Origin: a virus
Direction: 5' to 3' (one strand)
Virus record (IMG/VR): IMGVR_UViG_3300028800_000073
Location: 1-64,000 of that record
Length of the DNA stretch: 64,000 nt
In this document: positions 1-64,000 of the stretch, one piece after another
Numbering within the stretch: the first letter of the stretch is position 1
How the letters are laid out: every line of letters starts with the position of its first letter
Program-made: the position numbers and the translations under genes
Notes under the pieces: model-generated
Seen by the model: only the letters and a program-made list of their open reading frames with translations
Databases searched by the model: none
What the model was told of the DNA's origin: nothing

Positions 1-1
1 A

Positions 2-247
2 TGGTCTCAGCACTAGGCTGCCAAGCGTTCTGGTGAAGCCATTGGTGTCCTTCATAGTGAACCAATGAGTGCCATTGCGGAGCACCTTGGTGTTATCAGC
101 GATACTGAATACGACGGAACCAACCATGAGTACTCTCTCACCACCTGGCTTAGTAACGACTTTGTAGTTAAATGGCTCTAAGTCAAAGAACAGGGCGTCA
201 CCGCCTTTAATGAAATCTAGGAAATCATCGAAGCTTATCGTATGCAT
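2..247 (-). CDS. Hypothetical protein, 3'-truncated by the window edge; probable paralog of 225..506
   Basis: Manual translation MHTISFDDFLDFIKGGD... runs off the window start. It resembles MKLDFNDVLEFLDGAD of the neighbour. GGGAAACACT lies upstream of the ATG. Confidence 0.55.
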   Translation of the reverse strand, partial: MHTISFDDFLDFIKGGDALFFDLEPFNYKVVTKPGGERVLMVGSVVFSIADNTKVLRNGTHWFTMKDTNGFTRTLGSLVLRP

Positions 248-506
248 AGTGTTTCCCATGTAGTGGTACAATGGTCAGGATCTGTGTGTCGTAAACCAAG
301 TCGATACCTGGCCGACCTGGATTGACTTGGATGTTTCTGATATCCTTCTCTTCTAATGAGACATGCACTGGCCCAAAGATAATGATCCTAGGAACGCTGT
401 AGACTGAATCGTATTTAAGGACTCTCAGCCCAACTAGGAGACCATTCACTAAGTAGTGATCAGCGCCATCTAAGAATTCCAAGACGTCATTGAAGTCGAG
501 TTTCAT
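225..506 (-). CDS. Hypothetical phage protein
   Basis: 93 aa ORF with an ATGA overlap to the upstream gene. Confidence 0.6.
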   Translation of the reverse strand: MKLDFNDVLEFLDGADHYLVNGLLVGLRVLKYDSVYSVPRIIIFGPVHVSLEEKDIRNIQVNPGRPGIDLVYDTQILTIVPLHGKHYAYDKLR

Positions 507-823
507 ATAGGCTTTATGTAGATCTTAAGACCACGGAGCTTAGCTAAACTAACCATACTTGCGGTACCCTTCGACTGACCGTCCCATAGGGCAATAAGGG
601 CGTCGGCATAATCAGCCATCTGCTTATTCCTAATAGGACCAGCAGCATTACCGTGCTTATCCCAATCAGCTGGGAATATCCTCAGTGGGATACCGTTCTC
701 CTTGGCGTATCTCTCACCGAGGGCGTCTACTCCGGAGGCGCCACCGGAGACAACTTCAGTAATCTCGAACTTACTCTCAGCTACGGCGGCTAAGAGGGTG
801 TCGTATTCATGGTAATCCCGCAT
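503..823 (-). CDS. SLOG/YspA-like (DUF2493) protein
   Basis: Motifs VVSGGASGVD, PADWDKHGNAAGPIRNKQMA and WDGQSKGT. The N-terminal KVIIAG strand extends to an ACG at 842-844 (see findings). Confidence 0.85.
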   Translation of the reverse strand: MRDYHEYDTLLAAVAESKFEITEVVSGGASGVDALGERYAKENGIPLRIFPADWDKHGNAAGPIRNKQMADYADALIALWDGQSKGTASMVSLAKLRGLKIYIKPI

Positions 824-1508
824 ACCGGCTATGATTACTTTCGTAAAGCCTCCAGCGCCCTGACGTACACGCGTCCAGCCTTCTTGAACTCACTCTGAAC
901 CTCGAAGTGGTCATAAAGACCATTAGTGTCAGTCATGGACTCATATAGTTCAAGAGCCGCTGAGGCAAATGCGTCCTTGGCCTTGGTTACGTTAAACTGA
1001 CGCTCCCTCATCGTAATGGTTCTGCCTCTGGGCTCGCGTTGCCAGCCATAGAGCATCTCCTCAACATCATCACCGTTCATTTGGTCTCCACAGGTTTAAG
1101 GCGCATCTCATCGAGATTGCCGATTTCGAAGAAGCCGTCACCGACGTATCTAACGTGATCCACGAATACTTTACAGGCCAGCTCCTCGATGCTCTTGGGA
1201 TGCCACTGAGCAACCTCTACGGCCATGTCGTGGCATAGCTGGTCGATATCAACGCGCTTAGTCATAAGCTATTAACTCCAGGGTTTTTCTATTCATGATA
1301 AACAACTCTCTACACGCCGGGACACGGGCATCGTTAAGCTCCCTCACTGAAACACCCTTGGCATAGAGCCTAACACCTTCTTCGTGCAGTAGGCGCCGCA
1401 ACGTCTTAATGGTGTCCTTGTCCAGAGCTTCAAAGCCATGCTCGTCGGCACACCAATAGATCGTGCTTAAAGCATGGGATAAGTGGGTTACGACGGGCAG
1501 GTAATCAA

Positions 1509-1775
1509 TCACTGCTTCTCCACTGATGTGTCTGTGGTCAGTTCATCGCAGCTGACATGGATCTCTCTGTTATCCTCAGTACGCACAATGAAGGTAGCTG
1601 GGTAGGTCTTTTGATCCCTAGCTGTAACGTACACCCTATGGTTGTGCCACATACGGTACTCACCGGGATTGGGCCAATTGCGGTGCATCATGCTAGGAAT
1701 AGCGATAGCAGCAATGACGGCAATAATAGCGATAACGATCATGCACTCAATAAGGGTGAAGGCTTTTCTGATCAC
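1509..1775 (-). CDS. Small type IV prepilin-like protein (N-terminal cleavage/methylation motif)
   Basis: MIRKA|FTLIECMIVIAIIAVIAAIAIP: short basic leader, F1, E5 and a hydrophobic helix ending in P. Confidence 0.85.
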   Translation of the reverse strand: MIRKAFTLIECMIVIAIIAVIAAIAIPSMMHRNWPNPGEYRMWHNHRVYVTARDQKTYPATFIVRTEDNREIHVSCDELTTDTSVEKQ

Positions 1776-2595
1776 TTTGTGTTCCTTGCGGCTCTCTTTT
1801 CGAGATTGATGGTTTCTTCACACATTTTACCCACTTCTGTTGCAGCGAGCATGACAGCAAACAGATCGGTGCCAGGTGGGAGTATGCGGAGCATCATCCT
1901 GTGGATCTCCGCAGTCATCATGCCTCCCGGCGTAAGGTATGTCTGACCGATACGACGTAGCTCGGCTATCTGACGAAGTACGGATTTTGTTCTGTGTTCA
2001 TGGCATCCATAATCAGTAGCTTTACTGGTCATTGTCCGTTTCCGTGTTGTTCGTTGTACTGTTCCAAGCAATACTGGCATACAATAGGTTCACCGGGCTC
2101 ATTGGTACACGGTGCCCCATCGTCTTCATCAAAGAGTCTACCGCAACCACACAGGATCTTGGGGTAACCGTTGGGTGGGTCTAGTAAGGGCATACATCAT
2201 CGATTCGGAAGAAGTTATGTCCCTCGTAAATGATTTCTTTGTCTAAAGCAGAACCGGCTGCGTCTGCCAGTTCTTCGTTGTCCATACCAGCGAAGTGCTC
2301 GGTTAACATCTGCAATAGCTTGGCTTTGTATGTACAACCGTCTTTATGATTTAGTGTTGTCATGTGTTTCCCAGTAGTGGAAGCGAAAGCGTCCACAGTT
2401 GATGCGTTCTTTCCTCAGTAACCCGAGCTTGGCTGCTTCGAAGCAAGCATCGGTTCCCCTCCACTTGCGGTACTTCAAGGGATTAAGCTCAATGAAATGC
2501 CATCTCCTAGCAATGGCTACAACCTCTTCTACGGTTAGCTTAGGTGGCTTCATAACAGCATCCGGGGTGCTGTTACACACCCCGGAGTTGTGTTG

Positions 2596-2796
2596 TTACA
2601 GCGTTACTTCAACCAATGAGACCAGTTGCCAGTCCCCAGCACCAGCTAACTCGTCGTCGGTAGGCTTTGTATTAAAGATGGCAATATCAGTATCTGGGTC
2701 ATCTGTACCCTCCTCAATATACGCAGCTACCCAATACTTCTTAATCTTGGGCTTAAGATCTTTGGGGCTAGGAATTGGTAAGTTCTTGAGCTTCAC
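2596..2796 (-). CDS. Small paralog family A, copy 4
   Basis: Likely GTG start at 2796 (GTGA overlap). Shares the K.K..P.P, KP and W.LVSL.EVT motifs with the three upstream genes. Confidence 0.65.
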   Translation of the reverse strand: MKLKNLPIPSPKDLKPKIKKYWVAAYIEEGTDDPDTDIAIFNTKPTDDELAGAGDWQLVSLVEVTL

Positions 2797-2990
2797 TGTG
2801 TTATCTCCATGAGGTCTACTAGGGTCCACTCGCCATCAACATTAGCGAGCTGATCAGCCGATGGCTTCTCTCTGTAGAAATTACAGCAGCTCTCATGGCC
2901 TTCCATGTAAACATATACCGCAATCCACCCAGTCATTGGCTTGGGCTTGTCCTTCTTCGGCTTAGGGAATGGGACGTGCTTGATCTTCAC
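2793..2990 (-). CDS. Small paralog family A, copy 3
   Basis: KIKHVPFPKPK...EKPS...GEWTLVDLMEIT. Confidence 0.65.
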   Translation of the reverse strand: MKIKHVPFPKPKKDKPKPMTGWIAVYVYMEGHESCCNFYREKPSADQLANVDGEWTLVDLMEITQ

Positions 2991-3220
2991 AGCTTAACCT
3001 CAAGTAATGAGATAAGCTCCCAGTCACCATCGGCGTCGTCTAGCTCGTCCTTCAATTCCTCTGCTGTTGGCTTGGTCCTGTAAATCGTCGTATCAACATC
3101 GATTGGATCCTCTGGTTCGGGGTACTCATCAGCAACCTTAGCAAAGGTACCTACCCAGCAGGTTCCGGTCTTCCGCTTCGGCTTAGGGAAATCTGGAATC
3201 GGTATTGACTTAGCTTTCAC
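2987..3220 (-). CDS. Small paralog family A, copy 2
   Basis: KAKSIPIP...TKPT...GDWELISLLEVK. Confidence 0.65.
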   Translation of the reverse strand: MKAKSIPIPDFPKPKRKTGTCWVGTFAKVADEYPEPEDPIDVDTTIYRTKPTAEELKDELDDADGDWELISLLEVKL

Positions 3221-3447
3221 TTGGTCACCTCTAGTAGGGTTAGGAGTTCCCAGCCTTCACTGGGATCATCATTGTCCGCGTCTTCTTGAAGCGCGGCGTT
3301 TGTCGGCTTCTCACAGAATTCGGCGGTGTTAATGCAGAGTTCACCGCTACCGGTGATCCTACCCCAAATAGCTGTCCATCGAACGACCTCTCCCTTTTTA
3401 GGGGGAGAGGGCTTCTTAATCTTGAACGGTACCGAAGTAACCTTCAT
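3217..3447 (-). CDS. Small paralog family A, copy 1
   Basis: KVTSVPFK...EKPT...GWELLTLLEVT. Confidence 0.65.
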   Translation of the reverse strand: MKVTSVPFKIKKPSPPKKGEVVRWTAIWGRITGSGELCINTAEFCEKPTNAALQEDADNDDPSEGWELLTLLEVTK

Positions 3448-3776
3448 TACTTAGCCTTTGCCGCGATAGCACGCTTAGCCGGGGCATTGGACTCCTCAGC
3501 TAGCTCCAGGGCGTCCCACTCGGAGATGCTGGGGAAGGCTGCCATCAGCAGGGTGTGGACCTTGCAGCGGCGGCTATTGACACCGTCAGACAGCTTGACT
3601 GAGACGGTACCGTCACTGTCAACATGGCCCTTGATGGAGTGCTGCGGGAAATTGTAAACGATATTGGTCTTGCCCTGAGTCGAGAAGCCGTGGCGTCTCA
3701 CTTGGCCCTTGTTGGAGATCTCGTACATGCCGTTCCATCCTGAGATGGGGCGCCACAGAGTTACGGACTTAGTCAT
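3447..3776 (-). CDS. NUMOD4 domain protein (no intact HNH nuclease domain seen)
   Basis: WRPISGWNGMYEISNKGQVR and VHTLLMAAF; the ORF ends before any HNH core. Confidence 0.8.
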   Translation of the reverse strand: MTKSVTLWRPISGWNGMYEISNKGQVRRHGFSTQGKTNIVYNFPQHSIKGHVDSDGTVSVKLSDGVNSRRCKVHTLLMAAFPSISEWDALELAEESNAPAKRAIAAKAK

Positions 3777-3797
3777 GTTGTTTCCTTAGAAACGGGT

Positions 3798-4079
3798 TTA
3801 GTTCTCAAGGTCAATGTAAGCGTCTTTTAATTCTAGCTCGTGAAGGAACTCATTGAGATCGTTACTACGATCAATAGCGGCATCACCACCGTCTGGGTCG
3901 GTAATCCAAGCGAGTTCCTCTTTGAATCGAGCCACTGAAATCATTGTTCTATTGGCATCACCGTAGGTGAATGAGCAATTACTGAGTTCATCCATGAACC
4001 TAGTGAATTGCCCCTCGCCAAAGAAGCACTCTAGTTCGCTCAGCGGAACGAATTGGCACTTCTGAATGTTAGGCGTCAT
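3798..4079 (-). CDS. Hypothetical protein, paralog family B
   Basis: QKCQFVPLSELECFF...FMDELS matches 4069..4359. Confidence 0.6.
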   Translation of the reverse strand: MTPNIQKCQFVPLSELECFFGEGQFTRFMDELSNCSFTYGDANRTMISVARFKEELAWITDPDGGDAAIDRSNDLNEFLHELELKDAYIDLEN

Positions 4080-4359
4080 GCGCCATAACCTCGACTGGTA
4101 CTAGATCAATCAAGGTATCATCAGGAAGATTCGCCTTAAGCGCTTCAATTGTACTATCCAATACGCCGAGATCCTCGGCTACGGCTAGTAGTCTAGCCTT
4201 GGTAATGAGTACCCCTACTTGGCCTAGCTCAGAACCGCCTAGCTCCTCGACGTCCCAGGCATAGGCTAGCTCGGAGAGGAATAGGTCGAATCGGTTGCCA
4301 CTGAAGAACTGTTCAAGTGCTTCAATGGGTACGTACTTACACTGTTGTGTTGATATCAT
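4069..4359 (-). CDS. Hypothetical protein, paralog family B
   Basis: QQCKYVPIEALEQFF...FLSELA. Confidence 0.6.
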   Translation of the reverse strand: MISTQQCKYVPIEALEQFFSGNRFDLFLSELAYAWDVEELGGSELGQVGVLITKARLLAVAEDLGVLDSTIEALKANLPDDTLIDLVPVEVMAHDA

Positions 4360-4360
4360 G

Positions 4361-5611
4361 TTATTCTTTGGTTTTAGGGAAGTAGTGCTGATACAGGAAT
4401 GGTTGCTTTCTCTCGTAGCTGTACATGAAATCGCGTAGCATTTGCTCTGCTGTGCGCATCTCTTCTAGGCGTCTAATGCATTGCTCAACAGTTGGCTTAT
4501 CTTCATCGAAATCACAGAACCACTCGAAGAGCTTCCGTAGACCAGTCAGCTCCTCCATCGCTTCTTTATCGAAATCCTCGATGGCACGCTTAGCCATCGT
4601 GGCAACGCTGTGACCGTTTAACTCATCGTCAATGAACTTGCGCAGCTTCTCAATGGCTTCACCTGAGGTGGCCCCATAGATCAAGTCCAAACCGAAACCA
4701 ATCCTCACCGTAGAAAACGCTACCCAACGGTCACCGCTTACTACTTTAGCAGCCCCCAAGGTAACGGTGCGGCCATCAGCTAGCGTTACTGCTTGAGTGA
4801 CCTCAACGTTCTCGGCTTCCCACTTCTTCTCTAGCTTCTCCTTGATCTGCCGTGTCACTTCAGAGCGCACCGGCGCACAAGCACAGACGTCGGACTCTTT
4901 GCCGTCACCAAGGAACAGTTGGCCGTCCCACAGCTTCGCTACAACGCTATACCGGTAATCAACGGGGTACGTAGCGCCGCTCTTTATAGTGATATACTCA
5001 CGGAGCATACCACCGGGTACGTCTTCATTCGGAACCTTCCTAGCGCTACTACTGATAATGAGATACGTCTTGATCTTCTCCACGATCTCACCACGGGCTT
5101 CATCAATCGTAGCCCCGTAGGCCAGCATTCCTGGGATGGCATCAACCTCAGCGATGATGCGACCGTCATCCTCTTTATCGAACTCTACGGTATACGAATG
5201 AGCACCGATCTGGATTACATCGCTGAAGCGTGTACGCTCGAACAATGACTTCTCGCCACCTTGCTTGTGGCAATCCCCAATTAACTGGCAGTTAGCAGAG
5301 GCATCTCCGCACATCCACCAATAATTGTCCCAAACCGGCTTAACCTCGAAGCCGTTGACAGTACCGTCTGCGTCAACTGCCACCCAGTTATAGGTGGTCT
5401 TACTCCAGTCGATATCTTCATCAATCACTGGCGCTACCTGATACTCGTATTCAGCGAAGTTGAATGGAGCATCATGCGCCTTCGAAGCAAAGCAGTACTG
5501 CTCCTTGTAGTTGCCTTTACGGCGCTCCAAAATCTCCATACCATCGGCGGCTGACATCAGGATAGTGGCGCACATGTCGAAGGGCATCAACGCCCCTGGA
5601 TCGTTACTCAC
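4361..5611 (-). CDS. Mosaic protein with HicB-like antitoxin domain(s)
   Basis: YTVEFDKEDDGRIIAEVDAIPGMLAYGATIDEA matches the HicB N-terminal pattern; second weaker copy RWVAFS...IYGATSGEAIEKL. Confidence 0.65.
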   Translation of the reverse strand: MSNDPGALMPFDMCATILMSAADGMEILERRKGNYKEQYCFASKAHDAPFNFAEYEYQVAPVIDEDIDWSKTTYNWVAVDADGTVNGFEVKPVWDNYWWMCGDASANCQLIGDCHKQGGEKSLFERTRFSDVIQIGAHSYTVEFDKEDDGRIIAEVDAIPGMLAYGATIDEARGEIVEKIKTYLIISSSARKVPNEDVPGGMLREYITIKSGATYPVDYRYSVVAKLWDGQLFLGDGKESDVCACAPVRSEVTRQIKEKLEKKWEAENVEVTQAVTLADGRTVTLGAAKVVSGDRWVAFSTVRIGFGLDLIYGATSGEAIEKLRKFIDDELNGHSVATMAKRAIEDFDKEAMEELTGLRKLFEWFCDFDEDKPTVEQCIRRLEEMRTAEQMLRDFMYSYERKQPFLYQHYFPKTKE

Positions 5612-6363
5612 TCCTCGCTCTCCTCGAACTCAATGATATCCCGTACTTCGCCGGCGTACTGGCACAGGAACTGGAGGGCCTTCTTGTGGTCCTCAATGAA
5701 GCTCCATGCCTTATCAGCTGCCTCGTCATTGGCGTAATCATAGTCCGTGGCTAGGCTCTGGAGTACCTTGCCCCAGAGGAACAGGAAGGCATCAACCTGC
5801 TCGTGATCCAGTTCAATGGACTCATCTGGATCAATACGGATCGGTGAGCCTTCTTCCTTGGCATCCGATAGCTTAAGCGCTGCCTCAGCGGATTCCTCGC
5901 GGCCTCGGACTTCAATATCAGCTAGAGTCGGCAAGTGTACCTTACCGTCACGCTCAGCACCGGCTAGGGTACGGATTGGCTTAGTGCCAACACCGGGATC
6001 CGCAGTCGCAAGGGCGTCCTTAATAGCTGGTGTAACCTTATCCGCTAGAACCGTCACCCCTGGGGTCCGATTCATGGCTTGTACTACTCCTAATACGGTT
6101 TCCGGTGAATACCCTAGATCAGCAGCGCACTTCGCTACTGAGCCCTCTGAGGGATGGTCACAGAAGTACTTGACGATCTCAGCAATGACAGCAACTTCGA
6201 TTTCGTTCATGGTTTCCCTGATGGTTTGTGGTGGCTCATCATACGCAATTGGATCGTTACTAATCTGTGACCTAAATGTGGCCGTTATGTTATCGTTGTC
6301 ATCAACGTAATACGTGGCCATGTAATTGCCCTCTTTCTGCGTAATCTCTCTCATGTATTCCAT
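5608..6363 (-). CDS. Hypothetical protein with a possible HTH
   Basis: GSVAKCAADLGYSPETV is HTH-like; coupled to both neighbours. Confidence 0.45.
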   Translation of the reverse strand: MEYMREITQKEGNYMATYYVDDNDNITATFRSQISNDPIAYDEPPQTIRETMNEIEVAVIAEIVKYFCDHPSEGSVAKCAADLGYSPETVLGVVQAMNRTPGVTVLADKVTPAIKDALATADPGVGTKPIRTLAGAERDGKVHLPTLADIEVRGREESAEAALKLSDAKEEGSPIRIDPDESIELDHEQVDAFLFLWGKVLQSLATDYDYANDEAADKAWSFIEDHKKALQFLCQYAGEVRDIIEFEESEE

Positions 6364-7619
6364 TTCTCTTTAAGTGCTTTACGGACACAGGCTTCGGTGA
6401 ACTGAGCGGCAGTGAAGTCTTTTGAGCTATCAACTAAACCACTGATCTCTAACTGAGTGTGCTCCTTCAATATCCTCTTAGCTATCTTGACACGACTAGC
6501 ACTACTAAGGGTCTTCAGGTCCAAGATGCGGTCTATGCGCCCTGGTCTAGAAGTACCACCGTGTTCATCGAATACAGCTAGCGCCGGATCGATCTTCATG
6601 ATGTCGTTTGTTGTGATAACAGTGAATATGCCGTCTGTGGTATCCGCGCCAGCAATGGCGTTCAAGAAGCAGTCGAAGGTCAAACCACCATTGATGGTCT
6701 TATTGAGGTTCTCCCGCTTATTGAATACCGCATCGATATCCTCGAACAGTGCGATGAATGGGGTATTCGCTGAGGCTTCTTTCCATTTATCTACAAAAGA
6801 GCTATTACCAAATGTCGATAAGTCGAAACAAATAAGTGGCATATCCAAGGTCTTAGCCAAGGATTTCACTAAGGTGCTTTTGCCGGTACCGGGCTTACCG
6901 GTCAGCAGCCATCCTCGGCGCCACGGAATGCCCTTCTCACGGTACCAGCTGCTGAGCTGGAGCCATTGCTGGGCCTCTTTAACAGCTTCAGCGACGTTGT
7001 CATCAAGACTCAAATCATCCATCTCCGGAACATTCGAAGATGATAAAAGCTCTTCCTCACTGTGAGTTATAGCTTTAGACCATAGCGCGAAGTCTTTTCC
7101 TATTGAGATCTCATCCGCTGGCGGTGGTTGTGCCGTTGACGGTGACCCATTGTTCACTGGCCCACAGCAGTACCGCACCATGAACCTTCCCTTGCTTGGT
7201 CTATTGGCAAAGGACGCTTTAATGGCATTGACGAACTTATAGGGATTCAGCGTACCCCTGAGGTAACTGATCTTCAGTTGGTTAACCGTAGACTTGTTAT
7301 CTTGCCACGACACTTTAATCGGTATCAACCCATAGAACACCACCAGCGGGGTATACCCGATCTTCTCGAATAAGGCGTACTCCCGCTTGGAGTTCATGTT
7401 TATTGTCATGGCATTTACGGTAAGTATCCCTGCTGGGAACCGCTTACACTGATGCCAGATGAACCAATCAATAGGAACGGTATCACCGGAAACAGCTATC
7501 TCACCGATCAGTAGCGTACTCAACCATGACAGCGTATTCCGTATCAAGCCCCATCCACCAGCAATCGCAGCAGCACCACCAGCCAGCCATGGCCAGTTAC
7601 TTCCGAGGTTCAGGTCCAT
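6351..7619 (-). CDS. Membrane-anchored BCS1-like AAA+ ATPase
   Basis: N-terminal hydrophobic segment, WYREKGIPWRRGWLLTGKPGTGKS (Walker A), LFEDID (Walker B), ITTND and RPGRID. Confidence 0.85.
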   Translation of the reverse strand: MDLNLGSNWPWLAGGAAAIAGGWGLIRNTLSWLSTLLIGEIAVSGDTVPIDWFIWHQCKRFPAGILTVNAMTINMNSKREYALFEKIGYTPLVVFYGLIPIKVSWQDNKSTVNQLKISYLRGTLNPYKFVNAIKASFANRPSKGRFMVRYCCGPVNNGSPSTAQPPPADEISIGKDFALWSKAITHSEEELLSSSNVPEMDDLSLDDNVAEAVKEAQQWLQLSSWYREKGIPWRRGWLLTGKPGTGKSTLVKSLAKTLDMPLICFDLSTFGNSSFVDKWKEASANTPFIALFEDIDAVFNKRENLNKTINGGLTFDCFLNAIAGADTTDGIFTVITTNDIMKIDPALAVFDEHGGTSRPGRIDRILDLKTLSSASRVKIAKRILKEHTQLEISGLVDSSKDFTAAQFTEACVRKALKEKWNT

Positions 7620-7966
7620 CGTCGTCCCTATACATGTCTTTGATGCAGGCGACTAGGATCAAGAATCTCAGGGCAAAGTAATCAATGAGCTTTTTCACAG
7701 GAAGTCGCTTCTCCGTAGACCACGGTAGGCATAGGGGTCACGGGCTTCTTCATTGGCGTCAATACGGATCTCTAGCTCTTCCTTGATCCAATCTTGGATA
7801 GCTAGCTCCTCTTTATCAGCTATCTCGTGATAACCAAAGCGCCGACACAATGCTACAAAAGCGCATAGCTCCTCGAATTCCGGTTCGTTGTCTCTTAAAT
7901 AGGTCTCGACTTCAGCACGCATGGCATCATATTCATCGTCTCTAGCATCAGCCATGGTGTAATCAT

Positions 7967-8362
7967 CTAGTTCGTCGGGCATTGTTCCCCCTGGATGATA
8001 CCTTTGTTACGGGTTACTCTGAACGCTCTATCATCATAAATAGCTCTGATGTTACGACTCTTGATACAGGTGATGGGGATGACCGCCCCTAGGTGTTCTA
8101 GGCACCACTCCTTGAGCTTATTGCGCACTACAGCGTAATCACGACCATCATGCGTTGGACCGACACGCGCCGTAAACAGACATACGCTATGGCCCTTGGC
8201 TATCCATTCTTTGACTGTGGCTACCATCTTCTCAATGGGCTCGCCACGGATCTCATGTGGATCCTTAGGATTAGGTCCGTCATTTGTTAGTAAGGTGCCA
8301 TCGAAATCTACGGCTTTCCACTTAAGCCCAACCAATTGATCACAGGCTTCGTACCAATTCAC
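7967..8362 (-). CDS. HAD-superfamily phosphatase (PNK phosphatase-like)
   Basis: AVDFDGTL, FTAR, K and IYDDRA motifs. Confidence 0.8.
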   Translation of the reverse strand: MNWYEACDQLVGLKWKAVDFDGTLLTNDGPNPKDPHEIRGEPIEKMVATVKEWIAKGHSVCLFTARVGPTHDGRDYAVVRNKLKEWCLEHLGAVIPITCIKSRNIRAIYDDRAFRVTRNKGIIQGEQCPTN

Positions 8363-8667
8363 TTTATCCCCTTGACTGGTAAGCCCTTAACGCATTCTTT
8401 GATGTGCTCGCAGCACTTGGCCCACATAGTGATAAGCTCATTAGCTGTTATCTCGCCGCCTATTGAACCGACCTTCTTCGTGAGATACGCCTTCAGGGCC
8501 TGCTCTACAGTTCCGTAGTACCCATGTTGGTCATAACGGACTTTACCGATATTCTCTTCTTTAGTTGGTTTGCTCTTGGGGCCGGCGCCGGTAATGACCT
8601 TGAATAGCAACTGCACGCAATCGGTGTCGCAATCGAGACACCACTGTTCATCGATGTTGATCTTCAT
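8359..8667 (-). CDS. Hypothetical phage protein
   Basis: 102 aa coupled ORF; GYYGTVEQALKAY. Confidence 0.55.
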   Translation of the reverse strand: MKINIDEQWCLDCDTDCVQLLFKVITGAGPKSKPTKEENIGKVRYDQHGYYGTVEQALKAYLTKKVGSIGGEITANELITMWAKCCEHIKECVKGLPVKGIK

Positions 8668-9092
8668 TTTGCCTTAGTGGTTTGGTCTACTACGGTGAAT
8701 AGGATTCCGGTATTGGGTAAGTGGAGCTTACGCCATTTCGTCAGTAATGCCTCTTTGTCACCGTAGTCCTTGGTTATGCCATAGGAGTCGGTGACGTAAT
8801 GTCCTTTGTCGTCGACTCTCAAATAGCGATTCCAAGGGCAGTCGCTCATTTCTTGATATAGTCCATGACATCGTCGATGATGCTGCTCTTGAACACCTGT
8901 AGTGCTACTACGAGATCCTTCTTAGCTCTAGAGATCTGCCGGGCATCCTTCTTGGTGCAGGCATCCATGTAGAGTTCAACGAATTCGACGATGTTCTCGA
9001 TGTCGTCATTGGGACGACGCTGTGGTGCTGGTGCGGCCATGGTATCTCCTTAGCAGTAACTAACATACAGGGAATGATGGGTCAACTACTAT

Positions 9093-9566
9093 TCACTCTT
9101 CAAGTATCTTCTCGGCATCCCGTATAATACGGTCTATACCATCGAAATAACCACGGTCGTAATTATCTTTCATCCATTCCAGCCGATTGCTGATACGACA
9201 GCCGTGGATCTTAGTGCCCTCTGCATCTGGGTCATACGGTACGCCGTATGCGTCTATTCTTGTGTGTACGAAGTCCTTAAACTTCTGGAGGTCATCTCCA
9301 CGCTTCTTATGGTTATCGTAACCATGCTTCAGTACCGTAATGAAAGCCAGGATGTTGTTAGCCATTGAGACTGGATTCACTTCGGTATTACCGGGCACCG
9401 CTGTACCGTGAACCCGTAGGAGTTGCATGTACCCCTCATCATCAGCTGGCGGCAGTTCATCCGCAAGCATAGCCTCCATCTCCAATAGCAATCCACTATA
9501 TCCCGGCATTCCAGTCAATATAGCGTCATGGGCGTCTTTGAGGACGCGCTTTAGATCGGAATTCAT
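9093..9566 (-). CDS. Hypothetical phage protein
   Basis: 157 aa ORF with an AAGGAAACAC-ATG RBS. Confidence 0.6.
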   Translation of the reverse strand: MNSDLKRVLKDAHDAILTGMPGYSGLLLEMEAMLADELPPADDEGYMQLLRVHGTAVPGNTEVNPVSMANNILAFITVLKHGYDNHKKRGDDLQKFKDFVHTRIDAYGVPYDPDAEGTKIHGCRISNRLEWMKDNYDRGYFDGIDRIIRDAEKILEE

Positions 9567-11359
9567 GTGTTTCCTTAGAACGCTGCTAGACTGTTGACGA
9601 AGTACACCGGAGTTTTTCCCTCGATTACTTTGATGAAATCACTGTTCTTACTACCATCTGTACCGGGCTTCTGCTGCCACGGTGTGAAGTGGCAAAGCCC
9701 CTCACCGAAGCCGTCACTCATTTGTCCACAGAACTCATCGGCTATCTTCTTGGATGGGAACCTGACTATGATGTCGTAACTCATTTCTTATCTCCGAAGA
9801 AGCCCTTAAACAGGTCTTCCATGGTTGCTTCTTTCTTGATGTCGAATACGGCCTCAATCTTCTTGATAACGTGCCTAACTAAGGCATCATCTACGCTGCC
9901 AATAGTGATGAACACCTTACCACGGGGATGGTTCAAAATGATGTGTTCAGTCATACCACCACGACGTCTGTAGCTTTAGGTTTGTCATCTAGCTCAATCC
10001 ATCCTATGCCTACCCATTCCTTTACTTTGCCTTCATGAACTACTCGCTGGGGAAGCTTCTTGGAATTACAAAAGGATAGACGCTTGAGCTTATCGAACGT
10101 GATTGTCTTAGTCTTAACTGCTTTTGCCATATCATCCCATTGGTTGGCCGTGCGGCGGATTGTCGTGCATCGTCTCGGCTTCGTGCTGCATCTGCATCAA
10201 TTGGCCATGCGTAGTACCCCTGGAGGTTGGAATATCCAATGGCCTATGATGCGGCAAAAGCTGCCTATTATGGTGAACTTTTGACAACTCGTTCTTAAAT
10301 ATTAGGAGCTGCGCTTCCTTCTCCGCGTTCTCCCTGAGAAGCGCATAGATGTAGTGCCTAATGTCTGATATGAGAGACATGTGCTCTACAGCGACTCCAT
10401 CCATGAGTACGTCTAGCTCAATCGCTATGGTCTTATCAATCATGTAGTACTTTCTTAGCCCTATCAGCAAACTCCTGGAATAACTCACGGAGCTGATAAG
10501 CATCGTCTAAAGCCATGTCTAGGTTAATATCAGCTTTACGGGTATTTGGCTGCTTCATGGCAAGGTTTAACTCATCCTGAAACATCTGATGTAAGTCATC
10601 GATTCGTAGGCTAATCTTCAGCAACTGATCTAAATCACGCTTTCTCATTGAGTAACTCCAATTCCTTTATGTATTTACGAAGAAGAATACGTAGTCCAAC
10701 CGGCAGCCACGGACCTTCATGGTAGTTCGTCTCACGGGCTGCGGCTTCTGAATCCAACAGCTCCGCATAAACCTGATCCAGGAAGTCTTCAATATCTAAT
10801 AGCAGTTGACCACGGACATCATGCCTAAAAGCCCACTCACAGGCTTCCCAACCATACTCGAAGTGCTTCTGCTGGTCATCATCCCAACCGGTATGCTTGT
10901 GCATCCGCTCAAGGAGGTCGTAATCGACTTTCATGGTATTGCCTTAAGTAGCTGGTCCAACTCGAATTTGAATTCAGTGATCATCCAACGGAGTCGCATC
11001 TTGTCATTGGCCTGATCTTCTTTGGTCCAGAAATTCAGCGTGTGCTTACATCCCTCTCGCGTCATAGTCTGTACAAACAGGCTCTTGATGTCCTCTAAGT
11101 TAACATCTTTCCAAACCTCAAATCTCTGCTGGTACTTGTCTATCTCTTTAAAGTTCATTGGGTTCCACTGGTTCCTCACGGATAACACCGTACTCCCACT
11201 CAGCGATAAGCTTGTCGAGTTCATCACGGGTATCCTTTAAGTCGCTAACCCCTAGAGTAGAGGTAAGCCCGTTGATATCCCCGGTAAGGTTCCTAACAGC
11301 CATCAACAGAGTAATGAGGCGGTCTATTCTAATCCTGGCATTTCGGTTGTTATAGACAG

Positions 11360-11632
11360 TCACCGGCGCCGCCGTAGCTCAGCCTTGACATCACGGAGTT
11401 GACCACGGAGGTCACGTACCTCGTGCTGTAGCTTACAAATAGCTGCTGTAGCCGAACTGGGGCCACAGCGACTTAGGCAGTTATGCTTGTTACCGCAATC
11501 GTCGAATAGGCGCCAACCATGATGGGTCATCTCCCAGTGGAAGCCGCCTTCACCACAGAACTTACAAGTCTTGTATTCGCAGCAACAATCGAACTCTAAA
11601 TCGCATGCGCGTTGATACGCTGATTCGTACAT
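11360..11632 (-). CDS. Small Cys/His-rich (putative Zn-binding) phage protein
   Basis: CKFCG...FHW...W.L.D...H.C followed by a coiled-coil tail. Confidence 0.55.
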   Translation of the reverse strand: MYESAYQRACDLEFDCCCEYKTCKFCGEGGFHWEMTHHGWRLFDDCGNKHNCLSRCGPSSATAAICKLQHEVRDLRGQLRDVKAELRRRR

Positions 11633-12397
11633 AGTTATTTCCCTGTTCTACTTATAGCGTGACCCATAAGTATTTGGTCTACTTCTTTGAAAATGCTCTT
11701 AAGCTTAGGTAGACAAAGATCGGCTTTATCTAGATATTCATTGCGCAAATCATCGCTATGCATTTGCTGAGCATAATACAAATGACTATGTAGCGTGTCC
11801 AACTCGCTCTTGAATGCTAAAAAGGTACCCATCAGCGTAGACATCTCGTTGTTGTTCACAGGTCTCTCCAGTCGCCTCTTACCCGAATCTTATCACGGAC
11901 CTTGGCAGCGATGGCTACTAACTTCTCACCGACATCATTTATAACGTCTGCGTGTTCGGTGGTCTCTTTACTGGCTCTATAACGCCAATCACTAAGGGCC
12001 TGCTTCTTAGTGAAGAACGTCCTGGACTTAGGATTGTTACCTGACCACTCACCGTCTTTGGTGTTCGCCACCATAATGTCGTCACCCATGGTACCGATCA
12101 TCCATGCCGACTCGACTTGACCATCGGTACCACACATGACATAATAGACTTTAACCGGTTTCATTTCCACTCCTTAACGTCGCCGTAGCGCACCATCAGA
12201 ATGTCGTTTCCTAAGCGTCTATCGCCTTTAAGGCGTAGCTCGCAATTCTCTATAATAGTTTGGAGCTGTGATAGGCCCCACTCGCTGATATGCTGTTCAC
12301 CTTTGAGTGCTAGCGCTATACCTTGACACTGTGCGATGCACTCACGATCAGCTTTGTTATCCGCTTCTAGTTGTGTGTATACACTCATGTGTTTCCT

Positions 12398-12631
12398 TTA
12401 CTTCATCCATTCCGGTAATGGCACCCACAGCTTGGGCGTGCAGATGAACGTACCGTTATCAGCGCACGTATCTAAGTCACCATAGGGGGAGCATTCAGCC
12501 CACTTACCATGATTAACTGGGGATCCCCACTGTCGCTGATCAAGATACCGAGCGCAGCCGCAATCAGTCAGTATCACAGTGCCGTCAAGCGGCGCAGTGG
12601 CTATTGGTTGTGGTTTATTCACGTTGTCCAC
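12398..12631 (-). CDS. Small phage protein with a QPIATAPLDGT motif
   Basis: Resembles the common phage motif WQPIETAPKDGT...P.HW.PLP. Confidence 0.6.
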   Translation of the reverse strand: MDNVNKPQPIATAPLDGTVILTDCGCARYLDQRQWGSPVNHGKWAECSPYGDLDTCADNGTFICTPKLWVPLPEWMK

Positions 12632-13087
12632 CCTGTGCGTTCTACTTCTTCTAATACTTTATCGATCCGCTTCACCTCTGGCTCCATGACCGCTAACATC
12701 GCTTCAGCGGCCTCATTGGAGATACGCGGGCTAGGGAACTGGGCTCCGAAGCCGTGATTGAATAACATATTCACGCAATTCCTGAGTCTGTTAGAATTAT
12801 CTTCTGTAAGCCTCATGTGTTTTCCTGTGATTCAATTCCGAAGTCCGATGGATAGACGTACGTAGCATACGCCATATTTTGATCCCAATCTCTATTATAC
12901 CTATAGTGAGGTACTATAACGCAAGGGTATGTCATTGGTTCCTCGATACGCCAGGTGCAGTAGCGCTCGAAAACAAAGGATGCCTCCACTTCTTCTTTAA
13001 AGAGCGAATAGTCACTGAGATCATCGAAGAAGCACTTACCACCGTATCTAATGAAATCCTTTACTTGCCTTAGCTTCTCTTCTTTAG

Positions 13088-13375
13088 TCATTTGTACTTC
13101 CTAGTCAAATGCTCATGTTCATTGAAGTACCCCAGCGACATCAGGCAGTAGCCCTTCTTCAGACCGGGGAAGTCCCGCATGATATATAAGATGCTGCGAT
13201 AACAATACTTATAGGTGTACTTCTTTGTCTTCGGATCCCACTCCTCTAAGACAAGCGTATCACCGACTCGGAAGTCCCTATCATCTCTACGAAGCTCGTA
13301 GCGTTTAAAGCCTAGGTCCAATGCCTTAAAGAACTTAGGCCATGTCTTCAAATGGTGAACTGTTTCGCGTTTCAT
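13088..13375 (-). CDS. DUF3850 / ASCH-like (PUA-fold) protein
   Basis: HHLKTWPKFF...KRYELRRDDRDFRVGDTLVLEEW; likely start 13375 through a TAATG overlap. Confidence 0.8.
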   Translation of the reverse strand: MKRETVHHLKTWPKFFKALDLGFKRYELRRDDRDFRVGDTLVLEEWDPKTKKYTYKYCYRSILYIMRDFPGLKKGYCLMSLGYFNEHEHLTRKYK

Positions 13376-14005
13376 TAGTGCATCCTCTGGCTCTTCCAGA
13401 TACCGCACTTCGTGCAGTGCAAGTGCTTGCTGTACCCGTGCGCCAGCTCACCTGGAGCCGGCGTGGTACTTCCAAAGTACCTAATAGTTTCTATTGTTTC
13501 CCAATTATGATCACAGGAATTGAACTTACCAATCAACAGTCTATACAGCCAGCCCAGCATGCTATTCCTTTACTAGAAACCACGGTTGGACATACGGCAT
13601 GATAGCCCAACAAAACAATGGAATCGAGGCGTATAACAAACAAAAAGAAAGCACGAAGTACATCTTCTGTTTAAATGGCTTAATTCCTCTCGATGGTACT
13701 CTGAAGATAAGCCAGGCGAGGACGCCGAAATAGAGCAATACAGCTAAGATCCCTGACATTGTTTCTTTCTTAATCGGTGTTCCTCGTAGTTCCGCAATCC
13801 ATCGAAGACCTTCTCAAGTTTACCCTTCATACAAAGAATAAGCTGAAAGGTCACGGCTACATCTTCATCGGTGTACTTGCCCGTACTGCCCATGAATTCA
13901 TGCATAACTAAGGCGTGCGACCTATTATCAAGAGCCCTAGCTATACCAACAACATCGTCTACAGCAGTACTGAAATCATATAACGGTGTAGTCATGTGTT
14001 TCCTA

Positions 14006-14043
14006 AGCCCCTGGGTAGTTAGCCCAGGGGTTGTGTTTGTTTT
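14006..14043. terminator. Intergenic GC-rich hairpin, possible terminator (T-tract on the + strand)
   Basis: CCCCTGGG-tagttag-CCCAGGGG followed by TTGTGTTTGTTT. Confidence 0.55.
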
Positions 14044-14392
14044 AGCTATGACTCAACGACGCCGGCATGATACTTCGTACCATGCTCGTCCCAATAGAAT
14101 CCCTCGAACATATCTATGGTGGCGCTACAATCGCGGCACTGACCATAAATACAATCACGAGGAATATAGTCACTGAAGGTGTCTTCACACCACTTTTCAT
14201 ACTTATTGCCACCAGCCGCTGTTGACAACGGCATGTTCTTAAGAGCCTCCATTCTCCTCAAAAACTCGGCCTCGTTCTTGCACGGTATAACAGCTTTCTC
14301 GTACTTATCGGCATCACCATGCATGAGACTCAGCTCAATCTCGTACTTATTTCTTGGATTAGTTTTGTGTTTAACTGGAGTGAGTTTAATCA

Positions 14393-15469
14393 TTAGGTAC
14401 CAATAAGGTCTAGGGCTTCGTCCCAAGCCTTTTGCTTTAACGCTAGTCCAGTACCAAAGTTAGCGGTCTGGAACCGGCGAGCAGCGCCAGTGGCGTCACT
14501 GACATCATGGTGGTCAACGTACTCCGTGCATGCCTGGAGAGCAGCCCAAAGGGTGTCCTTGATGTCTGGGGCAGCACAGGTTGGGCTAGCCATGATCTGA
14601 TCGAGCTTCGTAATGATCTTAGCATCTCTGCGCATAGCCTTAACCTTCTCAGCCTCGTCTAGCCCCACTGGAGCCTCTAGCCCGAATACTGCCCGCCAGT
14701 AGGCCTGGGAGTCTTCACGAGCCATCTTTGTCTCTGCCATGGCCTCAGACACCTCTTGGGTAGCTTTGGCGTCCTTAACGATATTTGAATAGGCCCCGAC
14801 AACGCCAGCGAGGAGGGCGTCTAGGGAACCATTGTGACGGATCGAGAAGCCCTCGGACAGAGCTACATCGCTGTAGTCCTGGTCCACGGCACGCTTCTGT
14901 CGTGCCGCCTCAGCACCCACTCTCGTATCAGTTGCCATACGCAGCGTGTTAACACACACTACTCTAACTGTCGTTGGGGTAAGCATTAACGACTTAGCGT
15001 TACCGTGACCATTGGTAATTAGCATGTAGGTCTTGATGGCGTCCTTCTTGACGTTGTACACCAAGTCCGGCATATAACCCATGGTCCACACGATTTGACC
15101 ACCACGGAGAGCACCAGCGGTCTCCCAGGTCACATGGAGGTCCTTGGCGATGAGACGCATCGCCTTGACCATCTCATGGTTCTGGAACACCCTGTAGCGA
15201 TCACTAACGATGCTCAGGGGATAACCGTTATCACTGCGCTTCAGGACCTTGAAGCCTTCGATAGGTTGAAAGGCCCCATCGGCGCCTTCATGGTTATTAG
15301 CCGCAAACACTTCTTCTCGCTGCACTTCCCAATTCAGACCGGCCTCTTCGAGGACTTGGTCATCAGTAATCTCAGCGGCTAGTACCTTACCGAGTTTGTG
15401 CCACGGGGACTCCCGTAGGCTAAACATCTCGGCTGTACCATCTTTACGCATACTCAGTTCATGGGCCAT
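14393..15469 (-). CDS. DUF932 family phage/plasmid protein
   Basis: MAHEL...PWHKLG, AGLNWEV, YRVFQN, ETAGALRGG, NGHG and TTVRVVCVNTL. Confidence 0.9.
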   Translation of the reverse strand: MAHELSMRKDGTAEMFSLRESPWHKLGKVLAAEITDDQVLEEAGLNWEVQREEVFAANNHEGADGAFQPIEGFKVLKRSDNGYPLSIVSDRYRVFQNHEMVKAMRLIAKDLHVTWETAGALRGGQIVWTMGYMPDLVYNVKKDAIKTYMLITNGHGNAKSLMLTPTTVRVVCVNTLRMATDTRVGAEAARQKRAVDQDYSDVALSEGFSIRHNGSLDALLAGVVGAYSNIVKDAKATQEVSEAMAETKMAREDSQAYWRAVFGLEAPVGLDEAEKVKAMRRDAKIITKLDQIMASPTCAAPDIKDTLWAALQACTEYVDHHDVSDATGAARRFQTANFGTGLALKQKAWDEALDLIGT

Positions 15470-16010
15470 AGAGTTCGGACTTTCTTTCGGTTATAGTGAT
15501 TGTCTTGGGCCACCCATCCCAAGCGTACTTCGTGGCGTCAACGACATTGACGTCTAACATCGACCTAATGACTTCAACGTCACTGGCTAGTGCCAGTTCC
15601 TCTGAAGCCTTATCCTCGCGGTGCTGCATATAGACGACATGCTTAATCCCAAACGGGATAATGAAGTCTTTCATGCAACTGTGACATGGATAGTGGGTTA
15701 CATAGAGAATACAATGTGCTAAGTCGCCAATGGCCTGTGCGGCTTTACGGATGGCGTTGGCTTCAGCATGAATGGCATACAGATACTTGTTACCTGGGGC
15801 ATAAGCGTCTCTGTTATCCCATATCGACTTAAGGTCTGGCACCCCTGCTGGTAACCCGTTGTACCCCAAATAGATAGCCCCACTTACTGGATCATAGATC
15901 CCAGCACCTACTTTGGTTCTGGGATCCTTTGATCGCATCTGTGCCCACAACGTAGTGATCAGTAAGCAGCTAACGTCTATTGGGGCTGCTGACGTGTAGA
16001 CGTCATCCAT
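15459..16010 (-). CDS. dCMP deaminase family protein
   Basis: RSKDPRTKVGA, GYNG, HAEANA and PCHSC zinc-deaminase motifs. Confidence 0.9.
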   Translation of the reverse strand: MDDVYTSAAPIDVSCLLITTLWAQMRSKDPRTKVGAGIYDPVSGAIYLGYNGLPAGVPDLKSIWDNRDAYAPGNKYLYAIHAEANAIRKAAQAIGDLAHCILYVTHYPCHSCMKDFIIPFGIKHVVYMQHREDKASEELALASDVEVIRSMLDVNVVDATKYAWDGWPKTITITERKSELYGP

Positions 16011-16540
16011 TAGAGTCGCTTCAACAATTCAACAGTTGCGTCAATTGGATCTTTAGGGAGATCCCAGAGCTTGGCGGCTACACGCCAGTCACTGGTACCT
16101 GTCAGGAACTTCCAGACATCGAGTACTTCCGTGTCGGGCTTACACCAGAACGGTAGCTTCATGTACTTGCCATTCTTGGCTAAGTAACTGGCTACAAGGG
16201 CGCGGTCTACCCAGGGGTTGACGCCGGTGAGGACATAATCCTCCGGGTGCTCGGGTTCTACGCTAAGCGCCTCATCTCTGAATAATGTCTTATCAGTATA
16301 CCCCTGCCGCGTTCCAATCGAACTCGGTGGTGTGAAGTAACTTACCAACACCTCAGTGGGGTACGCAAACAGCGGATCGCTGACTAGCTCCATCTCAATC
16401 TTCTGGCGCTTCTCCTGAAGCTTCTCCTCGTATCCCTTAGTCGTCGGCAACATGTTGCCCATGGCCGGCTGTGGGATATAAGGATCGATACCTGGGTACA
16501 GCCTAGTGCTATTAACTACAACGATTACGTAAGTTGTCAT
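16010..16540 (-). CDS. Hypothetical protein
   Basis: 176 aa ORF coupled to the deaminase (TAATG overlap). Confidence 0.55.
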   Translation of the reverse strand: MTTYVIVVVNSTRLYPGIDPYIPQPAMGNMLPTTKGYEEKLQEKRQKIEMELVSDPLFAYPTEVLVSYFTPPSSIGTRQGYTDKTLFRDEALSVEPEHPEDYVLTGVNPWVDRALVASYLAKNGKYMKLPFWCKPDTEVLDVWKFLTGTSDWRVAAKLWDLPKDPIDATVELLKRL

Positions 16541-16555
16541 TTTGTCTCCATTAAG

Positions 16556-17131
16556 TTAAACGGCATCAATAGCGGAATTCACACGATTCTTTTCCCACAA
16601 ATCATAAGCAATCTTCAGCACCGGTGGGTACTTATTCCAATCCTTGACGATAGCTAGACTACAACGTACGGCGTAGGCATCGTCGTCATTTTCATCTAAA
16701 ATCTCTTCGGCACGCAGCTTCTTGGCGTAGTCAATGAACCAATCTAGGAAAGGTGGCCATTGTTCGGGATACAGGACGTGTGGGTGTACATCATCGTTGA
16801 CCCACTCGAAGCCAAAGGCTGATAAGTGAATAAACTCGCTCTCCGGATACGGCTTATAGACGATACCGAAGTAAGAGTCATCTACTAAGTTACCGAGAAT
16901 CGATTCAAGGTTCTCCCAGCCCTCTAGACTCATCTCGACATGCAATCTGTTCATCAAAGACCAGAATATCGCGTTGTCGATCTGATAGAGTTCCCATAGC
17001 TTAGCTGCAATTGCGGGTTTTTGATCATTGGGGTAACCCGGGCTATCTAATGTATCGATGCAAGAGATACGCTCTTCAACGTTATCACGAATCATAGCCA
17101 TAACGTTCTCTTTAGTGAACGGTATAGTCAT
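16556..17131 (-). CDS. Hypothetical protein
   Basis: 191 aa ORF. Confidence 0.55.
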   Translation of the reverse strand: MTIPFTKENVMAMIRDNVEERISCIDTLDSPGYPNDQKPAIAAKLWELYQIDNAIFWSLMNRLHVEMSLEGWENLESILGNLVDDSYFGIVYKPYPESEFIHLSAFGFEWVNDDVHPHVLYPEQWPPFLDWFIDYAKKLRAEEILDENDDDAYAVRCSLAIVKDWNKYPPVLKIAYDLWEKNRVNSAIDAV

Positions 17132-17720
17132 CCGATATCCACTTCTTCTTGAACCACTGTTATACCGAGATCCTTGATCAGCTTGATCCAGAACTCCCTA
17201 GTCGTCTCGTGATCCCCGACATGAGCGTAGTGCTTCTTATCGATCCTAAATACTGATCTACCGTGAAAATCATCGTTACGTATTGTGAGTGTTTTCATTA
17301 GTTAAAGTTTATTTTACTGGCTCGGTATTCCTTGAGCGCAGCGTTGAAGCTTTGTTCGATAAGTGCGAATGCCTTCTTTGGGAATGGATCATCTGAACCA
17401 CGGACAATAAGATTCAGAACCGTGTTCTCGGCTCCGTGATCCCCCTTCTCCGTAGCTGTAATGGATACCATCCCGTTCTCATTAACGCTTTGCCGGAGTA
17501 CTGAAGCAATGAGCTTCAGTACGACAGCGAAGTGCATGGGATCTCTATTTAGGCTGACCAGTAATGTACTGATCGTCATTTGGTCATCATTGGCGACGTA
17601 GGTATCAATAAGCCCATTCATCGCCATTTTCAAACCATCTGTTACTGCTTTAAATTCATCGGGGGAGAGTTTATCGTCCTCTCCCCCTTCGTCTGCTTCT
17701 TCTGGTGGTAGCATGTTTCC

Positions 17721-18860
17721 TTATTCGAGGACTTCCTTGGCGCTCACATAGATGCGCTTCCGTAGTCCATGTTTGGCGTGCCACAGGAACCCCGTGAGCC
17801 TACGCTGCGAACCGATATAACCCATCTCAGCGGACCACGCATCTGGACTAACCAATGACTCCATATGCTCCATAACGACTCCGTGCATGGACTCCACGAC
17901 GTTGCGGTGGATATGACCCATGAACCAATGTCTGACAGTTGTCTCGCCCCATGCCTTGGGCTGCTCTACCGCCATCAGGCTCGGTAGATCCTTCGGCTTG
18001 ACTAAGTGCCCATGATGGAAGCCCAAGAGGACTGTACCATGCTGGACGTACTGCCGTGTTGCTGGGGTGTTAATGACTTCGACACGCTTCTCGTTACGGT
18101 AATACGCTTCGAGTAAGCGGGATAGGTGGAATGAGGATTCCCAGTCATGGTTGCCGGGGATCACAATGAGTTGGATTGAGTTACACCGTGATGCAATGAG
18201 GTCTACGCAGGTATGTAGGATCCGTGTGGCTACTTCCCAAATCTTGAACTGACGGGAATCAACATCTAAGTGATTGCCGCCACGCTCAGTGATCGCCTTC
18301 CGGGTATCACTGTGGAACAAGTCACCGCCGCACACCAGTACGGCTTTACCGAAATCGCCAGCCTCAGCTACTAGCTTGCTGATGGCACCAATTACAAGTT
18401 TCTCACAGATCTTGAGATCGTAGTCTTCTCCGGTCTCAGACGCGTGTGCCAACATGCCGATATGCTGGTCCCAGAGTCCGACGTGGAACATCACGTCATT
18501 CGGTAGGTCCTTTGTAGGCTTCGGTAGCTTAGGGCACTTGCCCTCTACCTTAGCGCATAGCTCATCGGACACCTTCTGGAGAAGCTGTGCTTCAGGGGCT
18601 AGCTTACGCCATTCCGTAATGATCTTACCTTCACCATCGTATTGTACTGTAGTCCGTGTAGTCCTGAGACCCTCGGGTACCGGCACGTTCACCATCGCTC
18701 CGGGGTTGATCCCTAGCAAGCGTTGAGCCGCTGCTAAGCGGTCTCTAAAGGTGGAACGTGGGATCCCGAGTTCTCGTGCTGCTGCTCTACCACTACGATC
18801 TGCGTCTTCCCATGCTTCCATGGTCTCTTCGGCTAGCTCGCGTGTCATGATTTCAGGCAT
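17721..18860 (-). CDS. HTH plus calcineurin-like metallophosphoesterase
   Basis: AAARELGIPRSTFRDRL (HTH); DQH, GGDLFH, GNHD, HHGH and GHIH motifs. Confidence 0.85.
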   Translation of the reverse strand: MPEIMTRELAEETMEAWEDADRSGRAAARELGIPRSTFRDRLAAAQRLLGINPGAMVNVPVPEGLRTTRTTVQYDGEGKIITEWRKLAPEAQLLQKVSDELCAKVEGKCPKLPKPTKDLPNDVMFHVGLWDQHIGMLAHASETGEDYDLKICEKLVIGAISKLVAEAGDFGKAVLVCGGDLFHSDTRKAITERGGNHLDVDSRQFKIWEVATRILHTCVDLIASRCNSIQLIVIPGNHDWESSFHLSRLLEAYYRNEKRVEVINTPATRQYVQHGTVLLGFHHGHLVKPKDLPSLMAVEQPKAWGETTVRHWFMGHIHRNVVESMHGVVMEHMESLVSPDAWSAEMGYIGSQRRLTGFLWHAKHGLRKRIYVSAKEVLE

Positions 18861-18912
18861 AGTAATCCTTCTTTGGAATGATCCCCGAGTTGTATGAACC
18901 GGGGCTAAGTAA

Positions 18913-19479
18913 TCAAGAGGCCGCGACTGCGACCTTTTCTTCTCCGACCTTCCAGGCCCAGTGTACTGCGATGAACTCCCCTAGCATTGCCTCATCGCTG
19001 AGGTCGGCTGGTTCCCGGTAGCCCTCTTCATCTGAAATGCGCTTAACGGCTTCCCTAGTGAAGTCGATGGCTTGCCTACGAGTCACGGTAACAACGGAGT
19101 CACCGCCGGTGCAATGGGGCTCATTGAATCGGTACAGCTCCTTGTCATCGGGGAGCAGGACTTTGGGGGGAGTCTGGTCTAACTCCGGCTCAATTTGATG
19201 CTTTTCCAGCCAGTCATCGAAATCCTCTTCGGGATCCTCTTTTGTGTCGGCTAAGCGCTGGTGAAGCTCCTGAATAAACAATACGGCTCTCTGGAGGTTA
19301 GTGAATGGATTAGCGTTCGACACGTTGTGCAACGACATGCCATTACTCATCCAAACTATGTAACCACAAGCATCTACATGAATATAATGACCCAAACATA
19401 ATGTCTCTATGACGGCGTTGCTTTTGAATATTTGATCAATCGGTGGTAGTTCTGGAGTAAAAGTAATGCCTTCGAACAT
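18913..19479 (-). CDS. Hypothetical protein
   Basis: 188 aa ORF with a GAGGAG RBS downstream of a candidate promoter. Confidence 0.6.
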   Translation of the reverse strand: MFEGITFTPELPPIDQIFKSNAVIETLCLGHYIHVDACGYIVWMSNGMSLHNVSNANPFTNLQRAVLFIQELHQRLADTKEDPEEDFDDWLEKHQIEPELDQTPPKVLLPDDKELYRFNEPHCTGGDSVVTVTRRQAIDFTREAVKRISDEEGYREPADLSDEAMLGEFIAVHWAWKVGEEKVAVAAS

Positions 19480-19509
19480 AGTCTCTCCTCGGGGCGCTTG
19501 GGACCAGCA

Positions 19510-19538
19510 ATTATAGGTGTACTGCGGTTACATAGCAA
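19510..19538 (-). promoter_or_regulatory. Sigma70-like promoter
   Basis: TTGCTA-17 bp-TATAAT in the intergenic gap upstream of 18913..19479. Confidence 0.6.
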
Positions 19539-19981
19539 ATCTACGCTGCACCAGTTGTAAGTCATTATCGACGCGTTAATTAGACTATACCGTAGTGACT
19601 AGATCGATGAAATTATACTGAGGAGATAACGGGTCGGCAAGATCACGCTGAATCAGGAGATGCTCAGTGGGGGTCATGAACATGGAATTGCCACCGAAGG
19701 TTACCTCTAGGTTCTTCCGTGTTTTGCTGTAGATCCACTTGACCTTTGTCAGTGAAGCCAGGATGCGCAGCATAGTCGCGCTGTTATAACCTGCGCAAGT
19801 CGCCTTTACATTATGATCCGGTAACGCCCAAGCGATGGGATGGCTCTTATACTCTGCCCTAAATTGTGTCGTCTGGTCACTGACGTATTCACCATCCAGC
19901 CAGATCCATAGATTTGAGCGGCCTACGCGTTTAACGGATCGCATCCCCATCCAGGCTCTAACGGAAATTAAATCATAGAAA

Positions 19982-20731
19982 TCAAATGGCAAATCGTTGG
20001 TGAGCTGCATTTAGTTTCCAGTTCTCTGCGTTGTGGAAGTCATCTAGTTTTCCTATTTTATTGTGGAATTCCTCGTTACCCCGCCACCCCTCTGGGAACG
20101 CCTTCTGGCGATCTTCAGAGTCGAAAGCAGTCACTGAGGCTGCTCTCTTGGCGTTGTAGAGGTCAGCTAATACCCTGAGCCTACTAATGGAATTACTGCA
20201 ACTCTCAATAGCCCCTTCAAGCGTTGGTACCCCACAGACCAGCGTATGCGTCCTGGGGACGCCATAGCGGGTACTAACGAAGTTGGTATCATGGTTAGCA
20301 CCGACATACAGCACTTGGTTAGTACTATGACCGAGAAAGTGTGTAGTCCTCCGCTCACAGGACACGGCACCACTATCATCATTGGGGCTGAGCCGCAGTG
20401 CTACGATGACATTGCGCTCATCGTAGTTAATCTCTTGGTACACACTTTGAAATGCGTCACAGAGCCTAGTGGTATGGGAATCACTGATGAACAATGAAGG
20501 TACCACACGGCGCTGTACGTCTAACCAACCACTACGGTACCCGGCACCATAGAGTCGGTACTTGAAGGTACCTGAGGGGTTCTCTAACTGCTTACTAATG
20601 AGGGACTGTATACTCTTGGCTACTAAGGGCTCTAGCCCCCGTATCGCCTTTGAAGTATCAACAATAAAAGTAACTGAACAGTCCCCGAATTTCAACGGTT
20701 GTCCGGGTATACTACTTCGATGAACATCCAC
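19982..20731 (-). CDS. Degenerate vWA-like domain protein
   Basis: TFIVDTS, TRLCDAF and VLYVGANHD resemble vWA family motifs; the MIDAS DxSxS is incomplete. Confidence 0.45.
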   Translation of the reverse strand: MDVHRSSIPGQPLKFGDCSVTFIVDTSKAIRGLEPLVAKSIQSLISKQLENPSGTFKYRLYGAGYRSGWLDVQRRVVPSLFISDSHTTRLCDAFQSVYQEINYDERNVIVALRLSPNDDSGAVSCERRTTHFLGHSTNQVLYVGANHDTNFVSTRYGVPRTHTLVCGVPTLEGAIESCSNSISRLRVLADLYNAKRAASVTAFDSEDRQKAFPEGWRGNEEFHNKIGKLDDFHNAENWKLNAAHQRFAI

Positions 20732-21201
20732 TTAGCACCCCATTCTTGAGCTGAGTGAAAAGTTCTGAACTTAACGTCAATCTGTGTAATTCCCTGCCGG
20801 TAGCTTCGTCGTATGACACTTCCACCGGGTGAGTCAACTTCCCAATATTTTTCCCCTTTGCTAGACATATAGCCTGGTACGTATATCTGCGTACCTCGGG
20901 GAAATTGCTGGTAAAACGCTGCAATGTTGTAGGTTGCTCCACGGTATCCATGTTGTTTATAGTATTCTCTGTCTTGGGGGTCCTCTGGAGAACAAGCCGT
21001 TACCTTAGCCCATATACGGTGTACATTAACTACCGGCTCGGCTGGGGGTGGTGGCTCTTCAACCTTAATCGGCTGTTCAACGGGGTCCGGGTATGGGACG
21101 GTGTAGGATGTTGGTCTGCCGGTTTCCCTCTCTACCATTGGGGCAAAGAGTGAGGAGGCCGACATGACCATGAGTGTTATGGCTTTAAGTAGTACTGTCA
21201 T
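20692..21201 (-). CDS. Secreted 3D-domain-like protein (putative cell-wall-acting)
   Basis: Signal-peptide-like N-terminus, Pro-rich linker, then KVTACS, IAA...FPRGTQIYVPGY, VDSPGG and IDV. Confidence 0.6.
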   Translation of the reverse strand: MTVLLKAITLMVMSASSLFAPMVERETGRPTSYTVPYPDPVEQPIKVEEPPPPAEPVVNVHRIWAKVTACSPEDPQDREYYKQHGYRGATYNIAAFYQQFPRGTQIYVPGYMSSKGEKYWEVDSPGGSVIRRSYRQGITQIDVKFRTFHSAQEWGAKWMFIEVVYPDNR

Positions 21202-22315
21202 TGATGGTTTCCACGAGGATGCGGGCTGCTTCTACTATGTGAATATCTTTGCCTTTAAACTCATCTAGCTTCAATCGTAGCGGAGGATGAGAGTTACAGG
21301 CTCCTGTGATCAGGCTTCCCAGGTAATCGCCGTCTGGATTGTCTTTAGCTAGCTCTTTCTTCATCTGGAGCTTAATGGTAGCCAGCATAGGCAGGCTCTT
21401 CTCATCGGCCTTGGGGATGACTAAGGTGGTCTCGTCGATCTTACCCCTTACAGTGGCTGAATCTATAACCATTGCGAGATACTCAAGACAAGCGTGTGCT
21501 ACTTCACCGATATTGGAGTTTTCCAGGTTCTTGCCCAATTCCGGGCGATCCTGGTAGACCATATCCATCTTGTCATCGAGTTCCTTGAACCGGATACGAC
21601 AGAGCTTGATGGTCTCTCTCAGGCGATAATCGGCTTCCTTCTTCTCTTCATCGGTACCGCTGCGGGCCTTCATGTACCCGTCAAGTTCTTCAGCGATATC
21701 GGTATGACAGACCTTAATGACTTCCAGTAGAAGCGGGTTCATCGCCCCTTCTGTAGCTGGCGCCTTAGACGGGGCAGCTGCCTCGACTCTGAATGCGGGT
21801 GGGATCGGAACAATGAATGCCAGTGCCCAATCTCTGGCCCACAGTAGCTTGCTGACTTCGATTGGGAGGTATCTCTGGCCGTCATCGAATCCGATGGGCT
21901 GATAGACATCCTTACCGACCTTCGCGAATACTGCTCCGGCGTCTTTGGGGTCACTGAAGAACCCGGTCTGCTCCCATGGCCGATCACCGTTCTGCCGAGA
22001 CAGTGTAGCCCCGGTCTTGAAGGTGGCGGCGAAGAGCTTCTCTAGGGCTCTACGTACTTTCCCAGGTAGATCCTCTACGGGGTCCTTGTTGAACTCGTTT
22101 ACAACTAGCTCAACCATACCGTCAGTTACGAAGGACTCTGGCTTCATGGAGTTAGCGTGAATATTGGTTAGCCAGCTAAATAGGCGATCATGCGACGCCT
22201 TGGCTTCGTCACTCATAGCCGGATTAGCGTCAGCCATCTCGAAAGCCTTGTCGGAGTGGCTCTTGATCTGCTTATCGTAATCGGCGTGCTTGGCGTGTGG
22301 CGCGGTCTTGGTCAT
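21185..22315 (-). CDS. Hypothetical protein
   Basis: 376 aa ORF in a coupled series. Confidence 0.6.
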   Translation of the reverse strand: MTKTAPHAKHADYDKQIKSHSDKAFEMADANPAMSDEAKASHDRLFSWLTNIHANSMKPESFVTDGMVELVVNEFNKDPVEDLPGKVRRALEKLFAATFKTGATLSRQNGDRPWEQTGFFSDPKDAGAVFAKVGKDVYQPIGFDDGQRYLPIEVSKLLWARDWALAFIVPIPPAFRVEAAAPSKAPATEGAMNPLLLEVIKVCHTDIAEELDGYMKARSGTDEEKKEADYRLRETIKLCRIRFKELDDKMDMVYQDRPELGKNLENSNIGEVAHACLEYLAMVIDSATVRGKIDETTLVIPKADEKSLPMLATIKLQMKKELAKDNPDGDYLGSLITGACNSHPPLRLKLDEFKGKDIHIVEAARILVETINDSTT

Positions 22316-22698
22316 TTTTATCCTATATAGGTCTTGTTATCGTTTCCGTACCGTTTACCGGATGGCTTAACGGCGTCACATTGTTGTACCATCAACTCGA
22401 ACTCTACGGCGTCTGATTGGGCGATTCTGACATTGGCACTTCTGAACTGTAGCAACCTTGGGCTTGCTGCATCAGAAAATGTCAATCTCGAAATAACTCC
22501 GTCAGTGTGATCGATGCAGTACCACCTGAAAAGGTGCTTACCGAATATGGTGTAGAGATAGAGTCTAAATGCTGATGGTGGCTCTTCTTCTGTCGTGAAG
22601 ATGCCACCGATTTCATGCAGTAAATTATCTGTTAATGCACCTTTAGCAATCGCTACTTCGTCCAGCGATTTCGACGTTATCGATACAAGCATCGGTTC

Positions 22699-23226
22699 TC
22701 ATGGGAGGGTTTCAACGAGATAACCGTAATACGCAATAATCAATGCTTCAGCCATGCCATCTGAAGGGACACGGCACCCCTTGGGGATCAGATTCACCGT
22801 GGGGAACTTCTTCTGTGCCCACTCGATAGCGGCCTTCTTCTGAATCACTTTACGCTTTGCCTTATCCTCAACGTCTTTACCCATATAGACATTGTCAGCA
22901 ATAAGCGTTTTCTTCTTCCATGCCTGCGGGCTGACGTAGACGCTACGGATACTTGAAGAACCAACGACACCTTCAAGCTTCCCTAGGTTGCGTCCAAATT
23001 GAAAGCTAGAGGCTACACCTTGGCCAGGCATGCTATGCACGGATTCAATGTAAATTACATCGCTCTCCATCGCAGCCCAGGAACGATGGTCACCGAGCCA
23101 ATCATGTAGCGCCTTGATGTCAATTTGGTTATTACCATCCAGGGGCGTTGGTATGGCTTCGACGCGTTCTCCGTCGATCATAGCTATACCACCACTAGCC
23201 CCTGGATCAGCGCCGAATATCTTCAT
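22699..23226 (-). CDS. ruvC: RuvC-like Holliday junction resolvase
   Basis: GADPGASGG, IESVHSMPGQG, FQFG, PQAWKK and DGMAEALIIA. Confidence 0.88.
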   Translation of the reverse strand: MKIFGADPGASGGIAMIDGERVEAIPTPLDGNNQIDIKALHDWLGDHRSWAAMESDVIYIESVHSMPGQGVASSFQFGRNLGKLEGVVGSSSIRSVYVSPQAWKKKTLIADNVYMGKDVEDKAKRKVIQKKAAIEWAQKKFPTVNLIPKGCRVPSDGMAEALIIAYYGYLVETLP

Positions 23227-23893
23227 CTAAAGTCCTGGGGTACATCCAATATCTCACTCCACACCCTGGAGGACTCCTCGCCTTGTCTACCGCAGAGGTA
23301 CTCGTCACCGAGCCATAGGGTGCCGTCATTGCAAAGAGCTACAATAAACGAATGACACTGGGTACTAGGATTGTTATTTACCCCAGTGACAGCAATCTGG
23401 ATTATCTTACGGACTTCGCCCATTACTTCTTCGCTGGCACGAGTACTGAGACGGCTTGCTTCCAGACGTCTCTAACGGAGTACACCGTTGATACGAACTG
23501 GAACTCGGCTGGCTCCGGGATCTTCTTCATGGTCCCGAGATCGTAGACCGCAATCCCTTGCTCTGAGTTGCTTGGCATCAACAGGTCGGAGCCGTTGACG
23601 AATGCCACGGCGTCCTGTTGGAGATCGGCTTCACTACGGGTCTTTAAGACATTGATGATCTTAAGGATGTAGGTCCACTTGACTCCGCCGACTAGCATCA
23701 GCAGAGCGATCATGGAGATAACGTAGACCCTGAGCATGGGACCGTCGTACTCTTCACCGGCCACCATATCGAGACACGTCCTAAATTCAGCCTCGTGCTC
23801 AGCCATGTTCATAGACGTCAGGTACTTGATAACCAAGTCCGGAGCTATGGGCTCGCCTTGAGGCTGTATGATGTCATCGAAGTTCACCATGAC

Positions 23894-24181
23894 TTAGATT
23901 CTCGGGCAAAGCCGGAAATCCTGCTCGTAAGCAATGATCGGGCTCGTACGATCCTCTGCCGTAGCTAGTACGGGGCGCGGGCCACCACGGACTTCCATAC
24001 CATGGCTTGGGGCGTTCTTCTTGACCCAGGTATCATTGAGGTCGTGCTTGACCGCTAGTGATCTGATGTAGTTGATAACGTCGGAGGGATTAGCCTTCTC
24101 TGGGATAGGCATCTTGACGGTAATAACGAAGGCGCCGGACGGCTTTTCTGGGGCGATGACTTCGTAGTTAAAAGTAAGCAT
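23894..24181 (-). CDS. Hypothetical protein
   Basis: Likely start at ATG 24181 with an AAAGGA RBS. Confidence 0.55.
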   Translation of the reverse strand: MLTFNYEVIAPEKPSGAFVITVKMPIPEKANPSDVINYIRSLAVKHDLNDTWVKKNAPSHGMEVRGGPRPVLATAEDRTSPIIAYEQDFRLCPRI

Positions 24182-24208
24182 GTGGAATCCTTTAATGGGT
24201 TCGCGGTG

Positions 24209-24236
24209 ACTGTACAACTGGAATAGGTCTTGTCAA
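24209..24236 (-). promoter_or_regulatory. Candidate sigma70-like promoter
   Basis: TTGACA-16 bp-TACAGT upstream of the ATG at 24181. Confidence 0.45.
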
Positions 24237-26157
24237 TAGAGTCATTTTGCCTCTGGTTCTACTTCGTCGAGGAATTCTAGCCCCTCGGGAAGTCTCCATT
24301 TCTGGGTGTCCAAACATGCAAGTCCTGACACAGGCTGCACTTCGACACCTTTATCAGAGGCGACAGACAGTTGTCGTGTCGTGAACTCTGATCTAATGAC
24401 CTTACTGATCTCACATAGGCTAGCGATCTGTGCTTCGTGGCGTTCGGTTTGTGTTACGATGAACTTCTCGATATGTGTGGTAACTGATTCGCTGAACAGC
24501 CATTCGAACTCCGCAAAGGTCTTCCAGCCTCTGGGGGTCAGTACGAAGCGCATGTTCCTGTTGCTGATAGCGATTCGCTCTATCTTCGGGGCAGCAACCT
24601 CGGCTTCATAGATCATTGAGAATCTATCTATTGCCCACTTTCCCGTCTCACTAGTCAGCGATACCCATTGAAGCGCGTTCTTGCGATACAGGTTCCAGAA
24701 CACGCCGCCAAGGGATCTACAGGTCTTCATCAAGTGTTCCCTCGCCTTAGCGGTGAAGTCACTGGACAAGGTACCGATAAACCTGATATCCTCTGGCGGA
24801 TAGATAAACAACTTAGTGATTAAGGCTGGACTAATAGTGCCTACAAAATCATATGGGGCTGCGCCATTGAGATATACTTCATCGTCCCGTAATTCAATCG
24901 TGCCGTTAGTCATCGTCTCGACGTTCTTCGTCTTCATCGTGGTACTTTCTCTTTGTGCTTCTCTTAGAGCACATTAGGTCATCGCGATCCCGCTTCTTCG
25001 GAGTTTGACCGTACTCCAACTGGAACCTCGCCAGCGTAAGGGAATCTACTTTGCAATTTGACATTTTGGCAAGTATTTTCTTGAGTACTTCATCCATGCT
25101 ATAGCTCATATAGGCTATGGACTTCGCGTACATTTCCGGGGTTGTACCGGTTGGTAGTTCTTGGATGCAGTTGTTGAGTTGGAACAGCGACGTTCGGATC
25201 GCTGGGTTCTGCGACCGAGCTAACGTCTTAAGGTGTCGTATAGCTGTTCTGATGGCTTGGATGATTCTGCTGTGCTCCGTAGGCAGCTCGCTGTTTAACC
25301 GAGCAACGTACTGGACTTTGATGTCACCGTCACGGTACTTGATGTCTTGTTTGATAACCGTCTTTTTACGGGCCATACTAGACTCCATCTAATGTAAGGG
25401 GTAGCCTATCATCGATACGGGCAATATCGAGATCAGCACTGACAACGGACTCTACGGTAAAGTTGATCTTACGCCCTTTGATGATAGCCAATATGTGCTC
25501 GGATCGCATGAGGTTAGCCAGTGAAGCTAAACCGTCATCATTGATGTCATAATCGAAGACATGTGGTTTAGACCCGTCAGTGAGAGCAAACGCGAATACG
25601 CGCTCCGGTGACTCCTTGGCGATGGATAAACCGCCATAGGTCATCGTAACTGGGACCTCCCCTAATTTGGTACGGGTCAAGTGCATTGTGTATTAACAAC
25701 TAGGGGCTCACCGGGGACGTTGCGCTCTACAACAAACAAGTCACCTCCGAGTCGTTTAGGGAGAACCATGAGCACAGTCACTGGGGATATCCCATTGAAT
25801 GGGTCCAGTATCGGTACCGGTTCAAACCGTAGGACCCACCGCTCGGTCATATCTCGGCGGAACTCAAAGGACTCCAAGTACGATAGACAGAACAATGAAT
25901 CAGCTTTGGAGATACCTTGAATCGACTGAAACCATGGGCCGTACTGCTCCCATGGGGTGACAAACAACTGCTTCGGTGCTAGGTGCGACACCACTGGTAC
26001 AGGCAAGTTGCGAGCCCAAGAACAGAGATCAAATAGAGATTTATCCATTCTAAGCTGCATATAAGCAAGACCGGGGATGACCCAACACATTCCTGGGTCC
26101 AAGCGGTCAGGCGCCTTGTGATATTGCTCGCTGTGCTTTGGGACATTTGTTAATACC

Positions 26158-26985
26158 CTATCCCCTTGATGTGGCTTCGGCAGTGGATCTTTCTGGAGCA
26201 GCTTTGGCGGCTCCTCCATCCACTTGAGATCTTCTACCATGCTGGATCCTTATATATGATGCGTCGCATTGTGTAGAAGTCTTCATACATTCACTACAAT
26301 CATTGTCAAGTCCCTGTGGGCACTCAGGTCCTTCTCTGTGAAGCTTATCGTATCGGGTCCTTAACTTGAGGATGCCGACGTTACGCTTCTTCATGTGTTT
26401 AGAGATCTGCCACTCCGATATATCTGTTTGGCCCTCATCACGTTGTGATGGTACAAGTAGCCCCGATATCCTCAGCCCCAGGAAGATCTTGGGCTCATAG
26501 GGGTAGTTCATTCTTTTGTTGAACCCTATTTGATACGCCAGAAAGCTGAGCCATCCCATAGGGAACTTCCTCGTAATAACGTGCCCAGCCGCTGTCCCAG
26601 ACAGACACAGGAACGAGAACTGTTGACCTTTCTCGCTATCCTTCCATATAGCATCTTGAATCGCTACAATCTCCATAGGAACCCATTCCGGGGTTACTAT
26701 GTTACGGAACACCGGTACTACCCTAGCCTCTAGCTCCTGTACCCTAGCAGCTATTTGCCGTGACAGCAAATCTGCTGTCTTAATCGTCAGTACCTGGGAC
26801 TCGTACTGAAGGATCATGGGGTAGACGTTTTCGTAGATCTCGAACTTCTCAAATATGTAGTCAGCTCGCCTAGCCAACTGCCGGGCTAGGTCCTTGGAGA
26901 TAATAGCATTCTCAAAAGGTAGAAAAGCGCTGAACAAGTCAGCCGACTTCTTTTCTACCTTCTTGAGTTCACGGGCCTCAGACAT
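26158..26985 (-). CDS. Hypothetical protein with a C-terminal Cys cluster
   Basis: CPQGLDNDCSECMKTSTQC. Confidence 0.55.
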   Translation of the reverse strand: MSEARELKKVEKKSADLFSAFLPFENAIISKDLARQLARRADYIFEKFEIYENVYPMILQYESQVLTIKTADLLSRQIAARVQELEARVVPVFRNIVTPEWVPMEIVAIQDAIWKDSEKGQQFSFLCLSGTAAGHVITRKFPMGWLSFLAYQIGFNKRMNYPYEPKIFLGLRISGLLVPSQRDEGQTDISEWQISKHMKKRNVGILKLRTRYDKLHREGPECPQGLDNDCSECMKTSTQCDASYIRIQHGRRSQVDGGAAKAAPERSTAEATSRG

Positions 26986-27190
26986 TAGGTCTTAACCGCT
27001 CTGTTAGGATTCGGCTCTGGCCAATCCGCTACAGTGGAGTCGTGGGGTGTAAATGGCTTATCTAGCTTAAGATTATCGACATACACAATTTCACCCATCT
27101 GAGTTTGACACTCAGAAACTAGAGGCCCTTTAGTCAGCATCCGTACTATAAATGGTGCTGGACGATAAAACGCGAATTCGCCTTCTTCCA

Positions 27191-28069
27191 TTACTCCTCC
27201 GACTTAGTTTCGTCTAGTAAGATCTGGAGCGGCTCAATGACGGCCTGGAGAGCTGACTTGAGATTGGCTACGTGTTCCTTGAAATTCTTCTGTGCCCTAT
27301 CGCTGTCGAAGCCACGCTTTGTCATCTCCTTCAATACGATTAGGACATCAGGCACTTCAGTAATGGCTCGGCTAATCAGCTTCTCCATTGACGCCAGGGT
27401 CTTCAGGGGATGCGGTATAGCTATGGGCTCAGCACGCTCGACATTGGCTGGCTTAGCCTTCTCCTCGGGCTTCTTAGCCTCTGGGGCTTTAGCCTCTTCT
27501 GGGGTACCAGCTACTGGCCCCTCCCCTCCCTCAACCGGTGGGAACCCTGAGGTAGTCTCAGCCTTGGGGCTAGAGACCTCAGCAATCTTTGTAATAGCCT
27601 TATCCCGGGCCTCTTCCTTGATAATGCTGTCTAGCTCCCGGGTACTAACAATAGTCCCGTCTTCATGGGCTAGCTTAGCCATAACCTTGGCTCTTAGGCC
27701 ATCGCTGAGGACGAACAGGGACTTAGCATGGGTAACGGTGAAACCGTGCTCCGCTAAGGCCATTAGGTCGTCAACATCGCTGTAATCATCATAAATGCTC
27801 TTGGCCCAGTAGAGGAACCGCTTGCCGTCCTTGATATCAACTAGTAAGCCCCTATCAGATAGGTCCTCGGCTAGCTGATCAACGGTGCGCTCTCCATAGG
27901 CGTTCCGTGGCACTCCTTCTGTGAACTCGTTGAAGAGTTCCCCGATCCCATGGTATCGCTTAAGATTGTCAGCTTCACCACCACGTGCTGTGGCAGCGAA
28001 CTTGTCTAGAAGGGCCTTATAGGTTTTGTCGGCTACGCTTAGTGCGGTCATATTCATCCTTATTGGCAA
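27191..28069 (-). CDS. Hypothetical protein with a possible DUF1016/YhcG-N-like DNA-binding region
   Basis: YHGIGEL...YGERTVDQLAEDL resembles the DUF1016 N-terminal pattern; weak match. Confidence 0.4.
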   Translation of the reverse strand: MPIRMNMTALSVADKTYKALLDKFAATARGGEADNLKRYHGIGELFNEFTEGVPRNAYGERTVDQLAEDLSDRGLLVDIKDGKRFLYWAKSIYDDYSDVDDLMALAEHGFTVTHAKSLFVLSDGLRAKVMAKLAHEDGTIVSTRELDSIIKEEARDKAITKIAEVSSPKAETTSGFPPVEGGEGPVAGTPEEAKAPEAKKPEEKAKPANVERAEPIAIPHPLKTLASMEKLISRAITEVPDVLIVLKEMTKRGFDSDRAQKNFKEHVANLKSALQAVIEPLQILLDETKSEE

Positions 28070-28950
28070 ATCCCACTACCCCCTCTGAACCGTTAGCCAC
28101 AGCGGCATTCAGACAGGCGTCCAGAAGTAGGGTTAGTGGGGTATCTCCGTTATTCTCTTCACGATTCAGCTCATATACAAGATCTTCTGCTAATCGCTTG
28201 GCATCAACTACTTTAAAGAACGGCTCACCGAAATCGTCTCGACACTCCTGCGGCCAGATCTCTCTGCGCTCCAATGCTTCGCGGCGGATCTCGATAACAA
28301 TCTTGTTGCCTACTATTTTAGCTAGACTCACAAGAGCTTGCTTTCGTAGTTGTCACCGAACATATTCTTGAAGTAGTCCTTAAACGGGACTATATGCAGT
28401 GTATCGCCTTCAAGGTTCCACTCTGGGATCCGAATCGATGGGCCGTAGCTATACGGATAACTCGTCATGACAAACCGCCCCATGGCATGATGCTTGAACA
28501 CCATGATATGGTTTACGGTATCTAGAGTTTCACCACTGGCTGCTGGGCCGGCGATAAATGCGTCGAGCAAGTCCGATTTGTTGGGGTTCAGCAACAGGTC
28601 TTCGAAGTTGTACTTGAAGCACCGCGTAGTCCAGAGGTAGACGTCGTCGCTACTCAGGATATGCGTGGTGATCCAGTCGGTGCCGAAGGCTGGCCCTAAC
28701 TCGTCTTCTAAAGCGTTGATCTTCCCAGTTGGGATCCCTAATTGTTTCAGAATCATCTTCGACGTTGATACATCGAAGTTCTCTAGCTTCTCGGCTTCGG
28801 ATAGAGATCCGAAAGCCGATGCTACTGGGTCGTCCATGTTAGTCCCTATCATCCTCGGGTTGGGCTTCTAAGCCGTTATCGTAAATGTCGTCTTCGTAAT
28901 CATCGGGATACACTACTGGAGGCTTCGGGATTTCGGGAATATCAACGTGA

Positions 28951-30210
28951 TCACTTGGCTTCATCTTCCTCTCCCCCGCCGAGTTCTACGTCGGCTTCTT
29001 GGATATCGGGATACTTGAAAATGCGAAGGAATTTCGTGACCTTCTCCAGAACTTCTGGATTGCTACGAACTGCCTTACCGAACTCCGTCAAGGACACACC
29101 CTCAAGGTTCAACTCAGGGCACTTGACCTCGTTGGTCTTTGGCTGAGTGAATGCTAGAGTGGCTTTCAGACGGTCTCTATCAAATGCGTGGAGCATCTTA
29201 TCGTTGATCAACATCTCAACGAGTAGTCTGCCTAGAGCACCATCCCAGTCGTACCACATGAGCTGCTGCATCGTACCGTCTTCCTTCTCGGTGTACTGCC
29301 AGAGTACATCGACACCTAATTGACGGTGATCCGGACCAAGGCATGATCTCTCGGTCTGGAGCCACAGGGTGTAACCCTCAACTGGTGGACCTTCAACGCG
29401 TGCCGCTGGGTGAGTAGCCTTATCATAGGCTGAACCCTTACGGACTCTCAAGTGGACGCTACCTTGATACGATGAAATAGCTGCCCCAGACTCCTTATAC
29501 GCTGGACCACCGTAGCCCGGAGGGGCGCCTAGGTCTTGTACGAGGTGTTGGACATAACCGATATTGGCAGTTGTGCCAATCAGCCCGGTCCCCTTGAAGA
29601 ACCGTGTAATCTGAGCTGCTTCAACGGGGAATGCTCTGGCGTCAGCAGATCCTTCTTTCTTGATCTTCTCTGCGGTGGCGTCTGAGGATTTACCGTTAAG
29701 CGAATCGATAGTAATCAAGATAGGGATACGCTGGCCCTTGGGGCGATCAGCAACCTTCTTGGCTCTCTTAATAGCAGCGGTAACCATGCTCTGCCATTCC
29801 TCGACAGAGTTCGTCTCCTTGAAGATACGCCGGGTACCAGCTAGCTTAGCGATTTCTGGATCATAAGCGGTCATGGCATCAAGCATTGACGCTGATGTCT
29901 TACCTTCGTTATCCAATGCAATGTGCATACCACCGGCTCTGAGGTACCAGTTGCCGATGTCCATCAGCAGTGTCGATTTAAACGACTTCGGTAACCCTGA
30001 GATGCCGATATGCCGTTGTGATGGCAATACGTTGATACCACCGACTAGCCATTGAAATGCCAAGTGAGGGATCAATGGACCCCAGGTATGCTCGGCGTGC
30101 TCACCTTGGAGATAAGCTTTAGAACCGGTTCCTTCTTTGTTTAAGTCACCGATGAGGGACTGCGTGATATCGTCGATATCACTGACTGGAGTAGACTTAG
30201 GTCTCGCCAT
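28951..30210 (-). CDS. recA: RecA-like recombinase
   Basis: Walker A GLPKSFKST, LDNE, ITIDSL (Walker B) and ESGA...S...SVHLRV. Confidence 0.8.
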   Translation of the reverse strand: MARPKSTPVSDIDDITQSLIGDLNKEGTGSKAYLQGEHAEHTWGPLIPHLAFQWLVGGINVLPSQRHIGISGLPKSFKSTLLMDIGNWYLRAGGMHIALDNEGKTSASMLDAMTAYDPEIAKLAGTRRIFKETNSVEEWQSMVTAAIKRAKKVADRPKGQRIPILITIDSLNGKSSDATAEKIKKEGSADARAFPVEAAQITRFFKGTGLIGTTANIGYVQHLVQDLGAPPGYGGPAYKESGAAISSYQGSVHLRVRKGSAYDKATHPAARVEGPPVEGYTLWLQTERSCLGPDHRQLGVDVLWQYTEKEDGTMQQLMWYDWDGALGRLLVEMLINDKMLHAFDRDRLKATLAFTQPKTNEVKCPELNLEGVSLTEFGKAVRSNPEVLEKVTKFLRIFKYPDIQEADVELGGGEEDEAK

Positions 30211-30390
30211 GTTGTTCCTTAGTGTTTTTGATAAGCAGAAATGTAACTAAAAAGATTGCTGGCCAAATAACTACCCAGGCCATCGCTTGGCCGAATAGAG
30301 TTGAATCAGAAACCAGATGCCGTGTGAATCCTGTAGCCTCGTTAAACGCTTCTTTAGGCGTCATATAACCTTTATTAAAAGTGTTTGCGC

Positions 30391-30432
30391 AAACACAAAC
30401 ACCCCCTCAGGCAATGCGCCTGAGAGGGCTTG
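30391..30432 (-). terminator. Rho-independent terminator after the putative SSB
   Basis: Minus strand CCCTCTCAGGC-gcatt-GCCTGAGGGGG then TGTTTGTGTTT. Confidence 0.65.
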
Positions 30433-30442
30433 GTGTTTTAGC

Positions 30443-31591
30443 TTACAGGTCGCCTAGCAGCTTCTTGTACTGCTCGGTCAGTTCCTCAGCCGTCATGTTC
30501 TTCGTATCCTTAGCCGAGGATCCCGCTGCGGCACTAGCTGCGGCTGCGGCGGCTGCCGGAGCTGGAGCGGGTGCTGGGGCATTCGCCTCAACGTCTTCTG
30601 GCTCACCCTCAATCACTGGGGCGCCAGTATCCTCTAGAGCCAGCTCCTTGCCGCTGACAACCTTTGTCTCAGCTGGCTTCGACGCTGCTGGTGCTGGAGT
30701 ACTAATTGCACTAGCTACCGCCGCTGACACTACGGTCGTTGAGCGGATATGCATCGCTACTTCGTCGGGGAACGCGAATTCAACGATATCCCGACCAAAC
30801 AGCTTAATCGCGATCTGTAGGTTCTCCGCAGTGGTGTACCGCTTGAACGCAGTCTCCCATGGGGTCCACAGCTTCTTGGCAGTATCCTCAGAAATCGGTA
30901 GCTGCTTCCCTAGTTCGACTACATACATCGGAACGTGGCGACCCTGTGACGGATCCTTAGGAAGGCCCTTGATGATAATGCTATAACCTTCCTTAGCTGA
31001 GAAGATATCCTTACCTTCTTTAGCCCACTTCTCAGCTAGTGCAAACAATTGGCCAACTGCCGGCTTGGTCAAGCACAGTGCCTGACGGCTACGGGGCTTG
31101 TCAAAGGGCTTGCTATTCAGCGATAGCCCGATGCCTTGGATGAAACCATTCTCCGCAGCGCGAGGCAGGTAACTGAAGCTACCGTCACCCTTCGGATTTG
31201 GACGCGACAGCAGAAGGTCGTTGACCTTAGTCTGAAGCTCCATCGGCACCTTGTTGTTCTTCACCTTGTTCTTGATCCGGATATACATACCGCTCATGAT
31301 ATGCCCAACGGCGTTCATATCAGGGGTAGCATCGGATGCCTTGCACAAGCCGGAGAACTTCGAGGTATTACCGGCGTTGATGCAGACATCTTCCATGACC
31401 AGATTCGATAGGTCAGGACCGCCTGGGGTCATAGCCTTAACCATTGGTAGGGCTACACCGTCTACGTACTCTGCAATCGGCCGGAATTCAGTAATTGCCG
31501 AGGTAGTCGGCTTGAGCACCCCTAGTGTGCCATCTTTGAAACACTGTTGGTAAAAACCCTTTTTCTCAGTGCTGTTGTTAAAAGTAGTCAT
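30443..31591 (-). CDS. Putative single-stranded DNA-binding protein
   Basis: Lies between recA and polA, has an Ala/Pro-rich flexible C-terminus and its own terminator. No diagnostic motif, so this is a positional inference. Confidence 0.4.
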   Translation of the reverse strand: MTTFNNSTEKKGFYQQCFKDGTLGVLKPTTSAITEFRPIAEYVDGVALPMVKAMTPGGPDLSNLVMEDVCINAGNTSKFSGLCKASDATPDMNAVGHIMSGMYIRIKNKVKNNKVPMELQTKVNDLLLSRPNPKGDGSFSYLPRAAENGFIQGIGLSLNSKPFDKPRSRQALCLTKPAVGQLFALAEKWAKEGKDIFSAKEGYSIIIKGLPKDPSQGRHVPMYVVELGKQLPISEDTAKKLWTPWETAFKRYTTAENLQIAIKLFGRDIVEFAFPDEVAMHIRSTTVVSAAVASAISTPAPAASKPAETKVVSGKELALEDTGAPVIEGEPEDVEANAPAPAPAPAAAAAAASAAAGSSAKDTKNMTAEELTEQYKKLLGDL

Positions 31592-31684
31592 TTTGTTTTC
31601 CTTAGTTTAAGGTGGTTAACGTGTGTCACTACTCACATGAGCAGCGGCACCGGCCACGATACACCATTTCGTACGAAGTCAATA

Positions 31685-34600
31685 CTAAGCTGCCTTCTTT
31701 TCCTTCTCACTCCAACGTGTTGCCACTTCTATATCTACGTCGAGGTAGTGGTCAGTACCGGGGATCTTGTTCATCAGTGACATGCAGGTACGGATGACTG
31801 CCTTGCACTGCTCAACCTGATCTTCGCGGCACTCAATAAGAAACGCGTCATGAATCGGTAGAATTACCTTGAAATCAAGTGTCTTACCGACTTCAGTCAT
31901 GTACTTGAATCTGTAGAAGTTCTTACCGGCTTGCGCCAGAAGATAGGCCACAAGACCTTGGAGATTCGAGTTCATGGCTTCGCGACGAACCGCTGCCTGA
32001 TGCTTCTGTGACAGCTTACGGATGCCTGGGAAATACCTTCTGGCACCGAAGGCATTTTCGAGGTATTCGTGTTCAATAGCGAAAGCCGCATTACCCTGGA
32101 GCCAGTCCCAAGCTGTTGGGAACATCTTGGAAATCTGGTTGATAAGGGCTATACATTCATCCTTAGTCGTCGGAACACCTTGAGCACCAATCTCGCGGGC
32201 AAGCGCTGACGGGCCTCTACCATAAATCAAACCGAATAGAACAGACTTGGCAACCACACGGAGGTTGTCATGGTTCTTCTTAAAATCAGCGACCCACCTG
32301 TCGTACTCATCGCGTTTGCCTTCGTCGAGTTGCTTCAATAGCCTTGGTAGTACTTCCGCCTCGGGTAGCTTGAAATTGACAGCAGCTACTTCGGAGTGGA
32401 TATCGCGGTTCTGCGAGATGACCTTAATAAGGTTAGTATCACCGCTACAGAATGCCCACGATCTGATCTCGGCGTTCTTGAAGTCGACTTCTATGAGTAC
32501 ATAGCCCTTGGGGGCCATAACACAGGACTTGAACTTCGTCTGATGAATCTGGTCAGCCTTCTCGATACGGTCTGGCCCAGCGTAGGCTGGCTTACCCTTA
32601 TCGTTTCCATTAAAGGCTCTGCGTTCATACTCCTTAGCGGTTATACCGAATTTATGGTACACCAGCGCTTCGAATACCGCAGCTTCTTGCTTCTTGACCC
32701 ATGTCTGAAGATTGGTCTTCTTCGACGTATAGCGGCCAGTGGCAGTCAGCTGGGAGAAGTGCGACGTGACTCTACCGTCATTCCTGATGTTCTCAGCGAA
32801 CCCGTTGCCATCCTTGGGAACACCGAACTCATTCAAGGTAATAGGCTTAAGACACGACGACAGCATCTTGCCGAGTACACTGATATGACGCAACAGCACT
32901 AGAGACTTATTCTCAGGGTCCTCTTGAGCCAGTGCGACGATGACATCAACTTCAGTCGATGGGGTAGTATAAGCCTGTTGCCCATCAGCTTCTACGAGTT
33001 CCCAGGACTTCGGATACTTATCGGTGTTGTACAATGGCTTACAATTGAATAGCACAGCCTCTGGTGGGCATGACCCCTTGGCTTTATCACGTCCTTTGTA
33101 GACATGCCGGTTGAACAGCAAATAGGCTACATCGTCTTTGGAGGTTGGCTCAAAGCTTGACCAGCTAATTGCTGCCCTGAGCTTGTCCAGAAGTTCCTCG
33201 TAGATCGGATGGTACTCCTCACGGAGTTCCATGCGACGTTCGTCATCAATCAATAGACCGTGTCTCTCAACGTCCAAGAGGTGGAGGCTCGCCCATGTCG
33301 TGGTATTGTAATAGAGATGCTTCAACTTAGGGAACCGGTCAAGTTCCTTTTCAAGTATCTCAGCGACTTGCCAACTATAATCGGCGTCTCGGAGGCCATA
33401 GAGAGTAAGAATTGGCAGTGGTACGTCGCGGTAACCGAACTGTAATCGCTTCTTCCGCTGATTAGCGGATAACCACTCCTCTAGTTCTCTCCAATACGCC
33501 CCGACCTCTGGAAGGTACTCCCTAACAAGGTGGTCTAAGCCATGGCTATCATCACCGTGCATCAGGTAATGCACCAACATGGTGTCGAAGCCATCAGCTA
33601 TTCTCAAGTCAATGTAGGCACCGTTTCTGGCGAACTCCTCGGTATCAACACGCATGTGTTGACCACTAATCTGTATCTCTTTAGTGAGAAACAGCTTAGT
33701 AAGGGCTATCCAGATGCGCTTCTCATCGGCGTCGCTAAGGAACTTGACCCCGCACTTTGGCTCGGGATAGATCGTCTTAGTCTTAGTCTTTCGGACCCCT
33801 TCTTTATTGGGTTTCCCATAGGGAACCTCAACATCATAGGGCTTCTGCTCTACTTGGTCCCTAAGCTTAATAAACGCAGCCTTGCCCTTACCCCAGGCTA
33901 GCTGGACTGAAAGGGTGTAACGATATTCCTCACGGGCTACGTCATTGCCGAACTCCGTATCAAATACAAGCCTCTTAGGCTTCTCAGCGATCAAGCGATC
34001 ACATAGAGCTTCAACACCATCTGCGGTGTCTAGTACGAGATACTCTTCCGGCACCGGCTTAGCGACAACGACATCATTAAGCACCCCAACGGCACGCTTC
34101 AACTCACTGCGGAAGACCTCGATATCGGAGTAACCACTCAAGAAGCCAGCTGGGCTAACTGTAGCGATTACCTTGCACCGGTGGCCATTCTCGAAGTGTG
34201 GACTCAAATCTAGGTCCAATACATCACCTCTGACACTATCCAATTTGGCTTTAGATCCAAAGAGGTATGGCAGCATCTTGGCGCCACATACAATAACCAC
34301 TTTGGGCTTACATGCCTGGATGTCGGCTAGCATATAACCGGAGCTAGCCTTGAGGTGCTGGGACTTCAACGACTTCAGATGCGCCGGTAAAGCGAACCTA
34401 GCCCCGTGGGTGACCATGACATCATTCAGGTCTACCCCAGCCTTCTCTAGCTCATTCCGCATGAAGGAACCCACCTCAGAGGCTGGGCTCAGGCCGATAC
34501 CACTTTCGACGTCTTCATAACTGGGGTTCTGTACAATCACCATAACTGGCATGCCGGTCTTCCAGCCTTGGCGCTGCTCTAGGAAGTCAGCGTATTCATC

Positions 34601-34783
34601 ATCATCAAGTGGTAGCCGTGAACCGGACCCCATCCACGTTACTGGTAAGTGAATAGGGTTTCCGGGGCACTCTACCTCGGGTAACGGCAGCGCTTCACGA
34701 CAGACCTTAGCCAGAAATGCCTCTGGGGAGAGTTCCGGGAATGCGCTGAGCCGATATTCATTATGTAGCTCAGGCAATTCCAT
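31685..34783 (-). CDS. polA: Family A DNA polymerase with N-terminal UDG-like and 3'-5' exonuclease domains (SPO1-type architecture)
   Basis: UDG-like KPKVVIVCG; exonuclease FDTE, DTM, YGLRDAD; polymerase TATGRYTS..NLQ, DFKNAEIR (motif A), RVVAKSVLFGLIYG (motif B), IHDA (motif C). Confidence 0.93.
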   Translation of the reverse strand: MELPELHNEYRLSAFPELSPEAFLAKVCREALPLPEVECPGNPIHLPVTWMGSGSRLPLDDDEYADFLEQRQGWKTGMPVMVIVQNPSYEDVESGIGLSPASEVGSFMRNELEKAGVDLNDVMVTHGARFALPAHLKSLKSQHLKASSGYMLADIQACKPKVVIVCGAKMLPYLFGSKAKLDSVRGDVLDLDLSPHFENGHRCKVIATVSPAGFLSGYSDIEVFRSELKRAVGVLNDVVVAKPVPEEYLVLDTADGVEALCDRLIAEKPKRLVFDTEFGNDVAREEYRYTLSVQLAWGKGKAAFIKLRDQVEQKPYDVEVPYGKPNKEGVRKTKTKTIYPEPKCGVKFLSDADEKRIWIALTKLFLTKEIQISGQHMRVDTEEFARNGAYIDLRIADGFDTMLVHYLMHGDDSHGLDHLVREYLPEVGAYWRELEEWLSANQRKKRLQFGYRDVPLPILTLYGLRDADYSWQVAEILEKELDRFPKLKHLYYNTTTWASLHLLDVERHGLLIDDERRMELREEYHPIYEELLDKLRAAISWSSFEPTSKDDVAYLLFNRHVYKGRDKAKGSCPPEAVLFNCKPLYNTDKYPKSWELVEADGQQAYTTPSTEVDVIVALAQEDPENKSLVLLRHISVLGKMLSSCLKPITLNEFGVPKDGNGFAENIRNDGRVTSHFSQLTATGRYTSKKTNLQTWVKKQEAAVFEALVYHKFGITAKEYERRAFNGNDKGKPAYAGPDRIEKADQIHQTKFKSCVMAPKGYVLIEVDFKNAEIRSWAFCSGDTNLIKVISQNRDIHSEVAAVNFKLPEAEVLPRLLKQLDEGKRDEYDRWVADFKKNHDNLRVVAKSVLFGLIYGRGPSALAREIGAQGVPTTKDECIALINQISKMFPTAWDWLQGNAAFAIEHEYLENAFGARRYFPGIRKLSQKHQAAVRREAMNSNLQGLVAYLLAQAGKNFYRFKYMTEVGKTLDFKVILPIHDAFLIECREDQVEQCKAVIRTCMSLMNKIPGTDHYLDVDIEVATRWSEKEKKAA

Positions 34784-35849
34784 GGGAAGCCTCCTGTATC
34801 AATTTGTTCATTACGGACATACCGACATCGGCGGGGTCCGGCACTTTAATGTCTTCACCGTTATTGTTGCGCCGACCAAGCTCTAGTAGCTCCATTGGCC
34901 ACCGGATCATACGAGCCGGTATCTTGAGTCTACTATCAAGCTTTGCTTTGAGCTTCTGCGCAAATACCGTTTGACCACCGCGCTCCCTGGGATCAGGAAC
35001 AAAGGTCTCGGGATCAGTGGCAATAATAGCGCAGGACCACCTGGACGCTATATAGTCCAATTGGAAGTTCGTTATGGTCTTACCGAACAACGCACCGGCA
35101 TTAGGGCCACAAGCAATAGCTGATGGAATACCCTCGGCTATAATAGGTATGCCCATGGGGTCTATTTTGTCACCGTTATAAAACGGCTTAGAATACCCAA
35201 GTGGAATGTACCACCGTGGATCGATATCCTCTATAGTTCTACCTTGCCACAGAATCAGCTCTCCGCCTTGCGTGACTGGGAATATGACCCTATTCCTGGA
35301 CCTCGGATGGAGTGGGTCGGATTCGGCGGTGAAGCCTACGCCGTAGTTCTGAGCTAAGTACTTGGGATCAAAGTTATTGCTGTACTGCTTCTTAATGAAC
35401 GCCAGAGCCGGGTGATCCGCTGGCAACGTATCCAGGAGCTGGAAGCCCTTAGGCAGCTCTATGGTACGCGCTTCTGGGATCTCTTTGATCTCAGTAATAC
35501 GCTCATCAGGTCCTGATATCAGGAGGCCGACTTTAGCCATCTCTATTTCAGCAATAAGGGGCTGCCAGAACTTCTCTTCTCGAACAGGGCACTCCTCGTT
35601 GTAGCAATGCGCCAAATCGGTTCTGCGCTTTTGCTCCAAAGGGGGCTTCTCTAGCCAGAGATAGGAGATCGATAATCTACCCTTGGTATCGCCACAGAGG
35701 GGGCAATCGACGCCGTAGTTCTCACCGGCTGAGATGACTTCGTGTCGACCGTCTCTGTGGCGTCTCTCGATACGCTTAGAGTTTTCATTGGTAATGCGCA
35801 CCTTGCCAAAGCGCGCATGTAGGACCTCATAAAGAGGTTTATTCAACAT
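34770..35849 (-). CDS. DNA primase
   Basis: Zn finger CPLC...HCYNEEC, RVIFP, WQGR and TOPRIM IIAEG. Confidence 0.82.
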   Translation of the reverse strand: MLNKPLYEVLHARFGKVRITNENSKRIERRHRDGRHEVISAGENYGVDCPLCGDTKGRLSISYLWLEKPPLEQKRRTDLAHCYNEECPVREEKFWQPLIAEIEMAKVGLLISGPDERITEIKEIPEARTIELPKGFQLLDTLPADHPALAFIKKQYSNNFDPKYLAQNYGVGFTAESDPLHPRSRNRVIFPVTQGGELILWQGRTIEDIDPRWYIPLGYSKPFYNGDKIDPMGIPIIAEGIPSAIACGPNAGALFGKTITNFQLDYIASRWSCAIIATDPETFVPDPRERGGQTVFAQKLKAKLDSRLKIPARMIRWPMELLELGRRNNNGEDIKVPDPADVGMSVMNKLIQEASHGIA

Positions 35850-35862
35850 ACGCTTTCCTTGG

Positions 35863-36144
35863 TTAGTTGACGACGTCTGAATCTATGGCTATAACAACAA
35901 TGTCTTCACCGCAATTGTACTGGTAACAGCCATTGGCTAGGGCTATCTCAATCTCAAATTCTACTCGATCCACATCCTCACTGACTTCCTCCGAAAGCGA
36001 CCTTTTAACACGTTTAACAAACTCGTCTTTAGCATCTTGTTCTCTACCATAAATAGTAGTCCCTGTACGACCCGTAGAAGTGTACCGATTGGTGTATATA
36101 TTAGTGACCAACCAGACTACCTGCTTCTCAACCATAGTAATCAA
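35863..36144 (-). CDS. Small acidic protein, paralog family C
   Basis: VWLVTN...IYGREQDAKDEF matches 36141..36416. Confidence 0.5.
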   Translation of the reverse strand: MITMVEKQVVWLVTNIYTNRYTSTGRTGTTIYGREQDAKDEFVKRVKRSLSEEVSEDVDRVEFEIEIALANGCYQYNCGEDIVVIAIDSDVVN

Positions 36145-36416
36145 TAGAGGAACTCAGTGCGGAGGGTGATTTCACCGTCATACTGATCCTCGTTATACCA
36201 GTACTCGTCGTACTCATGTGCCTGTTTGATAGCATCCGCTACTTCACCGTCCGTTACCTCGGAGCCCAAAACACCAGCTACGGCGTAGTCGAAGTTCTCT
36301 ACGGCGTCCTTCTCTTTCCTGAATAAAGCAGCATCGATCTCGTCACCACGGCGGTGTGTTACCACCCATATCCGTATTGGTATCTTTACTGACTTAGTTT
36401 TCTTAGCTTTAGCCAT
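36141..36416 (-). CDS. Small acidic protein, paralog family C
   Basis: IWVVTH...LFRKEKDAVENF. Confidence 0.5.
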   Translation of the reverse strand: MAKAKKTKSVKIPIRIWVVTHRRGDEIDAALFRKEKDAVENFDYAVAGVLGSEVTDGEVADAIKQAHEYDEYWYNEDQYDGEITLRTEFLY

Positions 36417-36417
36417 G

Positions 36418-37872
36418 TTATTCCTTTGGTAGATGACTGGATTTGTCTTCTTTGTCCAACTTGCTGTTCAGCCTATTGGACTTCGCGGCAATCTCGAATT
36501 GGTGACTACAATCAACGAACTGACTCAACTCACCTTTGAGCTTGATCGGTATTTTGACATCGGGGATGTCGTCACGGGCCTTAGCGATCTTAAAGATCGA
36601 TATACCTGTTGTACTGTCCCTGGGATTGATGACGAAGGCGTACTTCATCATTTCGGTAAATGAGTTACAATCCATACCGCAGTAGTGATCGTTCTCGGCA
36701 CGAGCACCCATCTTGAAGTTCTTAGCAGCCATCTGGTGGCTAATCGAAATGATGATGTTGTTCCTAGCGGCGCACTGAGCTATTTCACTTTGTAATAGCT
36801 TCAGGGCATCGTACTTCGACTTCAGGGCCTTGTTGCCACGTTGCAGCATCCGATCAGCGATGGGGCCTGCCCAGTCTACGTAGACATAGGCTAAGTCACT
36901 GTTACTGAGCTTCTTAGCACTGATCTCACCGGTAATAGCATCTAAGTCACCACTGTTCTTTACTAAGTCAAGGACGTGGACGTACTTATCAACCGCAGCG
37001 AAGCGCTTAGCAATCGCCACTGGGTTCTCTGACGCCTTGGCTATGACATCCAAATCGTCCTTAGCTGCCTCTAGAGCTACCGTTGATACCCCAATGGCAC
37101 AGGAGATGATTCTCCGCTTGATGGCCTGTGATAGGCCTTCCTCGGCTAACACCAATAGGGTGTGCCTTTCCTGAAGCGCTTGAGCAATAGCCATTTGAAT
37201 ACCCATAGCAGTCTTGCCGACGCCTTGTCCAGCAATGATGGCTATACCACAACCATTTACCGGTCCCCTACCATTACCGAGACGAGCGTCTAGCCAGGGT
37301 ATCCCAGAACTAACGCGTTCACCAGCCGCTGGGGATGGGGTAGAGATGATATTGTTAAACGATAGACCACCGGAGATCGCAGCTTGTTTAGCTTCGATAT
37401 CCTGGATCTGCTTTCCGAGTCCTTCAAGGTTCTTATGACTCAGAGCACTGCTAAGGAGTTCTTCCATGGCTGGGCCGTGGATGCACTTCTCAGCGATGGA
37501 CTTAATCATGCCCCGAACATGGGGTTCACTACGGGCATCAACGTTTGGCCGGTAGCGTTTGAACTGAGCGAACTCCTCTTGAATGTCCTCTAGGACCTCG
37601 GGGCGTCCACTAGCAGATAGAGCACAGAACCGTGCTAGCTCAGCTAAGAAGATGCCGTCATCGGGGCATATCTTGTGGGCGTCATAGTAGTCCTTAATGA
37701 TTCGATAGATTAGTGCCTGCCCTCGGGTTGCTCCGGCAGACTTAAGATGTTCAGGCATAATCAACTGGCATGCTAGTTCAGCTATGCTAGGAGACCGTAG
37801 TACCTGAGCTAAAAAGATCCGGAAGTGCTCAGGTAAGAGAACTTCCCAGATCCTTAATTCTTGCGTCACCAA
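36418..37872 (-). CDS. dnaB: DnaB-like (SF4) replicative helicase
   Basis: SSGIPWLD, Walker A AGQGVGKT, YVDW, SHQ and KAR arginine finger. Confidence 0.85.
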   Translation of the reverse strand: MVTQELRIWEVLLPEHFRIFLAQVLRSPSIAELACQLIMPEHLKSAGATRGQALIYRIIKDYYDAHKICPDDGIFLAELARFCALSASGRPEVLEDIQEEFAQFKRYRPNVDARSEPHVRGMIKSIAEKCIHGPAMEELLSSALSHKNLEGLGKQIQDIEAKQAAISGGLSFNNIISTPSPAAGERVSSGIPWLDARLGNGRGPVNGCGIAIIAGQGVGKTAMGIQMAIAQALQERHTLLVLAEEGLSQAIKRRIISCAIGVSTVALEAAKDDLDVIAKASENPVAIAKRFAAVDKYVHVLDLVKNSGDLDAITGEISAKKLSNSDLAYVYVDWAGPIADRMLQRGNKALKSKYDALKLLQSEIAQCAARNNIIISISHQMAAKNFKMGARAENDHYCGMDCNSFTEMMKYAFVINPRDSTTGISIFKIAKARDDIPDVKIPIKLKGELSQFVDCSHQFEIAAKSNRLNSKLDKEDKSSHLPKE

Positions 37873-38428
37873 AGACCTCTCGGGCTGAGGGTGTATTGAG
37901 TAGTTCCTGGAGTGCCGCCGCTGCGAAGGTATGGGCCAATGCCTTCATACCGTACTCCTGGGCTACGACGTACTTGAATAACGGAGAAAAATCATTCGCT
38001 TGATCCGTGAGAGCATTGAGTGGACCGTAGAGCTTGCACCGCGAATCGAAGAGTGCAAGTTGAGCCTTATAATGCCTTATAACGTCTAATTTTATGTCAC
38101 CACCATCGTCACCGGCATCCGCTGTCACTTCAGAGTAGATCAACTTCGGATAGAACTTACCGGTGACAGCCATACCTCTTAGCTGCTTAGTCACGAATAC
38201 TTTAGGATCCTCTTTACGACTATGACAGATGACTGCTGCTCTATAGAACGCTGTTGCGTGCTTCTTAGAGAGCGGTGGGGTTCCACCGACATACTGGGGA
38301 TACAGTGTCACGAAGGTGTCGTGCAGCTCTTGGGCTAAGTCGACTAGCGTTGGACGTGGTGCAATGTGACGCCCTTTGTCGTCCTTAAGTTCAAGAGTCT
38401 CAAGCGCGGCTTTAATGTTGATGCGCAT
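37829..38428 (-). CDS. Hypothetical replication-region protein
   Basis: 199 aa ORF between the two helicase genes. Confidence 0.55.
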   Translation of the reverse strand: MRINIKAALETLELKDDKGRHIAPRPTLVDLAQELHDTFVTLYPQYVGGTPPLSKKHATAFYRAAVICHSRKEDPKVFVTKQLRGMAVTGKFYPKLIYSEVTADAGDDGGDIKLDVIRHYKAQLALFDSRCKLYGPLNALTDQANDFSPLFKYVVAQEYGMKALAHTFAAAALQELLNTPSAREVFGDARIKDLGSSLT

Positions 38429-38430
38429 GT

Positions 38431-39882
38431 TTAATCTCTAAAGGTGATGTTCCAACCATTATTCTTGTACGCCTTAATACGAGCTTTAGACCGGGACAAC
38501 AGATTTCCACTGAAACTATCGTAGAAGTCCACTAGGATGCCTACGCTTTTATCTGTTGTTTTACCTAAACGACTCAACCGACCGGGGATCTGATTAGCCG
38601 CAATAGAAGACGCTAAGCCATCAGCGCGGACGAGACCCGCTAGTTCGCGGAAGTCTACGCCCTTATCCCAGACACGGGTAGAAATGACTCGTTTCAACTC
38701 GTTCCTTTCGAATGCCTTTCTATGGGCATCACGATCTTTGGTACTACACAGGATTTGCTCCTTAGTCATAGCGCCATTAGCCAACAATTCTTCTGTGCGT
38801 TCCTTTGGTAGGACCCCGGTCACAATGGTGTAACCCGGTAAGGACTGCCCCAGAAGATAGGCATGCTCGATCTTGTCGACCATGACTAAGATCTGTGCTT
38901 CAGGGCCTAGCTCTTCTTCGAGTTCTTTAACAGCTCGAATAACAAGCTTATTCCTATCATTGTTCCGAATAATGCCCAGGCGATCAGCGGTTGCTTTGTT
39001 GCTAATGCCACTGACATCAGGGCCAACTGGAGAGCGATATATACGGGCATCGATTTGTACAATGTTTCCATGAGCTACGCCTTCTTGGTAACTAACATCA
39101 GATATAATGGGGCCAAACATACACTCCATAAAGCCATCGGCACCATCACTACGTCCTTCCGGGGTGGCAGTCAGGCCGAACATCTTGGCTTTCGTAAAGC
39201 GGTTCAACAGCTTGATGTACGATGTTGTACACAACGTATGAGCTTCGTCACAGAGTACCAAATTGGCATCTCTGGGGCAATGCTCCAAACTCTTTGCTAC
39301 TGCTATAGTTACGCGACCAGGATGCTGTCCACCGGTACCACAGAATCCCAGGTCGGGGATGTCGAACTTCAAATCGTCAAAGATTCCCTTAGCAATGTCT
39401 AAGGACGTGACTGTTACGACGATCTTCGACGTAGGATACACCCGAGCCAATTGCTTCGCCAAGAAGGATTTGCCATAGCCCATTGGGCATTTGATGATCC
39501 CACTCCTGTGGGCCAGCAGACTAGCAAAGACCTCGTTCTGGCGGTGACGCCATTCAATACCTTTTAAGACACTCAAATTTGGGTCAGGTAGTCCGCAGGG
39601 TCTCCGGTCGTCATAGACTATCTCCATGCCCAACTTCTGGAGACCCCCGACTATCCTTGGGACGTACCCGATGTAGGTGACGAAGACCTCTTCATTGCTG
39701 ACGGGGTCCTTGTCGTACCAATACATCGGGTGCGGTACCGCTACTCTGGTACGCTTCCAATGGTTCTCCGGTGACGGGTTTTCACTCTTCATTACCGTCA
39801 CCGTACAGTCGCTCTCGAAAGCCTTACCTAGAGCGGCAGGCCTTAGTAGCATCAACCTGCCGTTGTAGGTTATATTGATCAC
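38431..39882 (-). CDS. SF2 (DEAH, UvsW/XPB-like) helicase
   Basis: PMGYGKS, CDEAH, TATP, KGVD and QIPGRLSR. Confidence 0.9.
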   Translation of the reverse strand: MINITYNGRLMLLRPAALGKAFESDCTVTVMKSENPSPENHWKRTRVAVPHPMYWYDKDPVSNEEVFVTYIGYVPRIVGGLQKLGMEIVYDDRRPCGLPDPNLSVLKGIEWRHRQNEVFASLLAHRSGIIKCPMGYGKSFLAKQLARVYPTSKIVVTVTSLDIAKGIFDDLKFDIPDLGFCGTGGQHPGRVTIAVAKSLEHCPRDANLVLCDEAHTLCTTSYIKLLNRFTKAKMFGLTATPEGRSDGADGFMECMFGPIISDVSYQEGVAHGNIVQIDARIYRSPVGPDVSGISNKATADRLGIIRNNDRNKLVIRAVKELEEELGPEAQILVMVDKIEHAYLLGQSLPGYTIVTGVLPKERTEELLANGAMTKEQILCSTKDRDAHRKAFERNELKRVISTRVWDKGVDFRELAGLVRADGLASSIAANQIPGRLSRLGKTTDKSVGILVDFYDSFSGNLLSRSKARIKAYKNNGWNITFRD

Positions 39883-39888
39883 AGTCCC

Positions 39889-40074
39889 TTACCTTCCGTA
39901 TTCATGCAGTACCCGTGTTTTAACTAGTCGATATTCTATGACCGCCTCTGGATCTTCAATGACTACTCTACGACAGGTGGGGCAGAAGTACAAAGAAGCT
40001 ACCTCATGAACCATATGCTCTTGCATCATATCCCCACAACTACACCCCACACTGTCTTGTCCACACCGGCTCAT
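39889..40074 (-). CDS. Small Zn-ribbon protein
   Basis: CSCG...CPTC; ATGA overlap with the E1 gene. Confidence 0.55.
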   Translation of the reverse strand: MSRCGQDSVGCSCGDMMQEHMVHEVASLYFCPTCRRVVIEDPEAVIEYRLVKTRVLHEYGR

Positions 40075-40757
40075 CGCGCCGCCGCTGCTACCGCTACTGT
40101 CTTAGGGGTGTTGAACAGTTCTAGGGACAATAGATTCAAATTAAAGTCCTTTTCTAATGACATACCCCGTAGGTACTTAGAGAACTGACTAACCATCAGA
40201 CCAGCCGCGATATTGGCTGTGAAGATGGTGGACTTAGCGGTACAACTCCCTTGGAAGGCATCCTCTGCTGCAAATAGGCTATCACCATACGAGGGGGTAA
40301 CGAAGTTGTCTTCGGTCACCACGCGAATGGTCTCAGCCGACATGCGGGCGTCAATGAACACCTCAGTCTCGGGAAGCTTAGCAACCGTAGCGAAGATCTT
40401 ACCTCTTGTGGTAATATCGTCGACACAGCAGAAATAGATATCACCCTTAACTGCGTCACAGAACCGCATGTCATGAGCCGTAGTAGCTCCGGGGTTGAGC
40501 CCCTCACAATCAACAAGAAGAGCATCGACCTTCTTCTTACCGACGTCCCCGGGCCTAAAGCCCTGGGGACCGACATTGACGATGTCAACGGTGTCGAAAT
40601 CAACGATGTTCAATTTACCGATGCCACAGGCAGATAGCTGGAGAGCTACCTGCCTGCCAATGGCGCCGACTCCAATAACAACAGCCGCAGTCGCCTTGAG
40701 ATCTGCGGTTGGCAGCAAAGTAGACTGCCTATCGAACCGTGTTGGTTCAGTAGCCAT
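40071..40757 (-). CDS. ThiF/E1-like Ubl-activating enzyme (module B)
   Basis: RFDRQ, GVGAIG, DFDTVDIVN..Q, KKV, CCVD...R and IDARM; putative catalytic Cys in GSCTAK. Confidence 0.9.
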   Translation of the reverse strand: MATEPTRFDRQSTLLPTADLKATAAVVIGVGAIGRQVALQLSACGIGKLNIVDFDTVDIVNVGPQGFRPGDVGKKKVDALLVDCEGLNPGATTAHDMRFCDAVKGDIYFCCVDDITTRGKIFATVAKLPETEVFIDARMSAETIRVVTEDNFVTPSYGDSLFAAEDAFQGSCTAKSTIFTANIAAGLMVSQFSKYLRGMSLEKDFNLNLLSLELFNTPKTVAVAAAAR

Positions 40758-42202
40758 TAGGATTCCCCTAGCATGATTTGAGTTTCTTCTTCGCTCGCCG
40801 GCTTAGCCGGTGGAGTGCCGCAATACTCAATGAATGAACCACCATTCTCGATAACATCACTTTCGTCGTACATATCCTGGATCTGGAACAGAGCCGCATC
40901 AGCAGTCAGCTCGCCAGATACGACTTTCTCAGCCAATAGCATCTCATCGTGGGTCAGGATGAGGGCATCACAGGCGTCTACGGAGCCACGTAGCTGCCAT
41001 AGACAGTTAGCCCGAACCTTCTTGTACACATTCGTGACGATGTCGCCGGTAATGACGGTATCACCGTACTTCCGGGTATGCGTCAGATTGTTCATTGCTC
41101 TCTCGAAATCATCACGCTCAGCGTTGATGTTCTCTTCGAAGTCAACAAATGCCCACGCCTGACTAAACGGCAAATCGTAGAACGTCTCACCACGAGACAG
41201 CGTAAACCGCTGAGTCCCGTTTGTTACATTTATGACTTCCTTGAAACCATACTCCTTGAGATACTCTACTCTTTCTGGCGTGGAAGGCGGAACCCACTTA
41301 AGCTGCTCCATAGACCAGAGAGCGTCAACGTACGTACCCTCTGCAAGAGTGGGGGGCGTGACGCCACCTTGTTGTCTGGGAAACGGAATCGTGGACAGTG
41401 CCTCCTCCCCATGGGACTTGGCGCCAATTATGATTTCCTGAGTAATCTCCGCGACTGCGTCAGTAATCGCCTGCTGCGTCGGAGTCGTCTCCTGACGAAG
41501 AGCGAGATTCTCCCGTGCAGCAGCTCTAGCGGCCCGCTTCTGCTGCTTCTTGCTAAGAGGCATCTGCTGCTGTACCTGCTTGCCCCAGTACCCACTTGGG
41601 AGCTGTGAGCGCCCCTTGTAGCCACCACGGGTATCTGCGTCTTCACCGTAACCACCATAGGCATAGCCCTGGACAGTAATCTTGGGGGTGATCTCTGCCT
41701 TCCACTCAGCGTGATTAGCGCCCTTGAAGTCAGTGGTAAGAGTCAGCTCCTCCTTGAGCATCATCTGGAGGTTAACATCATTGCCAAGGGATACTCGAAT
41801 ACGGGCATAGAGCGGGCCACCCTTAGGAAGGATAACCATCATTGCCCATGGCATGGAGCCAAAGGATTCAGCGAAAATATTCTCATCGTGCTGCGACGGA
41901 TTCAGGCATCCAGACGGGTGGGTGTGGATGTAGATACGTCCAACCTGATGGGGCTTCAACTTATGCGGCCCCTCGGGGTCACAGTACTTCATGAACATGT
42001 TGTCAGCGATATCCGCTGCGTCCATGTCAACGAATACCGTGGAACACTTCTGCTTCGGAATATACAGATCGGTAACCAAGAATGGGTCAGCCGTTTCAGC
42101 TAGACCCATGGCTCCGACTTCATGGTTATAATGATCGCAGATGAATTGGAGCTTAGCCCGAGCATACGGGGTAAACTTGAGCGTGATGCCGGTGATGTTC
42201 AT
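40757..42202 (-). CDS. JAB/MPN+ metalloprotease with a long C-terminal extension (module B)
   Basis: EVG...HTHPSGCLNPSQHD fits the E...HxH-x7-S-x2-D JAMM motif. Confidence 0.88.
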   Translation of the reverse strand: MNITGITLKFTPYARAKLQFICDHYNHEVGAMGLAETADPFLVTDLYIPKQKCSTVFVDMDAADIADNMFMKYCDPEGPHKLKPHQVGRIYIHTHPSGCLNPSQHDENIFAESFGSMPWAMMVILPKGGPLYARIRVSLGNDVNLQMMLKEELTLTTDFKGANHAEWKAEITPKITVQGYAYGGYGEDADTRGGYKGRSQLPSGYWGKQVQQQMPLSKKQQKRAARAAARENLALRQETTPTQQAITDAVAEITQEIIIGAKSHGEEALSTIPFPRQQGGVTPPTLAEGTYVDALWSMEQLKWVPPSTPERVEYLKEYGFKEVINVTNGTQRFTLSRGETFYDLPFSQAWAFVDFEENINAERDDFERAMNNLTHTRKYGDTVITGDIVTNVYKKVRANCLWQLRGSVDACDALILTHDEMLLAEKVVSGELTADAALFQIQDMYDESDVIENGGSFIEYCGTPPAKPASEEETQIMLGES

Positions 42203-42207
42203 TGTGT

Positions 42208-44604
42208 TTATCTTGATGGGGTTTCGGATATAGCGGGTGCTGCCGTAATGAAGTCTACGTGTGCTAGCCTACAGAGCGTATCAGCAACAACCTCAATTGT
42301 AAGACCAGAACGGAAGGTACCATGGTCATTAAGAGCGCTCCTGAGCCGATGAATGGTTTCATACCAGTCAACGGATTCCCAGTCTTCGAGTTCTGAGCTA
42401 TCCTCTTCAAAATCTTCATCCTTAACAAGTACTAGATCCATGATATACGCCTGAGGCACGAAATGCTGCAACAGAGTCATCAAATAAGCTTCCCGCATAC
42501 CGGGTTGGCATACCGCGTCTGATAGGCCCACTGAAGATGGGTCACAGGTCTTACAGGTCTCGGTATTCATGATCTCATCGAAGGCAACAATGGTATTGTT
42601 GAAAACAGCATCGGACAAATTTATTTCGCCTAGTGTGGCACCACAGCTTGGGCAATTGCACCCCGGCGTTGGAGCTACTACTGGGAACGCTACAGTGGAA
42701 TCCGCTTCAATAGCCGCACGTTGAGCCTCTATAACTGCACGCTGAGCCTCGCGGGCTACTCGTGCTGCCTCACGCTGAGCAGCTTCTAATGCTAGTCTAG
42801 CCTCTATCTCTTTGTTAACACAGTTCGCGCAGATACAAGTGCTGCCTTGATTACGACCGTGGTAGCGCCTGGAATCATATCTGGTATTACACGTTGCACA
42901 CGGCTTGATATAGCGCTTATCAATCGACTGTTTACTGATACCACAGACCTCAGTGCAATTCGGGCACATATGGATATCGGCATGCGGATCACGCTTCCTG
43001 GTCTCAGCGACAAGGGGCGTAGTACAGATATCACAGCGATCCATATCGGACCAATTATCAAGACTGATATATGGCGAACGGCCATACGTCATCAAGATGC
43101 GCTCGATATATTGGAATAGATCCGCGATTAGTCCATTACGCATCAGGTTGCCAGCGGTAGCTAGACCCTCACCGAAACATAGGTGCGTACCCTCAACGTG
43201 GGGGTGCGACCAGCTTGTCCCGCGTTCACGCCTGGGGAAATGCGGGGTAAGCGCCTTAATCCTACAGACTCTATCGACATTACGCTGTGTATCTCCACAG
43301 GCATAACCGAAGTCATACGCTGCGATGATAATAGCGAACTTATTGAACTTAATCGGGATCTTTCTATCGTCCATCAGTTCGACATCTTCGGTTACGAACT
43401 TGATACCAATGGGTGCTACTCCATTGTCTATCATGGAACCCTCTTCATGGAACTGAAGAGCCTTGGCACGCATCAAGGTGGCGCACTCAACGATGAACCG
43501 ATCAATGACGTCTTGCGACGGACGAGGCGGTTCCACGTTGTAGGGGTTCTCACCATTTTTAATGGCCAGCAATTCGTCTAGCACCTTCTTCTTCATGTCA
43601 TTAGAGAAAGCTTCACGAAGAATAGTGGGCAGCTTCTGGGCACTCTCGCCGCAGCAGAACAGGCCGTGCCAATGGGCTAACACATTAGTGACGCGTTGGA
43701 AATTCCCAGCGTTACCATTTGCTGCGCCCTTCTTGAGCCCCTCTTCGTAACCGAAATAGAAGTTCTGCACTACTTTAATGAGTTTGTCTAAATCCTCGAT
43801 GGCATCAGGAACTAGCCTGCGCACCGTCGAGTCTACAGCAGTTCCCTGCTCTGTGTTCAGTGTTCTCACTTGTCTTTCCTGTGGTGTTACTACTGCAATA
43901 GCGCTTCTGTCTGATCCCGTACTAGCGAAGTCGGTACTTACGCTGAAAATTCTGGGAGCGTCGCTACTCACCATAAACATATGCGGTGGTATGCCCATAG
44001 CCCGGGTGTAGTCACTTAATGTAGCCCGCAATGGACCTTCTTCTACTACCATGTGAGCCGGAATCGGCTGGATCGGAGGCGCCATTGGTTCTAACGCCTC
44101 CTGAATAGCACGGAGACTAGCAGCCGCAGATGCAGGGCTGGGGAAGGCGCCAGTTAAGTCGCCACCGACAGTACCAACTGTATTGTTCGCCCCAGCTGCT
44201 CGCTGGCTTTCAATGGCGTGCATAATCTCACGACCATCAGCGTTAATCTCGTCCATCACAGTATGATTAGCCGGTCTACCACGTATCGTAAAAACATCCC
44301 CGGGGCGGATCTGAGTCATTACGGGAGCGCGGCTATTATCCAGTAGAACGCGGTTGACTTCGTCTCTAAACTGTACTTCGCTTAACGGCACTGGTACTGG
44401 GCGGTTAAGTGCCCTATCTACAATATTTGTCGAAGCGTTATCACCGAACTGTTCTCTCCAGGCGCTCTGGCGTACCAAAAGCTCATCTAAGACATCTCGT
44501 GACATATTCGGGAATCGCTCCCGTAAATTAGGGGGATGCCTGAAATAGTCCAGAGCGTCCTGGAGCATGTCATCCGGTGAGGAAAAAGGGTTGAACTCAC
44601 TCAC
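42208..44604 (-). CDS. Prokaryotic E2-like conjugating protein with a C-terminal Cys-rich Zn-finger region (module B)
   Basis: SHPHVEGTHLCFG (HPH...C, E2-like) and SPY..L..W, followed by CDIC, CPNC, CATC, CANC, CPSC and CKTC. Confidence 0.75.
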   Translation of the reverse strand: MSEFNPFSSPDDMLQDALDYFRHPPNLRERFPNMSRDVLDELLVRQSAWREQFGDNASTNIVDRALNRPVPVPLSEVQFRDEVNRVLLDNSRAPVMTQIRPGDVFTIRGRPANHTVMDEINADGREIMHAIESQRAAGANNTVGTVGGDLTGAFPSPASAAASLRAIQEALEPMAPPIQPIPAHMVVEEGPLRATLSDYTRAMGIPPHMFMVSSDAPRIFSVSTDFASTGSDRSAIAVVTPQERQVRTLNTEQGTAVDSTVRRLVPDAIEDLDKLIKVVQNFYFGYEEGLKKGAANGNAGNFQRVTNVLAHWHGLFCCGESAQKLPTILREAFSNDMKKKVLDELLAIKNGENPYNVEPPRPSQDVIDRFIVECATLMRAKALQFHEEGSMIDNGVAPIGIKFVTEDVELMDDRKIPIKFNKFAIIIAAYDFGYACGDTQRNVDRVCRIKALTPHFPRRERGTSWSHPHVEGTHLCFGEGLATAGNLMRNGLIADLFQYIERILMTYGRSPYISLDNWSDMDRCDICTTPLVAETRKRDPHADIHMCPNCTEVCGISKQSIDKRYIKPCATCNTRYDSRRYHGRNQGSTCICANCVNKEIEARLALEAAQREAARVAREAQRAVIEAQRAAIEADSTVAFPVVAPTPGCNCPSCGATLGEINLSDAVFNNTIVAFDEIMNTETCKTCDPSSVGLSDAVCQPGMREAYLMTLLQHFVPQAYIMDLVLVKDEDFEEDSSELEDWESVDWYETIHRLRSALNDHGTFRSGLTIEVVADTLCRLAHVDFITAAPAISETPSR

Positions 44605-44894
44605 GTCTTCCTCGACAACTTCTCAAGCGCAGCATCTAGCCCTTTGACTCTGAACTCGCTGACATCTCCTTCATGGTTACAAAGACCACAAACGCATAGG
44701 CTATGCTCGTGAAAGTCGAATTCGGCCATGTCGACCATTATTCCTTTACTGTCAAAAATACCTACACATACGCCGCCTATCTCAAAACGAGATCTACCTC
44801 CGCATCCCGGGCAGATCAGGTCTTGGGATGTGCCCCGGTTTATGTCGTTTTTCGTTAATCTGAACTTCGTTATTACTTCATTGGGGTCATTCAT
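44601..44894 (-). CDS. Zn-ribbon protein
   Basis: CPGC...CVCGLC; coupled to the E2 gene. Confidence 0.6.
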   Translation of the reverse strand: MNDPNEVITKFRLTKNDINRGTSQDLICPGCGGRSRFEIGGVCVGIFDSKGIMVDMAEFDFHEHSLCVCGLCNHEGDVSEFRVKGLDAALEKLSRKT

Positions 44895-45688
44895 TACTTA
44901 CCTACGATAGTGAACTTCTTTGCTAATTTAAGACGCTTCTGCAATGTCTCACGATCCCAACCCTGGCCCTTGGGCTTCGGCTTAGGGCTAAGCTGGAAAA
45001 CCATAACCAATACACCTTCGCCACCTACGCCTATACTAAGAGTTTCGAGATGCTTACCTACGTGTCCATTCTTATAGCAGCTGGACAACGTAAACTGAAT
45101 GAAATCCTCCTCGCTCGGATTCGGAGTACCATAGTCCAGCACTGCGTTTTCTACTAACCCGGCTCTGTAGGAACTATACTTACAAGGCTTATTGAACGTT
45201 AGGAAGAGTAGCCCACCACGCTTCTTCATCATTGAAGTGAGACCTCTCTCTAATTGCCGAGCACAATCACCGTAGTCGTCGCAGGCTATAACATCGAATT
45301 TCCAGCTATCGCGATCAGCTATCTCGGCAAACTGGGCTGCCATAACTGTAAGCGCGTCGCCGTCTTCCTTGCGTCGGTTAACCATTTCAGAACAGAAGGG
45401 TCGGAAAGCCTTAGTCATCTCACCTTCCTGCCCATCATCCTTAAAAGCATGGGACTGATACAGAACTAGCCCGGATTTACCCTCCAGCCATTTTTGTATG
45501 AGTCCCTGTTTTTCGGTATGGTGCATCGAAGGATGCCCAGTAGCCTTTTTCCATTGACGCCTGTAAATGTTAACCTTAGACAATTCCAAATTCAACTTCT
45601 CGCCAATCTCTTTGTTCGGTGCGCCGCTATGCATCATTGCAAATATTGCGTCACGAAGTTTAGTACCATCAGCTAGGCGTATAGTCAT
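44894..45688 (-). CDS. HTH plus degenerate methyltransferase-like domain protein
   Basis: NKEIGEKLNLELSKV (HTH); FDVIACDDYG...GGLLFLT resembles Trm1-like FDxIDLDPYG. Confidence 0.45.
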   Translation of the reverse strand: MTIRLADGTKLRDAIFAMMHSGAPNKEIGEKLNLELSKVNIYRRQWKKATGHPSMHHTEKQGLIQKWLEGKSGLVLYQSHAFKDDGQEGEMTKAFRPFCSEMVNRRKEDGDALTVMAAQFAEIADRDSWKFDVIACDDYGDCARQLERGLTSMMKKRGGLLFLTFNKPCKYSSYRAGLVENAVLDYGTPNPSEEDFIQFTLSSCYKNGHVGKHLETLSIGVGGEGVLVMVFQLSPKPKPKGQGWDRETLQKRLKLAKKFTIVGK

Positions 45689-45701
45689 GTTTTTTCCTAT
45701 A

Positions 45702-45737
45702 GAAAAAGATGCCCCCGTGGGGTTACCACGGGGGACT
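45702..45737 (-). terminator. Rho-independent terminator after the poly-Ubl gene
   Basis: Minus strand CCCCCGTGG-taacc-CCACGGGGG then CATCTTTTTC. Confidence 0.75.
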
Positions 45738-45762
45738 TTGTGTTTACAGCGTACGAACTAAA

Positions 45763-46428
45763 TTAGGCGCCCTGGACCTTGAGCGGGGTGACGGAGATCT
45801 TGTCCCCGTTACGCAGCACAGTCGCAGCCGTGGAGATCTCGTTGTTCACACGAACGAGCTTGCCACGGATGTCATTCAGGCCCTGCTGAGCAAGGAACTG
45901 AGTCAGGGTGATGCCGTCAATGGTCTGAACGGAGCTGGCGAAGCCGGCACCATCGTTGTTGATGTACAGAACCTTAATGGTCTCCACGGCACCCTGGACC
46001 TTGAGCGGGGTAACCGAGACCTTATCGCCGTTCTGGAGAACGTAACCCGCATCAGCCAGGTTGTTATTCACGCGAACCATCTTGTTGGCGATGCTGACAC
46101 CACGACCCGAAATGAACGCCGCGAGCGTGGTGCCCGGGGTGAACGCAACGGAGTCAGCGAAGCCGCCGCCATCGTTGTTGATGAACAGGACCTTGCTAGC
46201 AGCAGCGGGAGCCGCGTAAGCAGGGGCCGCAGCGAACTCGATCTCAATGTAGTCACCGTGCTTAATCGTAGCGTGACCGCTTGAGGGGGTCTCGGAACGG
46301 TTAATGTAGACGGAGGAACCAGCGGGGAGGCCTAGCGCGTTGATGAGTGCATAGACCGTGATATCACCGGCGAAATCCTTGAATGCCGGGGTGCCGCCGT
46401 TGATTTCAACGTTTACTGAGATAGTCAT
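45763..46428 (-). CDS. Three-domain ubiquitin-like (ThiS/MoaD beta-grasp) precursor
   Basis: Three ~70 aa beta-grasp-like units. Units 2 and 3 share INNDG.GFA, VRVNN and L.NGDK.SVTPLKVQGA. Confidence 0.85.
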   Translation of the reverse strand: MTISVNVEINGGTPAFKDFAGDITVYALINALGLPAGSSVYINRSETPSSGHATIKHGDYIEIEFAAAPAYAAPAAASKVLFINNDGGGFADSVAFTPGTTLAAFISGRGVSIANKMVRVNNNLADAGYVLQNGDKVSVTPLKVQGAVETIKVLYINNDGAGFASSVQTIDGITLTQFLAQQGLNDIRGKLVRVNNEISTAATVLRNGDKISVTPLKVQGA

Positions 46429-46432
46429 TTTG

Positions 46433-48754
46433 TTATTCCTTCTTAGCTAATTTGATGGTTTGATCAAAGAAGCTGGTTAGTGATTCGGCGTGTGTAACTA
46501 TTAATATCTGTCTCCCGGTACTCCCGGAAAACTGCTTTAATTTCAAGAGTAACTGTTGTAGATGAACAACGTTGCTCTCGTCTAAATGGTTCGTCGGTTC
46601 GTCGAGTATGAGTAACCCAACGGAACGCGCAAATGTGTCAGACATCGCGAGGCGGAAGCTTGTACTTGCTACAATCTTCTGACCACCGCTTAACCGGTGA
46701 GCCGGTAGCTCAAAGCCACTACTGAACTTGGCTCTAAACGACAGGTCTGCATCCAAGTAAAATTGAAACGGGGCTTCCCAAATCGCCATATAGTGCGCCA
46801 TGCGCCTATTGATCTTATTGGCGTACTCCCGCATCATTAGAGCTGGTAATCCATTGACATGGACTACTTCTCTAGCTCGGGAACACAGTGAAGACCACTT
46901 AGCGGCATTACGCTCGTGGTCATACTGCTTCCTAAGCTGATCAACCGTACTACGGAGCTGGATAAGCTTGGCCTCAGTAACGCCGAGCTTAGTAACTAGT
47001 TCGCTTCGAGTTTGTGTCCGCGCAGACAATATCTCAATCTTTTCTTGAGCTTCTTGTAACTCTGCTGGGGACATCTCGAACTCACTGGTACCCAGTTTAA
47101 GCACCATATCCTTGAGCCGTGCTACCTCTGACGCACACGACGCTTGGGCTGCTTGCTTAATCTGTACCCCTGACTCCGCTTTAACTACCTGATCCTGTAG
47201 CTCCCTAAAGGCATCTACGGCCTTCTGGAGTGACTCAATTTTACCGCTATCAATGCTGGGCAACCTACTGAGTTGAGTACTGATATCGAGTAAACGATTA
47301 GTACCCTGTTTATAGGCTCCCCATTGTGTCTCCAAAGCGGCCTTACTAGCGAGCATTTGGTCGTATTGCGGTTTCGTGGCTTCAAGCATATTTGCCACAG
47401 CCACGCAAGCCGCTTTACGACGCTCTTCTAGTTGCTCCGATATAGTACCCAAATCCCTCTGGGCAGCAGCGACTCTCATCGATTGGTCGCTCTTAATCTT
47501 AGCTATCTCAGCATGCATAGTAGCGGCACGCTGCTTGAGATCGGCATCATTGAAGTCGACAATAGGCCGGTGGCACGTTGGACAGCTACCATCGGCAAAT
47601 GTCTGTAATTCGTACTGAATCCTGCGGATGTCAGCCTCGATGACCACTAGCTTGGGGTCGTCACGTTTCAGTTCTGACAACTGTTTCGTTAACCCTTCGA
47701 CACGATTCGCTAGATCCCTATCCTCTTCTGTTTGGGGTAAGGGTATCTCTTTGCGAATAATGGCTTTTAACTTTGAGCGGGTCTCGGTGAGCTTATTAAT
47801 GGTCTCATCGTATATAGTGATCTCAGCACCGGGCTTAACCAGTTTGGCGTCAATAGTTTGACGCTCGCTGCTCAATACATTACGTTGTGTCCAAGCTGAC
47901 TTAGCTTGATCCAATTCTTTAGCCTGTTCAGCAGCTCCGGTCCGTAGAGCGGAGAAACGCTGAGCAATGATATCGTATTCCTGCTTGGCTAAACTCAGAA
48001 CCTTGTCGGCCTCTATGTAGCGCTCCTGCGCCAGGGAAAGAGCCTCTTCGGTTTGCCGTTTAGCTGACGCACTCTGTTGAGCGATCCTGTAATGCCTCAG
48101 GCGCTCTTCGTACTTCGACAATCCAAGTAGTTCTTCTTCAATAACCCTGAGTTGCTCCCGGAACTCCTGTAGTTCCGTTGTAACCGTTTGTGCGGCCCCT
48201 GAAGTAACTCCGAGCTGCTCTTCTAGCCCTGGAGTGACAGTCAGAGAAGAAATCTCAGTGGACAGTAACCTGTAGACATCAGCGGCCTTGGATAAGCCGA
48301 AGGTGTCTTGGAACTCTTTGAGTCTCTCGGTATTCGTCTTAAATAGGATGTCGTCAATGGCGTGCTGAGCAATGAAGACGTTGTTGAGCAACGCATCCAT
48401 TCTGGTATTGAGTAGAAGAGTCATCTTCTCTTCTATCTCAGCCTGCCGACTAACGATGCCTCCAGGGAACTTTAATTGTTGCCGAGATGGCTCTAGTACG
48501 CGCTTGATCTCGTAACTGCTATCCCCGTGGGTGAACGCCAACGTAACTGATCCAGTACGTTCACCCACAGTGATATTTTCAGCACGAGGCCCCGACGCGA
48601 CTGACTCACCGGTAACAGCAAATCGGATCGCATCGAGTAGCGACGATTTACCGCAACCATTAGGCCCCAAGATACCGGTCAAGCCTTCACTGAACCGGAT
48701 ATCCAAGGACTTCAGTGGCCCCCAGTTTGTCGTTTGTAGCCGCGTCAGAATCAC
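46433..48754 (-). CDS. sbcC: SbcC/Rad50-like SMC ATPase
   Basis: GPNGCGKS, coiled coils, CPTC zinc hook, LSGGQ, LILDEP and VTH. Confidence 0.92.
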   Translation of the reverse strand: MILTRLQTTNWGPLKSLDIRFSEGLTGILGPNGCGKSSLLDAIRFAVTGESVASGPRAENITVGERTGSVTLAFTHGDSSYEIKRVLEPSRQQLKFPGGIVSRQAEIEEKMTLLLNTRMDALLNNVFIAQHAIDDILFKTNTERLKEFQDTFGLSKAADVYRLLSTEISSLTVTPGLEEQLGVTSGAAQTVTTELQEFREQLRVIEEELLGLSKYEERLRHYRIAQQSASAKRQTEEALSLAQERYIEADKVLSLAKQEYDIIAQRFSALRTGAAEQAKELDQAKSAWTQRNVLSSERQTIDAKLVKPGAEITIYDETINKLTETRSKLKAIIRKEIPLPQTEEDRDLANRVEGLTKQLSELKRDDPKLVVIEADIRRIQYELQTFADGSCPTCHRPIVDFNDADLKQRAATMHAEIAKIKSDQSMRVAAAQRDLGTISEQLEERRKAACVAVANMLEATKPQYDQMLASKAALETQWGAYKQGTNRLLDISTQLSRLPSIDSGKIESLQKAVDAFRELQDQVVKAESGVQIKQAAQASCASEVARLKDMVLKLGTSEFEMSPAELQEAQEKIEILSARTQTRSELVTKLGVTEAKLIQLRSTVDQLRKQYDHERNAAKWSSLCSRAREVVHVNGLPALMMREYANKINRRMAHYMAIWEAPFQFYLDADLSFRAKFSSGFELPAHRLSGGQKIVASTSFRLAMSDTFARSVGLLILDEPTNHLDESNVVHLQQLLLKLKQFSGSTGRQILIVTHAESLTSFFDQTIKLAKKE

Positions 48755-48756
48755 GC

Positions 48757-48963
48757 TTAGTTACTCTTGATCTTCTGGGTCAAGAGAACAGCGTTACCCT
48801 CCATGAGGACGGTGCCAAGGGCGCCGACGCTGCCATTGATGCGGATGTCGAAGCCTGAGGCGTCGATACCAGCTGCTGCTAGGGCATCAGCTACCGTCTT
48901 GCCTTCCGGGAGGTTGAGGGGGCGGATGGATGAGCCAGGGAACTTGCCGATGGTGATATTCAT
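48757..48963 (-). CDS. Single-domain ubiquitin-like (ThiS/MoaD-fold) protein (module A)
   Basis: 68 aa; TVADALAAAGI, IRING and L.EG..VLL; C-terminus KIKSN; directly downstream of E1. Confidence 0.8.
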   Translation of the reverse strand: MNITIGKFPGSSIRPLNLPEGKTVADALAAAGIDASGFDIRINGSVGALGTVLMEGNAVLLTQKIKSN

Positions 48964-48974
48964 GTGATTCTTTC

Positions 48975-49673
48975 TTATGACCGGGTTAGGATACAGGGAG
49001 GTGTGACGCCGAAAATTGTTTCTCTTGGCATCCGTTCGACCTTAGAGGCCTTGTCGGTGTACCAATTGAACCAGTTAATGAAACTCCATACCGCTAGACC
49101 GCTAACGATCTCAGCAGTGGGGCCAACGGTAATTTGCGAACCACAAGCACTGACAACAACGACTTCTTCGTCGCCGCAGAGAGTGCCCTCCCAGAATTTG
49201 ACGTCATCAGGACTCGTCGGACGCACCGTATAGGTACGACCTAAGTCGACACCCATACGGGTCTCGAACATGACGTCGATAAATGGCTTATACCGCACGG
49301 CCCCTTCCCAGATTTCCTTTCTGGAGGACATTGTGTCGGTAAGCAAGAATACTACGGACCCCAGCGTTGTGCGGCCATTAACGGCCTCACAATGTTTGGT
49401 CACGTCTAAATTCGTCTGTGTCTTAATAAGGTCAGCTAAGGCGTCTACCTTGAACTTACCGATGTCGTTGTTGCCGTAAATCTGATTTGCGATATTGTGG
49501 GACTCGACCTTGTCGAAATCCCAGACATGCAAATTGATAACACCGAGCTTAGCCAGACCCATGGCGATACGACTACCAGTGGCTCCGACTCCGATAACGT
49601 CAATACGGGTATTGTCGAACTTAACCGGCGAGAATACCTTTTGGTGCCGCATGGCATCGACTAAGTTACTCAC
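48975..49673 (-). CDS. ThiF/E1-like Ubl-activating enzyme (module A)
   Basis: GVGATG, DFDKVESHNIANQ, KFKV, LTDTMSSR and ETRMG; putative catalytic Cys in SACG; likely GTG start at 49673 overlapping the JAB stop. Confidence 0.9.
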   Translation of the reverse strand: MSNLVDAMRHQKVFSPVKFDNTRIDVIGVGATGSRIAMGLAKLGVINLHVWDFDKVESHNIANQIYGNNDIGKFKVDALADLIKTQTNLDVTKHCEAVNGRTTLGSVVFLLTDTMSSRKEIWEGAVRYKPFIDVMFETRMGVDLGRTYTVRPTSPDDVKFWEGTLCGDEEVVVVSACGSQITVGPTAEIVSGLAVWSFINWFNWYTDKASKVERMPRETIFGVTPPCILTRS

Positions 49674-50433
49674 CCCAGAACGTTTCTTCGCTGAATTGTC
49701 CAAAGCGACCCGACGCAGGACCAGCCTGCTGTCCGGATGCCGAGAACTCCGCATGCGTCTTCATAGGTGCCGCGTGGGGATCTACAAAGTTACTTCTCGG
49801 TGTCGGCGTTGGAGTCTGATATGGATACGAGATCAGAGACTTATTGGCCGAATAAAACGATTCAACCAACGAGTTGACCTCTTTACCCCAGTGGCTTTTT
49901 CGGTCGCCCCCGGCAGCGTAATCGATCTCCCAATCAATATCCTCGACTACGATGTCCATCTCGAACCAGAAGAAGTCCAACTTCATCTTGTGACGCTTGT
50001 TCACGATGCCACGGAGCACCCAGGGGTACTCGTAGTTATCGCGGAACGCCATCGTCTGGTCGTTGTCCTGACCACTGGGCAAAACGTCCATATTGACGTG
50101 GCTATGGAAATAGCCGCGCAAGTTATTGGCACGCCACAACGCTGGATCGATACCAGCGGCCATGTCCTCAGCGATAAGCTGAGTACCTAGTGTGGATAGC
50201 CCCTCGGAAGTCAGCTCAGTGGTTGTCGAGTGAACCTGCTGCTTGAACAAATAGACGTCATCAACATAAATGACGCGCTCGCCGTTCTCTTTGACTAAAC
50301 GAGCCGTGGTCAGCCAGCCGACTTCGGTACTAACAATATCAGTCAAAATCCACATATCCGTAGCCGCCCTGAGTGAGACTTTCACTCGGGGGCAGCCTAG
50401 GACGGTGGTCTGGAATGCATGTGGATTAAACAT
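49666..50433 (-). CDS. JAB/MPN+ metalloprotease (module A)
   Basis: EVGW...HSHVNMDVLPSGQD JAMM motif. Confidence 0.88.
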   Translation of the reverse strand: MFNPHAFQTTVLGCPRVKVSLRAATDMWILTDIVSTEVGWLTTARLVKENGERVIYVDDVYLFKQQVHSTTTELTSEGLSTLGTQLIAEDMAAGIDPALWRANNLRGYFHSHVNMDVLPSGQDNDQTMAFRDNYEYPWVLRGIVNKRHKMKLDFFWFEMDIVVEDIDWEIDYAAGGDRKSHWGKEVNSLVESFYSANKSLISYPYQTPTPTPRSNFVDPHAAPMKTHAEFSASGQQAGPASGRFGQFSEETFWGE

Positions 50434-52175
50434 TAGAACGGCCCTTCTCCTGGAGTTCTTTCTACTTCGTCAGCATCTTCTGGTGCCCCAACTGCTACAA
50501 GCTCTTCTAAAGCAGCGGCAATAACTTCAACAATCTCTGCACCGTCAACAGCAGTAGCCGTGCCAGTAGCGCCGGCTCCGGCATCAACAATCGTTACAGT
50601 ATCAACAGCAACAGGTGGTACCGCAACAGGTGGTACCGCAACAGGTGGTACCGCAACAGGTGGTGCTTCAGCCACTGCTGGGGTTTCTTCTTCACCCTCT
50701 AGAATGCCTTCAACAACAGTCTCAACGGTATCGACTTCAACGGGCTGCCCAGCTGCCGCTCGTGCTGCACGACGCAACTCCCGAGCTGCTTCCTTATCGA
50801 TCTCCTGTTGCTTAACCGATAGCGGCCAAGCATGAACCATCTTGCCGGCGGCGTCGTCAACATTGCAGGTCTGGAGAATCGCAATCACTAGCTCGATGGC
50901 ATCAGCAATCTGATATCCAGCGACTAGCTTCGGTAGCACCTCTTCCATATTGCCGAGACACATACGCCCCGTTGGGAACACATGGGGACCATGCATATTG
51001 GGCTGCATACCAGTCACTTGGCGATCAAGGTTGGTAACGACGATGTTGTACCGCTTGATATCGATATGAATCGACATGCGACCAACTTCGTGCTCCTTCT
51101 TCGACCGTGGATCAACTACTGTCAAAGTATTGGTGCGCACCGTAATATTACCGTTACGCATCCTGATCTGCTGGATCAACGGATTAGCCGCCAGACGATC
51201 ATACTCTGCTGTGAATCGCGGAGTACTGAAATCGGCATCATTGTCTAGTACTGCTATTTCCTTGAGGCACTGGCGTTCTTCGCGGATCCCGTCAAATACC
51301 TTCTTATTCAAGTTCGTAAGCTCGGTCTGGACCGTGTTCAGTCTATTGGTGATCTCACGGACCTGGATCTGCTTACGCTTCTCAACCATTCTGACGTAGT
51401 CCGCTCGTAGCGCTGCTGGATCAGTCTCGACGAGCTTAGCACGGGCATAGTTCTCGGCAACGTATTGAATGATCTTCTTGAAGATCTCAACTTCTCTAGG
51501 GCTATTGTTGTGACACAAGTCCGAATAGATATAGAGGTTATTCTCATCGAAGCCTGCAATCGGTCGCTCGGGATACTCCGGGGAGCAAACGTCTATGCCC
51601 TCAGTCCATGGGACGCCATCCATTGCGTCACGGGTCTGTAACTCCATGCCCCACAGAATCCGAGGTGGATCATACGAGGGCTCGCCTCCATCTCGTGCTT
51701 CTGGAGTAGCCCACACATGAATCTTGAACATCGATTCAAGGGTATTGGGAACAATGGAACGACTATTATGTGGTACGTCGATAGTGACATCGCGCTTAAT
51801 GACGGGGACCAAGATCTCACGGCAGATCTTTAGCCAGCCATCGGCTACTGGGTTACTGACAACACCACCACGGATATGACCCCAGTTAACTATACGGATC
51901 GTTGAAGGATCCCTACCGGCAACGGACGGGGTACCATCACGATAAACAATTTGAGCAACCTTTATGATAACCCCGGCAGCTTCAGCTGTTGGCGGTGTAG
52001 CAACGGTAGCGGTGATATTGTAGAGCTTACGACCAGAGCTTTCAATCTTAGCGATTAATGCTTCTCTAGCTACGAAGTGACCACCATGCTGGGGTTCACC
52101 GTAGATACGCAAGCCGATCCCACGAAGTTCTTCGCGGGACATCTCGGTTGCTTTGACAAGGACTAGTTCAGGCAT
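50433..52175 (-). CDS. Prokaryotic E2-like conjugating protein with a coiled coil (module A)
   Basis: HGPHVFPTGRMCLGN E2-like catalytic motif after a coiled coil; coupled to JAB and sbcD. Confidence 0.75.
   Translation of the reverse strand: MPELVLVKATEMSREELRGIGLRIYGEPQHGGHFVAREALIAKIESSGRKLYNITATVATPPTAEAAGVIIKVAQIVYRDGTPSVAGRDPSTIRIVNWGHIRGGVVSNPVADGWLKICREILVPVIKRDVTIDVPHNSRSIVPNTLESMFKIHVWATPEARDGGEPSYDPPRILWGMELQTRDAMDGVPWTEGIDVCSPEYPERPIAGFDENNLYIYSDLCHNNSPREVEIFKKIIQYVAENYARAKLVETDPAALRADYVRMVEKRKQIQVREITNRLNTVQTELTNLNKKVFDGIREERQCLKEIAVLDNDADFSTPRFTAEYDRLAANPLIQQIRMRNGNITVRTNTLTVVDPRSKKEHEVGRMSIHIDIKRYNIVVTNLDRQVTGMQPNMHGPHVFPTGRMCLGNMEEVLPKLVAGYQIADAIELVIAILQTCNVDDAAGKMVHAWPLSVKQQEIDKEAARELRRAARAAAGQPVEVDTVETVVEGILEGEEETPAVAEAPPVAVPPVAVPPVAVPPVAVDTVTIVDAGAGATGTATAVDGAEIVEVIAAALEELVAVGAPEDADEVERTPGEGPF
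50608..50664. repeat. 15-bp tandem repeat (about 3.8 copies) encoding PPVAV
   Basis: GCAACAGGTGGTACC x3 plus a 12-bp partial copy. Confidence 0.95.
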
Positions 52176-53268
52176 TGATATTTTCTCGTTTCTTAATGAG
52201 TATTTCTACTGGGTCTGAGTTTGGTTCTAAGAGATTGAGTAAGAAGCCGTGTAATTCGGACTGTTTATTGGGGTCGACTAATGTACTAAGTAATGCTGCG
52301 ACAGAGATGTCATCGGTCTCTTGTGACGACTGAAGCTCCTCAGCGTCTTCGGTGTCTAGGACGGGGTCGCGGTGGATGATGGCCTTTCGTGTTTCTACGA
52401 AGCGTTTGTAGATCTCCGAAAATGAGGTATTCATTTCCGGTGAATGATGGATCCAAGCAAATGGGGGAAGTGGTCCAGCTTCCATGTCACCGCAGGCTTC
52501 GCAGAGCCAGTTGTGGACATGAGACAGACCGATATCGTCTAAGACCGTAAAGCGTTTGATATGACGGTACGACAAGGGATGCCGGTCATAGGACAGGTCG
52601 TCGTTAATGACGACACAGCTCTTGGGTCCGATCTGCGTGATATCCCTGGCGTGACCGGGACCGGTATAACAGGCTCGGCGGTTACCGGGTAGTGTGAAGT
52701 CCATCGGTACGTGGATATCACCGATAACAGTCAATTTACAGTTACCCGGAATCCACTCTAAATCACAGTTCCAAGCATTCTCGAAGCCCAGGGCTTGCTT
52801 GACGGCTTGGTGGAGGAACAAAACCCTTTCTGTGCCTTCAGGATCGACTTTGTTGGCTAACCCCTCCAAGGAGGCCTTGATGTCATCTTTCGAGCTGTAA
52901 TCGAACCCCAGGGCAGAGCAACCACCTAAATCAAACGGTTCCCCGTTGCCAACGTACTTCGGCCAGTCATGGAGCGCACTGGGCCACGGAGTCTTTTGGA
53001 GGTCATGATTGCCTTGGATAAAGAATACTGGGATCCCAGCTTCTTTGGCGCGATCCATTTGTCTTCGGTGAATCGTTACGAGATCAGAAGACGGTTTCGT
53101 AGTGTCAAAGAGATCCCCAACGATCACTGCTGGTACCTTCAGCCCAATGGCTGCGCCAATGAAACTGCTGTAACCCAGTTCAGAGTCTCCTCTTACGGTA
53201 TCTATACTACTCCAGATCTTAGGGTCTAAGTGGATGTCTCCAAGTGCTACTGCAATCGGTTTTGTCAT
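52168..53268 (-). CDS. sbcD: SbcD/Mre11-like nuclease
   Basis: GDIH, GDLFD, GNHD, LHQ and GDIH phosphoesterase motifs; sbcC partner downstream. Confidence 0.88.
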   Translation of the reverse strand: MTKPIAVALGDIHLDPKIWSSIDTVRGDSELGYSSFIGAAIGLKVPAVIVGDLFDTTKPSSDLVTIHRRQMDRAKEAGIPVFFIQGNHDLQKTPWPSALHDWPKYVGNGEPFDLGGCSALGFDYSSKDDIKASLEGLANKVDPEGTERVLFLHQAVKQALGFENAWNCDLEWIPGNCKLTVIGDIHVPMDFTLPGNRRACYTGPGHARDITQIGPKSCVVINDDLSYDRHPLSYRHIKRFTVLDDIGLSHVHNWLCEACGDMEAGPLPPFAWIHHSPEMNTSFSEIYKRFVETRKAIIHRDPVLDTEDAEELQSSQETDDISVAALLSTLVDPNKQSELHGFLLNLLEPNSDPVEILIKKRENINA

Positions 53269-53295
53269 AAAGTATTGTCCAAGTTAGTGTTATAC

Positions 53296-53477
53296 AAACG
53301 TGTTCTTAATTCGAGTAAGTACTCTCTATTTTCTTTGTCTATTAGGTCATACAAAGTCTATTATATAGAGAGATATAATATACTTTCCCGCAATAAGAAC
53401 ACGTTTTGGGACCTACTGAAAAATCATGTTCTTATTAATGGAAAGTATTATAATACTTTCTCGAATTAAGAACATGT
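53296..53477. repeat. AT-rich element with four ~25-bp repeats in two inverted pairs and a perfect 20-bp palindrome; candidate origin or operator
   Basis: TGTTCTTA-N6-G(A/T)AAGTA units near 53299(+), 53403(-), 53425(+) and 53476(-); GAAAGTATTATAATACTTTC at 53441-53460. Confidence 0.8.
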
Positions 53478-54182
53478 CTGTTTCCGACCGACTCTGGCCC
53501 ACCTATGGATGTCTCTGAACTTCTCAACAACTAGTTCGTAGTCGCCATTGACTTCATTGACATCGAGTCCAAGGAACGGTGGAACACAGTCCTGGGTCCA
53601 AGCACTGAGGGCACCTTCCTTAGAAGTGAAAAGATTATCAGTAACTCCTAATGCCTTATAACTATCTATGGCTTTACCGGTATCCCGGAATTGCTTGAGA
53701 TCACTGATCCCTGACAGGCTACAGATACCGTGGTTGGTACCACCGATGTAGGTGACATATCTGGTATAGAAACCAATATTCCATCGTCTCGGCTTAGTAA
53801 TCCGTTTATAGGCTACACCGTTAATCTCTTGATCCAGCGGAATCGTATCGAGATACCGCCAGACATAGTAGGGATAATCCATTTCTACAAAACGAGTTAA
53901 GAGTCTTGACTGGATCCTGTACCAACAACTTGGGCATGCCAAGCTGTTACAGTAGTGTCCCGACCTATTGAACCCCCGCAGCCCCCTACACTCGGCTCCG
54001 CTTAACTCGTCGTAGCGTTCCTGTCTATTCCTGAAGAAACGCCACCAATTACTATAGTTCTCGCTATGAGCCAGCATAGACTGCGTCAAATAGTAGTTCA
54101 TCATGTCTTGGACGCTGTCGCCAAGAAACTCTGGTTCCATATATTCCTTTAAAGAGACCGGGTAGTCTCGGCTACCGGTCAA
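53466..54182 (-). CDS. Zn-finger protein, possible origin-binding/initiator
   Basis: C-x12-C-x4-CPSC (HYCNSLACPSCW); adjacent to the repeat element. Confidence 0.45.
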   Translation of the reverse strand: MTGSRDYPVSLKEYMEPEFLGDSVQDMMNYYLTQSMLAHSENYSNWWRFFRNRQERYDELSGAECRGLRGFNRSGHYCNSLACPSCWYRIQSRLLTRFVEMDYPYYVWRYLDTIPLDQEINGVAYKRITKPRRWNIGFYTRYVTYIGGTNHGICSLSGISDLKQFRDTGKAIDSYKALGVTDNLFTSKEGALSAWTQDCVPPFLGLDVNEVNGDYELVVEKFRDIHRWARVGRKQTCS

Positions 54183-54391
54183 CAGCCTGTTTTGACGAAT
54201 CTTCTGTATCGCTCGTCGAAACAGTACTTACTACAGAATATCGCGGCATCAAACAGCCAGATGGCTGCGAGAATAGCGATACCCCCAACAAAGGCGTGCC
54301 ACAGCATATCGAGGATTCCCGACAACTGAAGGGCAGCGATGATAACTAAGATACCTGATATCACCGAGATGATTTTCTTGAATTGGTTCAT
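54179..54391 (-). CDS. Small two-TM membrane protein
   Basis: Two hydrophobic stretches, a basic C-terminus and a GAGGT RBS. Confidence 0.6.
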   Translation of the reverse strand: MNQFKKIISVISGILVIIAALQLSGILDMLWHAFVGGIAILAAIWLFDAAIFCSKYCFDERYRRFVKTGC

Positions 54392-54492
54392 AAATACCTC
54401 AGCCGTTAATGTAAGTGATCTCAGCTACACGGCTTAGCTGAATCACATAGTGTCCGCGCAGACACTAATACTCTTGCTTTTTAAGGTATTGT

Positions 54493-56214
54493 GTGTATGA
54501 CGCAGTAGTGAATACCAAAGAGTTCCTGCAACACCTCAACTCTGTGCTCCAGCGGGATCCCAATGGTAGTATCGTTCCGTTGCTACCGCTGATCTTCAGG
54601 TTGAAGAACAAGCCGTATAGCTTGGACTACAGCCACTTCATGTTTGAGCCGTTGTACCACCTGAAGAACATTCCACGACGCATGGTCTGGAAGACGGCAC
54701 GTCAGTGTAGTAAGAGTACCTCGCTAGCAGCCTCACAGATCTCTATGGCTGCCTTAATTCCGCACTTTAACCAGTTGACGGTCACTCCGCTCTATGAACA
54801 GGTAAGACGCTTCAGTCAGAACTATGTCCGACCGTTTATCTCGTCGTCCCCTTTCAGGGACTCCCTATTTAGAGGGGAGGCGAATATCGACAACGTCTTG
54901 CAGCGCACTCTAGCGAATATGTCGAGTCTGTTCTACGGTTATTCACAAGGCGATCCAGATCGGCTTCGTGGTCTCAACCTTGACGCCATTCTCGCTGACG
55001 AAGTCGCTGACCTCGATATATCTGACCTACCAGTCATTGAAGCTGGTATGTCGGCATCACCGTACAAGTTAGTCAAGTATGCCGGTACACCTAAAACACT
55101 GGATAACACTCTAAGCCTTCTATGGGAGGATAGCTCCCAGGGAATCTGGCACATTCCGTGTCACAACTCCGCTAAACCATGTAATCACCTGAACCGTTGT
55201 AGTGTACCCGGTGATCTCCTGGAGATGGTTGGGGACAGCACATTGGTCTGTGCGGTTTGCAAGCATCCCATCGATAGTCGTCTTGGGAGGTTCATCCATG
55301 ACTTCCCCAGTAGAGTTGATTCATTTGCGGGCTACCACGTTAGTCAGCCCATTTTGCCGATGCACTATGATTTGACAAAGAACTGGAAAATCATCACTGA
55401 CTTCCGCAAAGAAAAGCCACTCTATTCCTTTTATAACGAGATCCTTGGTCTAGCTTTTGATACAGGATCGAAGTTAGTAACAGCGGATCAACTTAGGGTA
55501 GCGGCTGTAGCACCGGCTGTTGAGCCTGAGATGACACATATGATCCCGTCTATTATGACTACTGTTGGTATAGACTTTGGCGGTCGAGGCAGGGAGAAGT
55601 CTACCGATAATGATGACTTCATCAGTAACACTGCAATGGCGATTGCTAACTTAACTCCAAACGGGGTTATTGATATCTCGTACTTGTATAAAGTACCATA
55701 CAGCGTTGATCCAACGTCAGAAACCGAAATAGCTGTACATATTGCACAGGCTAGCAGAGCCGCCTATATTGCCCTGGATTACGGGGGTCAAGGAAATGTT
55801 CAGGAGTCGCTGATCCGCAGCCGAGGTTGGCCAGAGGAGAAAATCGTACCATTTACGTACGCCGTTATGGCACCGTCAAAACCTATTGTCTTTTTTAACC
55901 CGCCACAAGTACGCGGAGTACGTTCTAGTTATACCCTTGATAAACCACGCAGCCTCTTGCTACTCTGTGAATTGGTTAAGCGAGGGATGGTGAGACTTCC
56001 TAATGACCCGAAATACCTCGATGATCACCTGAAGGACTTCCTGAACTTAATCGAAGAGTCCATGGACAATCCTAGAGGCTCTCCTAGGCGCTTAGTTAAG
56101 AGAGCCTCTCGCAGGACGGATGACGTTGTAATGGCTATAAATTACGCTGTAATGGCGATTTATCATGCTGTAGGCTGGCCGGAACTCGCATCCGCTTTCG
56201 TTGAAGCGGAATGA
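54493..56214 (+). CDS. terL: Phage terminase large subunit (GpA-like)
   Basis: TARQCSKST (Walker A-like), RLRG, ILADE (Walker B), AGTP, Zn-ribbon insert, FYNEILG, GIDFGG and DDVVMA nuclease acidic residues. Confidence 0.85.
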   Translation: MYDAVVNTKEFLQHLNSVLQRDPNGSIVPLLPLIFRLKNKPYSLDYSHFMFEPLYHLKNIPRRMVWKTARQCSKSTSLAASQISMAALIPHFNQLTVTPLYEQVRRFSQNYVRPFISSSPFRDSLFRGEANIDNVLQRTLANMSSLFYGYSQGDPDRLRGLNLDAILADEVADLDISDLPVIEAGMSASPYKLVKYAGTPKTLDNTLSLLWEDSSQGIWHIPCHNSAKPCNHLNRCSVPGDLLEMVGDSTLVCAVCKHPIDSRLGRFIHDFPSRVDSFAGYHVSQPILPMHYDLTKNWKIITDFRKEKPLYSFYNEILGLAFDTGSKLVTADQLRVAAVAPAVEPEMTHMIPSIMTTVGIDFGGRGREKSTDNDDFISNTAMAIANLTPNGVIDISYLYKVPYSVDPTSETEIAVHIAQASRAAYIALDYGGQGNVQESLIRSRGWPEEKIVPFTYAVMAPSKPIVFFNPPQVRGVRSSYTLDKPRSLLLLCELVKRGMVRLPNDPKYLDDHLKDFLNLIEESMDNPRGSPRRLVKRASRRTDDVVMAINYAVMAIYHAVGWPELASAFVEAE

Positions 56215-56858
56215 TGAAGTGGCTTCACAAGCGCGTCTTTTAAGGACATGCCGTACTTCTTTATGCGCCTCCATACAGTTGGATAAGCTAACTTACTATA
56301 CTTCTTGACTATATCCTGAAGTATTAGCCTTTCCCCGTTAAACTCGTAATGAACATTAGTTCGCCTATTTCGGGACTGCTCTTTATCGGTACTCCACTTG
56401 CAGTTATCTTTTGTGTAGTCCCCATCATTGTCAATTCTATCTAGAGTTCGGTCATTTTTATAGGACGCTATCATATCATTATAGAAGTTAATAAAGGTAT
56501 GCCAGTCTTTGCATACCTTTATTCCACGACCACCATAATTATGGTAAGCATCATGGTTTTCCATATAGCAGCGACGATGCATCCCATTCCATATCCTATG
56601 AAGCCTAGTATTACTTAAACCGTGAACTCGGCTCATGGTATTACCAAGCATATCTTCTTTGTGCTTACAACCGCAGGACTGCCTATTTCTACGTCTCAAG
56701 CATGTACCGGCGATGGACACCTCTTTACCACAGGAGCACTTACACAGCCAATAATACATTCGGTTCTTAGTACCGTCTTTGTTAAACCGGTCTGGCGCCC
56801 TCCCAGTAACCGTTAGTCTTCCGAAAACAGCGCTAGTTAAATCGAACTCTTTACTCAA
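56163..56858 (-). CDS. HNH homing endonuclease-like protein
   Basis: FGRLTV, WLCKCSCG, SCGC, YGGRGIKVC and TLDRIDNDGDY..NC.W; likely TTG start at 56858. Confidence 0.85.
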   Translation of the reverse strand: MSKEFDLTSAVFGRLTVTGRAPDRFNKDGTKNRMYYWLCKCSCGKEVSIAGTCLRRRNRQSCGCKHKEDMLGNTMSRVHGLSNTRLHRIWNGMHRRCYMENHDAYHNYGGRGIKVCKDWHTFINFYNDMIASYKNDRTLDRIDNDGDYTKDNCKWSTDKEQSRNRRTNVHYEFNGERLILQDIVKKYSKLAYPTVWRRIKKYGMSLKDALVKPLHHSASTKADASSGQPTA

Positions 56859-57572
56859 GTTTCCCCTCCATGACTTCTCCACAGGTGATGTCCAGGCACT
56901 CCTGGTTCTTACTGTGGAAGTGTCGACTAACATGTGAACCATAGGCTAAGCATTTCTCGTCCCAACCGTCACCTAGCCCAGGCTGCGCCACGAATGCTTG
57001 AGCCTCCCAGTCGTCTGATATCAAGTCTTCTTCCCATTCGCTAACGTTTTGCTCGGCCCACTTCTCAGCAATCTCTGGAGAGGCAGCTGCAACATAAATA
57101 ACGGCTCGACGCTCACATACTACTTTGAATAGCTTTTTACTCATCAGATCTCCTTGATAGCATCTGCGATATCATTTCCGAGTTGTCTTACACGTTCTAG
57201 GTGCCGCTCGACTTCTTCCTCGGTGTAACAGGAAGCACAATGGGAGTCGCGGCATTTATAGCCGTGACACTCAGTCCTTTCCGTGGGGATCATGTAATAT
57301 GCCCTTTTCAATAATTCCCCTAGACGTGCTGGTAGAGGATCACTCATCGGACTTCACTAGGTTAAGGAGATCATCGCAGTACCCACGGGCAGCATTCGCC
57401 TTGACGATTGCTGTACGGGCATCTGGGAAGTCACCTGATGGCCTGTTCTCTGAAATACTCGCTAGAAGCCCTATAGCTTCGTCCAGATGCTGCCTGGCTT
57501 GACTAACTAGATCAAGTTCATCCTCGCTCGGGATAGTTACGTCCCGAGGAGGTCTTTTTACTTCATTGGCCA

Positions 57573-58109
57573 TTAGTCTTTATCCACAAACAGTGGTTTA
57601 GCGTAGCGCTGAGCCTGGAGATATCCTTCTAGATCCGCCTGTAACTTGGAGACGACCTCATCGAGACGCTCGGTGTTAATAACGAGTTTGTTATCAATAA
57701 TGAACTTAGCCATAGTCTCGCCGTCATGGAAATTGAGATCGACATTGCTATCGTGGATCCGCAGGCTGGCTTTATCGTCACAGAACGACGCTTCTAGACC
57801 GTGATACTCATCATACATCAATTTCTTGAATTCAATGAGCTTACTATCACGGACATCCTCTAAACGGGTACCTAACCAGAACTTTGTAGTTGAGGCGTAC
57901 CAGTTGTAGTTAGCTAGGGCTCCAGTAGCTAGGATGACTTTACCGAGCCCCTTATCAAGCTTACGCTGTAGGTTAATCCGCTTAGAGTACAAGCGCTTCT
58001 CTTGTTCCTCCGTTTTCCTGATGTCCTTCAATAAAGCCATGCTCCTAGAAAGAAGCTTAGAACGAGGATTCGTAGACTTCATCTTCAACCTCGACTGGTT
58101 CCGGTTCAT
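57573..58109 (-). CDS. Hypothetical protein
   Basis: 178 aa ORF in a coupled series. Confidence 0.55.
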   Translation of the reverse strand: MNRNQSRLKMKSTNPRSKLLSRSMALLKDIRKTEEQEKRLYSKRINLQRKLDKGLGKVILATGALANYNWYASTTKFWLGTRLEDVRDSKLIEFKKLMYDEYHGLEASFCDDKASLRIHDSNVDLNFHDGETMAKFIIDNKLVINTERLDEVVSKLQADLEGYLQAQRYAKPLFVDKD

Positions 58110-58334
58110 CCTCAGTCAGAATGGCTTGAGCGGCCTTATGGGCGCGGATCATGTGATCTCTGGATGGGCTACACCGAATAGCCTCGAATACCTCATCGGG
58201 GACATACAGCGATTCTGGATCGAAATTGTCGACGTAGTACTTCACTAGGAAGGGATGCGTCACCGGTAATAGCTTCGGGATGTCTATTGTACGGACATCA
58301 ACGATGTCGATTGCAGAGTCGAAGATCTTGGTGC

Positions 58335-58577
58335 TCATGAGAGTTTCTTTTGAACGTAGTTAACGGACTTCTCTTCACCGAAAATCGACAGGACCGGTAC
58401 TAACTTGTAAATGATGAATGGAGCATTGTGGTCTTCTATATTAAGCTCCTCATCAATACATGCCTTGGCTAGCTCAATGGCTGAATCTAGGTCGGGGTGT
58501 ACCGTAACGCCGTCTGTAATAGACCGCTCTTGGGATCCACCACAAACGACGAATTGTTCGTCTTTCTTAGTGGCCAT
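58335..58577 (-). CDS. Small protein, paralog family D
   Basis: FIIYKLVPV motif. Confidence 0.65.
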   Translation of the reverse strand: MATKKDEQFVVCGGSQERSITDGVTVHPDLDSAIELAKACIDEELNIEDHNAPFIIYKLVPVLSIFGEEKSVNYVQKKLS

Positions 58578-58843
58578 TAGAGTTTCTTCTCGATGAACCT
58601 GACGCCGTCGTTTACAGCCGAAATCTCTAGAACTGGTACCAGCTTGTAGATGACGTAGGGCGTCGAATTTATACCGGGGTCAATGATGTCGGCCTCAAGT
58701 TTATCCTTGGCACTCCCAACGGCGTCGCTGAACCTGTCGTGTAGCGATGCGGTATCTAAATCGTTATTACTATCGGTACCAGTCAAATGGTGTTGTGATA
58801 CCAGAAATACACCGAAATCATCCGCAACGGTCTTCTTGGCCAT
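58577..58843 (-). CDS. Small protein, paralog family D
   Basis: YVIYKLVPV motif. Confidence 0.65.
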   Translation of the reverse strand: MAKKTVADDFGVFLVSQHHLTGTDSNNDLDTASLHDRFSDAVGSAKDKLEADIIDPGINSTPYVIYKLVPVLEISAVNDGVRFIEKKL

Positions 58844-58844
58844 G

Positions 58845-59087
58845 TTACTCGAACTTCCGTTCAGTGATCTCTAGATCAGGCAACTCGCCGTGCATAATAG
58901 TAACGGGTACCAACTTATAGATGTAGACATCCATGTCAGTTTCCCCTTGCTCACTGAATTGATATTCCAATTCCTCTTTAGCGTCTTGTTTAGCCTTTTT
59001 AAGGTTTGCAAAAACCGCATCGACGTCAATACCACCATCTACGTCTAATGGGTTCCTAGTAACGATAAACATCTCTTTAGCAGTCAC
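58845..59087 (-). CDS. Small protein, paralog family D
   Basis: VYIYKLVPV motif. Confidence 0.65.
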   Translation of the reverse strand: MTAKEMFIVTRNPLDVDGGIDVDAVFANLKKAKQDAKEELEYQFSEQGETDMDVYIYKLVPVTIMHGELPDLEITERKFE

Positions 59088-59770
59088 GGTGTTCCTTAGT
59101 ATTTGAGGAAGTTATTAGCTTCCTCTTCGGTGATATACTTGATACGGGGATTCGTGTACGTACACTCAGCATCCGTCTCCGGGCCGTCCATTGTCTCGTA
59201 GTGGTCCCATACGATTGAGACGTCAATAACGACTTCAGCAAAGAATTCACCGCCACGTGGTTCCTGAAATACGTCTTCGAGGATGTCATCGATGTCGTTC
59301 TCGAATTCCTCATCGATCCAGTCATACGTTAGATCCGAGAGGAATCCCCCGGTGAAGTGTTCCTGGAAGTACACCTCATAGTCTCTGTTACCCTCACTAT
59401 CAATATAACTATGAATGATCCAGCGCAGTACAGCGCTGTGCTCAGGCTTTGGCGCAGGCATTTTTCTCGTCGCTCCATCCATATGAGAGGTCCCACCACA
59501 TGAATTCTTGGTCACACTTGCTCTTAGACCATCCAAGACGCTTCTTCAGATGAGCAGTAAACCACTTCTTAAACGATGTCCGCTGCTTATCGGTCCAGGT
59601 ATGCTGGGTGTACCACTTCTCGGTCTTACAGTACTCCGGGGAGTAGGTAAGCCCAACGATCTTGAATTGCTTAGTCATTAATTCATCTATGATAGCTCGA
59701 TCAACCATGCTTGGTCCTTGTGGGGTATATACCTTATATGAAAGACAATACTCAGTGATAGCATCCCAGC

Positions 59771-61609
59771 ATGTTTAAACATCTTACTGGTCTATCCAAC
59801 TACGTCGTATCCACCATTGTCTCGGCTAAGCGATTGATGCTTTTTGCACTCATCGCCTTAACAATGCTCGCCCCAGCTAAAGCGGATGCTGCTGTGTCTA
59901 CGTGGGTAGCGGCCGGTAGTACAAGTAACTTCAGCGATAACCTCAATTGGGATGCGCCGCCAACACCGGATTGCGACTTAGTCTTCGCAGCTAACGCTTT
60001 CGCTTCTAAGGGAGCACCAGTTAACGATCTCGTTGGGCTAGACGTTAACGCTATCAACATCTATGAGGCCTATAACATCACTGGTAACGCTATTACCTGC
60101 AAGGTCATCAACGATAACAACGCAACCATTGCTACAGTCAACCTACCGATTAGCACCTTTGGATCGGCAGTACTGACTGTTACGGTAACCACTGCTGGAG
60201 CAACTCTTAACCTCCCCGGCATCCTGTCCGGTGCTGGCCCGGCTACCTACGGTGGTCCCGGTACTACGCGTCTCTGCGGTACAGTTAATAACACTTTGTC
60301 CGGTCTGACAAGTGTAGCCATGGGCAACCTACTCATCGATAGCGCTGCTCCAGAGGCTATCGCGGGGCCAATGATCATCGATAGCGGTGCTATAGCGACT
60401 ATCAAAACTGCCCCAGGTATCAAGAACTCAGTAGCAGTCATCGTCAATGGAACCCTCGATCTATCGCCTGCCGTAGGCAATGAGGGTACCGATACTGAGA
60501 CCATAGGGGGCTTATCAGGAAACGGGGTAGTCAATCTTGGTGCAGCCACCTTAGGTTGTACCGCTCAAGCCAGCCCGACTAACTACCTAGGTAGTTTCAT
60601 CGGAACCGGTAGTTTTCGCCAATCCATCAGTGGCACACAGATCCTTAGTGGAAACGCCTCGTCGAGTACGGGACCAACTGTCGTGGCTGGTGGTGAACTC
60701 CATATATGGGGCGTACAAACTGCCTCTCCAGTGGTTGTCACTTCAGGAACACTCCTACTGGCTAACGATAGTTCTGTCGGTGATGTCACTCTTAGCGGTG
60801 GTAGTGTACTAACGTTTGATGAGACCATCACTGCGATGAACCTGCATAGTACTACGCCTAATCTTGTTGTAGGTAACGGGTCTACCTTTCATGTCACGAC
60901 TCGGGGTGCTCCTCCAACGTTGTACTCATACGTTACAACGGGATCCGCTGATGTTAGCGGTGCTCTGCTTACTATTGATACTACAACGTACGCCCCGGCG
61001 CCGAACGCTGTTATGATTATCATCGAGAATACCGGTGCTCCAGTTGTCGGTACGTTCTTGGGATTACCTGAAAACTCACAAGTAGCATCCTCAACGGATC
61101 CCACTGTGATCTTTACCATAAGCTATATCGGTGGTACCGGTAATAGCGTCACCTTAACCAGGGGGCTCCCGATTGCTGATGTAACGCCACCGGTTATATC
61201 AGCTATTACCACAAACACCCTTACCGTTAGTTCTACCAAGGTTTCTTGGTTAACCAATGAGGCCAGCGATACCCAGGTCCAATACGGCCTGACCAATGCC
61301 TATGGAACAGCAACAACCCTCAGCGCTGCTGCGGTTCTAACGCACAGTGCTACAATCGTCGGACTAGTTCCAGATACGATCTACCATTTCCGAGTGCTTA
61401 GCCGCGACTCCTCGGGAAACCTAGCAACCAGCGTTGATGGTACCTTTAAGTCAGCCGCCCCCGCACCTGTAGTACAGAATGACCCCAATACTGGTCGCAA
61501 GGACCAGTTCCAAGACGCCGTAGGTGGCTGTGGGGCCGGTGCTGCCGGCGTCTTGCTACTGGGGATGCTGTTCTCGCTACAAATGCGTGGGCGCAAGTCT
61601 AGACGCTAA
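59771..61609 (+). CDS. Secreted/surface protein: signal peptide, autotransporter-associated beta-strand repeats, FN3-like domain and Cys-containing C-terminal sorting signal
   Basis: AKADA|A signal; G.GT..L.G repeats, IGGLSGNG; DVTPPVIS...WLTNEASDTQVQYG...GLVPDTIYHFRV; GGCGAGAAG-TM-RGRKSRR. Confidence 0.8.
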   Translation: MFKHLTGLSNYVVSTIVSAKRLMLFALIALTMLAPAKADAAVSTWVAAGSTSNFSDNLNWDAPPTPDCDLVFAANAFASKGAPVNDLVGLDVNAINIYEAYNITGNAITCKVINDNNATIATVNLPISTFGSAVLTVTVTTAGATLNLPGILSGAGPATYGGPGTTRLCGTVNNTLSGLTSVAMGNLLIDSAAPEAIAGPMIIDSGAIATIKTAPGIKNSVAVIVNGTLDLSPAVGNEGTDTETIGGLSGNGVVNLGAATLGCTAQASPTNYLGSFIGTGSFRQSISGTQILSGNASSSTGPTVVAGGELHIWGVQTASPVVVTSGTLLLANDSSVGDVTLSGGSVLTFDETITAMNLHSTTPNLVVGNGSTFHVTTRGAPPTLYSYVTTGSADVSGALLTIDTTTYAPAPNAVMIIIENTGAPVVGTFLGLPENSQVASSTDPTVIFTISYIGGTGNSVTLTRGLPIADVTPPVISAITTNTLTVSSTKVSWLTNEASDTQVQYGLTNAYGTATTLSAAAVLTHSATIVGLVPDTIYHFRVLSRDSSGNLATSVDGTFKSAAPAPVVQNDPNTGRKDQFQDAVGGCGAGAAGVLLLGMLFSLQMRGRKSRR

Positions 61610-61853
61610 CTATACTACGCAGCCGAACCTATCGAATACAGCACGCTTACGCTTTATTCGATAGGTTTCATTACTATTGTTGCCGCTTATAGAAAGGATG
61701 GTCCAGCTTTTGTCCCTGGGTGTCTGCACATGCTGAACCCCCTCTGTGCCATCCAAGAAGTCTAGGGCACAGATAAAGCCTTCTCTGAACTCCCGGTTAC
61801 AGTTATCCAATTCCACCATCGTTAATCCGCTCATTAATGCCGCATGCGGATCT

Positions 61854-63053
61854 TTACTCATCATCACCCTTAGCCGCCAAATAGGCCTTCGAGCGGTACT
61901 TCAGAATCAGACGACCGCCGAGTTCTTCGGAGCGCTGTTCCACCATGGGGTGGATAACGATACCCTCTTCGAGACAGTTCCCCTTCTTGTTGAGGATGCT
62001 CTTCTGTTCAGCAGCCTTCTCGACTGATGGCAGACTCAGGTACTTCAGCCACTCCGATAGCTTGATGTTCTGGGCCAGTATCGGTACCAAGTACTGCGTG
62101 TAACCGAATCCAGTTAGTACATGATTGATCTCATCGATATTAAGGAACTTGTCCCCGACTCTGATATCGAAGATGTAGCCCTTGTACTCGTCGAACCCAT
62201 AAATGTTGCCGCTGATACCACTAGTACCCTTATTCGAACCACAGGCCTCAAAATAGACAAGGGCGTCTTCACCGGATCCCAAATGAAGCTTCTTAGCTAG
62301 ATCAATGAATCCATGGGATTCAGCGATCTGCCATAGCGGATTGTTCTTGTCTTTCTCAATGGTGAACCGCCGCTGGTTCACGTAGATCTTACCTTTACGG
62401 CATAGCACCGCTGCGTTCTGGCCTTCAACCTTTAGTGAGATCCAGACTTCCTTGTCCATAAGGGACTCAGTGAGTTCCTTATAGCGGTTGCAGCCCTCGA
62501 TGTCGTAAACAGGCAACCCAAGTGTATTTAGGGGAATCAATACGCCGGGGGGCTTGCCGTAGAGCCACTTCGTGAAGCTGTAGCCAAACAGGGAGCGCAA
62601 AATCTTCTTATGCCAGGGCCAACGCTTGGTACGGCGATCCTGCTGCTCCGGTGTGTCCTTGATCTCGTTCTTACTCTCGGGATCGTGCTTCGTAATGCCC
62701 AGGAACTCCGTGATTTGTTCTGGAGTGGGGTTCTTCTTCTTAGCCAGGAGATCCTTGATCAAAGATAGATCAGTAGCGATGCCCTGGGAATAGGTACCTT
62801 TCAACTTGATGGTCTTCACACGATTTTTGGCGTGACCACCGAGCTTGCCCTGAAGACCCATCTTCTCTAGAACTGCGTCGGGGACAATGGCGTCTAAGGG
62901 AATGTAGACACATTCATCACCGACTTGGAATTGATCTTTAAGTACAACGAACGACAGGTCCATGCCCTTGAGCGTGGCCTTGACGATCTTGTCGGCACCC
63001 TTGATGGGTTCAATGGCACCGATGGTTTCTTTAGTTACTGCGAAGAACGACAT
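61854..63053 (-). CDS. RNA ligase, DRB0094/Rnl2-like with an N-terminal OB domain
   Basis: IEPIKGADKI, GDECVYIPLDA, YSQG, KVEG (motif I), YFEACG, FDI, EEGIVI and ILK. Confidence 0.85.
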   Translation of the reverse strand: MSFFAVTKETIGAIEPIKGADKIVKATLKGMDLSFVVLKDQFQVGDECVYIPLDAIVPDAVLEKMGLQGKLGGHAKNRVKTIKLKGTYSQGIATDLSLIKDLLAKKKNPTPEQITEFLGITKHDPESKNEIKDTPEQQDRRTKRWPWHKKILRSLFGYSFTKWLYGKPPGVLIPLNTLGLPVYDIEGCNRYKELTESLMDKEVWISLKVEGQNAAVLCRKGKIYVNQRRFTIEKDKNNPLWQIAESHGFIDLAKKLHLGSGEDALVYFEACGSNKGTSGISGNIYGFDEYKGYIFDIRVGDKFLNIDEINHVLTGFGYTQYLVPILAQNIKLSEWLKYLSLPSVEKAAEQKSILNKKGNCLEEGIVIHPMVEQRSEELGGRLILKYRSKAYLAAKGDDE

Positions 63054-63054
63054 A

Positions 63055-63333
63055 TTATGCGTCTCTCTTTTGGATTTTCTTATTGAACGAGGCTATTTGC
63101 CTCTTGGTTTTGGGGTACAAGTCATTGTCACGACACAAATGTTGATGTTGATATGCCAAATTGCATACCCGGCAGCCATGATCCTTGTTGCCTTCCCATG
63201 GTGGTGTTCCATCGGAGTTTCCAAAGGATCCGTTACAGCAATTGTTCCCGCATTCCGGACATGTGATATGGGCACCGCACTGACTGCACCACGACCATAG
63301 GAATAGGTTGTAAACCGCTTTACTCTCCGCCAT
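63055..63333 (-). CDS. Small Cys-rich protein
   Basis: CSQC, CPECGNNCCNG and CRVC. Confidence 0.6.
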   Translation of the reverse strand: MAESKAVYNLFLWSWCSQCGAHITCPECGNNCCNGSFGNSDGTPPWEGNKDHGCRVCNLAYQHQHLCRDNDLYPKTKRQIASFNKKIQKRDA

Positions 63334-63802
63334 TAGTTACTTTCTTGAGCCCTTCGCGAGCTATAGCGAGTTTTTCGAGTGCTTGATCCATTTCCAATAA
63401 AGCACGTTTAGCATAACTAACATGTTTCTCGGTATACGGTTTACCACCGTCAATTTTTGGTATACTTCTCATCAAGTTAGCCTGGCGTTCCTCTAATTCA
63501 TTCTTCCAGACTTTAACAGCAAAGGCTTTAGCAGTATGCTCGGAGTGGGTCCCCAATGCTGCTTGAGCGGCGATTTCAGCAACACGGAGTTCTTCCGTAG
63601 CCGCCTCTACGAATGCTATGTTATTAAGCACCGTTCCGCGTATCACTTCAGCGTAGGCCTCAGGATTTTTATAGCCATCCCGGAAATATTCGCTTCCCGG
63701 TTGGATATCCCAGGAACCGGTTATTTTCTTTAACACTTCTCGCTCAGCGTCATGTACGGCCCTGCGCCAAGCACTATCAGCTACTTGTTGTTTAGGGGTC
63801 AT
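63320..63802 (-). CDS. Hypothetical helical protein
   Basis: Likely ATG at 63802 (ATGA overlap with the upstream gene). Confidence 0.55.
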   Translation of the reverse strand: MTPKQQVADSAWRRAVHDAEREVLKKITGSWDIQPGSEYFRDGYKNPEAYAEVIRGTVLNNIAFVEAATEELRVAEIAAQAALGTHSEHTAKAFAVKVWKNELEERQANLMRSIPKIDGGKPYTEKHVSYAKRALLEMDQALEKLAIAREGLKKVTNGGE

Positions 63803-63999
63803 GAAAACAGTCCTTGTTGTTGTGACCACTCAGGTTTGACATAACCCAGTAGCTCCTTAGCGACTTCATACCAATCTACGAATGGGCGTCGGAAAGCAGC
63901 CCTCTCAACGAGGGGGCACCCAAATGCGGCATCATCGATATAAATATGGGCGTAAACCTTGGGGCTCTTGGTCCATGAATCCTGATCGGGATTATGGTT
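63799..63999 (-). CDS. HAD-like phosphatase (BT0820-like), 5'-truncated by the window edge
   Basis: Manual translation NPDQDSWTKSPKVYAHIYIDDAAFGCPL...PFVDW. Confidence 0.7.
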   Translation of the reverse strand, partial: NHNPDQDSWTKSPKVYAHIYIDDAAFGCPLVERAAFRRPFVDWYEVAKELLGYVKPEWSQQQGLFS

Positions 64000-64000
64000 T

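Follow-up and report, generated by a model that had tools for sequence, protein, structure and literature searches.

Two predicted ubiquitin-like conjugation modules in the replication operon of an uncultured soil phage

An intriguing possibility raised by this locus is that a phage possesses ubiquitin-like (Ubl) conjugation machinery of its own, in duplicate and among its replication genes; the question is whether the genes are what they appear to be and, if so, what they would do. To our knowledge, the prokaryotic Ubl conjugation systems characterized so far (Type II CBASS, Bil and, by inference, Bub) are owned by the host and tied to anti-phage immunity. We analysed a window of 64,000 nucleotides (positions 1 to 64,000 of IMG/VR record IMGVR_UViG_3300028800_000073), in which a preliminary description, made from the sequence alone, had reported that the gene order E2-like, JAB, E1 occurs twice (modules A and B), accompanied by two Ubl genes, inside a phage replication cluster. 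This arrangement holds: all of these genes lie on the minus strand where the description had placed them, and the position within a replication cluster is real. The source element is a phage and not a host island, as it encodes TerL, primase, DnaB, PolA and UvsX, and its relatives include complete genomes that have terminal repeats. The phage is uncultured, comes from soil and has a genome estimated at ~180 kb. Because its TerL shares no more than 24% identity with those of cultured phages, it has neither a cultured relative nor a host assignment; searches of 50,697 GenBank phages, by megablast with the region and by tblastn with the E2-like protein of module A, gave zero matches. Contigs from rhizosphere runs showed partial coverage only.

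The E2-like protein of module A (E2-A; 580 amino acids, 50433..52175) carries a GPHVFPTGRMC loop. It comprises an N-terminal alpha/beta domain, a long helix (approximately residues 253-312), a predicted UBC catalytic domain (residues 313-453; 50817..51239, minus strand) and a low-complexity tail. The AF2 model, based on a deep alignment, has a pLDDT of 85. When the model was compared with the PDB by VIA, the top 50 entries were all E2s; matches had Z of 7.0-7.8 and rmsd of 3.6-4.5 Å over 114-118 aligned residues, with model residues 313-453 paired to E2 chain residues ~2-145, and the fold covers almost all of the E2 chain, C-terminal helices included. E2s also occupied places 1-9 in an exhaustive structure search of 48,161 chains and the top six places in a domain-profile search of PDB sequences; for the latter a domain-only profile was needed, the whole-length profile returning coiled-coil noise only. 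Hits to the UBC domain and the long helix dominated the searches, which assigned no fold to the N-terminal domain. Because Z stays below 8 and the E-values of the PDB sequence matches are 0.4-1, the assignment consists of several weak lines that agree and not of a single strong score. Written as aPHvfpdGraC, the loop is in register with HPHVYSNGHIC of UBE2W and HPNVYADGSIC of UBE2A, which marks C406 (codon 50958-50960) as the predicted catalytic cysteine. P397, H398 and C406 are invariant among 131 diverse homologues, and in the family Gly or Ala replaces the first His of HPN. On this modelling, E2-A is predicted to have a genuine UBC fold. The fold on which the earlier proposal turned is thus borne out by a confident model whose best PDB matches are all E2s, and by a core in the second E2 candidate that appears homologous (below).

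The family to which E2-A belongs is large, its profile recovering 1957 cluster representatives, and none of Pfam, PHROGs, PADLOC and NCBIfam models it or matches E2-A. Ninety members have no Pfam family in common, and our literature search found no paper on the family. A structural lead pointed to a viral Prok-E2_D cluster (TM 0.55); a six-frame search of the record with Pfam Prok-E2_D (PF14460) gave nothing at E <= 10.

E2-B (798 amino acids; 42208..44604, minus strand), with an HPHVEGTHLC loop, is also without a match in Pfam, PHROGs, PADLOC and NCBIfam. The E2-A family HMM misses it at the sequence level, and profile-profile comparison alone links the two (hhalign, 92%, E 6.8e-7, 105 columns), with the PHV..C motif and a terminal Trp aligned. 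By this comparison, the UBC-like core of E2-B (residues 400-518; 43051-43407), which contains Cys476, is judged homologous to the UBC domain of E2-A. Residues H467, P468, H469 and C476, and five CxxC pairs in the tail, are invariant across five homologues; a word-index search and a first viral scan had each returned no relatives of E2-B.

The proteases and activating enzymes can be placed in known families. JAB-A (255 amino acids; 49666..50433, minus strand; EVGW and HSHx7SxxD) is a JAMM/MPN+ metalloprotease whose profile finds Rpn11 over the whole MPN domain (E 1.5e-3), and BRCC36 too; E37, H110, S111, H112, S120 and D123 are invariant in seven homologues. JAB-B (481 amino acids; 40757..42202, minus strand; EVGA and HTHx7SxxD) has an N-terminal JAMM domain, in which E28, H93, H95, S103 and D106 are invariant, followed by a conserved C-terminal extension of ~300 amino acids. 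The two are related (hhalign, 98.7%, E 2.3e-16) and the JAMM motif (upstream Glu, HxH, Ser and Asp) is complete in both; neither exceeds a Pfam cut-off or matches PHROGs, PADLOC or NCBIfam. E1-A (48975..49754, minus strand; Pfam ThiF 5.4e-16) and E1-B (228 amino acids; 40071..40757, minus strand; Pfam ThiF 2e-21) are single-domain ThiF-type adenylating enzymes that score 58.9 and 76.7 bits, respectively, against PF00899 (cut-off 28.1) and share 28% identity (E 7e-18). The true start of E1-A is likely a GTG at 49673, giving 232 amino acids and an overlap with the JAB-A stop. The best NCBIfam names for both are ThiF and MoeB, E1-B additionally reaches the SAMP-activating E1 model at 5.6e-9, well under that model's cut-off, and the E1 domains match PADLOC Cap2 'E1-E2' models (to 8e-16). 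An Arg, the GxGxxG motif, an Asp, a Lys and a further Arg are invariant across the E1s of both modules in relatives. All 13 A- and B-type E1s share one invariant Cys, immediately ahead of the helix downstream of the adenylation site; it probably corresponds to the crossover-loop Cys of ThiF, MoeB and Cap2. Invariance among homologues indicates that the intact catalytic-looking motifs noted at the outset are not there by chance.

The modifiers differ in architecture and in their C termini. Ubl-A (68 amino acids; 48757..48963, minus strand) is a beta-grasp protein that ends in KIKSN. It has no match in Pfam, PHROGs, PADLOC or NCBIfam; its profile finds the archaeal modifier SAMP2 (5lda_B) over the full length (E 2.4e-6). 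Relatives terminate in K[IV]KG[NA], and the lineage studied here has Ser-Asn in place of Gly-Asn and so lacks the terminal Gly. The Ser is conserved through synonymous codons, AGT in this phage and AGC in a relative (L018). Module A may be altered or slow in this phage. Ubl-B (45763..46428, minus strand; weak Ub-Mut7C and TGS matches) consists of three tandem beta-grasp units, of which units 2 and 3 both terminate in SVTPLKVQGA. It is homologous to Ubl-A, and its Atlas neighbours carry ThiS and SAMP2. B-type Ubls of one to three units lie between Rad50 and E2-B in six of six clade members, and in their units the terminal Gly is followed by a single residue or a short extension, with the exception of one internal junction in L019 that has no Gly.

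The modules are embedded in a conserved operon. Directly upstream of module A, and overlapping E2-A by 8 nt, is a gene for an Mre11/SbcD-like nuclease (52168..53268, minus strand; Pfam Metallophos 4.3e-07), with an orthologue at the equivalent position in five relatives (G001-G004 and L025). A Rad50/SbcC-like ATPase (46433..48754, minus strand; Pfam SMC_N 4.7e-20) separates modules A and B. Six related but divergent phages, three of them with complete genomes of 180-191 kb, preserve the layout Mre11-[A]-Rad50-Ubl-[B]-helicase, and the complete gene order is found again in other phages. Pattern scans identified the four-gene cassette in 12 distinct phage loci, and these loci constitute the synteny evidence; the genes stay together despite rearrangement. 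The linkage to Mre11 and Rad50 is confined to this clade. Because other phages have single A-type cassettes at different positions, one such phage being 43 kb long and without Rad50, the operon position says nothing about the target. A pattern scan of 185,579 prokaryote genomes recovered the cassette in only two metagenome-assembled genome (MAG) contigs, one of them phage-like and the other with the cassette alone. The folds and families of the components and the recurrence of the cassette support the view that the phage has two complete E1-E2-JAB-Ubl sets. The modules separated anciently, and in the E1 tree the A-type enzymes stand apart from the B-type. It is plausible from these sequences that the modules are orthogonal, as had been proposed, since the different Ubl tails and the split in the E1 tree fit such a separation. 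We found no paper on phage-borne E1-E2-JAB-Ubl cassettes in the literature covered, which did not extend to subscription journals.

Among known systems, the modules invite comparison with Bil (BilABCD, Types I and II), which corresponds to the class 6d/6C operons of Iyer et al. 2006 (PMC10557695, bioRxiv 10.1101/2023.09.04.556158). Both have separate genes for a Ubl, a cysteine E2, a JAB and an E1, with the internal order E2-JAB-E1; both lack an E3 gene; and the Ubl precursor of Bil, like Ubl-B and the A-type Ubls of relatives, ends in Gly plus one residue, the terminal Ala after Gly having to be taken off by the DUB in Type II Bil (PMC10557695). However, Bil is a bacterial defence, whereas the phage modules are in replication operons of lytic-type phages, and the Ubl gene comes last and not first (bilA-B-C-D). 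The BilD E1 has IAD, AAD and a mobile CYS domain (PMC10557695), whereas the phage E1s are single adenylation domains of 228-259 amino acids without IAD or CYS domain, and the phage E2s, at 580 and 798 amino acids, have large accessory regions. The phage E2, JAB and Ubl proteins had no PADLOC match at E <= 0.1, and we do not class the modules as Bil. Type II CBASS resembles them in that the phage E1 domains match Cap2 models and have a JAB partner, as Cap2 has in Cap3 (PMC10097602, PMC11601596), but the phage E1 and E2 are unfused and are served by a dedicated Ubl that CBASS does not have. Bub (6E) Ubls have one to three beta-grasp units, as does Ubl-B (PMC11601596). Bub (6E/DUF6527) nonetheless relies on a cysteine-free E1 and E2, Tyr/Ser oxyesters and a DUF6527 protease (PMC11601596), whereas the phage E1 and E2 cysteines are invariant; Pfam scans gave no match to a DUF6527 protease, and assignment to Bub is not indicated.

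The likeness to archaeal sampylation (SAMP2, UbaA and JAMM1) lies in the SAMP2-like Ubl-A, the small ThiF/UbaA-type E1 and the JAMM partner. We know of no E2 in sampylation, and SAMPs terminate in Gly-Gly, whereas the phage Ubls terminate in Gly-Asn, Ser-Asn or Gly-Ala. With eukaryotic UBC E2s (UBE2W, UBE2A/RAD6, Ubc13 and UBE2S), E2-A appears to share the full UBC fold including the C-terminal helices, and the 11-residue spacing of the phage signature xPH[VI]xxxGxxCLG matches that of HPN[IV]xxxGxICL, UBE2W also having HPHV. Identity is nevertheless only 11-18%, the E2-A domain sits inside a much larger protein, and there is no Pfam UQ_con match. The E2s of Cap2 and BubB are without the C-terminal helix pair (PMC11601596); alignments of the model to full-length E2 chains suggest that E2-A retains it. 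In its loop signature and in the completeness of its fold, E2-A seems nearer to eukaryotic E2s than the Cap2 and Bub E2s, as described, are, which is of interest for where the eukaryotic ubiquitin system came from.

We consider it likely that the phage encodes two paralogous Ubl conjugation cascades that act via cysteine thioesters. The JAMM protease would trim the Ubl precursor by removing the residue that comes next to its C-terminal Gly, an Asn in the A-type and an Ala in the B-type, and perhaps also split tandem Ubl-B at the internal QG|A. The small, presumably dimeric ThiF-type E1 would then adenylate the new Ubl C terminus and transfer it to the invariant, presumed crossover-loop Cys, from which the Ubl would be handed to the invariant Cys of the UBC-type E2, Cys406 of E2-A or Cys476 of E2-B. 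As has been proposed for Bil, substrate choice may fall to large accessory parts of the E2 and need no separate E3; candidates are the N-terminal domain and long helix in A, and the N-terminal region and zinc-ribbon array in B. The JAB may undo the tagging too. The analysis establishes the fold or family of each component and the conservation of the catalytic residues and, in phages, of the cassette; the chemistry, the E3-independence and the tagging of host or phage proteins are proposed, and none of the results points to a target.

The modules could instead be weapons between phages, a Bil-like superinfection exclusion that tags structural proteins of competitors. The characterized bacterial systems with such gene sets, Bil and Type II CBASS, are anti-phage defences, and the cassette does move among genomic contexts. 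We regard this as unlikely, given that six divergent lytic-type genomes have retained the cassette, which is part of the core replication operon, that the cassette is almost absent from the prokaryote genomes scanned, and that the E2, JAB and Ubl lack PADLOC matches and are accompanied by no CapH/CapP-type regulator. A counter-defence centred on the JABs, which would strip host Bil or CBASS conjugates while the Ubl, E1 and E2 served as decoys or competitors for host enzymes, is quite improbable: all ATP-site residues and the presumed catalytic Cys of each E1 and E2 are invariant, which would be needless in a decoy, and the four genes co-vary as a unit. Host defences that conjugate Ubls do exist and are reversed by JAB peptidases, and Ubl-A with its Ser end might make a poor substrate, points that speak for stripping.

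SAMP2 has a sulfur-carrier side role in archaea, and its resemblance to the Ubl, together with the ThiF and MoeB names of the E1s, would suit a scheme in which E1 and Ubl act as a sulfur carrier of the ThiS, MoaD, Urm1 or SAMP2 kind to thiolate a cofactor or nucleic acid. The preliminary description had considered such a role unlikely from the window, and the extended search agrees, as neither the record nor the complete relatives contain a ThiG, MoaE or TtuA/NcsA-type gene or a PF01171 thiolase. The E1s are also without a rhodanese domain, and sulfur transfer has no use for a conserved UBC E2 and a JAMM protease; we give the scheme very little credence.

Two thioester cascades would constitute a complete ubiquitin-like tagging machinery on the virus side, one that a phage clade has conserved in its replication operon. 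If they are active, phages modify proteins with ubiquitin-like tags of their own, a counterpart to the manipulation of ubiquitin by viruses of eukaryotes. The system, small and apparently E3-free, should lend itself readily to reconstitution. More tentatively, and with rather less than even confidence, we suggest that tailed phages run their own E1-E2-DUB-Ubl cascades in infection, for host take-over, counter-defence or control of phage replication and recombination proteins; that one clade has two non-interchangeable cascades; that the E2 family is a reservoir of canonical-type E2s; and that the Ser-ended Ubl-A is an unusual modifier. Were this so, a prokaryotic ubiquitin-like system would lie on the virus side, and phages would hold a large hidden reservoir of canonical-type E2s (~2000 sequence clusters in the E2-A family, with a model in none of the reference libraries searched), with implications for the emergence of the eukaryotic system; Ubl-A, with its Ser end, might be DUB-resistant or differently activated.

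Several neighbouring genes are more restricted in distribution. Between Ubl-B and E2-B are two lineage-specific genes (44601..45688, minus strand), encoding proteins of 264 amino acids and of 97 amino acids with CxxC motifs, which have no significant Pfam match and occur only in this phage and G001, being absent from G002-G004. E1-B is followed by a gene for a 61-amino-acid Cys-rich (zinc-ribbon-like) protein (39889..40074, minus strand), kept among relatives in G001 only and of uncertain membership in module B. Elsewhere in the window there is a DUF932 gene at 14393-15469; the match to PRTRC-type TIGR03736 is weak and far under the cut-off. The gap between Ubl-B and the next gene contains a strong two-way hairpin terminator (45712..45734), with eight GC pairs in its 9-bp stem followed by T-rich tails on both strands.

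The element is a phage rather than the host chromosomal island that the preliminary description had weighed as an alternative: phage genes occur in the window, among them a large terminase (phrog_675, 3.8e-39; at most 24% identity to cultured phages), and relatives that share its gene order have complete genomes of 180–191 kb with direct terminal repeats. The window covers the first 64 kb of a linear IMG/VR virus record of 79.8 kb (43% complete according to CheckV), and parts of its sequence occur in rhizosphere metagenomes. Also encoded are an HNH endonuclease, an RNA ligase, an Mre11-like nuclease, a Rad50-like ATPase and a ResIII/SNF2-type helicase, as well as replication genes for a DnaB-like helicase, a primase, a UvsX-like recombinase and a family-A DNA polymerase of 1032 aa (31685–34783). 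In the polymerase, a uracil-DNA-glycosylase-superfamily domain at the N terminus precedes the 3'–5' exonuclease domain.

The two conjugation modules lie on the minus strand in a run of genes from Mre11 to the helicase in which neighbours overlap or touch, and all of the catalytic motifs reported in the preliminary description are present. Mre11 (52168–53268) is followed by E2-A (50433–52175), JAB-A (49666–50433), E1-A (48975–49754), Ubl-A (48757–48963), Rad50 (46433–48754) and the three-unit Ubl-B (45763–46428), and then by two small lineage-specific genes, E2-B (42208–44604), JAB-B (40757–42202), E1-B (40071–40757), a 61-aa cysteine-rich protein and the helicase. The E1-A frame of 259 aa overlaps JAB-A by 89 nt; an alternative GTG start at 49673, overlapping the JAB-A stop, gives 232 aa, the length found in relatives. 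Directly after Ubl-B stands a strong two-way hairpin terminator (45712–45734), with Mre11, module A, Rad50 and Ubl-B on one side and the E2-B, JAB-B and E1-B transcription unit on the other, so that Ubl-B would be transcribed with module A instead of its presumed enzymes. Upstream of Mre11, a 238-aa protein without a family match (53466–54182) heads the operon and occupies the same position in all six clade members.

E2-A has no match in Pfam, PHROGs, PADLOC or NCBIfam, and a word-index search recovered only three relatives. A profile of these four sequences, run against 1.84 billion cluster representatives, matches 1957 proteins at E ≤ 1e-3 (1106 at E ≤ 1e-10); 90 family members scanned with Pfam had no family in common. 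P397, H398, C406 and P451 are invariant across 131 diverse members, and G403, G408, N438, D441, G444 and W450 nearly so. An AlphaFold2 model based on a deep alignment has a mean pLDDT of 85 and exceeds 90 in most 10-residue blocks as far as residue 470; nearly all of its Foldseek matches in the PDB are ubiquitin-conjugating enzymes (probability up to 0.98). VIA-align paired residues 313–453 with residues about 2–145 of UBE2S, UbcH10, Ubc13 and UbcH5 (114–118 residues aligned; Z = 7.0–7.8, a range that the tool treats as possibly unspecific), and all 50 top entries are E2s. When 48,161 representative chains were compared exhaustively, the nine best matches were likewise E2s; below them stand mostly single long helices aligned to residues 251–313, together with further E2s. 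Among viral models, two uncharacterized phage proteins rank above the best named matches, the Bodo saltans virus and African swine fever virus E2s. Independent support for the assignment comes from a sequence profile restricted to the domain, whose six best matches among PDB sequences are E2s (two UBE2W and four UBE2A/B; E = 0.4–1). In the printed alignments, aPHvfpdGraClGn of E2-A stands opposite HPHVYSNGHICLSI of UBE2W and HPNVYADGSICLDI of UBE2A, which places the invariant Cys406 at the catalytic cysteine position with the same 11-residue loop spacing. With the model matching E2s and the loop in register, the absence of a UBC fold that the preliminary description had allowed for was not found in E2-A. 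The protein ends in a low-complexity tail of ~100 residues that is absent from its three closest homologues; a perfect 15-nt tandem repeat (3.8 copies, 50608–50664) encodes PVAVP repeats in this tail.

E2-B was not detected by a search with the E2-A family HMM. Comparison of the two family profiles aligned E2-A residues 342–450 with E2-B residues 400–518, including PHV...C and the closing Trp (probability 92%, E = 6.8e-7). H467, P468, H469 and C476 are invariant in five E2-B homologues, as are five CxxC pairs in the C-terminal half; the putative zinc array that they form may bind substrate or stand in for an E3 within the protein itself. The two JABs are homologous (hhalign 98.7%, E = 2.3e-16), and neither family varies at the Glu, HxH, Ser or Asp of the motif. 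With its profile, JAB-A reaches the proteasomal deubiquitinase Rpn11 across the entire MPN domain (E = 1.5e-3) and also BRCC36; in JAB-B, an extension of some 300 residues is conserved as well.

E1-A (5.4e-16) and E1-B (2e-21) both score above the Pfam threshold for ThiF and share 28% identity. An N-terminal Arg, GxGxxG and the adenylation-site Asp, Lys and Arg are invariant in 13 aligned A- and B-type E1s from the window phage and its relatives. So is one Cys just ahead of the following helix, at what we take to be the position of the crossover-loop cysteine of ThiF, MoeB and Cap2. In an unrooted tree, a branch with support 91/87 divides off all A-type E1s, and all B-type E1s form one group (100/98), a pattern that fits ancient paralogy or separate acquisition better than recent duplication. 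E1-A and E1-B consist of one adenylation domain each; BilD of the Bil system has in addition an inactive adenylation domain and a mobile Cys domain (PMC10557695), both absent here.

The profile of Ubl-A has a full-length match to SAMP2 (5lda_B, E = 2.4e-6) and also matches PF1061; Ubl-B is related to Ubl-A and weakly matches Ub-Mut7C and TGS. In relatives, the A-type tails have K[IV]KG and then Asn or Ala, in some cases extended further or followed by another unit in tandem; in B-type tails, Gly is followed by a single residue or a few more (QGA in the window; EGAGSRN, KGA, EGN or GGC in relatives). An internal junction in one relative (L019), NIKAA, has no Gly. Such Gly-plus-residue tails correspond to the precursor form of Type II Bil, in which the DUB must remove the Ala after Gly before E1 acts (PMC10557695). 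Ubl-A of the window ends in KIKSN (48757–48780); nine more distant relatives have Gly at the Ser position, then Asn or Ala. The Ser codon is AGT in the window and AGC in a 58%-identity relative, and a contig from another sequencing run is identical over the tail. Because the codon differs synonymously, the Ser was inherited and kept rather than misread, and it is under selection.

The E2–JAB–E1–Ubl set was located at twelve distinct loci when IMG/VR and the genomes of 185,579 prokaryote species were scanned for the pattern. The synteny survey proposed in the preliminary description showed that the two-module layout recurs: six phages (the window phage, G001–G004 and a MAG contig of 99 kb, likewise with the terminase) share the order Mre11, module A, Rad50, Ubl-B, the rest of module B, helicase, DnaB, primase and PolA, with E2-A identity to the window of 58% for G001 and 26–30% for all others. 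The remaining loci have a single A-type cassette in different gene orders and places, for example at a distance of 19 kb from Rad50 in one complete genome of 185 kb, adjoining ribonucleotide reductase in a 217-kb genome, and in a complete 43-kb phage (G007) that has a serine recombinase and in which no SMC/Rad50-type gene was found. Linkage to Mre11 and Rad50 is therefore a feature of the clade of the window phage and is silent on substrate. In G007 (L013, 4825–7395) the order is Ubl–E1–E2–JAB, the E1 is split across two frames, the E2 has only 343 aa, and the genome also encodes an Mrr nuclease. In G005, a complete 185-kb phage, the JAB of the lone A-type cassette is split into frames of 106 and 190 aa with a gap of about 250 nt (L022, 10596–11742), and the Ubl consists of two tandem units, both ending KQIKGN.

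ALTERNATIVES

That the modules serve as sulfur carriers is unlikely, as the preliminary description had held: the acceptor enzymes ThiG, MoaE and PF01171 thiolases are absent from the record and the complete relatives, control genomes being matched as expected, and sulfur transfer has no role for a UBC E2 or a JAMM protease. A decoy, or counter-defence by the DUB only, leaves the invariant E1 and E2 cysteines unexplained. Defence carried by the phage against other phages is conceivable but fits poorly with a cassette that sits in a core position, has no PADLOC match for its E2, JAB or Ubl and is almost absent from bacterial genomes.

With Bil, the modules share the gene set, the E2–JAB–E1 order, the lack of an E3 and Gly-plus-one Ubl precursors, and by analogy they would work like Bil; however, they are not Bil members, because E1 architecture, Ubl position and genomic setting differ and membership by sequence is lacking. 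The phage Ubl is similar to archaeal SAMP2 and the E1 to UbaA, but sampylation is not known to use an E2. Nor are the modules Cap2-type fusions, or Bub, since their cysteines are conserved and the DUF6527 protease is absent (PMC11601596). We found no paper on these phage E1–E2–JAB–Ubl cassettes in the literature searched; they bring well-known enzyme superfamilies together in a previously undescribed family and architecture carried by phages, the function of which we infer.

E2-A has no match in GenBank phages. ThiF relatives labelled 'thiamine biosynthesis' occur there in Xanthomonas jumbo, Flavobacterium FpV4-like and crAss-like phages. A regular-expression search for the E2 motif found none in FpV4 or PhiXhv-12. 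In Flavobacterium phage FpV4 (NC_041872; L024, 3698–5630), gp51 beside the E1 relative has a JAMM motif (HSHx7SxxD) and a weak Prok-JAB match; in Xanthomonas phage PhiXhv-12 (L023, 1736–5612), the E1 comes after a protein of 140 aa with a Gly-Gly end and an unknown protein of 892 aa. Both window E1s give weak, sub-threshold matches to PRTRC_ThiF, and the window has a DUF932 gene (14393–15469; 3e-36), a family that accompanies PRTRC (ParB-related, ThiF-related) cassettes on plasmids and islands.

Follow-up and report, generated by a model that had tools for sequence, protein, structure and literature searches.

Bacterial ubiquitin-like (Ubl) conjugation systems, which include Bil, Bub and CBASS Cap2, have been studied so far as anti-phage defences. 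Prokaryotic operons that encode an E1, an E2 and a RING-type E3 have reportedly been described by Burroughs et al. (2011). A combination of related domains on one polypeptide is found in FANCL, which carries UBC-like/RWD domains and a C-terminal RING in a single chain; its UBC-like domains lack a catalytic cysteine, and FANCL requires a separate E2 (UBE2T). The BilABCD systems, Types I and II, are bacterial ISG15-like anti-phage systems (PMC10557695; PMC11601603). In Type II Bil, BilC cuts after a conserved glycine, and the Bil E2 bears a CEHH signature (a cysteine followed by glutamate at +6 and histidines at +8 and +13) (PMC10557695). The Caldiarchaeum operon encodes E1, E2 and RING-E3 proteins, with the RING as a separate small protein and a UQ_con-like E2 (PMC5654768).

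The phage cassette and its relation to Bil

The window, which is the whole stretch of DNA that was analysed (64,000 nucleotides), comes from a large uncultured phage. It contains a replication module in which the genes for a poly-Ubl precursor, two small proteins, an E2-like enzyme, a JAB peptidase and an E1 follow one another in that order; all features given below lie on the minus strand. The E2-like enzyme with a zinc-finger array, P0001, is encoded by one ORF (42208..44604; 798 aa) with a GTG start that overlaps the stop of the upstream gene (GTGA). This upstream gene (44601..44894) encodes a 97-aa CPxC...CxCxxC protein that shares 48% identity with the corresponding protein of L002, a distantly related phage. 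It is preceded by a 264-aa gene without an assigned function (44894..45688), which is conserved in L002 and absent from host loci. The poly-Ubl precursor (45763..46428) consists of three beta-grasp units, the second and third of which end in PLKVQGA, and a terminator-like hairpin of nine pairs, eight of them G-C, separates its gene from the enzyme genes (45712..45734). Downstream of P0001 are the JAB/JAMM peptidase (40757..42202; HxH-x7-S-xx-D), which has a C-terminal extension of ~300 aa, and a minimal ThiF-type E1 of 228 aa (40071..40757) consisting of a single ThiF domain (Pfam ThiF, 2e-21).

Phage L002, whose E2 is 37% identical to P0001, shows full synteny with this locus, and a complete and intact set of E1, JAB and processable Ubl is kept in both phages. 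The preliminary description of this DNA had stated that most operons of this kind lack a separate E3, and the P0001 cassette indeed supplies an E1, a JAB and a Ubl and has no separate E3 gene. A second, divergent E2-like/JAB/E1 cassette (module A, 48975..52175) lies between sbcD and sbcC. When module A is compared with planctomycete loci, its E1 alone has relatives there; its E2-like protein has close relatives only and shows no significant similarity to P0001 outside the motif.

The P0001 cassette resembles Bil in having the same four functions in the same order (Ubl-E2-JAB-E1), which is exact in host loci, whereas in the phage the two additional genes and the hairpin intervene between Ubl and E2. 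Both systems have Ubls with one or three beta-grasp domains, both lack a separate E3, and in both a conserved Ubl glycine is followed by a few residues to be trimmed (..QGA or ..EGA here; Gly97-Ala98 in E. aridi BilA). The Bil-type tail of a glycine and up to nine residues is thus present in the phage (PLKVQGA) and in host Ubls, where ..KIEGA plus 0-3 residues is the commonest ending. The cassette also differs from Bil in several respects. The E2 of the P0001 family lacks CEHH and has HPH-x6-C instead: C476 is followed by FGEGLATAGNLMRNG, and no conserved histidine was found downstream when homologues and host-type members were compared. A zinc-finger array is fused to the E2. As its E1 the cassette has one ThiF domain of ~225 aa rather than the two-lobed Bil enzyme with its inactive and active adenylation domains. 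The cassette occurs in Planctomycetota and their phages and not in Rhizobiaceae, and the copy described here is phage-encoded. No sequence match to the solved Bil chains was found at E<=1e-3. The E1/E2/RING-E3 operons of prokaryotes and archaea likewise include a treble-clef zinc domain in their Ubl cascade, but in the present cassette the array shares one chain with a divergent E2. FANCL, with UBC-fold and treble-clef zinc domains on one polypeptide, is similar by analogy only.

The E2-like core and its extensions

The preliminary description had proposed that this ORF fuses an E2 to a multi-CxxC array, and the fusion is borne out by a UBC/E2-like core followed by conserved cysteine pairs. 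The core comprises residues 360-521 (43042..43527; pLDDT ~90), so that the range originally suggested for it (about 43050-43400) takes in most of the domain. Every domain-covering structural match of these residues is an E2, UEV or RWD domain (VIA-align; Z 5.0-6.1, rmsd 3.4-4.0, 114-126 of ~150 residues aligned), with scores that fall under the certainty level in the tool's own notes, since a Z below 8 is not decisive alone. Canonical eukaryotic E2s (UBE2T, UBE2S, UbcH5) are the best fold matches, led by UBE2T (4ccg_A, Z 6.1, rmsd 3.5, 121 aa) and including UBE2S (Z 5.8-6.0) and UbcH10 (Z 5.8). Their loop motif and cysteine are equivalently placed, but P0001 is only ~10-14% identical to them and differs in having HPH for HPN, a core with insertions, a helical region N-terminal to it and the fused zinc array.

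The candidate active site, HPH-x6-C476-x-G478 (43171..43206), combines an HPN-like motif, in which histidine takes the place of asparagine, with a putative catalytic cysteine (residues 466-478: SHPHVEGTHLCFG). Across 81 family sequences, residues H467, P468, H469, C476 and G478 show at least 90% conservation; they are invariant in 37/37 host-type members, and HPH-x6-C-x-G is invariant or nearly so in >110 sequences from a genome motif scan. Searches with E2 sequence profiles (UQ_con, Prok-E2_A-E, E2-CBASS) gave no match for P0001 or the 37 host-type members, and a PDB sequence search gave nothing for the P0001 core. Language-model neighbours of P0001 include UQ_con and E2-CBASS clusters, which are a lead only. 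The assignment of P0001 as an E2 is based on the invariance of HPH-x6-C-x-G, the E2/UEV/RWD fold matches, the language-model neighbours and the adjoining ThiF E1, JAB and Ubl genes.

Neither P0001 nor its relatives matched the Pfam, NCBIfam, PHROGs or PADLOC profile libraries, GenBank phages and PLSDB plasmids yielded no match by megablast or tblastn, and the whole P0001 model had no significant match in a Foldseek search of the PDB. Full-length homologues (n=4-5) are only ~31-38% identical overall. The N-terminus had been described as free of recognisable motifs, and residues 1-245 (43870..44604) have no family match and low model confidence (pLDDT mostly <55). This acidic extension (pI 4.9) is particular to the P0001 phage clade and is poorly conserved, with few invariant columns in the alignment of full-length homologues. 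A conserved helical region follows ahead of the core (residues 250-357, 43534..43857; pLDDT 80-95) and contains an FY.GY..G motif and W312; for some host-type relatives the match starts at profile position ~260. The C-terminal region (residues 701-798, 42211..42504) is acidic, helical and again particular to the phage clade, with REAY and W..WY motifs; an Atlas search with this region gave no lead.

The zinc-finger array in phages and Planctomycetota

At least six CxxC pairs split by an Ala/Arg/Glu helix had been noticed in P0001, and this arrangement holds: four pairs (C524/527, C547/550, C569/572, C592/595) precede the helix (residues 593-632) and two pairs (C651/654, C684/687) follow it, all of them conserved. 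All 12 CxxC cysteines together with H541, C554 and C699 are invariant in five full-length homologues at ~31-38% overall identity, and in this alignment the invariance of these residues is far above chance. Zinc modules 1-2 (residues 522-600, 42805..43041; domain model pLDDT 87) contain C524/527, H541, C547/550, C554, C569/572 and C592/595, which are ten invariant ligand candidates and hence not a multiple of four. The splitting helix (42709..42828) matches coiled coils only and is ~17 residues shorter in homologues. Zinc module 3 (residues 640-700, 42505..42687; AFPVV..NCPSC...TC..CD and C699) is particular to the phage clade; its cysteines are invariant in the five homologues, its model confidence is low, and host-type relatives stop short of it.

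The array was compared with RING, B-box and double zinc-ribbon folds, the check that the preliminary description had proposed. Residues 512-600 matched no fold class other than treble-clef zinc fingers of the FYVE/PHD/LIM/RING type (Z 4-5), and RING was not singled out within that class. The top match of modules 1-2 was RIM2 (2cjs_C, Z 4.9, rmsd 2.0, 49 aa), with FYVE, PHD and LIM domains also found. Binuclear treble-clef fingers (FYVE/RIM, PHD, LIM, B-box, RING) are thus the sole class that the array resembles, but with Z<5, no significant sequence match and a ligand count that departs from a clean eight-ligand domain; a Foldseek search of the PDB with the zinc domain also gave no significant match. 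RING chains appeared among the weak matches only (Pex12, Z 2.4; TRAF6/TRIM, E 0.2-0.5 by Foldseek), and the RING pattern C524-x2-C527-x19-C547-x2-C550-x3-C554-x2-[S/G]-x11-C569-x2-C572 fits except at the sixth ligand. The 50 best structural matches for the phage zinc domain did not include a B-box. The phage domain has two CxxC-x19-CxxC units with short strands, and zinc ribbons were not among the listed matches.

In host-type copies, the first eight cysteines are spaced C-x2-C-x10/11-C-x2-C-x4-C-x2-C-x3-C-x2-C, which we take to fit the consensus of a B-box-type cross-brace. In the PDB, weak matches of the host-family profile were MID1 B-box1 (E 0.0065), the RING-like domain of TFIIH p44 and the TRIM21 RING/B-box, and Siva was a weak match in 8/37 host-type members; cysteine-rich profiles draw compositional matches. 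For the host array, a longer run of ~10 CxxC, no known counterpart was found. A role of the array in DNA binding was considered and set aside because host arrays are strongly acidic (median pI 4.1 in 97 host copies) and only phage modules 1-2 are mildly basic.

The fusion is not special to P0001, since it marks a large cassette family common to phages and Planctomycetota. At E<=1e-3, 826 cluster representatives came up in an exhaustive profile search; most of them are ~340 aa long, and the part matched was the core and the first zinc modules. A motif scan detected at least 120 genome copies, nearly all from Planctomycetota. Host-type copies are ~350 aa long and have the HPHV..LC.G core and ~10 CxxC each, and they stand in a tight operon of Ubl (-1), E2 (0), JAB (+1) and E1 (+2), with an E1 of ~220-235 aa where it is cleanly called. 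Phage and host proteins are 46-48% identical for E1, 38-40% for JAB (N-terminal 170 aa) and 40-51% for the Ubl units. Host copies have ~5 modules or zinc sites and phage copies ~3. The fusion of E2 and cysteine array is, on sequence comparison, an ancestral hallmark of this large Planctomycetota/phage E2 family, and what is peculiar to the P0001 phage clade is the shortened array, the inserted helix and the long N- and C-terminal extensions. Thus, an E2-like enzyme, a real and conserved array and the lack of an E3 gene all stand from the preliminary description, but the array is family-wide and no peculiarity of P0001. The E2-zinc-array family, planctomycete or phage, was absent from the catalogues and literature searched (which did not include Burroughs et al. 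2011 on prokaryotic RING fingers); as far as was found, a Ubl-E2-JAB-E1 family with a zinc array has been neither catalogued nor described.

Proposed function and its alternatives

P0001 is probably the carrier or conjugating E2 of a phage Ubl-tagging cassette of a Bil-like family, in which the array would most likely be a non-catalytic binding or positioning module. By homology, the JAB peptidase would trim the poly-Ubl after each ...VQG|A, the minimal ThiF-type E1 would adenylate the exposed glycine, and the Ubl would be handed to Cys476 of the UBC-like core, beside the HPH motif, and moved onto a target lysine. E3s and ubiquitin-system adaptors are drawn from the binuclear treble-clef class (FYVE/PHD/LIM/RING/B-box-like), and an adaptor or E3-like role of the array would be plausible. 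The array is an ancestral and integral part of the E2 and most likely takes the place of the E3 or adaptor that the cassette lacks. For retargeting, the N- and C-terminal extensions peculiar to the phage are better candidates; the N-terminal 245 residues, the inserted helix, zinc module 3 and the C-terminal helical region are the likeliest parts to steer the enzyme towards targets of the phage's choosing.

A stronger version, in which the array packs on the UBC core as an in-cis RING/B-box-type E3 and activates discharge of E2~Ubl, appears quite improbable. The B-box-like spacing, the weak profile matches (MID1, p44, TRIM21, Siva), the RING chains among the fold matches and the absence of a separate E3 gene are consistent with it, but the best fold matches are FYVE, RIM, PHD and LIM, the sixth RING ligand position in the phage protein is neither cysteine nor histidine, the profile matches may be compositional, and the Bil and Cap2 systems studied function without an E3 (PMC10557695). 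With such a single-chain E2-E3, the phage would use its remodelled copy (new N- and C-terminal regions and a poly-Ubl supply) to mark proteins of the host or of its own while it replicates. It could, for example, neutralise the related cassette of the host or some other defence, and a virus of bacteria would then be running its own ubiquitin-like ligase.

It is rather unlikely, but less so, that the array is a structural or assembly element only (a rigid zinc-stapled rod, an oligomerisation module or a dock for E1 or JAB) that has no part in target choice. Its short and regular CxxC-x4-CxxC-x3 repeats and strong acidity suggest a repetitive scaffold. The variable module number, the coiled-coil likeness of the 40-residue helix and the bare ThiF E1, which lacks a UFD, are also in keeping with this reading. 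However, the strict conservation of the ligand positions despite very deep divergence, and the constant place of the array immediately behind the core, fit a functional surface better than a spacer. The least probable reading, for which the chances appear slim, is that the UBC-like domain is a UEV/RWD-type pseudo-enzyme or that the cassette is a phage decoy, which would sequester the host's homologous Ubl system or undo its action and conjugate nothing itself. UEV and RWD domains score on par with E2s in the fold searches, an E2 profile match is absent, hosts have a homologous cassette open to interference by phage proteins, and large additional regions are present in the phage JAB and E2. However, the cysteine is missing from UEV and RWD domains, whereas in this family it is invariant, together with the HPH motif, in >200 sequences, and the E1, JAB and Ubl set is intact in two phages as diverged as this one and L002.

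The P0001 family bears on the question of how targets are chosen without an E3 in bacterial Ubl systems. In one bacterial phylum, E2s with a permanently attached zinc-finger array are abundant, and phages have adopted and remodelled them; one of these phages has, within its replication module, two cassettes together with a gene for poly-Ubl. The family constitutes a natural experiment: its host and phage versions, which differ in array length and extensions, can be compared side by side, so the source of specificity is directly testable. The same comparison would show whether Ubl tagging serves phages offensively.

Structure of the E2-like protein

P0001, the 798-aa E2-like protein, is encoded by one ORF (window 42208-44604, minus strand) whose GTG start codon shares bases with the stop codon of the 97-aa gene upstream (junction GTGA). 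It contains six CxxC pairs (524/527, 547/550, 569/572, 592/595, 651/654 and 684/687), and a 40-residue Ala/Arg/Glu helix (593-632) separates pairs 1-4 from pairs 5-6. Word-index and exhaustive profile searches recovered four further full-length homologues, ~31-38% identical to P0001. All 12 CxxC cysteines are unchanged in the five full-length sequences (P0001 included), as are H541, C554, C699, H467, H469 and C476; residues 466-478 are SHPHVEGTHLCFG. Judged from the alignment, conservation of this Cys/His pattern far exceeds chance. The preliminary description of at least six CxxC pairs split by an Ala/Arg/Glu helix after an E2-like core is correct, since these residues are invariant in the five homologues.

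The P0001 model, built from an 81-sequence alignment, is confident at residues 250-630 and poor outside. In an all-against-all structural comparison, residues ~360-521 matched E2, UEV and RWD domains only (UBE2T, Z 6.1, rmsd 3.5, 121 residues; UBE2S and UbcH10, Z 5.8 each), and a second structural look gave UBE2S (Z 6.0) and TSG101-UEV (Z 5.9). These Z values are modest, Foldseek returned no significant match with the model, and P0001 itself matched nothing in the profile libraries. No other fold rivals E2/UEV/RWD for the core, the matches extend over the greater part of each E2, and HPH...C, which is invariant, sits where E2s have the HPN loop and catalytic Cys. Language-model neighbours, a lead only, include UQ_con and E2-CBASS clusters. 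The core is very probably an E2.

Fold and role of the zinc-finger array

Folded separately (pLDDT 87), residues 512-600 match treble-clef zinc fingers exclusively (RIM2, FYVE, Slp4, PHD, LIM, AN1 and, weakly, RING), with RIM2 at Z 4.9 and rmsd 2.0 over 49 residues. The host-family profile weakly matches MID1 B-box1, the TFIIH p44 RING-like domain, TRIM21 and ZZ/FYVE chains, and eight host-type members (~340-aa planctomycete-like E2 proteins) weakly match Siva. These fold and profile matches place the array in the RING/B-box/PHD/FYVE structural class but do not allow it to be assigned to RING. Within residues 522-600 there are ten invariant candidate ligands, which may form two sequential CxxC-x19-CxxC sites or a cross-brace. 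The array very probably binds zinc.

The array had been proposed to act as a built-in E3 or substrate adaptor, and this is borne out in part: the E2-like gene does carry a built-in treble-clef array. Tentatively, the array may be a binding or positioning module that stands in place of an E3 or adaptor. A true RING-like activating role is unlikely. It is also rather unlikely that the array is purely structural or docks the E1. Nucleic-acid binding was considered too, and the acidic composition of host arrays speaks against it.

Phage setting and planctomycete relatives

The window belongs to a 79.8-kb IMG/VR virus record with an estimated completeness of 43%. Almost every gene of the phage region is on the minus strand, and the neighbourhood of P0001 encodes DNA polymerase, primase, DnaB-like and other helicases, a UvsX-like recombinase, SbcC/SbcD and terminase. 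The minus-strand order is sbcD, module A (E2-like, JAB and E1, with a small Ubl next), sbcC, poly-Ubl, a terminator-like hairpin, a 264-aa gene and a 97-aa zinc protein, P0001, a 481-aa JAB and a 228-aa ThiF-type E1. The poly-Ubl (window 45763-46428, minus strand) has three beta-grasp units and ends in PLKVQGA, an end shared by units 2 and 3. As the hairpin that follows (window 45712-45734) is strong and terminator-like, the enzyme genes may have lower or separate expression. The second viral contig, L002, has an identical gene order and its E2 is just 37% identical to P0001. The two genes inserted between Ubl and E2 (window 44601-45688, minus strand; L002 8639-9735) occur in phages only. The 264-aa gene, conserved in L002, has a weak N-terminal GerE-type HTH match, and the 97-aa CPxC...CxCxxC protein is 48% identical in L002.

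The JAB (window 40757-42202, minus strand) is extended at its C-terminus by ~300 aa that are missing from host JABs (~220-260 aa) and are also present in the L002 JAB (466 aa). Module A (window 48975-52175, minus strand) lies between sbcD and sbcC and encodes a 580-aa protein (GPHV..GRMCLG), a 255-aa JAB and a 259-aa ThiF E1, with a 68-aa Ubl at window 48757-48963. Its E1 shares just ~30% identity with host E1s and 28% with that of module B (the P0001 cassette), and no relatives of its E2-like and JAB proteins were found in planctomycete loci.

At E<=1e-3 the exhaustive profile search recovered 826 cluster representatives, of which just four or five are full-length; the others, mostly ~340 aa, match the core and first zinc modules. 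The host-type alignment comprises an N-terminal helical region, a strand-rich part ending THPHV-x4-LCEG...GRL.D...TYN..SPYV.L.DW, and a regular CxxC run (C-x2-C-x10/11-C-x2-C-x4-C-x2-C-x3-C-x2-C and onwards). The phage clade differs from these relatives by having an acidic N-terminal stretch of 245 residues with poor conservation, a shorter array, a helix inserted into it, a third zinc module (AFPVV..NCPSC...TC..CD) and an acidic helical C-terminus. In about one-third of host E2s (for example L007 2249-3397, L018 1018-2022 and L026 1673-3049) an acidic linker leads to a short conserved C-terminal motif of the type V-H-x-x-x-[VL]-G-[QE]-A-x-[VL]-x-A, which may be a docking peptide and is absent from P0001.

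A scan with a short degenerate motif, one genome per species, matched at least 120 contigs. Among the matches listed, nearly all are Planctomycetota (Pirellulales, Planctomycetaceae, Phycisphaerae), some genomes have several copies, and nearly every copy lies within a 330-380-aa ORF with ~10 CxxC. In planctomycete loci three genes flank the E2 on its own strand: a ~73-aa Ubl (commonest ending ..KIEGA plus 0-3 residues) upstream, and JAB and a ~225-aa ThiF E1 downstream. Phage proteins are 46-48% (E1), 38-40% (JAB, N-terminal 170 aa), 40-51% (Ubl units) and 25-34% (E2) identical to their host counterparts. Module B is thus the phage's remodelled version of a four-gene cassette that is widespread in planctomycetes. 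Within the family, the fusion of E2 and Cys array is ancestral and did not arise locally.

A subset of planctomycete loci (L010, L012, L013, L036, L045 and others) has same-strand genes ahead of the cassette, upstream of Ubl. These encode a ~330-aa protein with no Pfam match (26 loci), a ~80-aa protein (19 loci) and, in some loci, a classical AAA ATPase (PF00004, ~490 aa), which hints at a link of the cassette to an unfoldase. Some planctomycete genomes hold at least three cassette copies on separate contigs (for example L003, L014 and L020 in MAG MFD01716.bin.2.82), which would fit an element that is mobile or expanding.

Proposed pathway and comparison with Bil

In Type II Bil (bacterial ubiquitin-like conjugation systems, BilABCD) the gene order is Ubl-E2-DUB-E1, and the DUB cuts after a conserved Gly with Ala next (PMC10557695). 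The cassette has the same order and by analogy would work like Bil: JAB would free Ubl units from the poly-Ubl, E1 would adenylate them, and P0001 would carry Ubl on Cys476 and pass it to targets. However, the CEHH signature and two-lobed E1 of Type II Bil are missing from the cassette, and its E1 has no sequence match to solved Bil chains. PADLOC and Pfam do not cover the cassette, and no published description was found in the literature searched. As far as these databases and literature show, the family has been neither catalogued nor described, and P0001 is a phage-remodelled E2 of this Bil-like family, with a treble-clef zinc array built into the protein.

Follow-up and report, generated by a model that had tools for sequence, protein, structure and literature searches.

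A tandem ubiquitin-like phage protein with a conserved internal tail is a candidate polyubiquitin-style precursor

Can a virus of prokaryotes encode a linear precursor that is cut into several ubiquitin-like (Ubl) modifiers? Polyubiquitin genes are regarded as a eukaryotic route to making much modifier fast; bacterial 'polyUbl' proteins were likened to polyubiquitin in 2006 (PMC1779556), and those studied since act intact. The question is raised here by a gene for a 221-residue poly-Ubl protein (positions 45763–46428, minus strand), delimited by its open reading frame (ORF), translation, fold and syntenic orthologues, in a 64,000-nucleotide stretch of phage DNA (positions 1 to 64,000 of IMG/VR virus record IMGVR_UViG_3300028800_000073; hereafter the window). 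The protein comprises three β-grasp units, the second and third of which end in the same short tail, and the gene lies beside others for a putative conjugation machinery. In the published literature, we found no description of this operon family or of a phage poly-Ubl.

The record containing the window is 79.8 kb long with an estimated completeness of about 43% (CheckV). Contigs bearing close homologues of the poly-Ubl protein reach 176–190 kb, and the phage is therefore probably of jumbo size. The large genes of the window lie mostly on the minus strand, and poly-Ubl is located in the phage replication module, within a cluster of replication and repair genes that includes a family A DNA polymerase, helicases, an SbcD-like phosphoesterase, an SbcC-like ATPase and the large terminase subunit. 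The SbcC-like gene precedes the ORF, with a gap of 4 nucleotides to the poly-Ubl start. On the other side, beyond the stop codon (45763–45765, minus strand), lies a terminator-like hairpin with a T run (45702–45734, minus strand; hairpin 45734–45712), in which a 9-bp stem with 8 G–C pairs is followed by CATCTTTTTC. Syntenic orthologues are present in two loci (L002 and L086), and four further proteins (P0002–P0005) are orthologous; IMG/VR yielded only two poly-Ubl loci besides the window, and a tblastn search of a phage GenBank collection with poly-Ubl returned no match.

A β-grasp fold is a mixed β-sheet grasping one helix, with five strands in classic ubiquitin. An AlphaFold2 model of poly-Ubl, built on a 44-row alignment, has three such units (mean pLDDT 91.4), each with four DSSP strands and a single helix after strand two, and the model and Foldseek agree in giving each unit the β-grasp, ubiquitin-like fold. 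The predicted domains are confident and their placement relative to one another is not (pTM 0.43), a low value that hints at domains independent of each other. Modelling confidence drops in the linker region (residues 61–80) and at the junction of units 2 and 3 (residues 141–150, block pLDDT 70). Among PDB structures, Foldseek ranks linear tri- and tetra-ubiquitin, ISG15 and FAT10 highest (probability 1.00), and the Escherichia coli multi-ubiquitin-domain protein 9cd2 is also among its matches; in a viral structure library, the best hits are polyubiquitins of giant viruses and an uncharacterised phage protein with several domains. By sequence, a profile of units 2 and 3 with two-unit relatives found no close solved relative.

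All parts of the protein are read from the minus strand. Unit 1 (residues 1–65, 46234–46428; pLDDT 94–97) is a divergent ThiS-like β-grasp domain without a G-A tail, joined by an Ala/Pro-rich linker (residues 66–77, 46198–46233), EFAAAPAYAAPAAAS, to unit 2 (residues 78–147, 45988–46197), which the unit hidden Markov model (HMM) and the unit tree assign to a Ubl family marked by 'FINNDGxGFA'. Unit 2 ends in the internal tail SVTPLKVQGA (residues 138–147, 45988–46017), a candidate internal processing site on the basis of its conservation, and a spacer of three residues (V-E-T) follows its G-A. Unit 3 (residues 148–221, 45766–45987), assigned to the same family by alignment, unit HMM and tree, ends in the C-terminal copy of the tail (45766–45795). 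Units 2 (taken as residues 75–147) and 3 (148–221) can be aligned over their full extent (BLOSUM62 score 200, about 54% identity), and both finish in SVTPLKVQGA. The first-pass annotation had proposed three β-grasp units, to be checked by structure prediction, as well as the identical ends of units 2 and 3, a tail-less unit 1 on an Ala/Pro linker and a terminator after the gene; the model with its polyubiquitin matches, the unit alignment, the sequence of the linker and the hairpin described above bear these out. Its further claim, of a tail repeated at the DNA level, also holds (27 of 30 bases are identical between 45766–45795 and 45988–46017, within a 54-nucleotide repeat of 81% identity), as a reflection of protein conservation. 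The two decapeptides differ synonymously in 3 of their 10 codons, and in the last 14 codons of the two units synonymous differences affect 5 of the 13 that encode the same residue; the repeat in the DNA thus follows from conservation of the protein and is not a fresh copy. Given those five differences, recent gene conversion of the whole 14-codon stretch is unlikely. The same tail recurs in hundreds of relatives, which argues that its repetition reflects homology and not chance.

These relatives place units 2 and 3, by sequence comparison, in a large, unnamed Ubl family, nearly all of it from Planctomycetota, with the motifs 'FINNDGxGFA ... [TS]PxK[IV]xG[AG]'. A word-indexed search found 59 relatives of poly-Ubl and an exhaustive search 317 clusters at 50% identity; matches to the family number 240 in species-representative genomes, nearly all Planctomycetota metagenome-assembled genomes (MAGs), and 450 in metagenomes. 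The typical member is a single unit of 72–77 residues of the type 'M[KR]ILFINNDGGGFADY...TPTKIEGA', and a Planctomycetota genome often encodes several (for example, L007/L030, L039/L060 and L009/L011). Among 143 unit ends scored, 142 are G-[A/G] (133 G-A and 9 G-G), with a single G-S. What follows this dipeptide is short and variable: no residue in 30 proteins, one in 32, two in 34, three in 10 and four in 8, within an overall range of 0–5, with AA, AV, FAS, LGL, GSRN and VAHAA among the examples. This pattern, in which body and tail are conserved and a few variable residues come after them, is the signature of a Ubl made as a precursor and has been reported for BilA. In poly-Ubl itself, G146/A147 and G220/A221 are invariant across an eight-protein alignment, and the protein thus carries the conserved C-terminal Gly tail of a Ubl conjugated by an E1/E2/JAB system. 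The family-wide evidence supports a role for the tail as the site of processing and activation.

In bacteria, the Ubl gene heads an operon in the order Ubl, E2-like protein, JAMM peptidase and minimal E1, and among the 74 loci with at least 3 kb of downstream flank, 65 have the three partner genes directly downstream. The partner proteins are, in order, one of about 370 residues, one with a JAB domain and a ThiF-type E1 (about 230 residues; Pfam ThiF match). Homologues of all three lie downstream of poly-Ubl on the minus strand (42208–44604, 40757–42202 and 40071–40757), and the linked E1, JAMM and E2-like genes expected of a conjugatable Ubl are therefore present in the window, with moderate support for the E2 fold.

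The first of these, a protein of 798 residues (42208–44604), corresponds by homology to gene two of the bacterial operon, as judged by tblastn and blastp against the bacterial neighbours. It shares with the bacterial protein a domain (residues 448–578) that in the bacterial operon proteins contains a near-invariant THPHVxxxxLCEGD followed by a CxxC array; the phage protein keeps the THPHV..LC motif intact (SHPHVEGTHLCFGEG), with the Cys of HLCFG at about residue 476, together with a CxxC zinc array. An AlphaFold2 model of its residues 340–600 (pLDDT 81) retrieved mostly E2 enzymes at the top ranks of a wide VIA-align search, followed by RWD and UEV domains, the best match having a Z score of 7.0 (r.m.s.d. 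3.6, 124 residues aligned) against the tool's mark of 8. Because Foldseek gave no match to this model at E ≤ 0.001, the assignment of an E2-like (UBC-fold) core rests on the motif and the VIA-align Z scores, and we regard the protein as E2-like with moderate confidence. The second is a JAMM/MPN+ peptidase of 481 residues (40757–42202), the likely processing enzyme by its conserved motif and its correspondence to the third gene of the bacterial operon, in which a JAB domain (residues 1 to about 180) is followed by an extension of about 300 residues. Its E28, H93, H95, S103 and D106 are conserved in 61 homologues, and the nearest solved relative of the family profile is the Rpn11-like 6fjv (E = 2 × 10−4). 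The third is a minimal ThiF-type E1 of 228 residues (40071–40757), recognized by PHROG and PADLOC E1 matches, with GxGxxG and a conserved Cys172; it is 39–48% identical to the E1s of the Planctomycetota operons. The catalytic motifs of the JAMM peptidase and the E1 are thus intact. Between poly-Ubl and the E2-like gene are two genes for proteins of 264 and 97 residues (44601–45688, minus strand), found elsewhere only in L002 and L086 and in this sense phage-only, the larger with a weak GerE-like helix–turn–helix match.

A second cassette (48757–52175, minus strand) lies upstream and holds the same kinds of genes: a 580-residue protein with HGPHV..C, a 255-residue protein with a JAMM motif (49666–50433), a 259-residue E1 and a 68-residue Ubl ending in KIKSN. 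Among all fetched loci, relatives of these genes were found in L002 and L086 only, that is, in phage loci, and we treat the cassette as non-cognate for poly-Ubl. The first-pass annotation had presupposed JABs and E1s near the gene, and two genes with intact JAMM motifs and two for ThiF-type E1s are indeed nearby; its naming of each JAB as a candidate for the cleavage was too broad, as synteny and homology point to the downstream cassette (40071–44604), and not the upstream one, as the cognate set.

How the tandem arose bears on whether its internal tail is used. In a unit tree built on 72 residues, with clades given without branch support values, the second units of P0001–P0005 group in one clade and their third units in its sister clade, which points to a single duplication before these phages diverged. 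The proteins are now 52–60% identical overall, and both tails stay SVTPLKV[QE]GA. In the eight-protein alignment, S138, V139, P141, K143, G146 and A147 of the internal tail are invariant, and against L002 and L086 this tail shows zero synonymous changes and one non-synonymous change (Q/E). About ten other within-protein pairs of units are also sisters in the tree, which suggests repeated, independent duplications by which multi-unit forms arose many times; one relative (P0015) repeats 'KIEGG|MNILFINN' exactly, start Met included, and related operons of the family encode 1, 2 or 3 units. A junction tail of the form K[IV]xG[AGS] is present in 74 of the 83 two-unit proteins, including some in which the two unit bodies share only 25–55% identity. 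Three relatives (P0008, P0009 and P0016) begin with a degenerate, tail-less unit of the family, so the tail can decay where it is unneeded, and its retention in unit 2 is therefore not automatic. In a minority of relatives, the internal Gly has been lost (P0066, 'KIQAA'; P0073, 'NIKAA'), and the family therefore also contains uncleaved multi-domain forms.

Other traces of the duplication process are less direct. The Q/E state runs in parallel in the two tails, which could reflect a gene-conversion tract of 20 nucleotides or less rather than recognition by a shared enzyme, and the residue before the Gly agrees between the two tails above the shuffled expectation, a concordance that is suggestive only, given that the proteins are phylogenetically related. 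Clusters at 90% identity mix members of 145 and of 72–74 residues, which could mean polymorphism in unit number or contigs broken at the repeat during assembly. Relatives of 388–2000 residues were sought and none was found, which is weak evidence, and among the loci we found none in which the two units are separate neighbouring Ubl genes, as in a natural fission.

Unit 1 has a different history. It is a confident β-grasp domain yet only a remote relative of units 2 and 3: the unit HMM gives no match, hhalign aligns it to the unit family with a probability of 46%, and comparisons with the 68-residue Ubl of the second cassette and with the unit family give 46–82%. Relative to the orthologues, 41–46 of its 62 codons differ non-synonymously, against 17–20 of about 60 in units 2 and 3, so that it evolves much faster. 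Were the junction cut, units 1 and 2 together would form a di-Ubl of the ISG15 kind, headed by the variable unit 1, which might help to choose targets or take part in an arms race; the first-pass annotation had suggested that unit 1 may be an oligomerisation or interaction module.

For the poly-Ubl cassette we infer cleavage, its exact bond, conjugation and targets along the following lines. Poly-Ubl would be a linear Ubl-modifier precursor within a phage-borne Ubl/E2-like/JAMM/E1 conjugation cassette, with units 2 and 3 as old paralogues made with a ...[TS]PxK[IV]xG-[A/G] tail and 0–5 variable residues. The JAMM peptidase (40757–42202) would recognize the β-grasp body and tail and cut at the tail, with the Gly–Ala bond as the likeliest site, once where units 2 and 3 meet and once at the C terminus. 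The products would be a modifier of units 1 and 2 (about 146 residues) and one of unit 3 (about 73 residues); the minimal E1 (40071–40757) would adenylate the C terminus of each, and the E2-like protein (42208–44604) would pass the charged products on to targets. We lean slightly towards the view that the cognate JAMM peptidase cuts both tails, freeing a di-Ubl and a mono-Ubl for conjugation, the release that the first-pass annotation had proposed for JAB cleavage after each Gly. Poly-Ubl has two features of a polyubiquitin-type protein, tandem head-to-tail Ubl units in a single ORF and a motif at the end of each unit predicted to be released (units 2 and 3, with unit 1 staying on unit 2).

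Several lines of evidence bear on the cut itself. The variability of the residues after the tail implies low prime-side specificity, and a following domain should therefore be tolerated; in related systems, BilC cuts BilA–GFP (PMC10557695) and Cap3 cuts cGAS–GFP. The three-residue V-E-T spacer might hinder a JAMM enzyme at the internal tail. As to the bond, E. aridi BilC cuts BilA between Gly97 and Ala98, as determined by Edman sequencing and crystal structures (Chambers et al., PMC10557695), and on this precedent we favour QG|A, the bond named in the first-pass annotation, over a cut after Ala by a clear but not commanding degree. Pointing the other way, thirty family ORFs end exactly at G-[A/G], and none of the ORF ends listed stops at Gly; either an Ala is therefore obligatory beyond the cut, or G-A is the mature end, as G-G is in ubiquitin. 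A complex prediction of JAB residues 1–190 with units 2 and 3 scored 0.55 against 0.01 for the best control, with contact agreement between runs of at least 0% and a partner pLDDT of at least 70. Of 80 solved complexes, 58 attain the mark applied, as do 2 of 110 mismatched pairs, but only 7 of the solved complexes attain it at a score of 0.60 or under, a range that takes in both mismatches; the pass may reflect likeness to solved JAMM–Ubl complexes, and the prediction lends weak support to action of the JAB on units 2 and 3.

The main competitor to cleavage at both tails is that poly-Ubl is an uncleaved three-domain modifier, like ISG15, FAT10 and Ubl3, in which only the C-terminal tail is processed and activated, the internal one surviving as a linker or serving E1, E2 or JAB as a non-covalent dock. 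Such a protein would fit the documented norm of intact multi-domain Ubls in Bil/Bub systems (PMC11601603), the Foldseek match to 9cd2, the shortness of the junction linker and the lack of the internal Gly in some relatives. It sits poorly with an internal G-A that is invariant across an old duplication and retained in most two-unit proteins despite diverged bodies, with the tail-less first units that show retention in unit 2 not to be automatic, with the variation in unit number among related operons and with the low pTM, which gives the units no confident mutual placement whereas domains 1 and 2 of Ubl3 pack tightly. We consider this reading unlikely, though it is the most serious of the alternatives.

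Poly-Ubl could instead act as a decoy or competitor that occupies or mis-charges the homologous E1, E2 and JAB of the host, perhaps a defence or stress system, without modifying any target. Homologues from bacteria are common across the presumed host phylum, frequently several to a genome, Bil-type Ubl systems can be anti-phage (PMC11601603) and the fast evolution of unit 1 is what an arms race predicts; yet a full enzyme set of the phage's own with intact catalytic motifs would be needless for a pure decoy, and the PADLOC matches for the bacterial operon are to generic JAB and E1 models only, which makes this reading improbable. Least probable by far is a ThiS/MoaD-type sulfur carrier rather than a protein modifier. 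Some relatives bear the source name 'sulfur carrier protein ThiS', Pfam ThiS/TGS-type matches are weak (below cut-offs) and the E1 is of minimal ThiF/MoeB size, but the tail is G-A with variable residues and not a free C-terminal Gly-Gly, the Ubl is constantly partnered by a JAMM peptidase and an E2-like protein, the gene is placed in a phage replication module, and no ThiG, MoaE, sulfurtransferase or similar gene was found among the scanned neighbours.

Read as a precursor cut at both tails, poly-Ubl can be set beside known systems. With eukaryotic polyubiquitin (UBB/UBC and yeast UBI4), it shares head-to-tail Ubl units in one ORF, unit ends bearing the motif that the protease and E1 need (here those of units 2 and 3), the possibility of extra residues after the last unit and a unit number that varies through tandem duplication. 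It differs in that its tailed units are about 54% identical and not identical copies, that a three-residue spacer follows the internal tail, that the tail is x-G-A as opposed to R-G-G, that a tail-less β-grasp domain caps the N terminus, and that the gene is phage-borne, the predicted cleavage having a JAMM metalloenzyme as its likely protease. Among archaeal and bacterial precursors, HvJAMM1/SAMP fusions (PMC4443979) and Cap3/cGAS fusions likewise have a JAMM enzyme freeing a Ubl-type C terminus from a linear fusion; the substrates of HvJAMM1 and Cap3 are a single Ubl or cGAS with an unrelated partner, and here the Ubls are in tandem. ISG15 and FAT10 form one modifier from two β-grasp domains, as would the predicted product of units 1 and 2; they differ in that their N-terminal domain lacks a processing tail and no further Ubl is freed from the precursor.

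Type II BilABCD is close in gene content, with the order Ubl, E2, JAB, E1, residues beyond the conserved Gly (up to nine in Type II BilA; Chambers et al., PMC10557695) and a BilC cut at Gly97–Ala98, the same G|A dipeptide as in the phage tails. The phage order differs by the two extra genes that separate the Ubl gene from that of the E2-like protein; with about 230 residues, the E1 has half the length of the BilD model (453), the E2-like protein bears HPHV..C and a CxxC zinc array, and a repeated internal cleavage motif is unreported for BilA. At E ≤ 0.01, PADLOC found no Bil family for the poly-Ubl, E2-like protein or JAB domain in the window or in a bacterial locus (L017), and the E1 of that locus gave a partial BilD match (E = 4.8 × 10−9) ranked below Cap2-type E1–E2 models. 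The Ubl/E2-like/JAMM/E1 operon is a separate, undescribed family that is Type II Bil-like by gene content. Among multi-domain Ubls, we compared the Bub or '6e' polyUbl and Ubl3 (Iyer et al. 2006, PMC1779556; Gong et al. 2024, PMC11601603; PDB 9cd2). Domains 1 and 2 of Ubl3 are tightly packed, and the protein forms Ca2+-bound dimers and filaments and is treated as a single modifier (PMC11601603); poly-Ubl belongs to another sequence family, keeps a full tail at the junction and is modelled without confident packing between domains. Pfam found no DUF6527 (BubE) among the scanned neighbours, and the E1, JAB and E2-like proteins are here separate genes as opposed to JAB–E1 or E2–E1 fusions.

Four things are new relative to these systems: the Ubl family is another one and very large, the junction has retained a complete processing tail since an old duplication, duplications have recurred, and one copy is borne by a phage together with its own enzymes. 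We give a little less than even chances to the broadest form of the argument, that phages and Planctomycetota have repeatedly evolved, by tandem duplication, polyubiquitin-style precursors that are cut by a JAMM enzyme at x-G|A into several activatable modifiers, here two in a 1:1 ratio feeding a self-contained, ubiquitination-like phage system. Independently of that, the locus exposes a large unnamed operon family of Planctomycetota, Ubl/E2-like/JAMM/minimal-E1, and a phage with two such cassettes among its replication genes raises the question of which proteins are ubiquitinated or de-ubiquitinated during infection. If the internal cut is real, a gene of a prokaryotic virus with an internal processing tail would be a direct functional parallel to polyubiquitin, and one gene would yield an ISG15-like di-Ubl with a fast-evolving N-terminal domain together with a mono-Ubl, in a fixed 1:1 ratio.

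The 798-aa E2-like protein of the downstream cassette (window 42208–44604, minus strand) carries, C-terminal to its E2-like core, an array of conserved CxxC pairs, with 15 Cys columns invariant or near-invariant in a 30-sequence alignment. Foldseek returned PHD and LIM zinc fingers for this part, with non-significant E-values; the array may serve the protein as its own substrate adaptor or as an integral E3-like module. The neighbouring phage JAMM protein (window 40757–42202, minus strand) is extended by about 300 aa after its JAB domain. Bacterial homologues cover just the first 150–215 residues or so, and family scans gave no family match for the extension.

An E2-like protein with a CxxC array also occurs in an operon family of Planctomycetota that is large and as yet unnamed (loci L003–L164; for example, the bacterial locus L017:8058–10790), in which the gene order is Ubl, coiled-coil plus E2-like plus CxxC array, JAB and minimal E1. 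This operon was found in 65 of the 74 loci with enough flank, often in several copies per genome, and is preceded by further conserved genes encoding a classic AAA ATPase (PF00004, phrog_8638), a DUF1257 protein and several proteins without a family match. In 12 loci, members of a serine recombinase family are encoded close by, which hints at a mobile element.

Unit architecture varies among the relatives of the poly-Ubl. P0071 comprises two units, each with a KIDGN end, joined by an acidic linker of about 30 aa, and the tails of P0079 read KVKSG|G. The internal tails of P0066 (KIQAA) and P0073 (NIKAA) both lack Gly; in P0066, units 1 and 2 are separated by the insertion of a domain of roughly 150 aa. 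Within the P0029 and P0032 clusters (90% identity), 145-aa two-unit proteins are found together with 72–74-aa proteins that correspond almost exactly to unit 1 or unit 2; either a unit was gained or lost very recently, or the assemblies broke at the repeat.

Flanking the upstream Ubl cassette are an SbcD-like phosphoesterase gene (Pfam Metallophos) on one side and an SbcC-like ATPase gene (Pfam SMC_N, phrog_77) on the other, the whole spanning window 46433–53268 on the minus strand, with the poly-Ubl gene directly after sbcC. SbcD-like and SbcC-like genes usually adjoin; here the cassette separates them. Its 68-aa Ubl (window 48757–48963, minus strand) ends in LLTQKIKSN, without Gly. A read error as the source of this end is ruled out by the orthologue in the syntenic phage locus L002 (L002:5467–5673), which is 74% identical overall and the same in all of the final 14 residues. 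MccB-type enzymes of the ThiF family adenylate a C-terminal Asn and, by analogy, the Asn end of the 68-aa Ubl may therefore mark a different end chemistry in the upstream cassette.

The second-best viral structural match to the poly-Ubl was BFVD A0A6J5NMK1 (E = 9e-10, 15% identity), an uncharacterised protein of 311 aa from an uncultured Caudovirales phage, which suggests that multi-β-grasp proteins are encoded by other phages too.

Follow-up and report, generated by a model that had tools for sequence, protein, structure and literature searches.

Among the conjugation systems described in prokaryotes, the Bil operons are bacterial anti-phage operons in which BilA is a ubiquitin-like protein (Ubl), BilB an E2, BilC a JAB deubiquitinase and BilD an E1 (PMC11601603). 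The locus reported here lies in a 64,000-nucleotide stretch of the IMG/VR virus record IMGVR_UViG_3300028800_000073, which we refer to in its entirety as the window. As in Bil, the Ubl, the E2 (UBC fold, catalytic Cys), the JAMM peptidase and the ThiF-type E1 of its cassette, module A, are each encoded by a gene of their own, and in both, Ubls can have up to three beta-grasp domains. While Bil sits in bacterial defence islands, the cassette is phage-encoded and its conjugating role is predicted from its genes; its E2, extended by a long N-terminal region and a coiled coil, has no Pfam or PADLOC match, its Ubl tail follows the consensus K-G-N (K-S-N in the window), and its usual neighbours are replication genes. 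PADLOC returned no match for E2, JAB and Ubl, and E1 matched Cap2-type "E1-E2" models only, in a release from which Bil models are perhaps absent.

Operon classes 6a-6e of Iyer, Burroughs and Aravind (2006) are prokaryotic clusters of E1-like, E2-like, JAB and Ub-like genes, some with triple-Ub proteins (PMC1779556). According to the passages of that paper used here, they have in common with the cassette the four-component logic and the two- or three-domain tandem Ubls, likened there to eukaryotic poly-ubiquitin, and the phage examples are the lambdoid/T1 tail-assembly Ubl and JAB (TAPI/TAPK); neither a phage E1/E2 cassette nor an association with SbcCD occurs in the searched passages (PMC1779556). 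Bub (Ye et al., PMC11601596) likewise combines E1, E2, Ubl and peptidase in one operon, and its Ubl is first cut from a precursor. Bub chemistry proceeds via oxyester intermediates, with an E1 without catalytic cysteine, an E2 with Ser and a Ser-His serine protease (PMC11601596), whereas the cassette has an E1 with Cys170 in 69 of 69 homologues, an E2 Cys that is at least 90% conserved and a JAMM metalloenzyme, and it is therefore not assigned to the Bub pathway. Type II CBASS (Cap2/Cap3) also includes a JAB peptidase, and the cassette E1 matches the E1 part of the PADLOC "E1-E2" (Cap2) models (best 7.9e-16). In CBASS, however, Cap2 is an E2-E1 fusion and the CD-NTase is conjugated, whereas the cassette has separate E1 and E2 (580 aa) ORFs and a dedicated Ubl, and no CD-NTase or effector was matched in the scanned window genes or the annotated recurrent neighbours; on these grounds it is not a type II CBASS. 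Type II CBASS and Bil, and by genomic context also Bub, serve bacteria against phages (PMC11601603, PMC11601596). The present case shows that phages themselves carry complete E1/E2/JAB/Ubl cassettes, which form a large family and whose E2s lack a Pfam model. Literature searches found no relevant paper on phage-encoded Ubl conjugation, nor one on the sbcD/sbcC arrangement.

The features of the locus, in window coordinates, are as follows:
52168..53268, minus strand: sbcD, Mre11-type nuclease, 366 aa
50433..52175, minus strand: E2-like protein A, 580 aa, 8-bp overlap with sbcD
49666..50433, minus strand: JAMM/JAB metallopeptidase A, 255 aa, 1-bp overlap with the E2-like gene
48975..49754, minus strand: E1 A, ThiF-type adenylation domain, likely start ATG 49652 (225 aa)
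48757..48963, minus strand: Ubl A, beta-grasp type, 68 aa, C-terminus KIKSN, 11-bp gap to E1
46433..48754, minus strand: sbcC, Rad50-type ATPase, 773 aa, GTG start, 2-bp gap to Ubl
45763..46428, minus strand: triple beta-grasp poly-Ubl, 221 aa, 4-bp gap to sbcC
45702..45734, minus strand: intrinsic terminator of the sbcD-to-poly-Ubl unit, stem, loop and tail CATCTTTTTC
40071..45688, minus strand: module B and two small genes (264-aa and 97-aa proteins, E2-B, JAB-B, E1-B)

The ORFs on the minus strand thus run sbcD, E2-like, JAMM/JAB, ThiF-type E1, 68-aa Ubl, sbcC and triple Ubl, and together with the gene identities this order bears out the original prediction that module A is placed between sbcD and sbcC, which are 3.4 kb apart. 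Junctions of 11 bp or less had been claimed throughout, and this is true for all but one: between JAB and E1 there is a 13-bp gap if E1 starts at ATG 49652 or an 89-bp overlap if it starts at ATG 49754, giving an E1 of 225 to 259 aa. Just past the triple-Ubl stop and ahead of the next ATG at 45688, a 9-bp stem (45734-45712, minus strand; 8 GC pairs) with a 5-nt loop is followed by CATCTTTTTC. This is the sole strong terminator in the stretch; other terminator-like matches were weak and within ORFs, and their total was not above the shuffled-sequence count. The tight coupling and the single terminator make the proposed single transcript from sbcD to poly-Ubl plausible.

The two flanking genes encode an SbcD and an SbcC with the full catalytic motif sets and the zinc hook known from T4 gp47-gp46 and from bacterial and phage SbcCD. 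SbcD matches Pfam Metallophos above the cut-off (4.3e-07) and phrog_100 (SbcD-like), and its motifs I-III (GDIHLD, GDLFD, GNHD), invariant in four orthologues, agree with a calcineurin-like phosphoesterase of the Mre11/SbcD type; motifs IV and V were read by eye only. SbcC matches SMC_N (4.7e-20), AAA_23 and, over its full length, phrog_77 (4.1e-40). Invariant in six orthologues are Walker A (G30-K36), Q130, the zinc hook CPTC (C391/C394), LSGGQ (688-692), Walker B (D718/E719) and H755, which together make up the split ABC head and zinc hook of Rad50/SbcC. As in the window, sbcD precedes sbcC in most viral loci examined. The two genes had been called normally adjacent, and indeed they overlap or lie within 32 bp of each other in 20 of the 32 viral loci in which both were detected, whereas the window has 3.4 kb and a Ubl cassette in between. 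In the other 12 loci they are 0.45-3.7 kb apart, and the eight of these gaps that were inspected contained unrelated small ORFs only. A group of 171-174-kb phages has four unrelated genes between sbcD and sbcC, and JAB and E1 genes 3 kb downstream.

E2-like protein A consists of an N-terminal domain, a coiled coil (~253-312), a UBC-fold domain (~318-455) and a low-complexity tail. The protein had no match in Pfam, PHROG or PADLOC even at E 10, none of 24 family members matched the Pfam E2 families (UQ_con, Prok-E2_A to E) at E up to 1, and PDB sequence-profile searches gave nothing usable apart from one marginal E2 match (E 1.8). Since the full-length model was poor (pLDDT 57.6), a model of the UBC domain (pLDDT 92.4) was used instead. 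The top 50 Foldseek matches of this domain model were all UBC E2s, with probabilities up to 0.94 and E ~1e-2. In VIA comparisons, E2s aligned over 112-121 residues with Z 7.4-7.9, which is middling according to the tool's own note, and UBE2S gave Z 7.9 and an rmsd of 3.7 A over 118 residues. P98, H99 and G109 are invariant in 24 homologues, in which the Cys is at least 90% conserved, the HPxV-x5-C motif falls at the position expected for the UBC fold, and the candidate catalytic residue is Cys406, within HGPHVFPTGRMCLGN. By predicted fold and by motif, E2-like protein A is a UBC-fold E2. Among 5.8 billion proteins searched, only four homologues were found, two of them on contigs of 42 kb and 190 kb. 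An ESM Atlas search with the N-terminal 250 residues returned no usable feature match, all structure rows having a TM of 0.33 or below.

A pairing of the E2 coiled coil with that of SbcC was considered and rejected. The cassettes L020 and L039, from records in which no SbcC was seen, keep both E2 region 115-300 and the coiled coil, as does L067 (record 41% complete); as judged from these sequences, the coiled coil is a family-wide feature that occurs in phages without SbcC as well. A complex prediction of E2 (residues 1-470) with SbcD scored 0.00 in two runs without controls and counts neither way.

JAB A carries the JAMM motif HSHVNMDVLPSGQD, with E37, H110, H112, S120 and D123 invariant in 26 homologues, that is, the zinc-site pattern E ... 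H-x-H-x7-S-x2-D. Six of the 26 match Pfam Prok-JAB, and the window protein lies below the threshold (E 0.044). E1 A matches Pfam ThiF (5.4e-16, 58.9 bits against a cut-off of 28.1) and has conserved GxGATGS, D45, K68, D106, R132 and Cys170 (in SxCG), the adenylation features of ThiF/MoeB/Uba proteins; Cys170 may act as the thioester residue. Ubl A has weak matches to Pfam Ub-RnfH and DUF348 only, on which the beta-grasp call rests. The Ubl family often forms tandem repeats and has the C-terminal consensus K-G-N, and the window protein and its L003 orthologue end in K-S-N, with Ser where the family has Gly.

From these conserved residues we posit that module A is a self-contained Ubl conjugation cassette of a phage type, consisting of E2, JAB, E1 and Ubl. 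The JAMM peptidase would trim the residue or residues past the small penultimate residue of the Ubl, E1 would adenylate the new C-terminus and load it onto Cys170, and the Ubl would then be handed to Cys406 of the E2, which would deliver it, probably via its N-terminal region, to a lysine of the target. JAB may also remove the Ubl again. Together with sbcD and sbcC, the cassette would form one early or middle operon that is transcribed as a unit and translationally coupled.

The original prediction also pointed to Rad50 being flanked by a Ubl gene on each side. This is true of the gene order, but it is not a property of Rad50: Ubl genes lie on both sides of sbcC because module A ends in a Ubl and module B begins with one. 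Units 2 and 3 of the poly-Ubl end in SVTPLKVQGA, and the C-terminus of the triple Ubl is Q-G-A; its matches to Ub-Mut7C and TGS are sub-threshold, and a Ubl HMM match of 6e-08 was obtained in L083. Most simply, the poly-Ubl is the tag of the downstream module B, whose motifs were called by script. E2-B (798 aa) contains HPHVEGTHLCFG and six CxxC, JAB-B (481 aa) contains HTHPSGCLNPSQHD, E1-B (228 aa) matches ThiF at 2e-21, and the 97-aa protein beside them has two CxxC. E1-B falls in a separate long-branch clade. Orthologues of E2-B, JAB-B and E1-B occur in the same order in L003/L004, L005/L034 and L029, and those of the 264-aa and 97-aa proteins in L003/L004 only. In L005 the poly-Ubl directly precedes E2-B, and in L029 a single 89-aa Ubl (C-terminus EGN) replaces the triple Ubl.

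Whether other phages share the interleaved order was asked at the outset, and they do: it was found in three further lineages, represented by the four records L003/L004, L005/L034 and L029, all phages of ~180 kb whose SbcC is 32-79% identical to that of the window. The gene junctions stay tight in L003, L005 and L029, even at an SbcC identity of only 32-36%. In the window, L003 and L005, the E2 gene begins before sbcD has ended, and overlaps of this kind are frequent among genes whose products are made in fixed ratios. The E1-A proteins of the four interleaved phages form one clade (support 100/97), which points to a single old insertion that was retained. In the E1-A tree, the sister cassettes L020 and L009 are at other positions. 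L020 is a complete 206-kb phage without SbcC, in which the neighbours are an Apyc1-like protein, RlaP and ThyX, and L009 has a TnpB-like neighbour and its own SbcC more than 20 kb from the cassette. Placement at unrelated loci in related phages, which the original prediction had set against its SbcCD link, is thus borne out in part: it applies to distant phages and to the closest outgroups, but not to the interleaved clade. Our preferred reading, to which we give a probability of roughly 0.55, is that the cassette is self-contained, was inserted once at the sbcD|sbcC junction, and has been retained and co-expressed there without its position stemming from a requirement for SbcCD. The insertion would have taken place in the ancestor of the ~180-kb soil phage clade, and the position would reflect a phage junction that is often broken together with co-expression with DNA-metabolism genes.

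The same comparison bears on a functional coupling, in which the cassette tags or regulates SbcC or SbcD, or acts in DNA-end processing or recombination-dependent replication, in the manner of ubiquitin and SUMO on MRN. The interleaved order and tight junctions in the window and three lineages, together with the translational coupling of sbcD and E2, would fit it. Over the same divergence there were changes nearby, namely the gain or loss of the 264-aa and 97-aa genes and the exchange of triple and single Ubl, so that the retained order could mean selection for position. A 17-kb region is, however, collinear throughout the clade, and the conserved order may therefore be simple inheritance; the nearest cassettes outside the clade lie away from SbcCD, and the other Ubl beside sbcC is most simply a part of module B. 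We consider such a coupling unlikely. Its strongest form, in which the cassette of the ~180-kb clade has come to regulate the Mre11-Rad50 machine of these phages themselves, seems more doubtful still. If it were true, a tag on SbcC, SbcD or a DNA-end protein might, for instance, turn the machine from degrading host DNA to recombination-dependent replication or back. Prokaryotic viruses would then have a counterpart to the control of MRN by ubiquitin and SUMO, and a Ubl conjugation system would for the first time have been shown to serve a phage instead of opposing it.

In IMG/VR the cassette family comprises 102 confirmed stretches and 79 loci, while 185,579 species genomes contained only 22 loci, 21 of them on MAG contigs; the family is apparently large and phage-specific. 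All 79 viral loci have a JAB, 75 have an E1, 69 a Ubl and at least 50 an E2. Of 49 records with the cassette, only 11 encode an SbcC (phrog_77), as do 7 of the 28 among them that are at least 90% complete. Conversely, most of 80 SbcC-bearing loci examined had no cassette within 8 kb; these loci were found by an SbcC profile query, a viral scan with a single SbcC protein having found nothing. Replication or recombination genes surround the cassette in 54 of the 64 loci of at least 12 kb, with DnaB, PolA, a Sak4-like AAA_24 protein, primases and SNF2 as recurrent neighbours. Across phage groups, the cassette is thus usually located among replication or recombination genes. The proposed tie to DNA-end processing or recombination-dependent replication agrees with this general setting, but its SbcCD part fares poorly, given that most cassette-bearing phages lack SbcC. 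While the sbcD/sbcC position offers a concrete and cheap first target hypothesis, the comparative data indicate that an SbcCD target is probably too narrow, and the more general signal is the placement amid replication and recombination genes. This enrichment means that the target may lie in DNA metabolism, although replication clusters also house many early accessory genes of phages. Under the single-insertion reading, our best guess for the target is a phage or host protein important in the replication phase rather than SbcCD specifically.

Host takeover or counter-defence would explain the position by early expression only: host proteins such as nucleases or immune proteins would be tagged, or JAB would undo Ubl defences of the host. 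The prokaryotic conjugation systems with E1, E2 and JAB that have been characterised all play their part in the conflict between phage and host (PMC11601603, PMC11601596), the cassette moves among unrelated phage backbones, and in L020, the closest outgroup, the Apyc1-like gene (anti-Pycsar; 86 bits, cut-off 50) is found ~2 kb upstream. One such neighbour is anecdotal, however, and the commonest neighbours are replication genes and not known anti-defence genes. We regard this explanation as improbable, on a par with functional coupling. Identification of the targets would show of what use ubiquitin-like chemistry is to a bacterial virus, and could bring to light either a further level at which phage DNA metabolism is controlled or a novel form of counter-defence.

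Two cultured phages, Xanthomonas PhiXhv-12 and Flavobacterium FpV4, were inspected as possible carriers and do not have the same cassette. Their E1 is distant (28-34% identity), one of them has a marginal E2 match, and HMM searches found no JAB in them. The distant E1 genes lie near exonuclease VIII, Sak4-like, ligase and topoisomerase genes, in keeping with a coupling to DNA metabolism, and are annotated "thiamine biosynthesis protein". This annotation, the minimal 225-aa adenylation domain of E1 and the ThiS-like size of the Ubl would fit a sulfur carrier without protein tagging, in which E1 and Ubl act like ThiF/ThiS or MoeB/MoaD, for example in nucleotide or cofactor modification, and JAB matures the carrier. 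At least 50 of the 79 loci nevertheless also encode a UBC-fold protein with HPxV...C beside the pair, tandem poly-Ubl precursors occur widely across the family, and the recurrent neighbours include no sulfurtransferase and no thiamine or molybdopterin genes, which makes a sulfur carrier very improbable.

A blastn search with the 7.6-kb region against 50,697 phage records gave zero matches. No RNA run was among the sequencing runs listed for this sequence, and the DNA runs listed were rhizosphere metagenomes, with a word share of up to 0.33.

The source record of the window measures 79,824 bp at a CheckV completeness of 43%, and the window covers its first 64 kb. According to the ORF calls, seven nearly gapless minus-strand ORFs run from sbcD to a 221-aa protein. 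They place the Ubl-conjugation cassette E2, JAB, E1 and Ubl A (module A) between sbcD and sbcC, as the original prediction had proposed. The features are as follows:

52168-53268, minus strand: sbcD, first of the seven ORFs
50433-52175, minus strand: 580-aa E2-like protein, 8-bp overlap with the preceding ORF
49666-50433, minus strand: 255-aa JAMM/JAB protein, 1-bp overlap with the preceding ORF
48975-49652 or 48975-49754, minus strand: ThiF-type E1, two possible starts
48757-48963, minus strand: 68-aa Ubl A, 11-bp gap before it
46433-48754, minus strand: sbcC, 2-bp gap before it
45763-46428, minus strand: 221-aa protein (poly-Ubl), 4-bp gap before it
45734-45702, minus strand: terminator hairpin with a GC-rich 9-bp stem and a T-run, 3' of the 221-aa ORF

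The hairpin is the sole strong terminator-like site of the stretch and lies where a terminator had been expected, after the poly-Ubl gene. Upstream of sbcD, a 197-bp non-coding gap (53269-53465), bordered on its other side by a conserved 238-aa gene, is likely the control region of the sbcD operon; the minus strand of this gap yielded no sigma-70-like promoter. The window DNA recurs in rhizosphere metagenomes, with only one third of the sampled words present in the best run; no RNA sequencing runs with the window stretch were found.

SbcD is identified by a Metallophos match and Mre11 motifs, and SbcC by matches to SMC_N, AAA_23 and phrog_77 (4e-40), with Walker A, Q-loop, CPTC zinc hook, LSGGQ, Walker B and H-loop kept in six orthologues. 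E1 matches ThiF above threshold, retains the nucleotide-site residues and carries a Cys170 that is invariant in 69/69 homologues, while the 255-aa protein possesses a full JAMM site, invariant across 26 homologues. Sequence searches with the 580-aa protein gave no match. Its residues 300-470 were modelled with 24 homologues at a pLDDT of 92.4, and all of the top 50 Foldseek hits of this region are UBC E2 enzymes. Over about 115 residues the VIA Z is 7.4-7.9, a middling value when taken alone, but combined with an HPxV-x5-C-L-G motif that occurs throughout the protein family at the E2 active-site position, it makes the assignment as E2 persuasive. Ubl A, the 68-aa protein, is a member of a Ubl family found beside the cassette in 69 of 79 viral loci, which were retrieved with a JAB profile and whose ORFs were then searched with the window's proteins. 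The consensus tail of this family is K-G-N, and its members often form tandem repeats.

The predicted active sites, based on sequence and structure prediction, are complete and comprise a JAMM peptidase, a Cys-bearing E1 and a Cys-bearing UBC-fold E2; the Ubl has one or more residues beyond its small penultimate residue. We posit that JAB would mature the Ubl, E1 would adenylate it with a thioester to follow, and the Ubl would then move to Cys406 of E2 and on to a lysine of a target that the E2 N-terminal region may choose. These steps are read from conserved residues, with the caution that Ubl A of the window carries Ser in place of the family Gly. Such chemistry would be similar to that of Bil (PMC11601603) and different from that of Bub, which involves oxyesters and a serine protease (PMC11601596).

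The tail K-I-K-S-N is found in Ubl A of the window (48757-48963, minus strand) and of its 58-79% identical relative L003 (12955-13161); nearly all other tails of the family read K-G-N, or K-G-A, K-G-N-K and similar. The Ser may be accepted by this E1 and JAB, or else conjugation of Ubl A has been lost in this lineage. Head-to-tail poly-Ubl genes are common in the phage family and comprise two or three repeats, each closed by the same tail (K-G-N or Q-G-A); in some, a further domain follows at the C-terminus. Examples among the compared loci are:

L019, 2264-2896: poly-Ubl
L009, 11486-11917: poly-Ubl
L012, 7526-8344: poly-Ubl
L018, 5547-6323: poly-Ubl
L067, 11454-11867: poly-Ubl
Window, 45763-46428: poly-Ubl

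These genes look like polyubiquitin precursors. Alternatively, their products may stay uncleaved, as do the filament-forming triple-beta-grasp Ubls of Bil and Bub (PMC11601603).

The interleaved order recurs in other phages, within one clade. In L003/L004, L005/L034 and L029 the genes are arranged as sbcD, E2, JAB, E1, Ubl, sbcC, Ubl or poly-Ubl, E2-B, JAB-B, E1-B and helicase, again with tight junctions. L005/L034 is a complete genome of 180,134 bp with terminal repeats and L029 measures 179,364 bp; relative to the window, SbcC is 79% identical in L003/L004, 32% in L005/L034 and 36% in L029. The E1 tree groups the four E1-A sequences in one clade (support 100/97) and places E1-B, from the second cassette (module B), in a separate clade on a long branch. 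This topology fits a module A that was inserted once, long ago, and then kept, and a module B that is no recent copy of it. The interleaving is real, old and limited to this clade.

Rad50 had been regarded as a candidate substrate or partner on account of the Ubl genes on both sides of it. The flanking is real, but the two-module layout explains it without Rad50. In the simplest reading, module A closes with its own Ubl, sbcC follows, and module B opens with its own Ubl. Both gene orders occur in the family, with Ubl, E2, JAB, E1 in many members and E2, JAB, E1, Ubl in others; in L005 the poly-Ubl lies immediately 5' of E2-B, and L029 instead has one 89-aa Ubl with the ending KVTVTPSNPEGN at this position.

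Across phages the cassette appears mostly not tied to SbcCD. A phrog_77 match was present in 11 of 49 cassette-bearing records (7 of the 28 that were at least 90% complete). The sister cassettes of the clade, L020 and L009, sit away from sbcD/sbcC: in the complete 206-kb genome of L020, where the phrog_77 search found no SbcC, the cassette neighbours an Apyc1-like protein, RlaP and ThyX, and in L009 it adjoins a TnpB-like gene, more than 20 kb from SbcC. In the reverse comparison of 80 viral loci fetched via an SbcC profile, cassette genes were located within 8 kb of SbcC only in the clade itself and in the L057 group (171-174 kb). In this group four unrelated genes split sbcD and sbcC, and a JAB-E1 pair lies 3 kb downstream, beyond a helicase and a dUTPase. 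These JAB-E1-only phages (L057, 9968-11466; also L066, L080 and L076) are complete at 171-174 kb, and searches near the pair found no recognisable E2 or Ubl; L104 shows a weak Ubl match after E1.

The expectation that sbcD and sbcC are usually neighbours was borne out, in that they overlap or abut in 20 loci and lie 0.45-3.7 kb apart in 12, among loci with both detected. Eight of these 12 gaps were inspected and contain unrelated small ORFs. The junction is closed as a rule, yet frequently opened by phages. Cassettes in records with no SbcC match (L020 and L039) also conserve the coiled coil and region 115-300 of E2, which argues against a coiled coil dedicated to SbcC pairing. The interleaved arrangement of the original prediction is confirmed and conserved in the clade, and the functional reading attached to it is supported in part: most cassette-bearing records show no SbcC match, and we consider SbcCD a possible though disfavoured target.

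The broader proposal of a tie to DNA-end processing or recombination retains the genomic context in its favour, against the low SbcC count and the sister cassettes elsewhere. Clustering and annotation of the neighbours of the 79 loci revealed recurrent DnaB, family-A DNA polymerase, Sak4-like AAA_24 ATPase, DUF5906 primase-helicase, DnaG primase and SNF2 helicase. A replication or recombination gene lay in the fetched flanks of 54 of the 64 loci that span 12 kb or more, a count of non-dereplicated loci taken without a control set. In two cultured phages a distant E1, labelled 'thiamine biosynthesis protein (ThiF)' in their annotation, has the same surroundings:

Xanthomonas phage PhiXhv-12 (L163), 8929-9612: distant E1 with ligase and topoisomerase genes around
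Flavobacterium phage FpV4 (L164), 7944-8630: distant E1 with Sak4-like, primase, UDG, exonuclease VIII and helicase genes around

The annotation is probably wrong. HMMs detected no JAB in either locus, and both phages might serve as laboratory models. As recurrent neighbours and cultured-phage context agree, the cassette typically lies within a block of replication and recombination genes. This placement may point to a target in DNA metabolism. It may just as well stem from early or middle expression alone, because such blocks also house many accessory genes.

For bacteria, a 2006 study predicted E1/E2/JAB/Ubl operons and triple-Ub proteins (PMC1779556); CBASS type II, Bil and Bub are the systems of this kind characterised since then. 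Our literature search retrieved no paper on phage-encoded cassettes or an SbcCD association.

Several features of the E2 proteins and their surroundings were observed in addition. The closest outgroup cassette, L020, encodes two adjacent E2 paralogues (7012-8619 and 8620-9981); the second has no active-site Cys (APHVELSGYPVAG), an arrangement reminiscent of Ubc13/Mms2, where an active E2 pairs with a UEV. About 2 kb upstream of this cassette and adjoining the RlaP nucleotidyltransferase, L020 carries a metallo-beta-lactamase-fold protein (3964-4806) matching Pfam Anti-Pycsar Apyc1 (3.8e-24, 85.9 bits versus a cut-off of 50). E2-B of the window (798 aa; 42208-44604, minus strand) carries HPHVEGTHLCFG, the E2 motif, at residues 467-478 and six CxxC pairs after it, a layout that its L029 orthologue shares; this may represent a zinc-finger E3 or adaptor built into the protein.

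A search of 185,579 species genomes found the JAB family almost nowhere (22 loci, 21 of them on MAG contigs). Several non-viral cassette matches are in contigs binned to Candidatus Saccharibacteria (L173, L165, L169, L172, L174, L180) and may point to hosts for some members of the cassette family. The L173 cassette (6899-10624) lies within a Saccharibacteria MAG contig of 1.2 Mb and so possibly belongs to a prophage.
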